Part shown: piece after piece, positions 1-64,000 of the stretch
Position numbering within the stretch: position 1 is the stretch's first letter
How the letters are laid out: each line of letters begins with the position of its first letter
NCBI GenBank assembly: GCA_049999805.1
Contig: JBNGIO010006230.1
Span: forward strand, 67,494 to 131,493
Source of the DNA: Folioceros fuciformis
Lineage: Eukaryota
Direction of reading: 5' to 3'
DNA: 64,000 bases
Program-made: the position numbers and the translations under genes
Notes under the pieces: model-generated
The model's input: the letters and a program-made list of their open reading frames with translations, nothing else
What the model was told of the DNA's origin: nothing
Databases searched by the model: none

Positions 1-2133
1 CTTGAGTTACATCCTCACTGGGTAGCTTTGAAGGTTGATATTGAGAATGTTTTCAACACCGTCTCTAGGGTCGCCATCTTCTCGGAGCTCAAGAGTGCAG
101 GAGGTCAATTGGCAAGTCTTATCCCTTTTGTTCGCTCCTTCTATGGCTTGCCATCCAAGCTCTACTACCAACACGGCCCGACTATTGAAGGGGTCTCAGT
201 TTTTGATTCAGCAATAGGCACAAGGCAAGGGGATCTGCTGGGGGTGCTCTTTTTACAATGGCGCATTTTCGTGCGTTGTCCTCTACTGCCTTCGCATTTC
301 GGGAATGCCTTTTCTCTTCCGTGGCTGATGACACTCATATTCTTGGGCAAGGAGTCATAGTCAAAGCAGCATTTGATTTCTTCTCATCAGAGCTCTTCAA
401 GGTGGGGTTGCGGGTCAAGCTATCTAAATGCAGGGTTTGATTCCCTTCAAGCATCACTCCCCCCCCTTCAATAATTGGGGGGGGGGGATATCACCCCCTT
501 GCAGGGACTCCGAGTCTTGGGTGTGCCTGTGGGACCTCCTGATTTTGTTCATAGGTTTGTGGATGAAGCGTTGGATGAAGATTTGGCTCATATCATGGAC
601 CTCTCACAAATCGGTGATCCTCATATTGCGTTTGGTATCCTTTCTTCTTGTTTTGCACGGTGACCAGGTTACCTCACTAGAATTGTTGCGCCTTCTCCAT
701 TTTTCTTATCAAGTCTCAAGAAGTTTGACAATCAAGTTATGCAGGCTCTTGGGAACATTTTAGGTCCGGGCACCTTCGAGTGTGTTGTCGGTGATTTGGC
801 TCAAAAGCAGGCTTCTTTGCCAATCGCCTTTGGAGGAGTTGGTCTTTTGGCCATGGAGGCCTCTACCCAAGCTGCCTTTCTCGATAGCTGGGACCTCTCA
901 GCTCCAATTTTGGCCTCTCGTTTTTTGCTACAAGATTCTCCTGTTCTTGAAAGTTTTATTTCAAGTGTTGAGGAGGGCGTTTTCCCTTTACAGGTTTCTC
1001 TTAGGCAAGCGAGGCATTCTCTACCTTTGCAGGCTCGTGAGGCTCTACCTCCTTTCACCTCCTTTTCTAGGGAAGGGTAGAAGGGTCTCCAGGCCCCTCT
1101 CCTAGAAAAGCAATATGGCCAAGCACTAAGAGCCCTTCTTTCAGACCCATCCATCCCTAGGTCTTCTTGAGCTTGTATTCGATCTTGTTCAGGTAAAGGA
1201 GCGGGCTCTTGGCTTTTAGCTCGACCTTGCATCCAGGCATTTCAAATCGCACGAGCAACTTTCGCCACCGCGATGAGATTTCACTTAGGTTTGGCCCACC
1301 GCTTGTCTTTTTCTCTCTCTACATGCAGTTGTGGGGTTGCCATTGTCGATATAAGGTCCCATTTGGCACGTTGTCCCGTTGGGGGGCACCGCATTGCCAC
1401 TCATGATGCAGTCTGAGATGTCATGTTCTCAATGGCTAGGGAGTGTGGGTTTCTTCCGTATAGGGAACGTCCATATACTTTGCGCAATGGGGTTTCAATT
1501 AGAGCCGACCTTTTCTTCACTAGGGGGAACAAGTTTGTGTTGTTGATGTGGTTATTACGGATCCCACTAGGGATTCGATTTGTGAGCACGTCATCATCAA
1601 CCTCCCTGGTTGGGCAGCAGAGGGTTGTGCAAGTGCCAAAGTCCATAAGTATTCTCCCTTGCAAGACGGGCATACTTTCATCCCCCTTGCTCTCGAGACT
1701 CATGGAGCTATGGGCAAGGACTTTTCAAGGTTTATCAAGGAGTGCGCCAAGGTTTATCAGAGCAATAGGAATGATGTTCTCCCTCTTTCCTCTATGGTGG
1801 CCTTCTTTCGACAACGTGTATTCATTGCTTTGCGACAAGCATTGGCCAATGCAACAAGCATAGGTCAAGCGGCTTCTTCGACACCAGTGGTAGGTAGGCA
1901 TGTTGTTATTCCACATTATGACATTTTGGAAGCAGTAGGTAGTTTTTGAAAATGATATTCATAGGGGAGAGTACCTCTTTTTGCCTTTGGCCCTAATGGG
2001 GTTGTTCCTTCGATCTTTGAAGTAGATGGTACTTTCCATCTCTTTTTCAATCATAGAAAATACGTTCCATTTTCTGTCTAGAAAGATATTTCCATCTTAG
2101 TGAACATAAATAAAATTAATTATATAAAAAAAC
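1..2133 (+). mobile_element. Decayed non-LTR retrotransposon, RT + CCHC + restriction-like endonuclease (CRE/R2 group), 5' part outside window
   Basis: Frameshifted ORF pieces give RT motifs (KVDIENVFNTVSR, GTRQGDLLG, ADDTHILG, LRVLGVPVG, GGVGL). These are followed by C-S-C...H-x3-C and 'THDAV' (about 1320-1412), then RADL...VDVVITDP and FIPLALETHG (REL endonuclease). Stop at 1949 and an A-rich tail at about 2106-2133. Several stops are TGA, consistent with CGA deamination. Confidence 0.85.
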
Positions 2134-2452
2134 CCCAAACTCAATGGAACTATTTTTTCATGAGTAAATTCTTACCATTTCTCGATTGACAAATGTCACA
2201 ACGGGATACTACAAAGATCCGTCTCCGAGCTCATGTGAACAGGGATTCCCGTTTGACCACCGATCCAGCCCCTATTATAAATGTTTGGCGGCCTGCTACT
2301 AAAGAAAAGGGAACGTACTTTTTCCCGGGTCGCCCTGGAAATCAGGTGCCGAAATGGTTGGGAAGAGAAAGGAGTGGGGATACAACATTGACCCGAGTAT
2401 CACGACGGTGACGGATGATGGACTTGGGCTTCTAGGGTCCAGCACGAGCGGC

Positions 2453-3036
2453 ATGGCGCCAGCGCAGCAGCAATTGCCATGGGCGTCTGAGGCCGAGATG
2501 CTGAACTTGGTGGCGGCGTTGGACAGGAATCTACTGCCGTGTCTTCCGGCCAAGGAGCTCCAGGCGGCTGATCGCAGTTACACGCTTTCGCACCCAGGTA
2601 AGTGTGCGCTCGTTCTGCTCGCATCTGCTGTGCGCCGAGCTCTGCTCGTGTGGTTTGCCTGACTGCGATGCTGCTGCAATTTTCAGCGAACGTTGAAAAG
2701 TACGCTAGGGAGTTTATGGAGACGGCCAAGAAGCTGGAGCTGCTTCTCATCCGCGTGCAATATCAGCACCAGCTGTCGCGGGAGGAGCTTTTGACTAAGG
2801 TGTGTGTGGTGGTAGGTCGTTCAGCCATGCAGGTCAGTTTGCTTGGCTTGGCTCTTCTACTCTGCCTTGCCCTAATTTGTGTGTGATGTTGTGGCGGACA
2901 GGAAATTGCAGCCCTGGAAGCGGAGCTTCAGGCCAAGTCGGAGCTTGTCGACAGGCAGCAGGCTCTGATCCAGGGGTGGCAGGGGCTGGTGAAGACGCAT
3001 ATGGATTCTATGATTAGAGAGTTGGAGAGGGTTTAG
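2453..3036 (+). CDS. MED28: Mediator of RNA polymerase II transcription subunit 28 (exons about 2453-2597, 2687-2799, 2902-3036)
   Basis: Spliced translation 'LVAALDRNLLPCLPAKELQAADRS...NVEKYAREFMETAKKLE...EIAALEAELQAKSEL...RELERV*' matches plant MED28. The GT-AG introns keep the frame. Confidence 0.88.
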
Positions 3037-3382
3037 AATTCTCGGATACACAGTTTCCGACTCCAGGTACAGAACTGGTGTAGGCCTTCAGGGTCCGCCG
3101 TGCTTCTGCCGGTGGGCAGGTGAAGGCATTCAATGATAGCCTTGGTAGGATGGCGGGCTGGCTGGAATCGCGGTTTGGTGAGGCCGAGACCGTGCCGTGG
3201 GGAATTGGCTGTAAAGTAAATAGATTGAAGTTCAGAGAGACAGCACATCTATTGACCTAGATATCCATGTGGATTGCAAGCACATTTCTCACACACCCTG
3301 TAGTGCAATTTCTCATTTAAAGCGAAGACTAAATAGAGCAAAGCATACAATTCTCATCTCGTCCAGCTGCTCACAGACAGCA

Positions 3383-3535
3383 TGTTCCGACCGGCCAGAT
3401 GAATGCTCTTCTGTTCCGACCGGCCAGATGGATGCCCTTCAGTTCCAATCAGTTAGAAGGATGCCCTTCAGTTCCAATCAGTTAGAAGGATGCCCTTCAG
3501 TTCCAACCAGCCAGATGGATGCTCATCTGTTCCCA
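3383..3535. repeat. Minisatellite, 29-bp unit x about 5
   Basis: Units such as tgttccgaccggccagatggatgcccttc and agttccaatcagttagaaggatgcccttc in tandem. Confidence 0.9.
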
Positions 3536-4864
3536 ATTGACCGCCATTGTTGCACGGTAAGCACGGTAGGAACTTCAACGGTGACCCCTTCAGCTAACAT
3601 GCATAGCTAAGAAGGCTGTGATGAGTGCTACTACGGCGTACGCAGCGACCCAGAGGAGCCCTTGGCAAAGGAGGCACCCACATGTCACGCTGCGAGCCAT
3701 CACCTGCAGGATAGGATTGCAGCAGAAGCTACATCAGCACTGGTCCCTGCACTCCTCCAAGGACAAGCACACCAGATAGGGCGGGGGTGGCGCAGAAACC
3801 TTGTTTGTGCGTTGCGGAAATTGCGTCGCCCGAAGTCATCCAACCACCAGAGCGCTAGCGTTGCTGCTCGCCGTGAAACTTCTGTACGCTCTCAAGTACG
3901 GCAGCTGCTATGTCTCGCGATCCGAGTCGTGTCTGTTGACAGCCAGGTCCTCCAGAGAAAACGGACCAGAGGAAGCTCTCAGCAAGCGTCGGAGTCTGGA
4001 CGAGTGAGTTCAAAGGCAGGACTCTTGGAAGCTAGCTGGCGGAATGGGCCAAAACTGCCGCTATATGCAGCGGCATCTAACTGGATGAAGATAAGGCGGC
4101 GGGGCCTGCAGGAATCCAGCCATCCATGACCTTGTCAGCCTGGTACGAGCCTATGAGGAAATCGCACGCATGGGGAACGAACCACGCTTTCCGGAGCCCG
4201 AGGCCTGCTGACGGCAAATCTTGGCTCCAAGCTGGCTTCTAAATATCCGGCTCGTCATTACGCTTTTTTCATCCTTTGGTCACAACCTTCTGTTGCTTTT
4301 GTGAATGATACCACCATGGGTACTACTGTATATGCGTATGTATGTACAGTATGTCCTTAGTTCTACGTCGGTGACGATATCGGAACAGGATGGAACGACA
4401 AGAAGGAAATTTCAAGACCAAACCTTTGGAAGCATATCAGCGGAATCCACCCCCTTGCGAACCACCCCCCTGCGAAAATTGCTTGTACGTAGGTCTTGGC
4501 ACTTCCTTCCACAGGCTTGGCATTCAATTTGCAATTCACCTTCATTTCTTCTCGACCTCCGGTAATGGCAGCTACAAGCACGGTGGCCCAACGTGAGCGG
4601 GAGCGCGCGAGCCTGACGGGGCTGCGAGGACGAACACAGCGGCATTCTCGACAAGGTGAGCAACAAGGTGGCTCCACAGTCAAGTCCAGCCTGGACGACC
4701 TGTCGAGGTGGACGCGAAACACCGCAGATGACGCCAAGAGCCGCATCCAGCAGTGACCGCTTCCCTTCCAGGCCGTGGGCTGTTTTTGTGTATACAGGTA
4801 GGTGATCAACCCGGGCCTTAGTATTAAAAGGTTTTAATATGTAACGTAACATATCGAAGTGTAC

Positions 4865-4937
4865 TCCGTTGTAGTCTAGACGGTTAGGATACTCGGCTCT
4901 CACCCGAGCGACCCGGGTTCGAGTCCCGGCAACGGAA
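4865..4937 (+). tRNA. trnE-CTC: tRNA-Glu (anticodon CTC)
   Basis: tccgttg/caacgga acceptor stem, anticodon arm ctcgg-ctCTCac-ccgag, T-loop ggttcgagtcc, and a T-run terminator just downstream. Confidence 0.97.
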
Positions 4938-5096
4938 TTCGATGAATGGATTTTAACTCAATTTTGAACTAGACTCCTTGGACGAAGGGTGGGAGAACGC
5001 GTAATTCAAAATCGCCACCAGTGGGAAGCACATCCAATTTTGAACGTGATCTCTGATGCTCTCTTCTCCTATCGTGACCTCTTCTCGTTTGAAGCT

Positions 5097-5277
5097 CCCA
5101 GGCATGCTCACATTCCGTTGTGTTATTTCCCACGCATGCTCATATTCCGTTGTGTTATTTCCCAGGCATGCTCATACTCCGTTGTGTTATTTCCCAGGCA
5201 TGCTCATATTCCCTTGTGTTATTTCCCAGGCATGTTGTGTTATTTCCCAGGCATGCTCATATTCCCTTGTGTTATTT
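5097..5277. repeat. Minisatellite, 32-bp unit x about 5.7
   Basis: cccaggcatgctcatattccgttgtgttattt repeated in tandem, with one unit shortened to 21 bp. Confidence 0.92.
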
Positions 5278-5432
5278 CCGTTTTCTTGGCAAAAGGACAT
5301 GAAACCTTGCGCTCATGGATATCCTGTAAAATTGAACTTCCCACCAGACTCCAACTTTCCTGGCCCGGCCTGGCCTGGCTGGCAAAAGGGACGGATCGTT
5401 GCGCTGCAGAATATCCTGTTAAATTGTCCCAT

Positions 5433-5450
5433 TAAACCCTAAACCCTAAA
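5433..5450 (+). promoter_or_regulatory. Telo-box / interstitial (AAACCCT)2 upstream of the SRPBCC gene
   Basis: ttaaaccctaaaccctaaa about 80 bp upstream of the ORF at 5527. Confidence 0.45.
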
Positions 5451-5526
5451 TCCCCCTTATCCATACCGAAGGCAACATCAGGACAGTCAGGATTTGTACA
5501 GCTAGCGGTTTCCAAGGTCGCTACTG

Positions 5527-6177
5527 ATGCAAAGCCTGCCTACTTCAGTTCCTGAATCACTTCCGTGTCCCAGACTGTCACGGACTTCCAGCCGCGTATC
5601 CACAATGGATAGTCCTCCGGCCCAGGGAAGCAGGAAATGGAAGTTGACAGTGGTGGATCAAGTGGAGGCACCCATCGACAAGGTGTGGGAGCTCACGTCG
5701 GACTTCGTCCGAATCGATCGATGGATCCCCAACATTAGCTCCAGTCGGGTGGCGGGGGAGGCCCAGAAGCCTGGAGCGTTACGTCACGTTGTGGGGACCG
5801 GCCCGGGGCCTCTCATGGGGAGCTTCGCTGTGGAGGAGCTCCTCACCATGGACGAGGACACATATTCTTATTCATTCACTGTGCTGGACAGCAAACTGAA
5901 GATGGAGGACTATCTGTCCGTGTGGAAGCTGGCGGAAGGCACCGACCCGGGATCCACTGCGGTGTCGTGGTCCTACGAGATGGCGCCTACACTAAGTGCT
6001 CACTTCTCGGAGCAGCAATTCGCAGCGTTTATAGGATCTTTCTTTCAGGACAGCATCAACCATCTCAAGAAAATTTTGGGCGGTGGCTCGCAGAGGCCGG
6101 TGGTGTCCGACTCCGATCGTGAGCGAGGTTGCAATTGCAGCCCACAAGCCGTTCGTGAGCCTGAAAGTAGTGGATAG
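5527..6177 (+). CDS. SRPBCC/START-like polyketide cyclase/dehydrase (lachrymatory-factor-synthase/PYL-like fold), single exon; start may be the ATG at 5605
   Basis: 'WKLTVVDQVEAPIDKVWELTSDF...WIP...PGALRHV...AVEELLTMD...YSYSFTV...YLSVWKL...TAVSWSYE' is a typical Polyketide_cyc2 pattern. Confidence 0.82.
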   Translation: MQSLPTSVPESLPCPRLSRTSSRVSTMDSPPAQGSRKWKLTVVDQVEAPIDKVWELTSDFVRIDRWIPNISSSRVAGEAQKPGALRHVVGTGPGPLMGSFAVEELLTMDEDTYSYSFTVLDSKLKMEDYLSVWKLAEGTDPGSTAVSWSYEMAPTLSAHFSEQQFAAFIGSFFQDSINHLKKILGGGSQRPVVSDSDRERGCNCSPQAVREPESSG

Positions 6178-7234
6178 CTCATCTCGGGACATGATTGTCA
6201 CGCTTGGGAATTTGACCTTCTTCCATCCATCTATCCCGATGTTGAAGAGAGTTCCCTTTGAGCTCATTACCATCCACATGTCCCATCTGTTGCAAGACGA
6301 ATTTGATTGTTCCATAGACGAGTGTGTGAAGGAGCCCTTGGTCATGCAGGGCAAACCAGAAATTGCGTTTGCGCTTGGTTCAAAACGTTTTCCAAACCCA
6401 CTTGGTGGCTTGTAAGGACCCTGCAGAGTTTCTGGAATGCATATGGGTTCGCTCACGAGATGGGACTAACAACTGAAACCTCAAAATGGATGGCGAGCAA
6501 CGGTGAGTGAAATCGCCTCTGCCTCTGACCGCGAGTCCGATGTCCCGGGAGCAAACGTTCGCTATCGACAAAGTGGACAAACTCAAGAAGCAGAAGCAAA
6601 GTGGACAGCCAGAGCGAACTAGCTGTCCCATGTGACGTAGACTTCCTCACTTGTGGCTCTGGTTTAAAGAACCCACAACAGGCCCGCGTTGTGTGGATCT
6701 TGCCCGTTTTTATTAATGATGGCGTAACAGAAGCGATGAGTGTGCATTAAGAGCCCTTGGGGATGATGAAGGAGCTGGCTGAGCTTTCCCTCGTTACAGC
6801 ACGGGGCACGGCAAGCAGCAATGCCTTGAGGCAGCGGCTTCATAGCATGCACGGCTTCCCGAAGAACAATGGCGAAGTGAGTGCTGTATCAGGTACTTCT
6901 CTGTATGGTAAGGGTAAGGACACAATTCAGCTGAGCAGGTGGACTTTGACTATGCCTACTACCAAGGAAAGATTGTTAAGGCCATCTCAAAGGCACCGGT
7001 GCATGAGCTCGAGCCCTAGATGGAGTTGTACGTAGGAGCAGAGCCTAAGTGCAGGGAAGGGCCTGAGGAGCCTATGAGTAAGGAGGCCAGCAAGGGAAGA
7101 TGGGGGAGAAGACCCACTGACACCGGGGACATATGTCCCAAAGTGTAGAGTTCGTGAGCAACGGAGAAGCGGAAGGAAATGGAGCGCACACCGAGTCCGC
7201 CGTCATGGCCTAAGCCTTCGAGCATACGTGCCTC

Positions 7235-7500
7235 GCAGTGTGGGAAACTTGTGGATTTCAACAAGGCAGTGAGCGGGGCTTCACTGCGGTGTCGTGATTC
7301 ACAGCAGTTCGCTGCGTTTTCAGGGTCCTTCTCTCCGAACAGCATCTAGAATCTCAAGAAAAATTTGGGCGGTGGATCGCAGAGGCCGGTCGTGTCGGAC
7401 TCCGAATGCGTCTGCGGTTACAGTCCACACGCCGCTTGTAAGCACTCAAGCCTGGAGATACTAGGTAGCGCATATCGGGGTATCAATGTCACATCCGGGA
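7235..7500 (+). pseudogene. Truncated, decayed duplicate of the SRPBCC gene 3' part
   Basis: 7283-7298 matches 5955-5970 (cactgcggtgtcgtg), and 7302-7405 matches 6013-6116 (QQFAAF...LKK..GGGSQRPVVSDS) with an in-frame TAG and an internal deletion. Confidence 0.75.
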
Positions 7501-7937
7501 GTGCATAACAAAGTCCTTGGCCCTGGGACAATCATCTTGGCGCCGCGCCAATGACGTGCTATGTGAGATGAATTTTCTGTAGTCATGTGGTCAAGTAGTG
7601 TCGAAGTGGGGGATCTCTGACCTGATCAATCAGAAAGCGTGTACCAAGACCTGTGAAGCCAGGAAACGCACCCGGACCTCGGAGGAGCGGAGAGACCGGC
7701 GCCAGCTTTGCAAAGCGCACGGAATCGGCGGACGGCTTTTGCTGACAGCCTCGCCAGCACCAAGTCCCAGATTGTCCACTGTGAAGTGAAAGAGGGGAGG
7801 GGGAAAGCACGAGTGGTCTTAATATGACGCTCGGAGTACTAGAAAACCGGCTATCTCCGGTTCCCGAGACCTGGCTGGTGAGAAGGGAATGGAGAGGAGT
7901 AGAGTAGGCGTACCTCTTGGCGACGCCTCGATTCCCG

Positions 7938-9088
7938 ATGGTGGATGCGAGGATCAGGCAGGGCGGGGGAGACCCCTATCCCAAGCCTCCCCGTGCTTGG
8001 TTGTCGCAGCAAAGGACGCAGCTGAAGGATTTGGATTCGGCTGGGATTTTCTTTCTCCTGCTGCATCTGCTCTGGCTGGTCTGGTTGTTGTGGAACGTGT
8101 GCAATGGGAGTGCCCGGCTGTGGCCCATTCTGGCAGGGATCGGCTGTTTTCAGGGCGCGAATAGGTTTTTGGCTGGGGTTGTGGAGAGTAGACCCGGCTG
8201 CTTGCGGGAGCTAGCTCAAGGGGATGGGCCGCTTTTTGTGAACACGGGGGTGTCTATGCTGCACTCGTTCATTGTCGGGATATCAGGTACGAGGATTACC
8301 TCATCTTTTCATTTTGGTTGAGCCTTCGCAATGCAGTAGGCAGAGGAAGTGATGCCCCTTTTGCTGATCCGTAAGACTGCAGTGTCGGTGTTGCTGTTGA
8401 CGGAATGGAGCAGAAGTGGTGCGTCCGGTATGATGCAGCACCAGCAACTGTTTGGTGGATGCTGGCCGGGCATTTTCAAGCTGCTGTGTTTTACTAGCGG
8501 ATACTTCGCGTATGATCAGTGGGATATGCTTCAGTTTCGGCTCTACAGCCCCAAATTTCCCAGCATCCTACTCCATCACGCCGTGCTTCTGCTGTGTTTC
8601 ACGCTGGCTCTCCGGCGAGACGTCACCCTCAACTATCTTGCTCTGACTCTCGTCTGCGAGGTGAGCTCCACTTTGCGAAAGCTGGTGTGCAGACTGATCT
8701 CAACTCGAGTCTGTCATCTCATAGTGCTAACGCTGTCCAGGTGCATTCGATCTTGTTACACCAACGGAAGGTTGCCAAACTAGCTGGGCTTAGAACCGGT
8801 GGGACTGCAACGACAAATCTGCTGTGGTTCGTCAACTGGACAACGTTCTTCGTATGTAGGTTGCTGCCCCACGCCCTCATCACCTGGAAGCTAGTGAAAG
8901 ATGCAGCTTTGTTTCCTCAAGGAATCGAACTGCCAATGGCACTGACGGGCATGGTTGTTCTCAACATGCTAAATTACGGTCTAGGATTGGACCTATACAA
9001 GGCCTTTAAAAGAGACCTCTCTCGTCGGCACAAGACAACCGTACAGGGTGACGTGGTGACCACAGTTGAACAGGAGAAGCTACACTGA
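7938..9088 (+). CDS. TLC (TRAM/LAG1/CLN8) domain membrane protein (exons about 7938-8286, 8383-8660, 8741-9088)
   Basis: 'NTGVSMLHS', 'GYFAYDQWDML', 'LLHH', 'LVCEVHSILLHQRK', 'TFFVCRL' motifs, multiple hydrophobic helices and canonical introns. Confidence 0.87.
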
Positions 9089-9151
9089 AAGGACTAAGAT
9101 ACTTCCCCTCTCCCGTGATGTAGTAGCAGACTTTGACATGCTTTTTTTAGC

Positions 9152-12100
9152 TCAAAGCATTCGGGCAACTCGTTCGTACAGATCATGAGGCCAGCTTCTC
9201 GGTAATGAATTAGCCACAAAACTCGCTATCTGTCACCCACAGGGTCCCATCTCAGGTCGCCGAAGATAAATTGCAAAACACTCATATTGAGTGACGTACC
9301 AGAAATTGCAAGACAATCGAAATAGCAGAAGAAGTGACGTAGCATACCTTGGACTTGAGTGATCTCACGCTGCCGTCTGTATCTGTTACGTGATTCAGGC
9401 AATCGATTGCCACCTTGAGAAGGTCTGGCACGGTTGCTTGTACAGACGAGGACATGTTCCGAAGCGCGTCCGCGCTCCTCTCTGGAGTCCTCGAATCAAG
9501 TGGCAGGAACGAAAGCCTCGAGAGCTCCTTAATCGAGTCGCTGTACTGACCACTTTTGGCATACTTGTGGACATTGAGTATTGATTCCAATTGACGGAAG
9601 GCTGTCTGCTGCTCAAACATTTGCTCTCTTTCCTGTGAGCTGCATTGATCAAAAAAGGCCCACATGTAAAAAACGACTCTGCAACGACACCAAAACTAGC
9701 ACCCATGAACAGTACAGTACGTCACCGACCTGCCGGCACCGATATTCTTATGAGTGTCTAGGATATCACAGCCTGCAAGGACTAAAGACAATGTTCTTGA
9801 TTCACCATCTGCCCGACCATTGGCCAGTGCGGCAATTGCCTCTGAAAGACGCTGATTGACAATATCTAGAGCCATCGCAAATGCGCCGACGCGTTTCAGC
9901 AATTCGATTGCCTACATCAGCAGGTGACACCGAAAACGTCAGTCGTTACTATAGAACCTCCTCAGAATCAGGGCACGCAGAAAAAAAGGGGGTGGGAAGG
10001 AGAAAGATCCTCATTGAGAAGTACCTTGTCATAGTAGCCAGACTCTTGACATTGACGAGCTGCATCAAGCAGCAGACTCTGTTGGCCCTGTTGCGTGGGC
10101 AGAAACCTTCGGAGAGCTCCTTCAGCCCCTGTGCTTGATGGGCCGAGTAGAAGGGGAATTCCACCCTCGCGAAGCAGGAGTTCTGTTAGAAGCTGCTTAA
10201 GCATCATTTGCATCTGTCTCTGCTGCTCTGTACTGCCTTGTCCACTCCATCCACGAGCTCCGCCACCCATGGCTGCAGCAGCTTGAGCATAGTATTCCAA
10301 AGCCAATGCTACATCCCCCTGCCTCACCAATGAGGCACCATATTGCCTGATCATACTTGTCACCTCTCCAACAGCGTCAAGCACTCCTGCATTCCGTGTT
10401 CCTGCTGTACTTTCAGACAGAACCCCATGATCCGCAATGGCAATGGCAATGTGCACGGCATCCACGTGATAACCTTCTGCTCCAACCTCTTTCACAAGGT
10501 AAGATACCGCACTCTGAAGCTGAAGGCTGAGTAGCAACACATAGGGATAGACCAATGGATCTTTCCCATTCTTTGTGTAATATGATGGCTCAAATTTGAC
10601 CAAGTAGCTCTGCAAATCCTTTAAAGTGTATGGCGTCGACCCAGTTAGTCCGATCTGCAAGTCTGAGCTGCCATCAACATCACGGACCATGGCCAGCTTA
10701 AACCACAGAAAATCTTCAATTGTGCTGAAGAGCACAGGAATGTCCCGCAGCAGCCTTTCGCCCTGCTGTCTATTGCCAGAGACAATTGCGTGCAGCAGCA
10801 TCTTTTTCTTATCATACCCAGGTCGACCTGCCCTATCCCCAGTTCTGTACATCCTGTCACATTCCTCTGAAACAGCAGCTGCTGTCGTAGGAGAAACTAG
10901 ACCTCCATTACTAATCCACTCCGACAGCTGTTACAAACTCCCACAATGAGGAGGCAGTTCAACAGCAGATTCAGGGTGCTAAATCTGAGTTCATGACGAG
11001 TTTGCAGCAGAAGGTAACAAAAGATGTACCTGGGGCGCGAAGGTACGGCTGACTCTTGAGGAATTCGCCACAAGAGTTGCTTCCTCATAATACCCAGTAC
11101 GCAGGCAAAAATATATCTACAGATACAGAGCACATCAATGTCTACCATCTCACGAGCTCCAACAGGCCGAACGATACAAAAGTAACTTGTACATACCCGC
11201 CAGTCCTTAGTTCATAGAAAAACTAACACACCTGGTACCAAGTTGTGTCCATCGCTGGTTGCCTCCTCATATCTGTAGCATCGAAGTCCAGGGGTCCAAG
11301 GTCACGCAGACGGAACTGCCCACAATATGAAAACATTAGTATTGGACCATACAGTTCACACTTTTGAATCTTTTGCAGTGATAGACTAACCCGTAGAAAT
11401 GCCCGAATACGTTGCAGATTACCTGTGGACCCGCCAAGAGCAGCCTGTCACCAAATCCAAACCAGTTTCAGAGAGTAACACCATGTCTTTACATCATAAC
11501 AGACCTACACCTTCAGTTAAACCCCAAGGGAAACCAAAAAACATCCTTCACAACATATCTTGCAGGTGCAGATGATGGAACCCGTAAGGATCAGGCCCTG
11601 CTCACCTGTGCAGGATGGCTCTGAATCATGTCCAACATGTATTTCTCATGCCCTGCTTCTAAATGCCTTCTTGCACCCACAACCATTTCCATTTTTCTTG
11701 ACAAACCTGAGTGCCCTTCAATATCCTCACCCAAAAGAGACTGGCAGAAGAATTACACTGGTCAGTACATCGAAAAGGAGTGGAGTGCCAAACAGGACAT
11801 TATAGAGGAGATCTAGATTTAGTGCAGAAGATAATCTCGTTCGTTGTTCCTAATCATGTTGATACCTGAAGAAGATTCCAAATTTTGCCAATGCTCACAG
11901 ATTTGGAAGATGAAGCCTCGGTCACAAGACTTTCAGAAGCTGCCTTAAATGCAGAGGCAACCTACAAGACAGGCATCAATATCTTCAATGGGAGAAGCCA
12001 AATAGTTCATGATCTGTCAAAGAACCCAGTAGCCAAAAAAGGGGTGAAATCGCATTACTTTGAACGGAAGGCCCCTTTCACGAGCAGCATTCAGCCTGAG

Positions 12101-13275
12101 AACAATATCAGCATAAACACCCGCTTTCCGATCTAAAATCGTCTGTGGCACCAACTCCTGCACCCTGGCCTCCTGGCCCGACCTCGTTGAAGGTGCTGGA
12201 GACGGGCGCCAGCCAATCTGGGGTGAAGCACCAGATGGCGAATTGGAAATCCTTGGGGTGGGGGCAAACGGGAGTCGACTGAGGTTGTTCAAGAACTCGC
12301 GCTTATCCTTCTGCCAGTCATCCTGGGGCAAATCAAGGCAGTCATCCTGATGAAAGGCGGCCCCCACTGTATATCCTATGAACCAAAGGACAAGGAAAAT
12401 CCTTGACCCAATCTCTTGAACACCGACAAGCCACACCTCAATTGATTTCATCATGTAGTCATCAAATTTTCTTTGATTGTCCCGCTGAGCTTCTTGAATC
12501 GCAGATAGCACTGCCATTTCATGCACCTGGCGCACGTATGTAGCCTCCCCTCAGTTGTCCTGACGCAGTCCCATCATTGCATCACAAAAACCAACAGTAT
12601 CAGACATATCGTGCACCTGCTGGAGATACTCTTCCACACTCGTTGCTTCGACAGGGAAAACATCTTCGAAGGTTGTCTGCACAAACAGGTTAAGCTGAAT
12701 AGACTAAGGAAAAGCAGCAAGAAAAAAAAAGTTGTGCTTGGACGTTCCACTGTCAGTCGCAGAATACCTTCAATTCAAAGGACTTCAAATCCCTTGTCAG
12801 CTGGTCGGCATTGATACCCTCCCTCGCTAGCAACCTATCCAATGGAAGCAACAGTGACGCACGTCATGGAAAAAATGCAAGCCCAACCGAATGGAAATTC
12901 TCTGGAGATAGTTTCCGCAGTCCAACATTGAAATCAATGAGAATCCTTGCTAAGTAGCATTTCCATGGCCGAGTGCAGAAGCATACCGCGTAGCAGCAAT
13001 CGCCTCCCCAGGAGTTTCAAACCTTGAAGTCTTGGCTTTCAGCTGCCTGGACAGTGTCTCCAACTGGTCGAGGTTCCTCTGTTCCACACACCCAACCCAC
13101 TAAAAATCAACTCAACGTCCACACCCACTCACCCAATTCCGCACACTCCTGGAGAGCGTGCAGCCAACCCGACCTGGATCGAAGGAAAATGTGCTGATGG
13201 TGTGGAGGTATGTAGAAGCTGCGACGAGCTGTGCAGCAGATCTGCCCAGCTCCTCATGTCTGTGTCGCCCGCCAT
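9152..13275 (-). CDS. NUP93: Nuclear pore complex protein NUP93/Nic96, multi-exon
   Basis: N-terminus MAGDTDMRSWADLLHSSSQLL...FPSIQRNLDQLE, then 'QVHEMAVLSAIQEAQRDN', 'TIEDFLWFKL', 'DPLVYPYVLLLSLQL' and C-terminus 'WPHDLYERVARML*' match plant NUP93. Confidence 0.95.
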
Positions 13276-13741
13276 CGCGCCGCAACAACCCTACCAAGCC
13301 AAGCTCAAGAACAGGGCAAGGACGTGTGGCTGGTGGTAATCTAGCTACGGAGCTGGCATTCTCCAGGCACGGTGCTTCCCATTCCGACCAAACTCTCCAG
13401 TTCTGCTTGTCATTGAATCCTTTTCCATGACCCTTACCGCTGTAATTGGCCACTTCGCCTGGACCCGTCCTTGGCGCCCACTTTTTGAGTTGTTGTGCGC
13501 GCGGACCCGGGACATTTTAGAAACATGATTTTCTGAGGAGACGTCCTTTCGAACAGGACGAATCGCCGTGAGCTCACATCAACTTTCTAGGTTTTGTCTC
13601 GAGGTCAAGGTTTCTCGACACCCACACTGCACCTCCGCAGCAAATGCCAGGAGGATCCATGCTTACATCGTTTTTCCTTTTACTAAGTTGGATATCCGGT
13701 CACCGAGATGATCCTCTGCGGATTGGGGACAAGGATGCCAG

Positions 13742-15084
13742 ATGCGGCAAGCCGTTCCAATTTGTGACCAGGTTGAGAAGATCCGAGGAGCACTTGAGAG
13801 GATCATGACCTCTGAGGCTCAGAGTGATGACGGTTTGGAGGGTGCTGCTGCCCGGGAGGAGGCGGATTCTTTGTCTGGCCACGATGCAGCCGCTGACGAG
13901 ATCACGGCTGAGAATGCCATCCCTGTCTCGGTTTTGAAATCCTGTGAAGCGTCTGCTGAAAAGGTTGTGGAGGCGGAGCTGGAGGTGGAGGTGGAAAGGG
14001 CTCTGCTTGTCCCGCCTAGCAAGACACAGTCCCTTGACGCGGACTTGCGAGCTGTAAATCAGACCCTGTTCCCGCCAGCAGTTGAGCTGCCACCACGGCC
14101 CTTACCAGCCAACGAGTGCAATTTCAAGCACTATTTTGCTCTGGGTATTGCACGGCCGCAGGTTTGGAAGAGAAGCTTCTGTTGGGAGTTTGGGTTCTCA
14201 CCTTCTGTGGATTCCTGTGGCTGCAGATGTTGGCAAGGAGTTGCAGGACCAGTACATATACCGACATGCCAACGGGTAAGCTCCTCTATCACTGCGCCAA
14301 CTGTGTTTCTCGCTCCATTTCAGATCAGACGTGGTACCATTCAAGTGAAGGTTATTTGAGAATGGAATTAGCTGATGCGCCGCCTGCACAGGTTGTGTGT
14401 GGTCGGTCTAGCACCATCCCATCCTGCCTTATCTTCGACTACTTCCATTGAGCAAGTGGATTTCAATGTAGGCAAGCAGAGTAGGGCGGATATGAAGGTT
14501 TCGGGAAAGAACAAGAAGGTAGGGGTATACTTGTGTCATCGAACCTGCAAGTTTTTAAAGGAGCACCGACACTGATTATCCATCCTGTGTGCTCATAATA
14601 GAACGGACGTGCCTTGGAAGCCAATTCCGTGTTGTGCAAGGTGGTCGCAGGCGATGCCTTCTACCTTCCCAGGTCCGTGCTGCTCTTGTCGTTGTAGGTC
14701 ATGAATCATTGTGCTAGGGTTGATAACACTAAGATGTGACAGTGAACGGAACGCAGATGTTGTGTACGAGGCGTCCTTTTGGAAGTGAATGAGCGGCTCA
14801 TCCAAAATCCATCCTTGCTGCAGACTAGGGTAGAACATTCTCTGATACTTTGCGAGTAAAGGTTGTGTCAGTCGTCCAGGGCTGAGCAAGGCACTCCTTA
14901 TGTGATTTCTTGTACGCAGGCATCTACAGAAGGTCACATAGCTATCTTGATGCCAAGGCCAGAGGACTGGGCGAAAGTCGAGAAGACCTTATGCACCCGG
15001 GAACAGTACAGTATCCTAAGAGGCATAAGGTACTACGATCACAGGAGTGGGTCAAGAAACCGTGGTTTGGGAGCCGAAAACTGA
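13742..15084 (+). CDS. ABITRAM: Protein Abitram/FAM206A (Simiate) homolog, single-hybrid motif, multi-exon; ends approximate
   Basis: Spliced peptides HYFAL-DVGKELQDQYIYRHANG-LCVVGLAPSHPAL...MKVSGKNKK-NGRALEANSVLCKV...[36 protein letters not shown] match FAM206A motifs. Confidence 0.85.
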
Positions 15085-15383
15085 GCTTAAGGCTCAGTTG
15101 TTTCGGCGGGGACTTCCCTGTGATCCCTCAGTTGCAGCTAGTTTTAGTGCCATGCCCTGCACCATCCTTCGATATCCTTACCACCTTCTCGTTATTTTTA
15201 ATTCTGAACCGGATGTCCACGCTGTGTCCTAATGGCTCTAGTAGATCCCAACTCGATTTGGCCATGTTTCGACTTCAGCTCGTTGTTCTCAGAGATCGCG
15301 TAAAACGGTGCAATAAAGAGCGTATTTTTCCTGTAGCGAATATGGGGGAACAGGGATTGATCTTTCTACATCACAGGTGGTTC

Positions 15384-15642
15384 ACCCAGCCCCAAAATTT
15401 CGTCAAACTTGGCTGCCAGGAAGGTGATCTCCGGCTCCTTGGTGGCCTCGGTGAACACCTGCCCCTTCACCACGATGTCCCCAAGCGTCAGGTCGTCCTA
15501 GCCCAGGAAGCCGGACATGGAGCCGGTTCCGTAAGGTTGGAGCTCCCCGTGTCGAAGGTGACGGTGAACTTCTGCGCCGGAATCCCAGCTCGATCGCGCC
15601 ATAGCACTGCGCATCCAGGTAGTTGTTCAAGGCCACGTAGTC
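15384..15642 (-). pseudogene. Fragment of phytepsin-type (A1) aspartic protease, disabled
   Basis: DYVALNNYLDAQCYGAIELG / (frameshift) IPAQKFTVTFDTGSSNL / (deletion) [49 protein letters not shown], with a TAG at 15498-15500. Confidence 0.88.
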
Positions 15643-15790
15643 CGGGGACGAGCCCACCAACTCGTTCTCCTCAAGGTTCAGCACGGATAGCAGCCCGTGC
15701 ATGCCGATGAAGTCCGGGATGGAACCCACGACGTTGCACCTGGACACGGTCAGGTTTTGCAGCGCCGTGGCATGCTCCAACTCACCGATT
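15643..15790 (-). pseudogene. Plant extracellular LRR fragment (about 2 repeats) fused in frame to the protease fragment
   Basis: ELEHATALQNLTVSRCNVVGSIPDFIGMHGLLSVLNLEENELVGSSP fits the LxxLxLxxNxLxGxIP consensus. Confidence 0.7.
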
Positions 15791-16183
15791 CGACTGTCTC
15801 CTCGTCGATTTCGATCCGGTTCCCAACCTCCAATTTCATAGCTCCGCTCTCGGACTCCAGGACCCCAGTCGAACCAGCGCAGGTATGGAATCCCCGGTTC
15901 TCTCCCGCACCGGAGTCCGGGCGTCCGGCGGTGTGGTCGGTTCCCCGGTTGCCCCTTTCCCACGTAGGAAGTCGTAGAGCGGGACTCCGGTAAGTATCCT
16001 AGAAACTTAGGGAACTGAGATTTTATTGAAAGACGATGGAAAACCCATCTACCTATAGACAAATTACAAACACCAACCAAGACAACTTACAAACACAAAG
16101 GCTACCAACCCAAGAGGACTAACCCCCCAACTTTAGAGCCCTAAGCCCTGCCTTCAAAGTTCTCTATACAAATAATATTTACG

Positions 16184-18007
16184 TTAAATATAGCTATAAT
16201 TATCTGCATCGGGACTATCATTGTAATACCCATAATAATCTTGCGTCGAAGCAGGAGCTGGCCCTGCAACTCGAGCTGGAGCAAGAGCAGGCCCTGCACC
16301 TCGAGCTGGAGCTGGAGCTGGAGCAGGAGCAGGCCCTGCACCTCGAGCTGGAGCCGGAGCAGGAGCAGGAGCAGGCCCTGCACCTCGAGCTGGAGCTGGA
16401 GCCGGAGCAGGAGCAGGAGCAGGCCCTGCACCTCGAGCTGGAGCCGGAGCAGGAGCAGGAGCAGGCCCTGCACCTCGAGCTGGAGCTGGAGCTGGAGCTA
16501 GAGCAGGAGCCGGGCCTGCAACTCGAGCTGGAGCTAGAGCAGGAGCCGGGCCTGCAACTCGAGCTGGAGCTAGAGCAGGAGCCGGGCCTGCAACTCGAGC
16601 TGGAGCAGGAGCCCGCCCTGCAACTCGACCTGGAGCTGGAGCCGACCCTGCAACTCGACCTGGAGCTAAAGCTGGAATAATAGGGGTGTTCCCAACGCTC
16701 GGTGCCAATGGTGTTGAATTAGGCGTAACAGGTGTTGTGGAAGGTGAAATAGTAGGAGTCGAGGGTGGTGCCATGGTAGGTTCTGCTGCCAATGGTGCAC
16801 TCGAAGATGACGGGGATGTAGGCGAAACCAACGGTGTTGCCAATGGTGGTTCACCCAGAGACGGTTGCCTCGATGGTGAAAAATCAATAGTAATATTGAT
16901 ATCGATGTTAATAATAACATCAATGATATTCTTAGCAAAGATTGTTTCCTCATAATGAAATGACCCAAAACAAAGTTTGTGTGCAATGATCCTGTTCAAT
17001 GCTTGCGATGCATGAAACGCGTCCCACCAAGGAAGCTTTCTTGCATGCTGGCAAGGTATAGTACCATTTTGACAAAAAGTTTTACCATTAAAAGCTCCTC
17101 CTCCACAACATGCCATATTACTTTCAAATCCATGACTAGAAAGATTTTTTATCACATGGTGAGTAATCTGATAAGTAGGGGCCACAAATACTTTTGCTCC
17201 TTGTATTCCATCGTTTTGTTGAAGCATATCCTTCATTGTAGCTCGAAGCTTGTTGTTGTAACCTACAATCTTTTGGTTGATGTGACCTATACATTGTCCT
17301 GATGAATTATTTGTTGCATTATACTTTGCTAGTAAGAAGGGCATACATCCCAAAGGCTGCACCTCAGTTATGACAAACTTCCGCGCTCCTAGATTGTAAA
17401 AGTTTTGAATCATATCTTTAAAGTCACCTAGAATGTTCTCGATGAATTGATCAGTTTCGTTCAATGTTGTTGCATTACCGCTGGTAAGAAATTCCATCCA
17501 ATCATTATTTCCTGCTGACACATAAATTAGAGAGTTGGCCACATGATCAGCATAATTTGTTGGATCCTGTCCATGAAGTTGGCTTAATGTATCTTCTCTA
17601 AAATACATAAGTTGATCCCTTAATGATAAAACATTTCCATATTGACGTACACCCGTCTCACGAAGAATACCAGACCTAGCTGACCCAAAATTTATACCCA
17701 CGCTAAGATTATTAGCTTGAGGATTTAAATAAGGAAGTGGAAGATGAGTCAAATTGAGGTGCTTGGCTACAAAGTCAACAACGAGCAAACCATTAGTATG
17801 TCGTCCCGTAGCTTTATGATGCGCAAAGTCTTGCCCATATGGAGGGAAGTCTGCTCGAGCTAGCCCATGAGTATTCCGATGCTGGTTATTACCAGCATCT
17901 ACAGATGAGTCTCCAAAGATATATAGACTATTAAAATTCTTGGCCCTTGTGTAGGGCAACTGACTCAAAACAAGCAAAAAACACAAAAGAAGAAAAAACT
18001 TATTCAT
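16184..18007 (-). CDS. Secreted GDSL (SGNH) esterase/lipase with C-terminal Pro/Ala-rich AGP-like extension, intronless
   Basis: Signal peptide, FGDSSVDAGNN, PPYGQDF, ATGRHTNG, GINFGSARSGI, GNND, LGARKF, PLGCMP, CCG and WWDAFHAS motifs, followed by a PAPA repeat tail. Confidence 0.93.
   Translation of the reverse strand: MNKFFLLLCFLLVLSQLPYTRAKNFNSLYIFGDSSVDAGNNQHRNTHGLARADFPPYGQDFAHHKATGRHTNGLLVVDFVAKHLNLTHLPLPYLNPQANNLSVGINFGSARSGILRETGVRQYGNVLSLRDQLMYFREDTLSQLHGQDPTNYADHVANSLIYVSAGNNDWMEFLTSGNATTLNETDQFIENILGDFKDMIQNFYNLGARKFVITEVQPLGCMPFLLAKYNATNNSSGQCIGHINQKIVGYNNKLRATMKDMLQQNDGIQGAKVFVAPTYQITHHVIKNLSSHGFESNMACCGGGAFNGKTFCQNGTIPCQHARKLPWWDAFHASQALNRIIAHKLCFGSFHYEETIFAKNIIDVIINIDINITIDFSPSRQPSLGEPPLATPLVSPTSPSSSSAPLAAEPTMAPPSTPTISPSTTPVTPNSTPLAPSVGNTPIIPALAPGRVAGSAPAPGRVAGRAPAPARVAGPAPALAPARVAGPAPALAPARVAGPAPALAPAPAPARGAGPAPAPAPAPARGAGPAPAPAPAPAPARGAGPAPAPAPAPARGAGPAPAPAPAPARGAGPALAPARVAGPAPASTQDYYGYYNDSPDADNYSYI
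16248..16667. repeat. Coding tandem repeat (27-45 bp units) encoding (A)RV/GAGPAPA(PA)n
   Basis: Repeated ctcgagctggag(c)...aggagcaggccctgca units. Confidence 0.92.
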
Positions 18008-18915
18008 ACTGACACCGTACTTAGGTGCCTACACTGCTAGGATTCAAGGACTCTGCCTAGTGCTCTACAATTATTGTTAGTAGAGAACGTTTATGGCTTT
18101 AGCCTCTTGCCTCCGAGACTAAATCAATTGTCTAGCAAAAGAGTTTGTGTTAGAGTGAATGCCAGTAGTGGCTTTATATAGCCACCATTGTATATCACCT
18201 AAATGGGGATTTCAAGAACTACTAATCTTTATTTGTTTTGTAAGTTCATTATCCACCTTAGATCTTCACGAATAGAATTAGAAATGCAAACTTTTAACTT
18301 AAATGGAAAAACTTTTTAAGACAAGCAATTTGTACAAAAATTTGTGACTGTAGGATCATCTTGATGCTATATTTGAATGTATGGATGTACGTTATTAGCA
18401 TCTTACCATAATGGAGATTTTAAGAATTGCTTATTCCATTTGATCGTACAAGTTTATTGTCCAATTACAGAGGAATATGGAGGATTGGGGTGTATATGCC
18501 TTTCTATGGTCATGATTGGCAACCGTCAGTCTTTATGAACGGTTGAGGAGCAAAGGCAGGTTTGCTTGGGATATGTAGGAGTGTCCTTAGACGTCTATTA
18601 TCTCTTCTCTGTAGTCCTCTCCAGGTATGAAGACGATATCAACTTGATCTCTCGGCAGCATATGTACCTCAGAAGTCTGAGGACTACCTTCCCAGCCAGT
18701 TTCTGGTCTACAGACCTTTGAGGTCTCGCTTGCTCACCCTACGAATTGTAAAATGATCAGAGTAGAGCATTGGGCATAGAACTGTTTGCCCAGTTTCAGC
18801 GTGATGCTAAGCATGCGCTCGTCCAGGCTTCAGTCGTGCACAAAAAAACTTTTGTACAAAGTGTGTCTCTGTCTCAATGCGAGAATGCTGTAAAAAAGTA
18901 CAAAGTGTCTTGTGT

Positions 18916-19932
18916 CTAGATTTTCAGGAGGCCAACTGACTCCGCCAGATCAGCTTCAGTGTGGTACTGCTCCCCATAAAACACTCTATCCACGACGTGG
19001 ACGGGAAGGGCATAAGCTGGGTCTACAGGTTTGAGCCCAGGGTACTCCAGAAGGGACAACCCTGCAACCCCGAAAAAAGTGTGAAAGACATCCACAGCAT
19101 CATTTGGCCGGTCCGAAATACCTCCTCGGTCTTCATCCTGACAATCCAGAATGAAATTCTGCAGTTTTTCTTTGTCTAGCCAGTGTGCACGATCAATAAT
19201 GACCAGACTGGACAGCACCCACCATGAGTAGCAAACATCAGGAAGCTTCTCTGGTCGTCCATTCAGGCCTCCATCTTTGACTTGCCTCTCACACAACCAC
19301 CAACCAAGGATATCCCTGTCAACATGATGCAGCGCCCCTGCAATGGCGAGGGCTCCTACACAGCAAAAAATCTGCCCGGCATGTGATTCTCCTCCTGGAG
19401 TGCAACCAAAACCACCGTCGAAATTTTTACAGCTGGCTACGAAATCCGTAGCTTTTTTCAAATCGATCTTGTCTAACCGCTTGACAAGGGAAAGACAGCT
19501 TATGGCAGCGTACGAGAAACGGGTATCGATCTCCCCCCATTCATCTCCAGAAAATGACCCATCAGCTTGCTGCAGTCCTGCGATGTAACCTGCAGTCTTA
19601 TCTGCATCCAGAACGTGAAGCTTGTTGTGAAGAGCCAATATTTGCACAGCACTTAGAGTGTAAAGTATATGCGGATCGTGACCAACATTGCCGCTAAAGC
19701 CTCCACAATCATGCTGACACCGGAGAACCCAGGAAACTATTTCTGCCTCGTCCATGTCACCCAAGCTCCCCAGAATATCCATGGCAGTGAGCCCCCAATA
19801 GGCTCCGCTCATCCTCAAATGTTCCATGACAATCGAATCAAAATCTGTCTTCTTGTCCAACGATTTGATGTAGTCCACGTGCTTCTGCACCTGCAAACCT
19901 GACGAAGCTCTGTGTTCATCATCCTCCGCCAT
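18916..19932 (-). CDS. RGTB: Rab geranylgeranyltransferase (type II) beta subunit, intronless
   Basis: [68 protein letters not shown] and [14 protein letters not shown] motifs; ATG at 19932. Confidence 0.97.
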
Positions 19933-20092
19933 ACCTTCTCCCCTACTCAAACTAGCAGTCAACGCGCACTGCTCTGTGGTGATGCACGTACTTGTCAGTC
20001 GTACTGAATTAGGGCTCTAAGTTTGCCGAGGTGTAGTCAAATTACTACAACGAATCAGTGTCTTCGGAAGGCAGCTACGATCTGGAATTGCA

Positions 20093-22692
20093 ATGAGCCC
20101 CGCCAAGCTGCGATGCCACGATTATGGTGGCAAGATTGTATGGACGCTGGGTGTGCTCATAGCGCTTATGGCGCGACTGGCTCTACACGTCGCCGGAGTG
20201 CAGACAGTTCTAGGCAGACGTGTGGAGGTGGCCACTCCCCTGAACAGTTTGTTTCGATGTACGGCTCCTGGATCTAACTTAGACCTAACTTGGTACATGG
20301 TGCTGATCTGAATTGTAAGGAGTTTTCAATGAACTGCAGTGCTGGCACCTCTTATTTGTCTCTGTTCGTTGCAGTGGCTGAGGGGCACTGGCTGAGGCAG
20401 CTTGGGTTATCACCGTATGCAGGTTGTTTGAACTTGAGTATTAATCTATATATCATGCTCTCAGCTTGATTCCGTAAGCTTGTCTAGTTTGAGTAATTAT
20501 CTGTCCTGTGCAGGTTCTGCATACCATGGGTCGCCTCTACTTCTGTCAGTCCTAGGACCTCTGCTTCACAGAAGGTCTGCTTTGCTTTTGATCGTTTTCT
20601 TGAATTGTCCTCTACCTTGCAGGTCTGAAAGGTGGCTGGAAGGGCGCAATACCTCTCTTAATGCATTGACATCAGTTGTCATCAGTATGGTGATGTTCTT
20701 GGTTGCAGATATTCTTGCAGCTCTCCTACTACATGCTATTGGTCATCGTCAAAATGTCACCCATTCACGGAATATGGCATCGCTAGGAATAAATCTATCA
20801 AACGATTGTGAGCTCACTCAGCACCTAACCTGTAACACAGCAGTGTGCTTTTCAAGCAATGTTTGTGTCTGGATTTTCTTACTGTTTTCTATTGAGAATC
20901 CCGTCTGGTGGAGTTTAACGTAGTCTACTTTGTATTTTTCAGGGCGAAATTCTATCAGAGATTTTGCGGGGCTGCTATATCTTGTTAATCCTTTGACGAT
21001 TGTGAGTTGCGTTGGGGGTTCATCATCTCCAGTTGAGAACTTGGTGACCATTCTTGGAATCTATGGGGCAGTTACAGGTGAGGGTCCACAGCATTGTAAG
21101 TCTTTCTCTGCATTCAGTGTCTTAATAAAAGCCTTGAGTACTGAACAGTGGCTACATGTAGGTAATATTCCTTTGGCCGCCTTCGGGTGGGTTTTATCTA
21201 CACACCTATCCATGTATCCTGCGATACTGATCATTCCAGTACCTTTCTGAACCCACAACGTTTGCCTTAAGTTTAAGATTGCTGAGGAAAAGGGTATCCC
21301 TGTATTGAACTAGGTTTGCTGATCGTTTCAGATCGCGTTTATGCTGGTTTCTGGTCTAGACAGGCCCCAACGGAAGTTGTATGCTCTTGGTAAAGGGGCG
21401 AACCCTGGCATGAAGCTCGAAACAGAGCAAAAGGAAGATGATGACGTTCTTAGAGGGAAAGGTTGTGCAGGTCCGAGAGGGGCTGCCTTGAGAGACCTGG
21501 TAACCTGGTCAACAATTTGGTGGCTATGTATTCTAGGATTGTGCAGCCTGGCCTTGGGCACAACGAGCAGCCTGAACGAAATGTTTATGCAGTATGAAAT
21601 CTTACTACTGTGGCTGTCGAACTTCTCTTTGGTGCCAAACCAGTTCTTCAAATTAGCTGAAGACCTTGTCCTCTATGTCCCTGCAGGACCTACGGGTTTA
21701 CACTAACTGTGAATGATCTCACTCCAAACTTGGGGCTCTTCTGGTAAACTCATCACAATAAAAACCCTTTTTTGTTGAGCATTTCTGACCTTCGTTCGAA
21801 GTCAAGTGTTTATGAATCGCGACATTCTTAACAGGTACTTCTTCACAGAGATGTATAATCACTTTCGGGCCTTCTTCACCGTTGTGTTCCATGCAAATAT
21901 TATGTTTCTGATTGTACCACTCACTGTCCGAATGCCACACCGGCCGCTCTTTTTGTCATGTATCATGCTGGTTATCTGCTCTCTCCTTAAGTCCTACCCG
22001 TCTGTGAGAGTTCGCTCACGAAACCCTTTGCAATGAAGTATGATTCAGCCATCTGATCCCGCAGTAAGGCTGGGAAGTGACACCTTGTGCTCTTGTTTTG
22101 ACGGACCTATTGTCAGGTTGGCGATGCAGCTCTCTACTATGGCTTTCTTCCCCTCTTTGCCCAAGAGCTATCTGGTATCTTCAAACTGCTGTTTGGATTT
22201 TGTAATTTTCATACATGAAGGAAGTGTCGCTGACCGCTTATCTGACACTCGCAGAAATGAGGTTCACTTTTCTTCTGCTGTTTGGCGAAGTTTTGGTGAT
22301 GTTTTTGGGCCCGGTGATGTACAACCTGTGGATCTGGAGGGTATTTTCTCCCACCTAGTCCAATTCTCGTTTGCGCTTGTTTCCTCCTTGTACTACCCCC
22401 TCACGCGATTTTCTTTACTCCCAGGGAACAGGAAATGCCAACTTCTACTTTGCCATTTCTTTGCTTTATGCCACTCTCAAGGTGAGATCCTTGTCCTTCA
22501 TCTACGCCTCGGCTTGCCACGAGAGCCTGCATATATCACGACTGTGACTGTGCTTTAAACTCTTGTTTTCGTCTGCAGACGATCTTAGTTGTAGAATGCT
22601 TGGGGACGATGATCCGACACGATCGGCATCTGAAGATAGCATTGGAGCAGCGGAGTTCTGTTGATAAGGTCCTCGATGGTAAAAGAGACTAG
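20093..22692 (+). CDS. PIGU: GPI transamidase component PIG-U, multi-exon
   Basis: RRVEVATPLNSLFRLAEGHWL...SPYAGSAYHGSPLLL, YLVNPLTIVSC, HLSMYP, DLTPNLGLFWYFFTEM, LKSYPSVGD and WIWRGTGNANFYFA. Confidence 0.93.
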
Positions 22693-23180
22693 AATTGGAC
22701 ATAATAGACGGGGCTCTCCTCGTAAGCGCTCTGTATCTAGTCCGTGCTTGTCGTATGACCTGAGAGAATCATGGAAACCGTTTGCTCTCGGAGGCCTATC
22801 TGTGCACCGTCACAACAATCAAGTCATTACAATCAAGTTATTGGCGGAAGATTCGCATGTTACCTTGTTAGTGTATGTTACCCCTTCACATCACACATCT
22901 CAGGCTGGCTTCTTTCACAGCGGGCAGGAATTTTGCACCTCATGTTCGACGCTGGAACCCTGGCGGCATATCACTTCACGCAATGGAAAGTCCATCAGGA
23001 AACGTTCTATGTGACTCTGCGTGGTCTTGGGCAGTTGAAGCTTGAACGTGAGGGCTGTCAGCGGGTTTCATATCTCAATGGTAGATAATTCATCTCCAGC
23101 TGATATGCAATGTGCTGAAACTGGCCACGAGACGAGTGGACCGGCTAGCCAGGGCCACATCCCGGAAAAGATTCTAGAGA

Positions 23181-25493
23181 ATGTTGGGAAGGGAAGCGTG
23201 GGATCCTGGAGCTGTCGTGGTAAGAGCTTCTGGGTCGGTTGTCTCGGTGCCACATAAGGAGAGCACATGGTCCCGTGACATTCTGCGTCCTGAGTCCCCT
23301 AAAGTTACCTCTGAAGACGTGTACAAACTATGTCAGCTGAAGCGGACCAGCAAAGCTGTCGAGGCTCTGGGAGCTTTGGTGCAGACAGGTTGTCGTCCTT
23401 CTCAGTCACTGTTTTATACTGTCCTGAAAACGTGTGTGGCTAAGAAGGATCTCGTGCTGGGTCGCCGTGTCCATGCTCTCACCGTGAATCAGGGGTATGA
23501 GTCGGACACATTCTTGTGCAACCACATCCTGCGACTATATGCTTCTCATGCCAGGTTGCAAGAAGCAAGGGATGTCTTCACCGTGGTGGCCGAACCAAAT
23601 GCGTTCATGTGGTCTTCCATGATTTCTGCGTTTGTAAGGCAAGGACAAGCTGAGCAAGCCATAGGTCTGTATCATCAGATGCGCAGGTCCAATGTAAAGC
23701 CAGACAGCCATGTGCTCGTTGCAGCATTTCAGGCTTGTGCAAGGGGAGCAGACTTGAAATCTGGACAGCAGGTGCATGCGGACATGTTGGCCAGTGGGAC
23801 GGAGTGCCAACTGGTTCTTCTCAATTGCTTGGTCGACATGTATGCAAAGTGTGGCCGCTTAGAAGACGCGCGGAGAGTGTTTGAAGGGATTCTGCAAAAA
23901 GATGTTGTTACGTGGAATGCAATGATTGCAGGATATTCCCGGCAAGGCCTGGGTCATGAAGCCCTTCGCCTTTACTGTGCTATGACGCAACAAGGCACCG
24001 ATGAACCAGATTCTGTGACATTTGTTTGCCTCCTGCAGGCATGTGCGTCTGTGGGTATCCCAGCCTTACAGACCGGGAAGCTACTTCATGCGCGGATTGA
24101 AAAGCAGAGGCTTTGGGCTGATGTGACGGTAGCCAACAGCCTGATCAATATGTATGCAAAGTGTGGATGCCTACAGGATGCTCAGAATGTCTTTGATGGA
24201 CTTACTCAGAAAACTGTGGTGAGCTGGACTGCTCTTATAGCAGGATATTCGCAGCAGGGCATGGGTCAGGAAGCCCTCCGCCTGTACAGTGCTATGCAAG
24301 ACTCAGACGTCGTTGTAGTCGATGCTTTGTCATTCGTGTGCCTCCTCCAGGCATTTGCCAATGTTGGCACACTTGCTCTTGAAAAGGGGAAGCAGCTTCA
24401 TGCACAAATTAGGGAACAACGACTTCAAGCTGATGTGTTTGTAGGCAACAATTTGGTAAACATGTATGCAAAATGTGGCAACCTGGAGGAGGCTCACAAA
24501 GTGTTCGATATACTTCCTCATAAAGATGTTGTGACGTGGACTTCTCTGATCACAGGATATTCTCAGCTAGGCATGGGTCAGGAATCCCTTCAACTTTACA
24601 GTTCTATGCTTGATGAAGGCGTCGCTGCTCCTACTTCTGTTACATTTGTATGCCTCCTGCAGGCATGCGCAAATGTGGCAGCTTTGCAAGTGGGGAGGCA
24701 ACTTCATGTTGGGATTGAAGAACAAGGGATTCAAACTGATTTATTTGTAGCCACCAGCTTGATAAACATGTATGCCAAATCTGGGAGCATGGTTGATGCA
24801 CATCAGGTATTCGTTACTTCTCCCAAAAGGAATCTTGTTTCCTGGAATGCCCTGATAGCAGGCTACACTCGCCAAGGAGACTCAACCATGGTCTTTGACT
24901 TGTTGGACAGAATGCGACATGACGGCATAAAGCCGAACGCCATCACTTTCGTTTGTGTACTGACAGTCTGCAGTCATGTGGGTCTCGTGGACAAGGGTCG
25001 AGAGTACTTTGAGGTCATGAGTAGATGGTTTGGCATCGCTCCCACAGCTGAGCACTACTCGTGCTTGGTGGATCTCCTGGGTCGCAAGGGCCAACTCACT
25101 GAAGCTCTGAATGTGGTAAGAACAATGCCATTTTCCCCTGATACCACAGTATGGCTCACTCTTTTGAGTGCTTGTCGAAAGTGGAGCAACATGATGGTGG
25201 GGCAGCAAGCTTTTGATGAGGCAGTGAAGCTAGATAAGGAAGATGGTGCAGCGTATGTGCTGATGTCTCTCATATACACTGGAGCCCAGATGTGGGAAGC
25301 TGCGGAGGAGATGCAGTCTAGGAGGAAAGAAATTGGGGCACGGAAGCAGCCGGGTCAGAGTTGGTGGACAGACCTTGACGGGCTAGTGCATAGCTTTCGG
25401 GTTGGAGATGCAGGACATCCTGAGACTGATTGTATGTCCTCAAGCCTATACTTACTCCAGCCTGGATTAATCGCTTGCAAACAAATAAGGTGA
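23181..25493 (+). CDS. PLS-class pentatricopeptide repeat protein with E/E+ domains (organellar RNA-editing factor type), no DYW seen
   Basis: Repeating P-L-S triplets (NxLVxMYAKCG, DVVTWNAMIAGY, TFVCLLQACA), HYSCLVDLLGRKG, WLTLLSAC and the PG box KQPGQSWW...VHSFRVGD..HP. Confidence 0.95.
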   Translation: MLGREAWDPGAVVVRASGSVVSVPHKESTWSRDILRPESPKVTSEDVYKLCQLKRTSKAVEALGALVQTGCRPSQSLFYTVLKTCVAKKDLVLGRRVHALTVNQGYESDTFLCNHILRLYASHARLQEARDVFTVVAEPNAFMWSSMISAFVRQGQAEQAIGLYHQMRRSNVKPDSHVLVAAFQACARGADLKSGQQVHADMLASGTECQLVLLNCLVDMYAKCGRLEDARRVFEGILQKDVVTWNAMIAGYSRQGLGHEALRLYCAMTQQGTDEPDSVTFVCLLQACASVGIPALQTGKLLHARIEKQRLWADVTVANSLINMYAKCGCLQDAQNVFDGLTQKTVVSWTALIAGYSQQGMGQEALRLYSAMQDSDVVVVDALSFVCLLQAFANVGTLALEKGKQLHAQIREQRLQADVFVGNNLVNMYAKCGNLEEAHKVFDILPHKDVVTWTSLITGYSQLGMGQESLQLYSSMLDEGVAAPTSVTFVCLLQACANVAALQVGRQLHVGIEEQGIQTDLFVATSLINMYAKSGSMVDAHQVFVTSPKRNLVSWNALIAGYTRQGDSTMVFDLLDRMRHDGIKPNAITFVCVLTVCSHVGLVDKGREYFEVMSRWFGIAPTAEHYSCLVDLLGRKGQLTEALNVVRTMPFSPDTTVWLTLLSACRKWSNMMVGQQAFDEAVKLDKEDGAAYVLMSLIYTGAQMWEAAEEMQSRRKEIGARKQPGQSWWTDLDGLVHSFRVGDAGHPETDCMSSSLYLLQPGLIACKQIR

Positions 25494-26189
25494 TTAGTCA
25501 CATATGGAGTTGCTCTGATAGCCCGGTGGGATTGAGGGTATGCATGTGTAAGAAAATGGAGTAGGCGGAGCGTCTGAGCTGGCGTACGCTACTCAGCCTT
25601 GATGTTGCCTTTTGTTCTGTTCCCACACCGCTCTGAGATGGGCCCAAACTTCTCCCAGGTGCAAGTACTGCTGGATGTTCAGGACTGCAACCAGGAGAAT
25701 GAGACCCTAATGGAGTCTTTATCACGAGATGTGATAATGCCGCCAGGCTTACCAGTGTCAAAATCAGGTGCGGCCAAATTCATGCTAATCGCAGTGAAGT
25801 TATAGTTAGGTGTTTGTTCGGAGGGGCTGGCAGGCACAAAGCTGCGAGTCGTCTGCAAAGTGGAGTGTGATGAAGATCACATGTACCCTACGAGTCTGTT
25901 TGCACCCAAAAGACGGCCTTAAATACTGTCAAGTCATATAACAATCATGGACATCATAGTTTGCGATTGTATGGACCTGTCAGTAACAGCCTGTGTCGGT
26001 CAAAGGTCACAGGGAGGACACCAAATTTGATCTAAAACGTGATACCATTTGAAGTTCGGAGAAGTCATCCGTCTTTAAGTATTCCTTCGACATGGAGACC
26101 AGAATCGGGGATTACTTTGAACTACAACCAAGGAGACACCACCTAGTTGCCTTCAGTGTCCGATATCTCGCCTTCTTTCCCACGCTTTT

Positions 26190-29100
26190 TTAGCTTGCAA
26201 ATTGCCAACGGTGAGTTTCACACTGTGCGTATGAGTGCATTGGAAGCCCGCAAGTTATGCTGACCGATCGCCAGTAACTGCAAAGGCTCACTCAGCTCAG
26301 GAAATATGTTCTTGAGCAGAAAACGCCACCTGACACTTACCAAGGTCCACCTGTGCACAAATCACAGGTTAGATGTAAGCCTCTTCGATGCTGATCAAGC
26401 ACTTCCACGTGCACAAGATACCTGTCGAGGTTGGAACGTTCCCACCTCCAACTGCTTACAAGATCTGGCCACAGTGAGAAATTTTCAATTGTTTGACCTC
26501 TAATGGCATCCATAACCTGAAAACACGTGTGTTGAAAAATGTCATCACACTTAAGAGTGACCAAAAAGGCACAAAGAGAGCAAATCAGACAGTTGCAGAT
26601 AACATATGTACGTCAGCTGTGCCATTGTACCTCATCCGTGCGGATCACATTATTATTGTAGAGAACCTCCCTGGAGGTCTTGTCGTGGAAAGTCATCACC
26701 TGTACCATGAAAGACCTTGGGTCTTCAAATTTCTTAATCGAGGAATGAAGGAAGATGAAAAGAACCCCCCTTGAATATTCGTCACAATGCAAACCTTCAC
26801 GCACAGTCCAAGGATATCCCCTGGCTGAGATTCGTAAGGATTATCCTCATCTTCAGGCATCAGCACCTGCACATGGATGGAATAAACAGCTGTTCAATCC
26901 CATGAAAGTTGCAAGTAACAACAAGGTCTGAAGACCAGCAAACACGATTTCCAGCGCATACCAAGTCCAACAGCATGTTAGAAGACTGGGATCCAGGCAT
27001 GGTCGCATCCTGAAAACTGACATCACCGGCAGAAGTATCTACATGAAAATAATGGACCGCTGCTTGACATACACCTCCCATAGTGCCTCCTATTTTGAGC
27101 TGTTGATGTACCTGGCATACATAAGACATTCTTCATGATCAAAGTAAGTATTTCTAGCAACGGACGTGCTTGAGGAAGCATATGGTTTCATTCCAAACCG
27201 CGAGCAGTATCCAGTCCAGCTTTTTTTTCTCTGAACAGATTTTTTTTCTAAATAGAACGTGTCAGGAACAGACCTTGCTGTTGACAAGCAGCTCCACCTC
27301 AAAAGTTGCCAAGACATTCAAAGGGTTTCCAGGTGAAGATGCAAGAGTCTGAAGAACACTGACAGCACATTAGGACTTTGAAGTTTTGACAAAAAAGGAA
27401 CAACACAGATGCAAGGGGGAATTTACAGGATGATCTGTTGATGCATGTTTGGCAGCCAAAGCAGCTCCTGAAATCAGAATGTCCTTGACCTTCAGTATGA
27501 CAGAAGAGGATCAAACAAAGGCCCTAAAACCCTCAACCCAATCCACAGAGATAATTATGCACAGGTGGTACCTTTCCCGAGGCTTGTTGCCTGCGGTGTT
27601 TCTCCATCTCATCATCGATGTCATAACCTTCATTCAAATTGTCACTCTTAATTCCAAGACAGACCACAGCAGAGGGAGAGGAGATAGGGAACAGGAAAGA
27701 TACTGGTGAAACCCTGGGTGATTCCAAGGTCAGTGATACCTCCTAGTCGTCGTATCTCATTCTTCAGCCTCGACACTTTATCATCAAAATCAACTTTTAC
27801 TGCTTCAAGTTCCCGAAGCTGGGTACTCAGCTGCTGGGACGCAAGCTGAGCTGCATCAATTTCTGACTGCATTTTCAGTTTTTCCTCATCCCTTAGCACC
27901 TGCAACTCTACCACCCTACTTTCTACAGCTCGTACATTTCCTGCAAGGCCCAACCCCGAGTCAAAGAACTTCTTCTCGCCATCCTTGTAGGCTCGTAATT
28001 GTCTGTCCACAAAGTCATAAAACTGCACTAAAGCTTCTTTCGTCTCAGAGATCTGCGCTTGCAAGTCTTCTATTCTAGTGCTATCGACACTTTTCCCCGC
28101 TCTCAGAAATGACAGCTCTGCTTTCATTCCCTCTAATGCACTAAATAAATCCAGATGATCACTGTCCATTTCTGGATTTTCCATAATATTTTCCCTCATT
28201 ACTGGAGCTGCATGATCTTTGATTGAAGATTGGACATTCTTCAAATGCTGCTTCAAGCGGTCTAACTCCTCTTGTGAACCACCCAACCTGCGCTCATGGT
28301 CAAGTCGCAACCTTTCAGCTTCTTCCTTCTCCGCTAAAGCACGCCGTAGCTTTTCTGTTACGTCAGAAGTATGTTGATCATGTCGTCTCCGAAGTTCCTC
28401 TTTCTCAGTTTCAGAAGAGGACAGTTTTGCCCATGCTTCCTTAGAAGCAGCTTCCAGCTTGTCTTTCTGTAGCTTCATGTGCTTTATTCGTGTAACACTT
28501 CCACTCCTGCTCTTATCTATTCTTAGTTCTTCAACGTCTTCGTCTGAACCCACAAAATCCAGAGCGCTTTCCATCTCCTGGATCCTCATGGAAAGCTCTT
28601 GTATCTCATGCACGTTCTTTTCCTTGTCCTCTCTCAAGTTTTCCAATTCTTCCCTTTGCTTAACTAAATTGTCAAGCACTTTCCCTTCGCCTTTGCAGTA
28701 TCCAGTCAGCGATGATCTGGCTTTGTCAGCAAGAGATTTTGCTGCTATCTTCAATTCCCAGGTACCATGAAGAGCAGAGTGTGTATGTTCAAGATCAAGA
28801 ATCCCGTCAACCGCAGACATCAGCGTCTGCATCTGTGACAATCCTGATCTCAAATCCTTGAGCTCCTGCTCTAGAGTGTTGTTACCTTGTATAAACCGAT
28901 TACTCAAGGCCTGGAGTTCATCTTTTTCTTGTAACAACTGCTTAATTTTTGGTACAATATTTATATCTTTTTCACCGCCACCGATGCCCTCTACTTCCTC
29001 AGAATAGTCTGTCAACAGATCATTCGCCGAATGTAGGGTCTCCAAAAATTCTCTTTTTTCGTTCTCTAATTGCTTCACTCTTTCTTGCACATTAGCCAAC

Positions 29101-32100
29101 TTCATCTCATAGTCTGAGATCATAGCCTCTGCTGAAGCTTTTGCTTTTTGCAAGTCCTGGGGAGGCACAACCAGAGAACTCACAAACGTGAAGTGAGATC
29201 AGCGGATCAGCGTAGGACGTTCACGTAATGTCTTTGGCGAGATCGTACCTCAGCAACTGCATGTGCTTTGAGAAGCTTCAGTTTCTGCTCGTTGATGATA
29301 GAAAAAACCTGCAAAGAATCTTGATCTTTGAACCTAACAGCTGGGTCCACATTCCCTGTTGCAAAGTTGTACAACCTTTGTAGTCCTGGGGATTCAGGCC
29401 CTCCTTTCCTATCAGGTTCAGCCAAAAGCTCGTTTCTTATGGCCAAAATCATTTGATTCAAAGTTTCCTTGTCTGCCCGGAACTGAGATGCAACCTTTTG
29501 ACTTGTATCTACCTGAAGCGAGCACTCCAAGAGAAGTTGTAAGGGAACGTCTCGCACAAGATCTGGCTATCCTTATTAAGGTTCGCGTACGGACAACAAA
29601 GAAAGAATCAAGTCAATTCTAACCTTATGCAACAACTGTCCACAAGATTGATGAAGCCTCCTTAAACTCGAAAACCATCTGCTATTTTCCAGTCCTGCAT
29701 CCTTTATCTTGATCAGGTTACAGTGGTTCTGACCATCAGGCAGATCTGGTGAACTGGAGGTAAGCTCGTCCAATTCGTGGGATGCTGTAGATGCCGAAAC
29801 AGATCTCTCCAGATCCACAAGACTGTCCAGCATTCTCTCTGCTTCCTGTGCCTCATGCTGCACAAATGTTTAACTAAAGAGATAAGAACAAACATCCTGG
29901 ACCAGTCATCACTACTAACCTAAGGGATAGTTATAAGAAGAGATCACACAGTTGAAGTACATTAGCAGCATCTCTCTCTGTCACAAGATCCCTGATCCTT
30001 CCTTCCAGTCTTTCCTGTGTATCCCTCTGTGTAGCTGCTTCTCTAACTCCTCTCTTCAATCTTTCCACTTCTCTCGCCATTGAAGTTAGCTTCTCAGACT
30101 TGTCACCCAACTCTTTCAACTGCGGACATTGATCAGAATGTCATGTAGTCCAGGATTAGGCCATCAAAATTTCAATCTTCACATAGAACAGAAACAAAAG
30201 TGTAGTAACGGTCCTGAAGTGCACAACAACTACCCATTGAATCACACGAGTGATGCAAATATTGACAACTATTGTGTGCAAAAGGGCCAGAAACCCAAAG
30301 CGCATGATTGCTCCAGGACGACGCTGAATCACCAAAGAAGACCATGGTGTCTGATATACCGACCAATACATGCCCGTGAAATATGAAGCCCGTGATGCAC
30401 GTGCAGTATCACACCGACAACACCACTCCACCCATACATCTACAAACTGGAATGGCTCAGTGGATACCCTCCATCCCCGCGCCAAGTCTTCAAGTTCGTC
30501 CAATGACAGGTGTCGCTCATTGTCTGGCGTGAAAAGGCTTGAGAACTACAACATTCCTAGCCGATTCATGTTGGGACATAACCACATCTACTGTGCTCAT
30601 TGTGGAAACTGCAGCCACCAGAATTCTAGCTCTCAGTCTACAACAAATCTTGCTGCTCCCTTGAAGCTGGACAGCGGTTAGCGATATTCTCTTCTATTGG
30701 ACAGAAAGAAACCCAGTGAGTGAAGATATAGCCAGTATGGGATTCAGGTGAGCAAATATGGGTTAGTGCCAAAGACACACAGATGTGACTAGTTGGGACC
30801 CCCCCAAAACAATGTCCAGAAAACTCGACAAAAAGTGAGGTTAGCCAACCAGCCTTGCATTCTCTTCACGAATTTGGATAATTTTCTCAGCAGCGAATGA
30901 CTTCTCCACTCTAGTCCGCAACATTTCAGAATCATTCCTTATAGGATCAGCCAAAAGATGCGGCTCCTTTTTGTGCAAAAGGCCAGAAAGAAAACCAGTT
31001 TGCTGTACAGGGGAACCCAGGGCTCGGGCAGATCTTCCTTGCTTATTCTTTCCCTTTAAGCCAATGACTCTTTTCAAGAAACCAAAAGAGGTGTCATTGA
31101 CACTGCTATCATCCCGCGTTTCTAGCGGTCTGGGCCTTCCAAGCCTATCAAGTGGCTCATCAAGTAGTTTCATAAGCTCATCCAGTTGACCCTGCAGTAG
31201 CTCCCGTTTAAATTCGGATACCTGCAGCTCTTGCTTGAGCCCGTCTATCTGCCAGAAATGCGGCAAGGACTTCAGGTCGGAGAACTAAAATGCGAATGCC
31301 GGTCCAGCAACCTTACATCAATGAGCTACACTCCAGCCTCGCAGTACGTACCTTCTGATCACTTTCTGCGACGATCAGGGACAGCTTGAGCTTGATTTCT
31401 TCTGCTTGGAGTTTTACGAAGTCCAACTCCCTCTCAAATCTCTGGAGGCACAAAACACTACTGTAATCTACCGCATTTTCCGGAATCAGACCGAAGTACT
31501 GACAGGTAATGCGGAAGAGCACAAATAAGCAGTTCCTGCAAAAGAATTATGTACCTTGCTGGCAAATGCCAACTGTTCACGGAGAACTTTGATTCTGTTC
31601 TTCTGGATTGTCAATCCAAGGTCCCGATCATCAGCAGCTGCTTCCAGGATGGAGATCCTGCTTAAGCACGATGCAGTGAATGCATGCCTAGATGTCGACA
31701 GCAAATGTACAAAAGATTCCATTACTGGTATACACTAGGGCACCTTCGGTTGACTCGGTTCAACGCCTCAAAGTCTTGCTCGCAATCACGGCGGTGCTGT
31801 TCTTGCTCAAGAGCAAGATCTGATTCAACCTTTTTGGCAAGATTCTTCCAGTGCTCGACTGTGCCGTCCGGGCCAGCTGCGATACTGTTTCGGGAGAATC
31901 GTTTGTAGTCAGAGAAGAGCCAATCATTTAATTCAAAGTGCTTCACGTCCAGGTGTGACGGGCCTGCACTCACGTCATCATCAAAGTTGAATCTGATCGT
32001 TTTACTGGAGAAGGCCCCGTGCTTGCTCTGCCTCTCTGCCTCGAGCTTGAGCGAACTTCAGGTAGGAATGGCTGCAAGGCCAGGAAACGTTCAACTCAAC

Positions 32101-32141
32101 ATACCGCTTGTCTCACCGATGTCAATAGGGTTCGCCTTCAT
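26190..32141 (-). CDS. Large multi-exon coiled-coil protein of unknown function with a globular C-terminal region; boundaries approximate
   Basis: Chain of Glu/Lys/Leu-rich heptad ORF segments (31722-31973, 30841-31266, 29931-30119, 29576-29863, 29207-29557, 27648-29183) separated by GT-AG introns, with further exon-like pieces down to about 26190. Confidence 0.65.
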
Positions 32142-35100
32142 GCCCAATTCCACACAAGGGGAGCGGGTCGAAAAATCTCACACCAGACATGGCCCCGGGA
32201 AGAGCAGCCGTTTGGCCGACAACCGTTCCAACAACACTTGATGGTCGACCGGCTTCATCCATCCACCCAGTTCCCTTAGCAGGATTAAGCAAAGTGAAGG
32301 ACATCTTGCGTGATCTGGAAGCCTCCGGCGATGACGATACTAGTGTCTTGCTAACGCTTCCACAATTCTTCGGTGCTCATTCTTATTTCTGTTAGTTCAG
32401 CCATACCGTAGGTCGGAATTCCTTTCCGCCTTCTTGGATTTCTCCAAAGTTTGCCACCATCGCATCCTGCTATAATCGATCGATGATGCCGGGAGACCGC
32501 ACGCTGTGCTGGCAAGTGCGTGCCGCATGGGCTGCATAGCCCGGTAGACGGTCCAGACACCTTTCTTCGTCTTTTACTGTCTGCTCGCGCTGCAATATGA
32601 AGGATGCCACGATCGTCGCCTCCTGCGGGGAACCTGGCATTGGGTTTCGATTGCTCCTCGCCGAAGTGCTGGTTTGATAAAATGGCTGTGTCTGTCAAGC
32701 GTGTACAAACGGTATTCCGTAGACATGAGGTTAATCGGCAAACAACCAAGCCTCCAGGTGCGGTAACGTGAGGCAAGGAGCCCAGGCTGAGTAGAACTTC
32801 CACCTAAAGAAAACTGTGCGGGTCAGAAGGGGTTTTCAACGATCTTCACCGCCAGCAGCAGGAGTACTTCTGGGCAACAATTTTTCAGGACCCTACCATT
32901 TGGTGGCAGGACAGGCCAATGGGAACCGGAAAGATAGGCGCTGGAGGGAACTCAGGTACCCGGTGCCCTGAACCCCGACAGAAAGCCGAAGGTGAGGCCC
33001 GGGCCTGGCTCCACTTATCTAGCTGTGCACAAGTGGGCAGGAAGGACCTGTTTGAAATCGTCCTCCTTGTGATTGCTCCCGTTCGCCTGACTTCCGACGT
33101 ATGGGGTCCGACATGTTTGAGTGAGCTTGGATAGATGGGCAGCTCGATTCCTTGGATAGGCAGAGGGGTCATGATGGTGCCTCTCGAGTCCAGAAGCCTG
33201 ATCCTGTGCAGGCGAACAGGCTCGGAAATGGGCGTGGTTACGGCTGTCAGTTTTGTGGGCTTGTATGAGGAGCTCCAGCTCACCTCATCGTAGGAATTCA
33301 ACCCGTGGCAAGCAAGCCTGCAGGTGAAACACTGCAAGGAGCCCAGGATTTCCACTTCCGAGGAAATTTGTCGGTTGGGACGGGTTTTCCAGCGATGGTG
33401 GATCACAGGGCAGTAGTTGTTGTGGCGATAATTTTTTCGGTGGATGAAGGGCGAGGGAAGACAAACTTTGGTTTGCCTGGATTTCGACGTAAGTTGTCTG
33501 GTTAAACAGCATGTGCAAGCCTGCTTGGGGGGCTTGACGAGCTCAATTCAGATGGGCCATGATGCATCTCCCTTCAAGGGCAGCTGTCTAGATAAGCCTG
33601 AAACCAGCAGGCTAGCAAGGTCGCATGTCGTGACGGCTCTAACCGTGAGCTCGTTTTTTTCAGCTGGGAACCGCCAGTTCGTCTGCTCTGTTTTGCTCGC
33701 TGCTGAAAATGTGTACTGCTAAAAGAGGTTAGGTCGTGGGGCGACGAGGACATGATTTTAGTGTGGAACTTTGGGTACGATAGAATGCGTACATGGAGAA
33801 CCATATCTGGGTAGGTATGAATGTGGAGGTAGGCTAAAGGAGGACGTTCGGCTAGGTGGGCAAATCAAATGTTATGCATAGCACGGGATTCCATCATGTT
33901 TGCACTCTCCGCCTGGGAGAATCATCACCAAGAGAATTCACTCTTCTGATCAGCAATTCTGGAGCAGAGGAGCTGGAAGTTTGGACATTTTTCAGGACGT
34001 GCACTTCCCAAGATATGAAGTCTAGATCGTTTTCCTTTCTGGTTCAGTCAAGCCAAACAAGTAACTTCTTTCCGACTTCTAGTTTTTCTCACAATCCCAC
34101 CTCCATCACATCTTGCTCTAATAGCCCGATGACGTCAAGAGACACCACTTCGCTCATCCAGCGAGTATGCCACAACGTGGGCCTCCGAGTCGGCCATCCG
34201 ATCGAACTCGATGGGTCGCCGGAGAGTTCGAAGGAGTGGCCGACCTCTACGAGGATCCGACCGAGGGGCTCTTCCATCAGGGAAGCCTATCCAGCCCCGA
34301 AGCGAAAGTGCAGGAGACCTGAAAGTTGCTGCTGTGCTTGGAGGACTCAGCTGACCCCCTTCAGATCTCAACATTTCCCTAGAGGGCAGGGACAAGAACG
34401 ATAGACCGTGGGTTGGAGGAGCCCAGCCTTTCCAGAGAATCTTCTCTCTGCACGTCCAAGGAGGAGGTGCAGCAGTGGCAAGACTGGCCGAACGTCCTTC
34501 AGGTACTCGTGGTGCTTTCAAGTCCACAGCTGACAGCCACATTGCCAAGAATGCAAGCGTCGTTGATTTGCAAACGCTGATGCCATCTTTTTGGCCTTTG
34601 ACGCAGGCCTTACGCTGGCCGGTCTAAAAGATGCATGTGCATAGCTGGCCTTGTCTCCTCAGTTTAACACCTTGCTTGGTTTCCTGCCAAGCGTCGACGC
34701 CAGGGGTGACGATCCTGCATTGTTGATACATAGTTGTGTCAGCTTTTTCAGTGGTTGAAACGACAAGCGTGGCAAATGATCTAAAGTGATCCCCACACGA
34801 GCTGAGGATTCCATCTCCAGAATCACTAACACAGGTCTGTCTACGGATCCACGGCTGCATATATTGCTTGAATTAAGGAGACTTTACTCGTGGGGGATCT
34901 ACATGCACTGTAGATCGGCTTGCGAACATCACTGCACTGTGCGCGAACATAGCCGGCAACTCAGGACGTTACCGTAGCAGCCTCGGGCAGGGCAGAGCTG
35001 AATTCTTGAGAGAATGGACACCTTTTTCTGGCTTCAGGTGAAGTCCATACAATGCTTTTCCAGGACATGATAGGCATAACAACGATCTCCATGTCAGCAG

Positions 35101-35704
35101 CCGTCAACGTTCTCAGTCCCGTCCTATTTGTAAAAACCGTTGATGAGCGAAAAACATCCACCGCCGTCATTCTCACACCAACTACCACCAGCCAACTTGC
35201 CTACCCAGGAGGAGAAACGCATGGGCACTCTGTCGAACAAAGCGTACGAGCTTTCCTGGTCTGATGTTCACCAGTAGGAGTGTAAGTACCTCGTAAACGC
35301 CAGCGCCTAAACGTCACCCGAAGTTTATTACCTAAGTTTATTACCTGCTTCTCGAGAGGCGGGCAGGATTCGTCGTTACGCGCCCGGCCACCGGCTCCGC
35401 TCCACCGGCTAGTTTTCAATCGTTCGCCGGTTTGTTGGCCCGGTTCGCACCAAACTCGTCCCCTACGTACATTCCTGTGGTATATGTATGTACATATGTA
35501 TATGTACTTTTGGTTTGAATACTTTCGTGTTCTCCAAGCTCCACTTATGCGGCCAAGTCCATTCGCAGGCTATGGAATTTGACTGGGCCTTTGCTCTCAA
35601 GGCTTTTGGTTGATCGTAAACGCAAGTGTGATCTTTACTTTCTTTAGTCTTCCCCTCACCATGATCATGATCGTTCTCAAAGCACATACCAACAGTGATC
35701 TTAA

Positions 35705-35912
35705 GCAACTTTCATCTCATGATCAACTATGATTGTCACAGTCACAGCTTCCACTCACTAGAAGTGATCAACTATTATCTCCATAGTCACAGCTTCCACT
35801 CATTGTAGGTCATCAACTATGATCTCCACAATCACGGGCTTTTATTCACTACAACTATTACCTCCACTTCCACTCACTACAAGTGATCAACTATTATCTT
35901 CACAGTCACGGC
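35705..35912. repeat. Degenerate tandem repeat (about 44-bp unit) inside the TIR element
   Basis: gatcaactat...cacagtcacagcttccactcac recurring about 4-5 times. Confidence 0.7.
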
Positions 35913-36327
35913 TTGCACCCTGCTATGCAAAAGTTATCGGTTCCTTGCGCTTGCGGCGAACACTTTCATGCCTTGGCCAGCAATCCTCTGAAGCAAATAT
36001 TTCTCCCAAAATGCCTTTTCCCTCTTGTTCAAGTTGTTTGCCCCAATTTTACCTCTTCCTTAAGAGTACTTCCCTCTGAATGCTACTGTCCAATTCAAGT
36101 CCTCTTTACAGAACGAATCTAAGGTAGGATGCTGCAAGTTTTCAAACCCCAAGATATGTTCATGGGTGCACATTAGTGAGAAGCCCATTTGAAATAGATG
36201 TGAAGGAAAGATACTCGCATTACACAAGAATGGTCAGTAGAAAATACTCAAATGTATCAAACCTATTGCTCCATGAAATTAAGACGTGGACTTCCTAAAG
36301 CCATGCAGTCATTCTAGAAACCACGCA

Positions 36328-36656
36328 CTTGAGGTGGGGTTGCTAAAGACCCTTAAACTAGAGATCGGGGTTGTTGAAGACCCCTAGAGACCCTTAAACT
36401 TGAGATCGGGGTTGCTGAATACCCTTGAACTTGCGATCGGGGTTGCTGAATACCTTGAACCTGCGATCGGGGTTGCTGAATACCCTTGAACTTGCGATCG
36501 GGGTTGCTCAATACCCTCGAACCTGCGATCGGGGTTGCTCAATACCCTCGAACCTGCGATCGGGGTTGCTGAATACCCTTGAACTTGCGATCGGGGTTGC
36601 TCAATACCCTCGAACCTGCGATCGGGGTTGCTGAATGGGGTTGCTAAACACCCTTG
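36328..36656. repeat. Minisatellite, 30-bp unit x about 10, inside the TIR element
   Basis: gatcggggttgctgaatacccttgaacttgc repeated in tandem. Confidence 0.92.
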
Positions 36657-38382
36657 ACAACCATAACACTCCTAAGGAAAACCTACGACCGACCAAAAGA
36701 ACAAAAGCCCGACCAAAAGAACAAAAGCCCGTTCAAACTCTTTACATACGTATATCACAGGAATCTGTGTGTAGGGGACGAGTTTGGTGCNNNNNNNNNN
36801 NNNNNNNNNNNNNNNNNNNNNNNNNNNNNNNNNNNNNNNNNNNNNNNNNNNNNNNNNNNNNNNNNNNNNNNNNNNNNNNNNNNNNNNNNNACTAGCCGGT
36901 GGAGCGGAGCCGGTGGCCGAGCGCGTAACGACGAATCCTGCACGCCTCTCGAGAAGCCGGCAATAAACTTGGGGTGAGGTTTAGGCGCTGGGACTTCACG
37001 AACGCAGCAAACCATGATTTCATGATAAAATCCTCAAGTGCCCCACACAAGCAAGGCATGGAATGTCTACAAGATGGATCTACCGAAAGACGACAAAACC
37101 CCATGACAGAAACGTAATTGTGTGCGGTCAGAGAAAGGAAGTTGAAATGATAGTTAACTACGACTGTTGACATCCTCTGGCAACACGGTGGGCAAACACT
37201 AAAAAGTTAAACTTGGCGCTGACAGTTCAAGGGAACAGAGGTAACCTGCCCCTGCACTACGTGCCACAGTCCAGAACAAGGCACCAAGAAATATAATAGC
37301 TCGCAATAGCACAAGTCCACATTCTGCAACCAAAGCAGGCTCTTCACGAGCGCCAACAAGGAACCAGTATGCTTGTCTTGAAGCACTCGGCGGCCTTGGC
37401 AGCCTGCATTAACAGCCGCACAGTTTTAAGAGTCCATCGATATCACAGATGGATCCAACAATGAACAAACAAACGCAAACAAGAAAGCCTCTCACGTTGC
37501 TCAACGAAGCAACACCAACCACTCTCAGGAACAATGCTGGTGGGTGTGGTTGTTAGCAGTACCAGGTGACAAAGCAACTGGGACTTATGAGAAATGTGAA
37601 GATTTTGCTCAGTTGAAGATCCTGAGCTCCCCAGCATCCAACAGTATTGTCAGCACCAAGCGTTCACCAAAAAAGTCAGGCCGCAAAGGTGCACAAAGCC
37701 AGTCATGATGAGTGAAAAAGCTAGCGTTACCTGCAAAGCAGAAGCATTCTGCTGAGCTCCTCAATCACTTGTCAGGGACGTGCGAGCTGCTTGTCCACGA
37801 AGGTGCATCAAAGCAGGCACAGGCAAGCAACTCATGCGTATCTCAACCAGGTAGTAAGGCTGCACCGGACCTACGGGTGAAGGACGCTCAGTGGAGAAAA
37901 GACTTTGACACACAAGCTAAGACAGGAAAACGATGAATCCCTTTGACGGATAGTGCTTCTCGTTCGCTTACGCTGCGGCTAAAAATTGCTACAAACAACG
38001 GCCTAAAAAACAAGGTACATACATAGTGCATTCGACTCACATACGGGCTTCGAAATAGCCATCCAGGAGAGAGGGGGCAACAACCAATCTGCAAAGGTAT
38101 TGCACATCGGATTAGAATAGAGTACAATCCAAGACAATCTACTGTAGACAGGCCCGGAGCAGGGCAAACAGTCAAGCGCCACATGAGGATAAACTCTGGG
38201 CACAACATGAGAAACGATCAAGACAAGCATGGCTAAGGACCACTTTCTTTCTAGCGGGAGATGTTTGAAGAGATCAACTATGGCACAGCGCAGCATTCAT
38301 CACATAAGACAAGACGTTCTGCACCAACAGAAACACAGTTCTGGAGCAGTCGGATGCCGAGGCTGCTCTCTCAACAAGAGAG

Positions 38383-39711
38383 TCAGTGCTTTGGCGGCCG
38401 TTGATCCGTCAGATCGTCTTTCCCATCCCTACTTCTTTTCCTCTTCACGGCGGGAGACTCCTTCAGATCCTCCTCCTCATCCTCCTCCCCTTCCTCCTCC
38501 AAGTCCTCGTCGTCCTCCTCCTCGTCCTCCCCCGGCTCAAAATCACTGGCTCCATCCTCGTCCTCTGCCCGCGCAATCGGCTGCACCAGGTATTCGGTCC
38601 TGTACTCGTCCTCCTCCTCATCCTCCTCCTCGTCCTCCTCCACCTCGTCCCCCTCTCCCTCGTTCTCCACCACGTCGTCCGCCGCCTCCTCCTCGTCCTC
38701 CCCTAGCTCACCGTTCTCATCCTCCTCGTCCTCATCTTGCACCTCTATCTCCCCTTCTGCGCTGGCCACAGCCCCGCTCGCTTGCTCCGTGCCCTCATCG
38801 TCCTCCTCCTCCTCATCCGCTACCTCCTCCTCGCTATCCTCCAGTTCTTGCACCTCCACGTTTTCCTCCACGTCCTCCTCCTCCGCGTCTCCGTCCTCAT
38901 CCTCCACGTCCTCTTCGTCCTCCTCGTCCGAGCCGTGACCGGCGCCGCCGCCACCTCCACTCCTGGAGGCACCTGCATGCGGAGCCGCTTCTTGATAGCT
39001 CCCGCCCTCCTCTTCCTCTTCCTCCTCATCTATCTCCTCCTCGTCCTCCCCGTCCCTCTCCTCCTCCTCGCCGTCGTCGTCCTCGTCTTCAGCAGCCCCT
39101 CGAACCTTGGACCCGTTAGTGCCCTCCTCCTCAACGGCATCTCCGTTCACGTCGTCCACGTCCTCCTCCTCGGACCCCTCCTCCTCGTCCTCCTCGTCGT
39201 GCTCCTCCTCCTCCTCGTCGGAAGACTCCGGCCGCTCGTTGTTGTCGGAGTCCGCCTTGTCCAGATACTGCAGAGACTTCATCATGCCGAACACCCGCGC
39301 CCGGTAGTCGGGAACCCGCGTCACAGGACACTCGTAGAGGTCCAAGCTCCTAAGGTTGAGACTGGCCAGCGGGGCCAGGTCCTCCAACAGCTGAATTTTG
39401 TTGTTGGACAGGTCCAGGTCGGCCAGCGACTTCAGCCCCGCGGAAACCAGATGCTCCAGACCACCGCTGATGCGGTTGTCACTCAGAATGAGCTGCTGCA
39501 GGTTGGGCAGCACAGGGAAGTCCGCCAGGGTAGACAGCCCCACGTTGGCTATGGAGAGGTGGCGCAGCTGCGAAAAAGCCTCAAGAAGCCCCGGCGGCGG
39601 CAGCCTGCCCTGTACGCACTTCACGGCCCCGTCCAGAGTGAGTGACCTCGTGCAAGCGGCGTCTTCACTTCCGCGCGCCGCCTCAACGGCGCGCTCCCAA
39701 GCCTCGTCCAT
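38383..39711 (-). CDS. ANP32: Acidic leucine-rich nuclear phosphoprotein 32-related protein, intronless CDS
   Basis: MDEAWERAVE, LTLDGAVKCVQGRLP, LRRs, 'LDLYECPVTRVPDYRARVFG', a long D/E tract, 'TEYLVQP' and a KRKR NLS. Confidence 0.95.
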   Translation of the reverse strand: MDEAWERAVEAARGSEDAACTRSLTLDGAVKCVQGRLPPPGLLEAFSQLRHLSIANVGLSTLADFPVLPNLQQLILSDNRISGGLEHLVSAGLKSLADLDLSNNKIQLLEDLAPLASLNLRSLDLYECPVTRVPDYRARVFGMMKSLQYLDKADSDNNERPESSDEEEEEHDEEDEEEGSEEEDVDDVNGDAVEEEGTNGSKVRGAAEDEDDDGEEEERDGEDEEEIDEEEEEEEGGSYQEAAPHAGASRSGGGGGAGHGSDEEDEEDVEDEDGDAEEEDVEENVEVQELEDSEEEVADEEEEDDEGTEQASGAVASAEGEIEVQDEDEEDENGELGEDEEEAADDVVENEGEGDEVEEDEEEDEEEDEYRTEYLVQPIARAEDEDGASDFEPGEDEEEDDEDLEEEGEEDEEEDLKESPAVKRKRSRDGKDDLTDQRPPKH

Positions 39712-40539
39712 GTCCCTCCCGGCGCCTGGCCTTGGCCTCGGCCCCGGCCCTGGCCCTGGCCCCGGCCCAGCCAGGCTCGCCCCGATTGCCGTCAGCGCCT
39801 CCCGGTCTTGCAGCCGCCGCTGCTACTCTTTGCTGTCCTACAGATCCTGCCTCACAACCCCAAAACAGACTCTGCACCTCACAATGCCCGAGTTTCGCAA
39901 GCCTGCAACACCTCTGCCTTCCTGCCTCCTCTGCCTCCTCTTGATTGCTTGCTTTGCTTGCCTGCTTCACCCGTCTCCTCCACCTATCTCCTCGCCTTTG
40001 CCCTAGCTCGTTTCTTTTCCCGCACACTCTCTCTACAACTCACATGTTCATGCCATAATCACATCTGATGTCTCCCCGCCAGCCCATGCCCCACATGGGC
40101 TGTCATTTTGAATTTTTGTCTACAACTTCCATCCATGTAACCGAAACGAACAGCATGCCTTTACATAAATAGTTAGCTGTCGTCCGCGAAGTTTCGATAA
40201 TTTGTCTCGATATTGAAAATTGGGAGTGAGAGTGACCTTGATTTGTCCACTCCACCAACCAGACAACTTCATACCTTTAGAGCGTGTATAGTCTTTTTAC
40301 GTATGTGGGAGGGAGGAAATAAAAAAAATTATGTATTATTTGATTATGAATAATATTTATTATTCTATAGCTATTCTAGGGGAAAAAAAAGTGAGAGTTT
40401 GAGACCAGGTTGACAACGGTCATATTATTATTTATAGGACCTTGGTGAACAATGAAAGGATGGGATAGCATAACATATAGCCACAGACAATCAATCAGGT
40501 TACATGTGTATAACAAGTTAAATAGCAGTTGTCTACATT

Positions 40540-41400
40540 GATCTACTCTGATTATAGATTTGCCCAACCACTAATCTACTCTGATTATGGATCTGCTCTA
40601 CTTTGATTAAGGATCTGCTCTACTCTGATTATGGATCTGCTCTACTTTCGGATCTGCTCTACTCTGATTATGNNNNNNNNNNACTCTGATTATGGATCTG
40701 CTCTACTTTGATTATGGATCTGCTCTACTCTGATTATGGATCTGCTCTACTTTGATTACGGATCTGCTCTACTTTGATTACAGATCTGCTCTACTCTGGT
40801 TATGGATCTGCTCTGCTACTGATCTACTCTGGTTATGGATGTGCTCTGCTACTGATCTACTCTGGTTATGAATGTGCTCTGCTACTGATCTACTCTGATT
40901 ATGGATCTGCTCTGCTACTGATCTACTCTAATTATGGATCTACCCGGGGATTCAACAAGGATGCAATTGCCCTGCTACTGATCTACTTTGATTATGGATA
41001 TGCCCTACCATTGATCTACTTTGATTATGGATATGCCCTGCCACTAATCTACTCTAATTATAGATCTACCCTGCCACTAATCTACTCTGATTATGGATCT
41101 ACCCGAGGATTCAATAAGGATGTAGTTGCCCTGCTGTCACTAATCTATTCGGTTTATGGATCTACCTGGGGATTCAACAAGAATGTAGTTGCTCTGCTGC
41201 CACTGATTTACTTTGATTATGGATCTACCCGGGGATTCAACAAGGATGCAGTTGCCCTGCTACTGATCTACTCTTATTATGGATTTGCCCTACCATTGAT
41301 CTACTCTGATTATGGATCTGCCCTGCCACTAATCTACTCTGATTATGGATCTACCCGGGGATTCAATAAGGATGTAGTGGGAATTCAACAAGGATGTAGT
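40540..41400. repeat. Complex satellite (20/22-bp and 30-bp units, higher-order insert acccggggattcaacaaggatgcagttg)
   Basis: ctactctgattatggatctgct(ctgctactgat) repeated more than 25 times; includes a 10-N gap. Confidence 0.93.
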
Positions 41401-42126
41401 TGATGTTCTGGTGGATCTGTTGGCTAGCAAATATTTTCCATTCATTGCATGACATGACATCTTGTGGTGAGCTTCATATGATAAATATGCACAATGTGGA
41501 GGAATTGCACAAGGTTAGGGAGACACTTCAAAATGAAGCACCACCAAAGGAATGGTCTCCTTCGTTTGGGACAAAACCAATATGCACTCTGATCAAGGCA
41601 ATTTCGACATTGTAGAGTATACAACGATGGGATGAGATGCAACTTCCAACAACTTGAAGACTCAAGTTCACATGCTATGGAACACCTTGCAATGGTCCTT
41701 CAACAACAAAAGAGCTCTTATTTCACACAACACACATTAGTGAAGAAGCTTTTTTACATGGCTTTGACAAGCTTTGTGGTTTGTGCATATTAAAGACCCT
41801 TTGGTCTCATGATGAAGCTGATCAAGAGATTTCCTTAAGAAGGAGTTTGGATTGCAAATGCATGTGCAGGGAGCGAGCGGCTTTTGCTCATTGGTAGCTC
41901 TCCTATAGGCAAAATCGCATGTCGTAGATGTGAACAAGTTGTGCAAAAAATTCATTCCCCAACAAATACATAGGTATGAGGTTTTGCTAGATGTAGAAGA
42001 GGAGTTGAATTATGAACCACATAGTTGCCATGCTACTTAGTTTTGTGCAAAAAACCTTCGCTTGTTTGGGACAAACTCCACGCAAGCATAGATTGTCCCT
42101 CTGGGTTTTCAATGGATGAAAAACGT

Positions 42127-42534
42127 TTTCAATGAAAATCCTCACTTAGTTTAACATACCTTCATACACATACAACCTTTTGTCTACTCCGAGGTCTTCA
42201 AAGTCGACCTAACAGTGGTAGCACACATTGTCGAAAACCTTGTAAATAAAGATGGATCTTGGAAGGTGTTACTTTCTTTCGTTGCATTCACCTCCATCAT
42301 CGTTGGTGAAGGAGTTTGGATTGTAAATGCATGTGCAGGGAGTAGCTGATAAAAACGCCAACGATGGAGGTGAATGCAATGGAAGAGAATAACACCTTCG
42401 AAGATCCATCTTTATCGACACGGTTTTCAACAATGTGTTTGACCACTGTCAGGTGGACTTCCAAGACCTCGAAGTAGACAAAAGGTTGTATGTGTATGAC
42501 GGTATGTTAAGTTATGTGAGAATTTTCATTGAAA
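42127..42534. repeat. Long inverted repeat (arms about 42127-42306 and 42358-42534, about 50-nt loop)
   Basis: For example catacacatacaaccttttgtctact pairs with agtagacaaaaggttgtatgtgtatg, and aaagatggatctt with aagatccatcttt. Confidence 0.9.
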
Positions 42535-45500
42535 TCTTGTTTTACTATCAAAATTGCTTTTCCTATATGTTATTATCATAAAGTAAATAAATCATGCCTT
42601 TAAGAGAATAAATAATATCAATAATATATTAAAATTATACCATACTACTGCCATTATACTATAATACACGTTCAGTCCATAACAATTATTACCTATTTTG
42701 TTCAATTATGGTGGACAATGTTAGTGTACTTAAATTCTATTGTTTGTAGGAGGAAGAATGTTTTTCATCTCAAAATGTAGGTTAGATCTCAATGTTTAAG
42801 ATTGCGGCATTATTTGCATTTGTGGTAAGGAAGTGTTTTGAGGTAGAAATATTAAAATATTCAGGGCATTGAGTTGTGTTGTTTTAAACAATGTTTTGTG
42901 ATCTTTTGGCTACAACATGGTTTGCAAGTCATATTTTCTTGATTTGCTATCGTAGTTTGGATCTTTCCATAGGGCATAAGAAAAACAACATCTATCTTTC
43001 TATTAAGAACAAGTTTGAACAAATCTCCAGTTATAGACTTCTTCAATGTTTAACTCCATATTTTTTTGCATTATGCTTTACAAATTCAATTTTTTTTGGT
43101 GGATGCATTACATATGTTAATTTTGTGCGTGAAGAATCAGACAAGATTAAGTGAATCTTCCCTTGAAGAGACTCATTGTGTACATTGGCTCATAACATAA
43201 TGGTCTTCTTAGTTTGATGCTATGGACCTCGTGTCATTAAACAAAATGCACCAGCAGCTAGTCGGATGGAAGATTAACAATCTTAAATTATTTGAGATGA
43301 TAGACACATATTTAGGAGGAGATGTTATCTTCTGGTTTGGGTGCTTTGGTACTTGAGATCGAAAGGGCTGGGACATGTTTGTAGTGACCTAGTAACTATC
43401 ATTGAGCAAATGAACCATAGATTTAAAATATTAAAAAATGAAATAGATGTGCTATAACTTAAGACCTAGTGTTTTAAGTTGTATAGTTTTTTTGCCACCA
43501 CCAACAAATCCATCTTTAATATTTGAGTTTAGTCAATACTTGCTTAGCATTTCACCAAGATCTTTGGGGTTATTCCGTATAATGTTGCTCTATCTAACAT
43601 GTTGCTACAATAATATTTAAAACATGATTTATATATGTTTCTCTAATATGTTTTGAACGTTTTATCTTCATTGATACATTTATAAAGTAGATGTGGATTT
43701 GAAAAAACAATTATTCCTTGCTCACACAATGGATTTCTTCTAACTTTATAATTATAAGATTGTTGATGTCTTTTTAATACTACCATCATCAAAGTATGGT
43801 CTAAAGTAGATATTTTGAACAAAGGCTAGTATAAATATTTGAGAATGAGATATACTATATATAAAAGCAGACCATTTGATTTGATGTTAGAACCCATATT
43901 TTTTTTGAAGGCTTTCAATTTGCTTAAAGCAACTCTTATTATTAAAGTAGAGCGCCAACTCTATATGGAACCCTAGAAGCTATCTTTAATCCTAAGGTTT
44001 GGACCTATTTTCAAGTAACCCTTAAAGAACTTAAAGCTTGAACTAAGTGCTTTGTAAATGTACAATTGTAAAATGATGATTAAAATTGATATCAACCCCT
44101 TTTTATGTGGATGTCCAAGTGTTAGGATGTGTTATGTCCACAACATCACTAGTCAAACATGCTCATGAAAAAAACTACACTACTATGTCTAGCTCTCAAC
44201 AACACCATTTATTATCGAGATATAGCTCCACCACATTACCTAGTAGTCCACAACATCTCTAGTTGAACCTGCTCATCACCAAATAACCTACACCATGGCC
44301 ACCTAAAAAGTGAACAACACTAATCACCTCTACATAACAATAGTCACTCACTTTCATCACCTTAGCGTCTGGCATCTGAACACCAATCCTCTTCCACTAT
44401 TCACAAGGAAAGGGTATCATACACCAACCACCTCGAGAGGACATCACACCTCATTCTACTTCCAACCCACAACAAGCTATGTTTCTCTTATTGTCCGCAT
44501 TGCCATGGCTCGCCATATCTGGTTTCAAAAAACTAGAATATGATTAGCTAATGTCAAGATGAGGTGATCTTCTAAACCTTGGGACTAGATGATGTTCTGT
44601 AATGTATTTGGAACACTTAGGTGATCATCTACTTGCACTTGTATCAATATCCCACGTGCTATCCTCATATTCCACATCAAGACCTAAATCAATGTTCTGG
44701 TCTAGTAAGTGAGTGAGCCATGTTACATTGACAATGCAAACACGAGCTAGAGCATGCATCGTTTGACAGTGCAAGCCCGAGTCAATTGTGAGACACCCAT
44801 GGTTACTGCTCTCTTCAGAAAATGCTTGAACTGCTAAGTTCCTATCACAGGATGGCCCCTCATGTGAGGCTTGGTCATACTTGGTTATAACATGATGGCA
44901 GTAGTCACCAAACCATGTGCTGACCATCTATATGAATCAACTTCCAATAATTGGTCAACTATAATTGAATATTATTGGACACCATTGTTTTCATTGATGT
45001 CAATAACCTTACATGCAAGAATTGTGTGCAATTGTTAAGTATATGAGTACTACATAATGATCACATGAGAACCAAGTGGATAAGGAACTCCAACTATTTT
45101 CACACAACTCTAAGAAAGCCTTGTGCTACTTGTGCCCTAAACCCTACTTACAAAAGTAGTGCCCAACAAATTCATAACATGATCTACGATTAGGCTAGGG
45201 TTAGGGTATGACTACAACTTTATGGCAGCGCCGACACACCGGTTGAGGTAGGGTTAGGGTATGGAAAGCAAGTACCTTTTTCTATATGTTACACCTTCTA
45301 AGTCCGACTCCATCCATGAACTTTAATTTTATTGAGAGGTAAAATAAAATATTCAATTTTTTTGAATAATTATTTAAAATTAGTTTATGGAAAATGGATC
45401 TTATTTCTGAATCTAAGGATATTGTTTATCTAGACGTTTTCGGAGAAAGGATTTGATGGTTGTTGAATAAGGACAAGGACGACTGAAGCAGGTACGGGCT

Positions 45501-46039
45501 ACTAGGTACATCGTTACGTATGTTCAAAAGGACAAAGAAGAGAAAAAATAAAATAAAAGGAACAGAGGAATGGATGCGTGAGAGAAGGTCGGGTCATGGT
45601 TAAAGACGAATGTACAGAATAACAACCCGGTAGCTTTGCGTCCTGACGAGTCTCCAGAAATTGGGTGTAAGCGGTCCGGACTCCTGCTGTTCTTTCGTGA
45701 GAGCCGTCGGCTGATTCACCTCTTCTGGCGCTCGGTTGTGCTGCGCTTGGACTGTATCTCCGACTCTGGCTTATTGGAGCAGCCCCGGAGGAAAGCAGTT
45801 CTTGATACACGTATCTTTGGCCGGGAGGAGAGCGCGTTTTCTTGAGCTTGTGCTGAAGCAGAGCTATTGTTGTTGCAGCATTGTACTCTGCGCATTTGTT
45901 TGGGAAGAAGATGGTTCCGTGTGCTCCGCGGCGAAAAGCTTGCTGTTTGGAGTCGCAATTTGCAGCTGTTGTTGTGAAGAAGTGGGTGTGAGCCAAGAAG
46001 AGAGCCCGTGTGTACAGCCCGCCTGGCCTGGGAGTGCTC

Positions 46040-49000
46040 ATGGCAGACGCAGGGCAGCAAGAACCGCTTCGTGGGTACGACAGAAACCCAATCGGTGGCA
46101 GGACAGGACAGGGTGAGCCCTTCTGTCCCCCGGGATGGACCTGGAGAACAGGCAACAGGGTGCAAGACATGTATTTCACAGCGCCAGGGCCCAATGGCGA
46201 GAGGTTTCGCTCTAAGACCGAGCTCAAAGTGTACTTGGACAAGCTGCCTGACGGCCCTCGGATGGAGGACTTCCACTGGAAGGCCCCTGCTTATTGTAAG
46301 TTTCGTCTTGCTGTTACACTGGTTGTTGCTCTGGGCGACTGGTTCATTGGGTTGTGCTGGATAAGTGAATGTGATACATGGTCGGAGTGAACGAACTGAG
46401 CGGAGCCCAGTGTTTGTTGTGTTTACTTGCGAAATGTCCATACGGAGATGCTGATTTTTCGGGCGCACAGATCTGAAGACAGGGGAAGTGCCTGGGGTGC
46501 CGTACAACATGAGACCCCGGGGTNNNNNNNNNNNNNNNNNNNNNNNNNNNNNNNNNNNNNNNNNNNNNNNNNNNNNNNNNNNNNNNNNNNNNNNNNNNNN
46601 NNNNNNNNNNNNNNNNNNNNNNNNNNNNNNNNNNNNNNNNNNNNNNNNNNNNNNNNNNNNNNNNNNNNNNNNNNNNNNNNNNNNNNNNNNNNNNNNNNNN
46701 NNNNNNNNNNNNNNNNNNNNNNNNNNNNNNNNNNNNNNNNNNNNNNNNNNNNNNNNNNNNNNNNNNNNNNNNNNNNNNNNNNNNNNNNNNNNNNNNNNNN
46801 NNNNNNNNNNNNNNNNNNNNNNNNNNNNNNNNNNNNNNNNNNNNNNNNNNNNNNNNNNNNNNNNNNNNNNNNNNNNNNNNNNNNNNNNNNNNNNNNNNNN
46901 NNNNNNNNNNNNNNNNNNNNNNNGTGCAGGAAGAGGTGGTAGAGGGAGGGGTGGGTACAAACGGAAAGCTGTAGAAGATCTTGATCGGACTGCTGCAATG
47001 GATCTTGACGAGGAAGAGAAGAAAGCCAAGCTGAAAGATGTAGCGAGGAAGACGCTCATGGTAGAGTTCTTGCCTTGTCCGTTGCTGCAGATATGTGAGA
47101 GCTGAAAAGTGCCTTCTGACGCTCTTGAGCCTTCACTACAGGTTAGTTCCACATTCAGTACTGAACCCAAGATTGAACCTCAGGCCTACACTTCACTGCC
47201 ATTTCTGTCGCGGGACCGGGCTGATGGCGGCAATGCCACCGTCGAGCAGGCCATGGTTCCGCTTGCCCTCCCCGCTCCAGCTAAGAGGAAACGGGGCAGG
47301 CCTCGGTCGTCGGTGGACGATCACTCATTTACCACCATCCTTTCAACGGTGACGAGTTATAAATGGCTCACAGACACAAGCGACGACCTTCGAAGGTTTA
47401 TGGAAGAGGCAGAACATTTGGGGCAGAGAAGTGAAGAGGAAATGCTCGAGTATCGGAGGCTGCTGCTGTCCAGGACTCATGATGCAGTTAGCATGAGGAG
47501 ATACACCAAGCCTGTGCTTCACACTTTCGTCCGAATCTTGAGGAACGAGGAAGCACCTGACTTTTTGGGAAGACTTGATCTTGCTGATTTGTGCTGCAAC
47601 TGGAACTGTAAGCACAAACGGTACTTCTGCTTACTAGAGGAGGGCAGAATTCAAGGTATGAGGCAGTGCAGGATGGACAAGGAGCCGTTCACCAGTGCCA
47701 GGCTTGACAAAGAGACCTTGTGGAGGCTCATGGGGGCTGAGGACGAAGCTACGGCCTATCCCTCACAGAATGGAGGGATGGCCGCAGGTGTTGACACCGT
47801 TCAGACACGGGAGGAGACGAACACGAAGCTGGAACAAGCTGATGAGTGTTCCTCACTATCCAAGGGTGGGGAGTTTGAGCCCGTCAGTGAGGGTCGGAGG
47901 ACAAGAAGGAATGCACAACGAGCAAATGTGTGCTTTTGTAAAGCTTGTACTAGCGAGGCTAAGTTCTGTCGGGGGTGTGTGTGTGGAATATGCAATACAC
48001 TTGCTTCTCCTGCAGAGTCTTGGAGGGTCGTCAAGTGTACCAGCTGCCAGCATCTGTTTCATTTGGATTGTGCCGTTGAGACAAAATGTGCTGGAGTAGT
48101 GAAAGAAGTTGCGCTGGATGTGGAGTTTTTCTGTTCCCTTTGCAACTGCAAGACGGACCTGTTTCCTTTCTGGAGGGAGAGAGTACATGGAGCTATAGCA
48201 AGCAAGGATGTAGCCAGCCTTGAGAAGCACATACGGTCTGCTGTCACTGTGTTGAGAGGGTCACAAAGGAATCACTATGCTCCTCTCCATGAAAGAATGG
48301 AGGAGGCGTATAACGTGCTTTTGCAGGGTTCCAACTATCCGGAAGTGTACTGCTTGTTACAACAAATTGAGCAACAGCTTGACTCTCTTGGAGTTAATCA
48401 GCTGACTGCTGGTAATGTTTTAACTTCAATTTTAGTGTCCTATTGTCTCATTCCTGTTAGGTTCCTTCGTTGTGGCCACAAATCGGATTGTGATGCCTGT
48501 AAGCTCTCTGTTTGTTTGTACAGGTGACAGCAATGCGTCGGTTCCCGACCTGCAACAGAGTGAAAAGGAGTTACTTGAGCTGGAGGTCAGAGTATTCCAT
48601 CTCCAAAAACTTGCAGATGAAGATCATAAAGAGTGGAGCGAAAGAGAGAAGGTTGCAGATGCAAAGAGGTTGTGCTTCCTGGAGGCGGAGGAGCATTGGA
48701 AGCAGGCAGCGGATGCTGCAAAAGAAAAGTGTGAAAAGGCTTCTGCATCCCGGCTACTTGTACATAAAGAAAAGCAGAGGCTGACGGCGCTCAGAGAAAG
48801 AGCCGAGCCTCTAGTATTTACTGCAGCAGAGTTGGAAGCCAAGAACCAGGTGATGCAAGGGGAGTATCGAGAGCTGGAAAGGCTGGAGAGAGAACTGAGA
48901 GAATTGGACCAGACTGATGCAGTAGGCATCAGTAAGTTGCAGGATCGAATTGCAATCCAACAGATCAGAGTTAATGCATCGCGGGCCAGGTTTGGTAAGC

Positions 49001-49077
49001 TGCTGAATATCGCGAAGCTGCGGAACGCTACACATTTGGTATGCCACCACTCCGAGGACTTCGTAATGGGTTCTTGA
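46040..49077 (+). CDS. Nuclear protein with N-terminal MBD-like domain, AT-hook-like motif, Oberon/VIN3-type PHD finger and C-terminal coiled coil; spans a 400-N gap
   Basis: GEPFCPPGWTWRTGNRVQDMYFTAP..GERFRSKTELKVYL, KRKRGRPR and FCRGCVCGIC...VKCTSCQHLFHLDCA...LDVEFFCSLCNCKTDL; last exon about 48525-49077. Confidence 0.82.
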
Positions 49078-49566
49078 AAGAGCTTTAATGCTTTTACGGG
49101 TGTCTGACTTCTCTCTAAGGGCAGAGGGTGTGCTTGACCTACGCAAAAAGAAATGTCACAATGACCAACGCTAACGCATCTGCTGTGTTTGCAGGACACC
49201 CAGGCTTGATGGAACTCATTTTTGGCACTAACATGTTGCACCTCGTCATCTGTGCCTGGGTCACAGTTGTTTTTGCATCCAAGAAGATGAGTTGCACTGG
49301 TTAGAGAGCCACGCCACGTCGCAGCAATTTGTTATGCCTGGTCCCTGAGGACAAGCAGCAATCAGCTGGGCATGTGGCTAGGCTCTGAACACTCACTGAT
49401 ATAACATTTTGGTGGTTGTCACTTGCCATCTGTAGTCTACTGCAGACTGTGTCGTATAGGTCTTCTGTCCTGAACGACTTTTTGAGCATACCTGTGTCAC
49501 CTCAAAACATCAGCACATCAGCAGGCGGCGGTTACCTGGCCTGGCCTTTGTTGTAGTTGCGGCTGT

Positions 49567-50908
49567 CTATGACGACAGGTTCCGTGCTCCTCTCTTTTTT
49601 TCACGCCTATCTTTCTTCTTATTCATTTGTGACTTCAACCAAGCCGTTCCCACACCGTCTTCTTCCTCTTCGAAGGGAAGTTTCCAGTCCTCCTTGTGTT
49701 CCGTAACGGTATTCAGCTCCCCAGGATCAGCATCCCTCGAACTCCCCACAGACAACATGTCACTCCTCCCACGCCCCTTTTTCCGCTTCCTCGAATCTCT
49801 GAGTGTCGATTGAGAACTCTGCCAACGCAAAGTGGCATCGGTTTGGAGGGAACCCGTCCTAGATTGTTTTTTTTTGCTTCCACGACTCCGAGCTGCCTGA
49901 CTCTTGGCTTCCTGACTCTCGAGCACTGCAAGAAAGCGCACGCAACTTGGATTGGACAACCTATCGGAATCGGGAAAGTAACTTCCGAACTCCCTCACTC
50001 TCGTGCACCTCCCTTACCAGAGACACCAGCCTCACTTTCTTCAAGGCCTGTCACAGTGCTTGCATCGCCAGCCACCTCCACCTCCGGAGAGACATGGGTT
50101 ACCCGCCCTCCAGATGACTCAGGGGACTTTTCATCCACATCAGACAGTGGAAGAGATTCAGCGAACTCCGTCTTCGCGGGTCCCGAGAGAGCAGATTCAG
50201 GTTCCTCTCTTTCATCATCATCTAGTTTTGAATCCTCAGAGGAAAATCTCTTTCCCAACTTTTTCCTCATATCTTTCGTGGACCCGGCCTTCTTCTTCTT
50301 CTTCCGAGATTTCTTCTTCTGAGTCCTGGCCTCGGATCGCAACCCATCTCCACGGCTTTGCTCTCGGTTGCGCAGCGGCTTGGATTGGGACTTCCAAGCC
50401 TCCATCTCTTTCGACACCATGGCGTCCCGGACATCGCCATAGTCAGGATCGAAAGCAGAATGAGAGACAGACTCGGCGACAGCACTCGAATCCACCTTCC
50501 CGTCACCGGACAACCCAAAAACCTTGACGACTCGATCCACAGGGATTTTGACGGACTTCTCACCCTCAGGGACGCTGTGAAGGGTCCGGAACAGTCCCAC
50601 TATCAAACCCACAGTGAGGAACCATCCAAAAACGGGAAGCGCAGTCTCGGAGTAAAAGGTCTGCGAGACCAGGTTCTCCCACCTCCAGGGTCGCAACCTT
50701 TTCTGCCATGTGCGCAACTGCCAGATGGGATTCCCTTCCTTCATCTGCACTCTTGCTCCCGCAGAAGGGATGACGGATTGTGCTAGCGCCTTCTGCGTGA
50801 CGGGGGGATAGACCACGTTCTAGGATGTAGAGGACAGCGTTGCGGCGGAGAAGGTTCCCAGGGTTAGAGGGAGTGGACAACCAGCCAAGATGGCAGAGAC
50901 CTCCATGC
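49567..50908 (-). CDS. Hypothetical single-TM, Lys/Ser/Glu-rich protein (one likely intron about 49925-50010); 5' part interrupted by an in-frame TAG
   Basis: ORF 49995-50816 with hydrophobic segment LPVFGWFLTVGLIVGLF joins ORF 49567-49924 via a GT-AG intron. Confidence 0.5.
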
Positions 50909-51271
50909 GAATTGACGCGCTCTTCCAAGGAGAACCCCTGGCGACAGATGTGAACCAACTCCCCGGAGACGAGGCGCGTACCTGTAGACTGTCACTTTCG
51001 TCATTACATGCACATGCTGCTGCAGAGGACGTACACGCTGAGTGAGAGGGGAAATAAGGCACCAACCCTTTGGGCCTCTGGTACGGCCACCGACCAGTGT
51101 GTTTAGCCTTGAAACTGGTTGTCACGCATCAAATAAGCTGAAGCTTTATGTCTTTGGAGCAAAAATACAACCTCAAACTATCTACAGGCTTAAGCCTTCT
51201 CCTTCTTCAGCTTCGACCGTCTTCTTCTCAGCTCCGACCACCTTCTTCTTCAGCTCCGACCCTCTTCGTCT

Positions 51272-52135
51272 TCAGCTCCGACCTTCTACTTCAGCTTCGA
51301 CCTTCTTCTTCGGCTTCGACCTTCGTCTTCGGCTTCCACCTTCTTTTGCAGGTGCGTCCTTCTTCTTCAGCTTCGACAACTCGCGCTTGATAATACTGGC
51401 CCTCTGCAAACAGCCACAAACGAGCCATCGGGACACGTACGACTGGCAACTGGGCTTGATCCGTCTATCGGATGTTCAACGAGACGCACCTTGACCCGCG
51501 CTACCATGACTTTGTAACGATCAAAATCGTTCAGTGCAGCTCGCTTCTTCCTAACAAGAAGCTTTCGTCCCCACGAACTAGTCTCCCACTTCTCCGCCAC
51601 ATCTGCTCGATGAAGCGCACATCACAAAGTGAGGTACACAGCAGAGTCGAACCTGGCCCAAAAAAAAAAGAAAAAGCGTTGGAGTACTGAGGATGATGAC
51701 GCCCTACTTCCTGTAACAATGGCCTCCTTCAGCGTCTTCTTGTTGGGGTTCCGAGGGATCTCAATCTTGATATCTGTCAAAGACAACCTCTTGAAGTTGA
51801 TCTGTGTCCTCACAATGTCGGGCGCATCAATCAAGGCCTGCGCCAAACACCACGGATGCTGCCACTTCAGGTCGCTTGCAATCTATGGTTAGAATTTTGA
51901 AGGCCACAAATTCATGTTCTTCTCAGTCCCGAGATGACTCAGCAAGGTTGCGTACCCGGTTTTGGTCGAGCACGTCGACAATCACCACCAGTTTCCCATA
52001 CTGCGGCCCGTAGTTGACTAGGGCAACCCTCCCAATCTCCACATACCGTCTGAAAGGCTGCACGCACAACGACAAGAATTCTCGTCAACCGTAGGCAGCA
52101 GCGCAATCCAAGGCCTGCGTATGAAGGCTCACCAT
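51272..52135 (-). CDS. RPL14: 60S ribosomal protein L14 (eL14), 5 exons, first exon is ATG only
   Basis: [57 protein letters not shown]...[11 protein letters not shown]...[29 protein letters not shown]; telo-box-like accctaccctaaa upstream (about 52215-52227). Confidence 0.97.
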
Positions 52136-53768
52136 GACTGCGAAGCTGGAGGAACGCGGCGAAGGACTCGGAGGATCCAAACGAAGAGGAGCTTGCTAGT
52201 GCCGGCTGTTCAGCTTTAGGGTAGGGTATCGTTTAGGTTGTCAGTCCCGGTAGCTGCAATACATATAACCTATTTAGGTCACCCGGGATTTGTTTAATTT
52301 TGGCTGTAGTTAGGTGCTGAATGCGTGGTATATACGTATTGAGATGTGTAGATTGTTCTGGGCTGCGTCTGTGTGTGGATTGTATCCATGCCCGTAGCCC
52401 GGCACAAGTCTGCTTTGATTTGAGCCGCACACCATGTGGCCAGAGGCAGATTTGGGCTGCCTGGCTCAAAATCAAGGGAGGTGACTTGTTGTCTTCTGGA
52501 CTATCATTACGAAGTATTCATGGTTGTGGCTTGGTGTAATGATGATTTCGTGAACCTTGGTTCGCACTCTCAGGAGTATCACATCGTCCTGCCACAGCAG
52601 AGATTTCAGTCGTTGCTGAGGCTCATGGGATGCACGAACTGTGTGCGGGGTGGACAGCACATCAGCGATGGAAACAAAATCACCTCAGGATTGGCAATCT
52701 TGGTCAGATCTCTAGACTGAAGTGCCAGCGGCGTCATGTATGAAGCAAACTGCTGACATCAAAGATAGTCAGACCAGGTTGTGTGGATACGAAGGGTTGC
52801 AACGTTGCCCAACGGGACTAACCTGCATAGTAGTTGCAGTGTCCATCGTGCTTTTGAGTGGGATGCCAATGCTGTTTGCTATGATAGTCCCGATTATTCC
52901 TTTGTGAGAACCTATTCTCTTGATGGTCTCTTCAACTTCGTACTGGACAAGATGTACCCTGCGATTAGTTCTTACTGGACTAGCCAGAGGTGGGAGTACA
53001 GCTTATGGCTGCTCAATTTTCTTTCAAAGCAGGGCGGATGTCCATTTCAGTGACTGGGATAGGTTCTTACCTTAGCGTCGGCCAATTGCTTCTTCCGGGC
53101 CTTCTCTTCCTCCAATTCCCTCAACAATGCCTCCCTTTCCTCCATTCTTTAGAGCATACCATGCCAGCCGATTATGAATGAAGGTCACACACTACACATT
53201 TGCTCGGTGTGCTGCTACGTACGGAGGTAGCTGGAATTATGTTACCTTGGCTACGCTGCTCTATCCGTTTTGCTGGATTCTCTCGGCCTTCTATGCCAAA
53301 TGGTCTGATTAGCTCAGGACGCTGCTGCCTGAGATTGGGAGTGGCCAGGAGGAGGAGCAGCAGGTAGTAATCGATGAATCGACTCTTCGCGCAGTCGCTG
53401 CGTCTCATTTTTGTTCCCGCCAAGAAGAGGAAGTGGTAGAAGCTCTCTCACTGCTTGGAGAAAGTCTTGTCTCTGCTTTTGGGTGGGGCTTGTGATGTTT
53501 TCCCAAATATGGCAGGACGGGATTGCGATCTCCAAGAGCCGCAGGATTCTCGTATCGAGCGCTGTAGCGGAGCAGAAATTACCGGTGTGAAAGGGAAGGC
53601 GATTTCCGTCCCCGCTGTTCCCGGGGTGCTACGCAACACGGTCCGTTGCTCGTACGTGACAACTCCCGCTTTGCGTGCTGTTTGAATGTTGTTTGGACTT
53701 CTTGGAAAGCACACTCTCCATCACACACACGCCAAAAGGAGAAGGTCGGGTCGGGCATTTGAGAAACG

Positions 53769-55045
53769 ATGGATGCAGACGAAGAGGCCCTGCACGCCCT
53801 CCAGCGTCGGCAGGAAAGGATTCTGGACGACATTGGCCGCTTTGCTGCCAGCGTAGGCTGCGAGGAACTTTCACCAGAGCTACTGCAGCTTGAGGTGCGC
53901 CAGGCTCTGCTCTCAGAGGGCATTGGGTCGACTTGGGGCAAGATTGGTGTCCCATCCGATGACCCTGCGTGGGACAAGCAAGGGCGGATATTTGAGGAGA
54001 GATTAGCTGCCGAGCAACGGGACACAGAGGGAACCCTGTCGCAGAAAGGTGTGGTTATTGCTGAAGAGCCTGAGACCACACCTAAGCTTTCAGGAGGACA
54101 GCCGGACAGCTTGGATGGCAGTGAATCGAACACTAGGGTTTTAGATGACACAGTTGAACATTTAGCTGCGGTTACCATCTCACCTGACCATCTGGGAACG
54201 CCGGACGGGCCTGGTGTGGAGGTCCAGCTGAGGAAAATTTTGGGGGCAGGAGGCGTCACTGACTTCCGGTTTGTGAGAGTACCGGAGGATTACTACAGTA
54301 GATCCTTCCAAGAGCGACGGGACTTGCTAGGAGCAGCATCCATTTTTCACCTGTGCAAGAGTATCGTCATGGTTCCTCTCCTTCAACCGTGGACCTTGTG
54401 TGCTACATATGTACTTGTGCTCTCTTCAGAAAACAGCAGCCTGCTGGTGTCTCGTAATGTTTGGTGTCCTCGTCGTGGAATGCGCAGATAAATACCCAGG
54501 GCCATATTCGAGATTGCAGTGTTCCTAGGAACTCCAAGTTCTACCTGATTGTGGTGCAGTACTGCGCCCGCCTGAACGCGGAGAAATTGAGGCATTTTAT
54601 TTACTCCCTGAACAATGGGGAAATACCCAAGAAAAGATTCAACTGTGAGTGCGCATGTGGCACATGGAGTACGGGGTCAGCGTGCTGATGTACGTTTCCT
54701 GGGGGTTGGAGTGACAACTGTTTTATGTGTTGTGCAGTTAGGCTGGCATCTGAACAAGACTCTCTGCTCCTGACGGGATATGGGCACAACGCCGTCACAC
54801 CAATTGGAATGAACACTAGAATTCCGGTATAATTGGGTTTCTCCTGTTCCCTGGAATATGAGTAGTGGGAATGGGCACTCATGTCATTTTTGGCTCGTCT
54901 CGTTCAGGTGATTCTATCAGATGCGATACTTAAGCTCAAGCCAGACTTTTTCTGGCTGGGTGGCGGGGAAGTGGACCTCAAACTTGGTATCAGAACCGGT
55001 GAATTCGTTAACTTACTGCAACCGTTTGTTGCAGATTGCACATGA
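53769..55045 (+). CDS. YbaK/aminoacyl-tRNA synthetase-associated (tRNA-editing) domain protein, 4 exons
   Basis: FRFVRVPEDYY...RRDLLGAASIFHLCKSIVM-INTQ...NSKFYLIVVQYCARLNAE...GYGHNAVTPIGM...FFWLGGGEVDLKLG. Confidence 0.9.
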
Positions 55046-55166
55046 TTCCAATAATTGTTCAAGTTAGTGCAGCCCTTCTAGAACACAAATACAAAGGGTC
55101 TAGAAATAAATGAGGTTCTTCAGCTTTCAATGATCTGCCAAATTGAATAAGCCGGTCCCGACTGCA

Positions 55167-58100
55167 TCACATACCTTCGCTGGAGCATGTGCTAAGAGTG
55201 AGATTGGATTCCAACTTGACCTGTCCAGAGCCATCTCTTACTTGTAGGCTTATAATGGGGTCCCTCTCTTCCCAGTGTACCTACAAGAGCACAACGGTGC
55301 CTCCTGTGACTAACATGCTCGAATTCTTAGAGGTACAAAAATCATGCCTTCGAGTAGTCATGGCATTCACATGAAAGAGCCACCGCACCTGGACCATTCC
55401 AAAGGATGGGCCGCGTACAAATTCACATTCTTCATGGTCGCGCAACTTGACCGAGTCTCGCCTCCGTACTGCACAAGCAGCAAACTCCTATTAACTTCTA
55501 AACGCATGTAACTGACCTGCAGGTGATTAAAAGAGCTCCAAAATGAACTCCATACCATCACATGTCCAGTTCCTGCCTGTACTTGTGGTTAGCCCACTAG
55601 CCATAACCTGCCACAAAGAATATCAGTGCCCGAGAAACTGTCATATGCCGGATTCCATTGCATCTTGGCCTATGTGCCTCCCTGTGCATGCGAAAATTTT
55701 CCTAAGCTTACCTGATAAAGTGGGTAAGACGCATCTATCCCCTTATAGTAAGGAGAATATGCATGTTCACCCGGCCTCAGCACCTGTTCAGTCAAGATAC
55801 ACGAACAATAAGCGCAGCTGAGGAATTACGTTGCTGAAGCACACTTGTGTACCAGCGTCCTACCTTGATATCTGAGTAATGAAAATCTCCGGTAAGTACG
55901 GCTACACATCCACTTGTTCTAGTCAGTAAGTGCAAAAGTTGTAATTGCGCAGGCTTGTAACACTCCCAGTCATCACTGGAGCAGCGGCACTCAACTCCAG
56001 TCTTCCCTTCTTCATCCAGATCTCCACAGACCTGGCTCAACCCTTTCATTATCAGACTCATCCTGTAGAGCTCCAGATCGTTTGCCAAGACAAAAACACA
56101 TGGATACTACCTTCTTATCGGGATTCCCAATGAGAACTGAGCTCGACACAATCAACTTGATGGCAGCATTGGACTCCTCCAGGGCACCCTCTAGCCACAA
56201 TCGTTGCTCTCGGCCTAGAACCTGCTTGCATGTCACCCGATCTTTCAATTAATGAGCCAATGCTCTCCACATGCGAGACCTGATAGTTTGACAAATACTC
56301 CTCACAAACCTCACAGAATGGAGACTCCACGCGTCCATCCACGAGCTCTGCACCTGTCGCCTCCCTTAGCTGACCATCAGGATCCACAGCAAGAGGACGG
56401 GTACCAAAGTCGGTAGAAGTTGGATCACAAGCTTCTGCCCACATTGGACTGCCCTTGTTGTTTTCCTGCATACACCACCCTTGCAATTCATTCAAACACC
56501 TCAGGACAGATGCAGCAGAATTGGAAGCATTGGAACATACATCCTGCCCATGCAAAAGCAGAAGTCCAGAAGCAAAAGGCTGGCGGAAGTCGATTACCAT
56601 AGAAAATTTTATCATCCTTGTCGCAGCAAGAGCCAGTGCCTAAATCCCCTGCATGTAGAAAATCCAAACACCTGCGATGCTAATCGTCTGTCAGTTCGGA
56701 TGTTGTAGACTTCAATCCTATGGTAATCAAAACCAGTAAGCTGCGAGGGTTAAGATCAGCACTGAATACGGACCAGGCATACTTGGGACTGGCAACATTT
56801 GTTAAAACAAGCTTTTCACAATAATCTCGCCGCATGTGGCACGGAAGAGGATCACGGTTGTAGCGCTCATCCAGCAGAAAGATGTCGATCTCACGCCCTC
56901 TTTTCCCCTCATTCAGTGTGTACTGTGGAAAAACAAGGAGAAGTAGTGAGACAAGGCGCAAGAGGATGTTCGCTCTCAGTGGGACAGAATCCAAGTACTG
57001 CACTAACTGCTTCTTCAGATGGCAGGAGATATAAAGTAAGAACCTTCCACTCAATACCACGCCCACTGTTGCGGCGGGCACTGCTTGCTGGCTCGCCAAC
57101 AGCATCCAAGAAAATATTCTTGATGCTGTCTTTGTGGGGCAGCCTCTTATTCCCATTGTTCCTGAGCTCAAGTAGAAGATATGTTACTTCAAGAAAGAGG
57201 ACGACAACTTTGTGAGGTTGATACTGAAGCCGTGCCCTTCACCCACCAGCTAAAATCATGATCATCATATGTCCCAAATATTCTCCTCGGACACACAGAG
57301 GGGTCAGGACCTGTAGGTGGATGCAGACCCTTTGACCGGTGTCCAGGACACATGAAAGCCAAGAACTGCATCACAAACGCACAACATTACCTACACATTG
57401 AGTTATGTCCTTCCAGAAACAATTCAGAAACGCAGCAGGTCGCTCTACCTCCCGATCACAACCTGGGGGGGCAGCAGGGGTTGTAATGCACGGGACTTAC
57501 CTGGGCGTAGTCAGGGTTGGCGAGCTGAGCTTGCACACGGCTCAAGGCATGGTCCATGTCACCTGTACCAGACGCAAAGTCGTACCCAAGTCAAGCATTG
57601 AGCATGGCGTAACGATACAATCTGCTGAGTCCCTTCTAGTAGAGAAGGCTCCAGGTTTCGGAACAAGAACCTGCCATGCAAGAATAAGGAGCTTGATGAA
57701 GCCAATCATTGGTGCAATCACATTCCTTGTGTCCTGATAGGGAATCACAATTCACTCGAGGCTCATCCATGTACGCCATATCTCCTAGCCTGCGAACGCA
57801 AAGCCAAAATTTTCTGGACTTTCCAACGAGCTACAATTCCAGGAAGAACTACCACGCGGACTGGCTGCAAACAAAGTAACCAACATCGCAGAAGCTAACC
57901 ATATCCATGCATCGGGTTCGCTGGGAATAACTCCATTAGTCCAAACCGGCTGTGGCTGGTAGTCATAGGCCGTACAGGACCCAAATGCTATCTTGGACAC
58001 CAACTTCGGCGGAACAGAATTGAAAATCTGGGAAACCTCCAGCCGCTCCAGAAGCGCAACACTCCAAATTGAGATGGCGGCCGAGCCGAGAGACAGGATA

Positions 58101-58377
58101 CCCATACACACCAAAAGCGCGGTCTTCCAGCGTATCTGCAGCCAATGAGCCGCCCCGTCCCGCAGCGTGCCAACCTGCCCCGACGTGAGCAGCATGAACC
58201 CAGCGGGAGTTGTGAATCAGCTTCGGTATCGTGCTTTAGAAATTTGCATCACCGCACCTTGCGTCTAATGCCTCGCCGCCGGCTTGTTCCCAGAGGCTCC
58301 TGAGAGTCGGCCCAGCTCTCCGGCTCCAGCAACTCCAAATCCTCCAAATCTGGCCCACCATTCCTCTTCCTGTCCAT
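55167..58377 (-). CDS. PhoD-type alkaline phosphatase/metallophosphoesterase with N-terminal membrane anchor, multi-exon
   Basis: KIAFGSC, WIWLGDMAYMD, GTYDDHDFSWNNG, FLLDERY, LGREQRLWL, LTGDFHYSDI and VMASGLT motifs. First exon MDRKRNGG... is inferred; alternative start at 58195. Confidence 0.9.
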
Positions 58378-58775
58378 CTCCACAGACCGGAAGTCCAAGA
58401 CGATTAACACGCTGCTCCACTATCGCCCGCTACTGCACCTTCCCACGGCCATGAACCACATTACAACATGCTCGGCATCTGCCTCGTGCAGCCTCTCTTC
58501 ACGACTACGTCACTCCACGTTTTCTTCCATAACACTTCCTCCACCTTGACGGGTTAGTACGAAGGAGCACAAGACTCAGAGGAGAACAGGACTCTTAAGA
58601 TTGCTTATATTTCATAATAAAACACTCACAGTCAATGATTGTAGGTCATGCACTGCCAGTTTCGGGTCCATGGCGGTACTAAGACAATGTTAAATAAGAT
58701 TAAGGCAAATAAGATTAAGGCGGTTCTCGGAACCGAGAGAAGAGTCGGGCTTAGAAACACAGGCAGGGGACACTT

Positions 58776-61289
58776 CTACTTCTTCCTCTTGGAGCGCCTC
58801 AGGAGTTTCTTGGACAAAGTTTTACTGATAGTTAGAACCGTAGGACCCATACAATCGGAGGGCTGGGAAGGTTTGAAAATGTCCTTGGGTCTGTTGGTGC
58901 ACCTCAGCTCGCTACTGCTAACAGGTCGAGTGAGCTCCTCCACGAGCAGAGGGTCTCGATTTCGTAGGCTCACTGGCGGGAACACTCTCAGCCAGTGACC
59001 AGCCTGATGGCCGCCTGCATCCGGCACCAGCTGCCTCTTGGCCAGGTAGAGGATCTCCATTGACAGCCTCTCGCCGAAGGACAAGTGGGTGTGCGCAGAA
59101 CCCAGGAAGTCTCCTTGCAGACTCCTCATCTGTTCCACGTAGTCCCATAGGCAGGCTACAAGCTGAGACAAGAACTGGGGTTCGTGAATCTGCCCGCCTT
59201 TAGGAAACTTCCTGAAGTAGGCTAGCACATGGAGGAGCATCCTGCGGGTAGGTGCATCGGGCACGGGGTTCTCCGCCAACTTGAGAAGCGCAGACATAAC
59301 AGTGGCCACACCCCGGTGACGGTTGCTGTGGCCGGAGTTGGAGTCCACCATCCCTGACTCTCTGTCGCTTCCAAACACCTCCCGGAAATGCTGGCCGCGG
59401 CGGTCCTTGACCGTCTGAGCGATTCCCTGTTTCACACCCTCGTCCGGAGCAAGCAGGTAGTCTTGGATCTCTTCCGGGTGGATGAACGCAGTCCCGCATG
59501 AACCACAACACACTACAGCAGGGCCCCGCATGTGGGCCGGTGAGAAGCATGGGACAATTTCCCTGTGCACGTCGTCCTCAATGCTGTGAACATGCTGGTG
59601 CCGCTGAGCCAAGAGCTTCTCCACCTCCTTCGCCTCCACTCCCCTTGGAAAGGCAAACGCGAGCCAAAGCAGAGGATGCTTCACAGCCAGGCGACGGATA
59701 AAGGCCTCGGTGCAGGGCGGCGAGTGAAGTTCTGTCAGAAAGCAGTACATCAACAGCGTCACCATCTCCAACGAAATCCGAGCAGACTCCAGGGACTTGA
59801 GCACAGAGTTGAAATTCTTTCCAAAGATGGTGGCAAGGAACTTAGAACCAGCCAGGGAGGAGATAACTCTTCCGGTCCCCTTCACCGGGAAGCCTTGAAC
59901 CTCAAACAGGTCAGCCTCCAGCAGTCGAAGGAGCAGTTCAACCTCATACCCACGGAGGCGCTGCCTGTCGGAGCACCATCTCCGGACACGGGAGACGATA
60001 GTTTTGAACAGCTCCCTGTTTACAACGTCGTTCACCGCTTGGGCCGATCCCACAGCGCCGTTCCTGATTCCCAACCGGCCCAGGCAAGAAATGGAGGTCA
60101 AGCTCTTGCTGCGGAGCGGAACAAGAAGGCCCTCCAAATCCGCAAATCCAGGCAACTCTCTCCCGACGGGTACGCCTGCGCCCTGGAAGACATCCGAAAT
60201 GGCGAGACACATGGGCTTGCCCCGCTTACCACGTCCTTCGAAGTTGGCCCGCAAGTGCGGGAAGAATTCCTTCTCCAGGAAATCCAGCGCCGGCGCTAGT
60301 GTTCTTCCCTCCTGGCGTGCGGTATCGAAGACAGCCAGGAGTGCCTGCCACTCTATGCCCAATCGTTTGCCTCCAAACAGCCAGCAGCTGGCGTTGGAGG
60401 CCAGCCGCGCCAAATTCACTCTGCTGAACTTCACTACAGGGAAGAAGGTGGCAACCTGCTGGCGAGTGTAGGGACAAAGAGCCCGCCCGGACACAAGGAA
60501 CGAGGCGCAGCAGATGCAAAGAGATGTCGCTGGGAGGAAACGTGCGTTGGAAGGTCCCATAGAGAAGGCATCGTTCAAAAACGAATCCTGGGTGTTCGTA
60601 GCAAGCTCTCCTGCAGGGATTTGGCAGGCCAGCAGCGCCTGAGCCCGTGTCTCAGCGCACAGGTCACAATCCACTTCGAACGCTCCCTGTAAGTCCCAGG
60701 CCTCCTCCTGACCAGACAAATGTTCCACGGATAATCTGGCTCTCTGTGCTCTGTTGGACCCCTTGGATCCGACAGATGTGCGTCTACTGTCCCATCGCGA
60801 TATCCAAGCTGCCAGTCCGTTGTAGCGGAAAGTCACAGGCCTGGTGGCCTCCAGCGTCGCCCGCCGCCGGGAGTCTTCGTGCTGAAATAATTGTTGGGTG
60901 ATTCCAGCTAGCTCCTTCTGCATTGGCGTTCGTAGCTGAACGTCCTGTTCCTGCAGCAAGAGCTGATACAGTTCATCGGCTCTACATCTCAGTTGCAGAA
61001 TTCCCTCATAAGCCTCCGACGAGCCCCTATCTACATCATCCTGAATTTTTTCTATGGCGCGCTTGTACCACACCGCAAGAGAATCTCTTAACCTCCTACA
61101 GCTAGCAGGGGTGGGAGGAACAACACCTCGTTCCACGAACCCCACATAGTTCTCTATCCCGTCTATATCAGGTAAGGCGCTCGTATCCTCCGCCGCCAAT
61201 TTAGACCTCAACACATCCGTCAATTGAGTCGGCTCCGAAGAATCCCTGTTGCGTAAATTTCCATCGACACTGATCAGCGGGGGCAGCAT
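58776..61289 (-). CDS. Uncharacterised 837-aa intronless protein with several CxxC/His motifs
   Basis: 2.5-kb uninterrupted ORF of ordinary globular composition with CDLC, CICCA..CPYTR, CCGSCG, RGQHF and HSNRH motifs; no plant family recognised. Confidence 0.8.
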   Translation of the reverse strand: MLPPLISVDGNLRNRDSSEPTQLTDVLRSKLAAEDTSALPDIDGIENYVGFVERGVVPPTPASCRRLRDSLAVWYKRAIEKIQDDVDRGSSEAYEGILQLRCRADELYQLLLQEQDVQLRTPMQKELAGITQQLFQHEDSRRRATLEATRPVTFRYNGLAAWISRWDSRRTSVGSKGSNRAQRARLSVEHLSGQEEAWDLQGAFEVDCDLCAETRAQALLACQIPAGELATNTQDSFLNDAFSMGPSNARFLPATSLCICCASFLVSGRALCPYTRQQVATFFPVVKFSRVNLARLASNASCWLFGGKRLGIEWQALLAVFDTARQEGRTLAPALDFLEKEFFPHLRANFEGRGKRGKPMCLAISDVFQGAGVPVGRELPGFADLEGLLVPLRSKSLTSISCLGRLGIRNGAVGSAQAVNDVVNRELFKTIVSRVRRWCSDRQRLRGYEVELLLRLLEADLFEVQGFPVKGTGRVISSLAGSKFLATIFGKNFNSVLKSLESARISLEMVTLLMYCFLTELHSPPCTEAFIRRLAVKHPLLWLAFAFPRGVEAKEVEKLLAQRHQHVHSIEDDVHREIVPCFSPAHMRGPAVVCCGSCGTAFIHPEEIQDYLLAPDEGVKQGIAQTVKDRRGQHFREVFGSDRESGMVDSNSGHSNRHRGVATVMSALLKLAENPVPDAPTRRMLLHVLAYFRKFPKGGQIHEPQFLSQLVACLWDYVEQMRSLQGDFLGSAHTHLSFGERLSMEILYLAKRQLVPDAGGHQAGHWLRVFPPVSLRNRDPLLVEELTRPVSSSELRCTNRPKDIFKPSQPSDCMGPTVLTISKTLSKKLLRRSKRKK

Positions 61290-62274
61290 TATTTTGGACA
61301 GGTTCCGATCAAGGAGCCAAGCCAGAAGATCCCTCCAAGAGAATTGACGAAGCGAGGATCAGGGAGGGCAGTATCCAGTAGAGAACCAGCACCTACTGCT
61401 TCATCAGGGGATGGATGGTGGTGCGGTCCCAGTGATACCTCCACAACCACCTCAAGACACAGTACATAAATGAAGCATCTACGAGCAGATTCAAATCTGC
61501 TGGCCCTCTCCCAACGCCGCCCGTAAACGGACAAAGCATTTGACCAAGCCTGATTAAGTCACAGATGCCTCTAACGATTCACCTTCCTGTCCGTGGGGAC
61601 AACAGAAGTCTTACACGCAATAATAACACGAAACATGCGAGCGAGAGGGGAGAAGTACCAACCGGCGCCGCGCCATACCCTCCCCACAGTTCCAAGGCGG
61701 ACCACACCATCTCCAGCCCAACGTAGTCTAGCACGTTGGCGATCTGGTGAGTATGGATCCGACGTCGTCTGTCTGTAGCCTCGTCCCACCCTCCGAAACC
61801 AAGGCAGACTCATGCTTCTCAGAATTGGTCTTGTGAAGTGCAAATTCCGAACCAATAGTTACAGCCAAAACAAAAGCCACCAGTATCCATTGACGCCGTA
61901 ACCGATGTCGATCCGTCATCATCGTCCACTCACACACTACTACCTGCAGACAGGCTCCAAAGGCGTAAGGATCCCAACCGTCTCCATTGCAGGTCAGTCT
62001 TCCCACAAGCACAGAATCATGGATACAAAAAAAGGAAGCGGTCGGCTGCATATCAAGTAGGGTATGTGGGGGATTCCGACACGGGCAACCATGGAGGAAC
62101 AGAGCAGGAAATAACCTTTGCCGGTGACAAAAACCCATGGCCGGTGGGTCAACAAAACCTTGGTTGTCATCACCCCCAACATCACCGAAACATAACCATT
62201 GCGTCGCAATAGAATCAATTACCCAAAAGCAAAGGATGGACCCCAGCCAGTCCCTCCACTAGAAAAACGCCCCT

Positions 62275-63927
62275 TCATTCAGGCCACTCATGGGATGCAC
62301 CATTCTCATCGTGGACTGCACCATTCTCGTTCTGCAAGGCAGAATCACTGTCCCCTGCGCCATCTGAAGCAGAGGCTGCGGCAGGGAAGAAGTCCGCAGC
62401 TGGAAAGAGCTGGTGAAAGATACTCTCCGTAGCAATCACAACGTCGCCGTAGTGGACACTCTGGTCCGGCATGGGGCAGACAGCGACCTGACCATTTAGC
62501 AATGCCTCGCACCCTCTCCCACCCCCAACTGCACCGAAGAAGAAAGCGGACCACAGCACTTTGGGCCTGTCACTGCCACCCTCACCAGACAGCAAAGCCC
62601 GGGCAGCTGCGACCAGAACATCCTCAGCATCATCCCCTTCCCACGCAGTCGACAAATACACCGCAAACCGGTCCTGCGGACAAATAGACACCCCGCCTCC
62701 CAACTGCAAAGCGTACACAGGACGGGAGAACCCACTCCGCACAGAACCAGGAGGAAAAACCACCAACACATTGGTCTGGCCGTCCTTCAAAGTCGCATCC
62801 GTCACAAAAACCAGCCTAGCCACCTTCCCCGCCCTGACGCCTGCCCCGACAGCCCTTCCTTCATCCGAAAGAGCCTCAGCAAGCTCGCCCTCCACCTCCA
62901 CAGGCAGGTGCGGCCGCCCCGCTACCAGCGTCCGGCTGAAGAGCAGTTGCCCGGCCCGGGTGCGGACTCCCTTGTAAACCTCAGTCTGCCTGTCCACCAG
63001 CAACGCATCAACAGGCCGCCGGAGCACGTATAACGCGCCCTTCACAGCCGCGCATCTGCAGAACGCCTGCGGTAGCTCCCCCTGCCCGTAGAGCGGGTAG
63101 ATGAATGCGCCGGGCGCGTTGGTAAACCTTCCTACGGACGCACGATACACCGCCAGACGCTGCAGCCCGTCGCGCGACGAGAGCTTCTCCCCGCCTGCCT
63201 CCTCCTGGTCGCTCTCCGCGAACGCAAACGCATACAGCACCATGGCCTGGAGCGAGGCCGGAAGCCGCTGCTTCCGCAGCAATTCCACGAATGGGCCATC
63301 CAGATCCTCCTCTGCAAACCCAGCTCCCCCCTGGCCCGTCACCAGCTTCAAAAACCGCATGAGCAGACGCTTCTCAACCAGGCTCAGCGACTGATCCTGG
63401 AAAACCTCAGCCTGCGAGGCCGGTACCGTGACCAGGCCCCCCGGTGTCCAGAGGTAAGACCTCTCCACCGCCTTGAACTCTAGGTAACTGGTCGCGCCTG
63501 CTCGCAGCATCAGGTCCACCAACGGCCCTGCGGAGAAGGCCAGCTTCGGCCCTGCCAGATCCAGGTTGTACGCACTCAGCCTTCCCAGCTCCGGGGCCCC
63601 TGCCCCGGCCTCTCCTCCATCGTCCAACAATCCAGCCTTGAATCCTGAGAAGGCGCCGGATCCGGCCGTGCTGATCAGCTTCCAGTCTGCCGCCCCTGCG
63701 CCAGCCGTCACGCCGTCCTCTTCTCCGGACACAGCTCCCCCGACGTGCGCCGCCACGGCCTCCGGGGACAGCGAGGCCCAGGCGGAGCCGTACACATCCC
63801 CTCCATCCAGATGCAACACCGAGAGGCCGGCCGCAGCGGCGGCGGCCGCCAAAATGGATTCCGGCAGCCCCGTGCCGAGCACGATCACGTCAAAGGAGTC
63901 GGGGTGGATCTCCAAGTCGCGCTCCAT
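62275..63927 (-). CDS. REP: Rab escort protein (REP/GDI family), intronless
   Basis: FDVIVLGTGLPESILAAA...VLHLD...YGS, YNLDLAGP, YLEFKAV, LSLVEKRLLMRFLK and YPLYGQGELPQAFCRCAAVKGALYVLR. Confidence 0.95.
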   Translation of the reverse strand: MERDLEIHPDSFDVIVLGTGLPESILAAAAAAAGLSVLHLDGGDVYGSAWASLSPEAVAAHVGGAVSGEEDGVTAGAGAADWKLISTAGSGAFSGFKAGLLDDGGEAGAGAPELGRLSAYNLDLAGPKLAFSAGPLVDLMLRAGATSYLEFKAVERSYLWTPGGLVTVPASQAEVFQDQSLSLVEKRLLMRFLKLVTGQGGAGFAEEDLDGPFVELLRKQRLPASLQAMVLYAFAFAESDQEEAGGEKLSSRDGLQRLAVYRASVGRFTNAPGAFIYPLYGQGELPQAFCRCAAVKGALYVLRRPVDALLVDRQTEVYKGVRTRAGQLLFSRTLVAGRPHLPVEVEGELAEALSDEGRAVGAGVRAGKVARLVFVTDATLKDGQTNVLVVFPPGSVRSGFSRPVYALQLGGGVSICPQDRFAVYLSTAWEGDDAEDVLVAAARALLSGEGGSDRPKVLWSAFFFGAVGGGRGCEALLNGQVAVCPMPDQSVHYGDVVIATESIFHQLFPAADFFPAAASASDGAGDSDSALQNENGAVHDENGASHEWPE

Positions 63928-64000
63928 GGCAGTGAAGCTGCGAACGCGAGCGCCTGCCCTTCTACCTGGGCTGGGGCCTTAGAGATTGTCCCATGGAGAA

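What the first reader, a model, noticed from the sequence alone, without database searches (positions are those of the whole stretch)
58776..61530. Intronless 837-aa Cys/His-motif ORF with no recognisable plant family: candidate horizontally acquired gene
Seen: a single-exon 2.5-kb ORF between the PhoD and REP genes, with motifs SNRAQRA, CDLC, NTQDSFLNDAF.MG, CxxCA...CPYTRQ..FFPVV, LFGGK, GPAVVCCGSCG..F, R..HF..VF and SGHSNRH. Upstream of the ATG the frame continues (SWRDLLAWLLDRNLSKI) to a stop, and another frame holds GVGRGPADLNLLVDASF, which suggests a decayed or spliced N-terminal domain. Inference from memory, not verified: this motif order resembles uncharacterised vWA-like + zinc-finger proteins of fungi, protists and giant viruses rather than a core plant family, so it could be an HGT or endogenous-virus-derived gene with an undescribed function.
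Basis: partly seen in the sequence, partly recalled or inferred. Interest (0 to 1): 0.8.

Follow-up and report, generated by a model that had tools for sequence, protein, structure and literature searches.

The report
Truncated protist-type gene in a plant
A land-plant genome carries a transcribed, intron-free gene from a rare, unnamed protein family otherwise seen in amoebae, chlorarachniophyte algae and environmental DNA; its front domain seems to have decayed while the remaining 837 codons stay intact, so it is a good candidate for an old horizontal gene transfer, function unknown.

Summary
The ORF is real: window 58776-61289, minus strand, 837 aa, with every quoted motif at its place. It has no Pfam, NCBIfam, PHROG or PDB sequence match. 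An exhaustive HMMER search found a small family: 42 representatives, best 32% identity. A family profile built without the ORF hits it at E=3e-119. Full-length relatives are 950-1400 aa. They start with a MIDAS-type vWA domain (hhalign to E. coli YfbK E=1.5e-5, controls 0.24-0.53). The ORF lacks that domain. A frameshifted relic of it probably lies just upstream, at 61465-61636 (24.5 bits; 0 of 400 shuffles and 0 of 214 real chunks reach this). A profile of distant members does not detect the relic. A spliced RNA contig from an independent study covers the whole ORF. The neighbours are plant genes: REP, a PLS-E PPR and Oberon. The only named relatives are Pelomyxa, Bigelowiella and Lotharella. 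Eight viral-contig scans found no relative. Best reading: an old horizontal acquisition from a microbial eukaryote, kept as a vWA-less zinc-module protein.

The parts
58776..61289 (-). Intact single-exon coding sequence, 837 aa plus stop (P0001)
   Evidence: A family HMM built without it hits at E=3e-119. It is covered without any joint by RNA contig record 19.
61290..61358 (-). In-frame leader back to the upstream stop codon (no ATG in it)
60738..60758 (-). SNRAQRA motif (family consensus SNRAxRA)
   Evidence: N in 25, R in 26 and A in 25 of about 29 filled rows.
60459..60668 (-). Four-Cys module C208-x2-C211 ... NTxDxxLN ... C258-x2-C261 ... CPYTRQ. Read as RING/U-box-like; this is inferred.
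   Evidence: Conservation: C208 in 34 of 34 filled rows; C211, C258 and C261 in 25 each. Weak sub-threshold hints only: MUL1 RING E=1.7; zf-C3HC4_3 E=1 and 0.82 in two relatives.
59316..59567 (-). His/Cys module: H575, C595-x2-C598, R631-x2-H634, H658
   Evidence: H575 41/44, C595 40/44, C598 42/44, H634 41/44 rows. No known family matched.
61465..61636 (-). Probable relic of the C-terminal half of the family's vWA-like domain (profile nodes 92-152). It has 2 frameshifts, near 61572 and 61564.
   Evidence: Searches support it; searches do not detect it.
61396..61865 (-). Possible full extent of the decayed vWA region (nodes 3-174, 7 frameshifts). Seen under lenient settings only.
   Evidence: 36.0 bits against a shuffle maximum of 25.5 (150 shuffles). 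One unrelated real chunk reached 32.7, and the N-terminal half alone is not significant (59 of 200 shuffles).
61944..62115 (-). 172-nt GT..AG intron between the REP stop codon and the ORF's ATG, removed in the RNA contig
   Evidence: joint 61941/62114 with cut +2; read off the sequence. DNA runs X1 and X2 do not show the joint.
58589..63975 (-). Extent of one 5215-nt RNA contig (run X3) that covers the REP ORF, the spacer minus its intron, and the whole 837-aa ORF with about 187 nt of 3' trailer
   Evidence: record 19, with 0 other letters and 0 gaps.
62275..63927 (-). Neighbouring host gene: Rab escort protein, single 550-aa ORF

Best explanation
This is a genuine, transcribed nuclear gene of a land plant. 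It encodes a truncated member of an undescribed eukaryotic protein family. Full-length members have, in order: a MIDAS-type vWA domain, a coiled-coil linker, an SNRAxRA motif, a four-Cys module, a long helical region and a His/Cys module. In this plant the vWA part has decayed by frameshifts into the 5' leader. The 837 codons behind it have stayed open and keep the family's conserved residues. The protein is therefore most likely still used, without its MIDAS 'input' domain. Shown: family membership, absence of the vWA domain, transcription, and linkage to plant genes. Probable: the vWA relic. Inferred: the gene entered the plant lineage by horizontal transfer from a microbial eukaryote long enough ago to take on host codon usage. 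Also inferred: the protein acts as a zinc-dependent protein-binding or ligase-like (RING/U-box-type) module. I put about 0.2 on that last step alone.
For: Family. There are 42 representatives at E<=1e-3 among 1.84 billion, best 2.2e-51. A profile built without the query gives E=3e-119. P0001 holds the consensus residue at 64 of 83 conserved columns, rank 14 of 31 full-length rows.

vWA in relatives. The triad DxSGS...GGTxP...TDG is present. hhalign of the nearest clade against E. coli YfbK gives E=1.5e-5 over 93 columns with the three motifs in register. A second clade gives E=0.0071. Controls give 0.24-0.53.

Truncation. Query residue 66 aligns to about residue 270 of relatives.

Relic. The region-limited hmmsearch gives E=0.028. 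The frameshift-tolerant profile alignment scores 24.45 bits, against 400 dinucleotide shuffles (mean 14.9, max 22.6) and 214 real chunks (max 21.4). Two sub-clade profiles each put their best hit at the same place: 2 of 200 and 1 of 200 shuffles reach it.

Selection. There are at least 2 frameshifts in the 172-nt relic and none in the 2514-nt ORF. The inference of constraint from this is mine.

Expression and linkage. RNA run X3, from another study than the DNA runs, shows spliced joints in the neighbouring gene. One of its contigs spans REP, the spacer and the ORF.

Host. A PLS-E PPR, PHD_Oberon and GDSL lipase lie in the window. The best named REP hits are bryophytes at 41-43% identity.

Distribution. 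The named relatives are Pelomyxa schiedti, Bigelowiella natans and Lotharella globosa only: 3 organism names among 30 of the 42 looked up. In the tree the ORF is nested among environmental sequences (96/88), next to the Pelomyxa clade (100/100). Codon usage lies within the host range: RSCU r=0.49, host genes 0.02-0.69.
Against: No donor is identified and the tree is unrooted. The ORF sits on a long branch (1.53 changes per column) with deviant composition.

The host's lineage is poorly sampled in the protein collections: the best REP relative is 58% identical and unnamed. The window's own protein is absent from the collections. Orthologues in close relatives could therefore exist unseen.

Twelve of the 42 hits were never looked up for source.

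The relic is not detected by tblastn (top 22.3 bits; shuffled tops 19.2-23.5). It is not detected by the broad N-terminal profile (E=21). It is not detected by a profile of 17 distant members (127 of 200 and 144 of 200 shuffles reach it). Under two of five parameter sets 2 of 150 shuffles reach it.

The RING/U-box reading rests on motif shape and sub-threshold hits only. No structure could be predicted.

If the mRNA starts upstream of the intron, 16 ATGs precede the start codon, which would hamper translation. Translation is not shown.
Confidence: 0.55

Rival explanations
1. Vertical relic. The family is ancient in eukaryotes and has been lost almost everywhere. This plant lineage is one of the few that kept a now truncated copy.
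For: Named members come from two other supergroups, Amoebozoa and Rhizaria. Codon usage is host-like. The long branch is compatible with long residence. Relatives of the host are poorly sampled.
Against: No plant or alga name appears among the 30 of 42 hits looked up, although the same collections return more than 100 named plant REPs. The ORF is nested inside one sub-clade of environmental sequences rather than standing apart. No hit exceeds 32% identity, and no fragment has the ORF as its best match.
Confidence: 0.2
2. Endogenous giant-virus gene. The ORF is what remains of an NCLDV insertion.
For: It is intron-free. Relatives lie on compact environmental contigs up to 396 kb. The one contig seen (L001) is AT-rich and gene-dense, with an unusual GC mosaic. 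NCLDV-like insertions are known in a moss and a lycophyte (PMC4083422, abstract read).
Against: There were 0 relatives in 8 scans of 2.9 million viral contigs, using four clade alignments and four single relatives. No viral hallmark gene lies beside it; both neighbours are host genes. It is transcribed, whereas the moss insertions are clustered, silent and methylated. The named homologues are cellular.
Confidence: 0.1
3. Transcribed pseudogene. The whole gene is dead, and the 837-codon frame is merely not yet broken.
For: The front domain is already broken. The ORF lies behind a long leader rich in ATGs, on a contig shared with REP. No protein evidence exists.
Against: A 2.5-kb frame without a stop or frameshift sits next to a 172-nt stretch with 2 frameshifts. 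Retention of conserved positions is typical of the family, 77% against a range of 55-93%. All near-invariant Cys, His, Arg and Glu residues are kept.
Confidence: 0.1
4. Transposon-borne gene or assembly/contamination artefact.
For: It is an orphan-like intron-free ORF in a draft assembly with 510 N.
Against: No terminal or flanking repeats beyond chance 15-22-mers. No transposase or other TE domain. There is one copy in the window. DNA-contig depths over the ORF (X1 4.3-10, X2 8.2-14.7) are like the flanks, with the caveat of one figure per contig. An RNA contig from a different study joins it to the plant REP gene with 0 differences.
Confidence: 0.03

Closest known systems
Unnamed family of hypothetical proteins, e.g. 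Pelomyxa schiedti KAH3757517.1 (P0011), Bigelowiella natans jgi 89672 (P0028), Lotharella globosa EP00469_P004460 (P0024), plus metagenome proteins P0003-P0006
   Same: They are homologous over residues about 66-750. They share SNRAxRA, the CxxC...NTxDxxLN...CxxC...PxTRQ module, GPxVxxCxxCGxxF, RxxHF and an invariant Glu.
   Different: The plant protein lacks the N-terminal vWA domain, which is replaced by a decayed relic upstream. It has its own about 50-aa basic C-terminal tail and sits on a long branch. The chlorarachniophyte clade has no vWA either. Instead it carries a different module of about 250 aa after SNRAxRA, and it has lost three of the four Cys.
vWA (von Willebrand factor A) domains with a MIDAS site, e.g. 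E. coli YfbK
   Same: The relatives' N-terminal domain aligns to the YfbK vWA with DxSGS, GGT/GST and TDG in register. Pfam VWA is the only hit on the L001 N-terminus, at E=0.16.
   Different: It is below Pfam's threshold. In the window only a frameshifted remnant remains, so the ORF itself has no vWA.
RING / U-box E3 ligase domains, and plant vWA+RING ligases of the RGLG type (the RGLG comparison is recalled, not from any call)
   Same: There are two CxxC pairs followed by a (C)PxTRQ turn, as in the second half of a RING or U-box. Weak hits point to the MUL1 RING and zf-C3HC4_3 positions 25-47. The domain logic 'vWA then RING-like' is shared.
   Different: Only four Cys are present, so one zinc site at most. 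A 40-50-residue insert carries NTxDxxLN. No hit reaches significance. The domains are in the order vWA, long linker, module, inside a protein about 1000 aa long that has a further 500 aa of unknown fold.
NCLDV-like insertions in Physcomitrella and Selaginella (PMC4083422, abstract read)
   Same: Foreign-looking, intron-free ORFs in early-diverging land plants.
   Different: Those are clusters of up to 16 viral ORFs, silent and methylated. This is one gene between host genes, transcribed, and without any viral relative found (and the eight viral scans).

Membership tests
Unnamed vWA/Zn-module family (P0003-P0044) | Significant match to a family profile built without the query, over most of its length | tested here: met
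   E=3e-119, profile positions 262-940. phmmer best hit 2.2e-51.
Unnamed vWA/Zn-module family (P0003-P0044) | Conserved residues: C208, D235, R276, N292, H575, C595, C598, R631, H634, G699, E745 | tested here: met
   All are present in P0001. Consensus is kept at 64 of 83 conserved columns.
Unnamed vWA/Zn-module family (P0003-P0044) | N-terminal MIDAS-type vWA domain (present in most full-length members) | tested here: not met
   The ORF starts after it. No open vWA frame lies anywhere in the window. Only a frameshifted relic is found at 61465-61636.
vWA domain (Pfam PF00092 / IPR002035), asked of the relatives' N-terminus | MIDAS triad DxSxS ... T ... D in a Rossmann-like domain, with profile similarity to a known vWA | tested here: met
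   hhalign of A2 against YfbK gives E=1.5e-5, probability 80%, 93 columns. Controls give 0.24-0.53. Pfam VWA reaches only E=0.16. The fold itself was not tested.
RING / U-box (e.g. Pfam PF13920, PF04564) | Cross-brace zinc site(s), or the U-box equivalent, recognisable by profile or fold | tested here: inconclusive
   No Pfam hit at E<=1 in P0001. zf-C3HC4_3 reaches E=1 and 0.82 in 2 of 12 relatives scanned at E<=10. MUL1 RING reaches E=1.7 and 5.1.
Endogenous NCLDV element | Relatives in giant-virus genomes, with viral hallmark genes alongside | tested here: not met
   0 relatives in 8 viral-contig scans. The neighbours are REP and an intron-rich host gene. The scans work through short peptide patterns, so distant viral relatives could be missed.
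Transposable element gene | Terminal repeats or target duplications, a TE protein domain, and multiple copies | tested here: not met
   Genome-wide copy number could not be tested because no genome is held.
Horizontally acquired gene in a plant | Absent from related plants and nested within a donor clade in a rooted, labelled tree | tested here: inconclusive
   It is nested among unlabelled environmental sequences. No plant name appears among the 30 of 42 hits looked up. The donor is unlabelled, and sister plant genomes could not be searched.

The most novel reading that the evidence does not exclude
A land-plant lineage has domesticated a gene taken from a microbial eukaryote. The gene belongs to a wholly uncharacterised family of vWA, RING-like and His/Cys modules. 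The plant shed the MIDAS sensor domain and kept the rest under selection. The family, with an invariant Cys, two His and a Glu, and with 2H-phosphoesterase fusions in some members, may be a new kind of zinc-dependent ligase or enzyme, possibly acting in RNA/nucleotide-linked conflict or quality control.
Probability: 0.25. Interest if true: 0.65.

Novelty: new variant of a known kind. Interest (0 to 1): 0.45.

Why it matters
If the reading holds, this is a clean case of eukaryote-to-plant gene transfer followed by domain loss and retention. It has an internal clock, because a decayed domain sits beside a preserved one. It also flags a protein family of about 1000 residues that no curated library or solved structure covers, yet which is conserved across Amoebozoa, Rhizaria and one plant. 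A plant copy that works without the vWA domain would show which half of the protein carries the core activity.

Tried and rejected
Structure and atlas. No fold search was therefore possible. The ESM Atlas was closed for the ORF and for a homologue.

Protein searches. The word-index searches found nothing with the ORF or with alignment A1. PDB searches with the sequence and four profiles returned only coiled-coil noise. NCBIfam and PHROGs returned nothing. Rfam found nothing at 58000-62400.

Collections. There were 0 relatives in 8 viral-contig scans. Prokaryote species genomes gave 0 relatives. Searches failed for lack of a conserved stretch. No whole genome is held.

Giant-virus promoter. The Mimivirus-type early promoter motif in L001 gave 2 matches, and 48 of 200 shuffles did as well, so it was rejected.

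RNA. No RNA holder was listed by the run index. Run X3 was shown to be RNA only by its spliced joints.

Relic searches that did not reach significance. tblastn of relatives' N-termini against the upstream region was not above shuffles. The same holds for the broad and distant-member profiles and for the N-terminal half of the vWA profile alone. The lenient-setting chain 61865-61396 is reported only as a possibility, because an unrelated chunk (9160-9697) scored 32.7 under the same settings.

A longer ORF through the spliced leader was rejected; none exists.

Earlier findings of this scan held nothing, and one search was a malformed query.

Literature. Searches turned up no description of this family. 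That is not a claim that none exists, and HGT lists in supplements of bryophyte genome papers could not be opened.
Full report
**Observation**

The minus strand of the window holds an ATG-to-stop frame at 58776-61289 that encodes 837 residues. Stop to stop it runs to 61358, which is 860 codons. In 1000 shuffles of 58000-62000 the longest open frame averaged 157 codons and never exceeded 377. So are the in-frame upstream peptide and the out-of-frame peptide GVGRGPADLNLLVDASF. The upstream neighbour is a Rab escort protein gene (Pfam GDI 3.5e-40). I could not confirm the 'PhoD' label of the downstream gene, but that gene is real and rich in introns.

**What the protein is**

The ORF has no match in any curated library I could search:
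- Pfam at E<=1;
- NCBIfam and PHROGs;
- PDB sequences.

The word-index protein search also found nothing. The exhaustive HMMER pass over 1.84 billion cluster representatives did find relatives. There were 42 at E<=1e-3, 15 at E<=1e-10 and 4 at E<=1e-30. The best was P0003 at 2.2e-51 and 32% identity. A profile built from 30 relatives without the query hits the ORF at E=3e-119 and hits nothing else in the window.

No member of a 44-row alignment matches a Pfam family recurrently. The exception is a 2H phosphoesterase domain at the N-terminus of two members. Profiles of the whole family and of three clades find only coiled-coil noise in the PDB. So the family exists, is rare, and is undescribed in these libraries.

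**Architecture of the family**

Full-length relatives are 950-1400 residues. Query residue 66 aligns to about residue 270 of them, so the plant protein lacks about 200 N-terminal residues. In the relatives that stretch carries DxSGS...GGTxP...TDG, which is the MIDAS triad of vWA domains (established knowledge).

I tested this against an annotated vWA protein, E. coli YfbK:
- the nearest-clade alignment matches its vWA at E=1.5e-5 over 93 columns, with the three motifs in register;
- a second clade matches at E=0.0071;
- two unrelated alpha/beta enzymes from the same locus give 0.24-0.53;
- Pfam VWA is the only hit on the L001 N-terminus, but sub-threshold at E=0.16.

Behind the vWA come five further parts:
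- a coiled-coil linker;
- an SNRAxRA motif;
- a module CxxC...NTxDxxLN...CxxC...PxTRQ;
- about 300 residues of helical sequence;
- a module H...GPxVxxCxxCGxxF...RxxHF...H, with an invariant Glu further on.

The plant protein keeps all of these. It holds the consensus residue at 64 of 83 conserved columns and ranks 14th of 31 full-length rows.

**The missing domain**

A profile of the N-terminal domain from the five nearest relatives finds no open vWA frame anywhere in the window. That hit is the best one when the search is limited to the 985 bases upstream on the gene's strand (E=0.028).

A frameshift-tolerant profile alignment that I wrote gives 24.45 bits for that upstream stretch. For comparison:
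- 400 dinucleotide shuffles have mean 14.9, sd 1.8 and maximum 22.6;
- 214 real 985-base chunks from the rest of the window have a maximum of 21.4.

None of these reaches the real score. The alignment covers 61636 to 61465, profile nodes 92-152. It has 58 matched positions, 19 of them identical to the consensus, and two frameshifts. It includes the TLLVTTDG-type strand and the PxxLNLxVFxPFM motif.

Robustness was mixed but mostly favourable:
- Across five parameter sets, 0, 2, 2, 0 and 0 of 150 shuffles reached the real score.
- Profiles of the two sub-clades taken separately both put their best alignment at the same place. Two of 200 and 1 of 200 shuffles reached those scores, and 1 of 108 and 0 of 108 real chunks.

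Four results count against the relic:
- tblastn with single relatives is not above shuffles.
- The broad profile gives E=21.
- A profile of 17 distant members does not see it (127 and 144 of 200 shuffles reach it).
- The N-terminal half of the domain is not detectable on its own.

Under lenient penalties a chain from 61865 to 61396 appears, with seven frameshifts and DDVGS, GGTSP and TD at the MIDAS positions. It scores 36.0 bits against a shuffle maximum of 25.5. However, one unrelated chunk reached 32.7 under the same settings, so I give that extension little weight. I put about 0.75 on a real relic of the vWA domain's second half.

The frameshifts are not assembly errors. Two DNA runs and an RNA run from a different study agree with the window letter for letter over 54000-64000.

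**Expression and gene structure**

Run X3 is listed only as a guess at RNA. Its contigs nonetheless skip 14 GT..AG introns of the downstream gene that the DNA runs keep, so it is spliced RNA. One 5215-nt contig covers 63975-62114 and 61941-58589. That is the REP ORF, the spacer minus a 172-nt GT..AG intron (61944-62115), and the whole 837-codon ORF without any joint.

The ORF is therefore transcribed and has no intron. A contig across two genes does not prove one transcript, so the transcription start is open. If the leader began upstream of the intron it would carry 16 ATGs. Splicing creates no longer ORF.

**Host and origin**

Three lines place the window in a land plant:
- It holds a PLS-class PPR gene with an E motif, an Oberon-type PHD gene, a GDSL lipase and other ordinary genes.
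- The best named REP relatives are mosses and liverworts at 41-43% identity, followed by ferns and seed plants.
- The best REP hit overall is an unnamed 58% match, so the lineage is poorly sampled.

Of the 42 family hits I could look up 30. Organism names came only for Pelomyxa schiedti, Bigelowiella natans and Lotharella globosa. The rest are metagenome or read-archive proteins, on contigs up to 396 kb. No fragment among the remaining 12 has the plant protein as its best match.

In a maximum-likelihood tree of 35 rows, the plant protein lies inside a clade of environmental sequences (ultrafast bootstrap 96, SH-aLRT 88). That clade is next to the one that holds Pelomyxa (100/100). The plant protein sits on a long branch of 1.53.

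The only contig of a relative that I could read, L001, is AT-rich and compact. It carries a TruB-like gene and ORFs with no database match.

Eight scans of viral contigs found no relative, and one scan of prokaryote genomes found none. These scans work through short peptide patterns, so they are weak negatives.

Codon usage and GC3 of the ORF lie within the range of host genes in the window. No flanking repeats or TE domains occur.

Taken together, horizontal acquisition from a microbial eukaryote, not recent, is the most economical reading. A vertical relic with massive loss, and a viral route, remain possible.

**How it probably works**

The contrast between a broken front domain and an unbroken 2.5-kb remainder that keeps the family's conserved residues argues that the remainder is under selection (my inference).

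What it does is open. The four-Cys module has the spacing and the (C)PxTRQ turn of the second half of a RING or U-box. That is my reading of the motif, backed only by sub-threshold hits: MUL1 RING at E=1.7, and zf-C3HC4_3 at E=1 and 0.82.

In the chlorarachniophyte clade three of the four Cys are lost but C208 is kept in 34 of 34 rows. C208 may therefore be more than a zinc ligand.

I commit, at about 0.2, to a zinc-dependent ligase-like or adaptor role in which the lost vWA domain was the partner-binding input. The 2H phosphoesterase fusions hint at a link to RNA or nucleotide metabolism.

**Comparison and verdict**

The closest known things are:
- the unnamed family itself;
- vWA domains, for the lost part;
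- RING/U-box ligases by resemblance only;
- NCLDV-like insertions in moss and lycophyte genomes. Those differ in being clustered, silent and methylated (PMC4083422, abstract read).

Interest is moderate. It is a well-documented candidate for eukaryote-to-plant transfer with domain loss, in a family nobody has characterised, but it has no function or donor yet.

Noticed in passing
window 58589-63975 (minus): One RNA contig joins the REP ORF and the 837-aa ORF. Either the two genes' untranslated regions overlap or there is read-through transcription. The 172-nt intron at 61944-62115 lies in the spacer, and its owner gene is unknown.
   Followed up: partly
window 61290-62274 (minus): The spliced spacer between the REP stop and the ORF's ATG is 813 nt and holds 16 ATGs, with uORFs of 26-80 codons. 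A 64-codon uORF starting at about 61922 coincides with where the ancestral start of the family gene would be expected.
   Followed up: partly
window 62275-63927 (minus); 62288-62329: REP is a single 550-codon exon here, with Ala/Gly-rich inserts. A 21-nt tandem duplication sits near its 3' end.
   Followed up: no
window 54000-55278 (plus): A convergent plus-strand gene with a GT..AG intron (about 54371-54486). Its RNA contig runs into the 3' end of the minus-strand downstream gene.
   Followed up: no
proteins P0024, P0025, P0028, P0031, P0032, P0039, P0043 (alignment A6): A clade that includes the chlorarachniophytes has no vWA domain. Instead it has a module of about 250 aa (GAYDGL...YIFGDN...DGAFTKLYC) inserted after SNRAxRA. 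It has lost three of the four Cys of the first module. No Pfam or PDB match was found.
   Followed up: partly
proteins P0008, P0010: Two relatives carry an N-terminal 2H phosphoesterase domain (PF13563, E about 1e-29) in front of the vWA domain.
   Followed up: no
L001 1-6554: In this metagenome contig the family gene (2140-5061) and the ORF at 5593-6333 have 45-49% GC. The rest of the contig, including a TruB-like gene, has about 32% GC.
   Followed up: no
window 9160-9697 (minus): Under lenient settings the vWA profile scores 32.7 bits here, with TDG- and LNxSVF-like strings. There is no other family signal nearby, so this is probably chance. It shows how permissive those settings are.
   Followed up: partly
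window 23178-25493 (plus): An intron-free 771-codon PLS-class PPR gene with an E motif, which helps place the window in a land plant.
   Followed up: no
window 36791-36890, 40673-40682, 46524-46923: Three runs of N (510 bases in all), so this is a draft assembly.
   Followed up: no
window 58318-58337: The DNA contigs of both runs break at a short CTCCAAATC-type repeat between the ORF and the downstream gene. Linkage on that side rests on the assembly itself.
   Followed up: no
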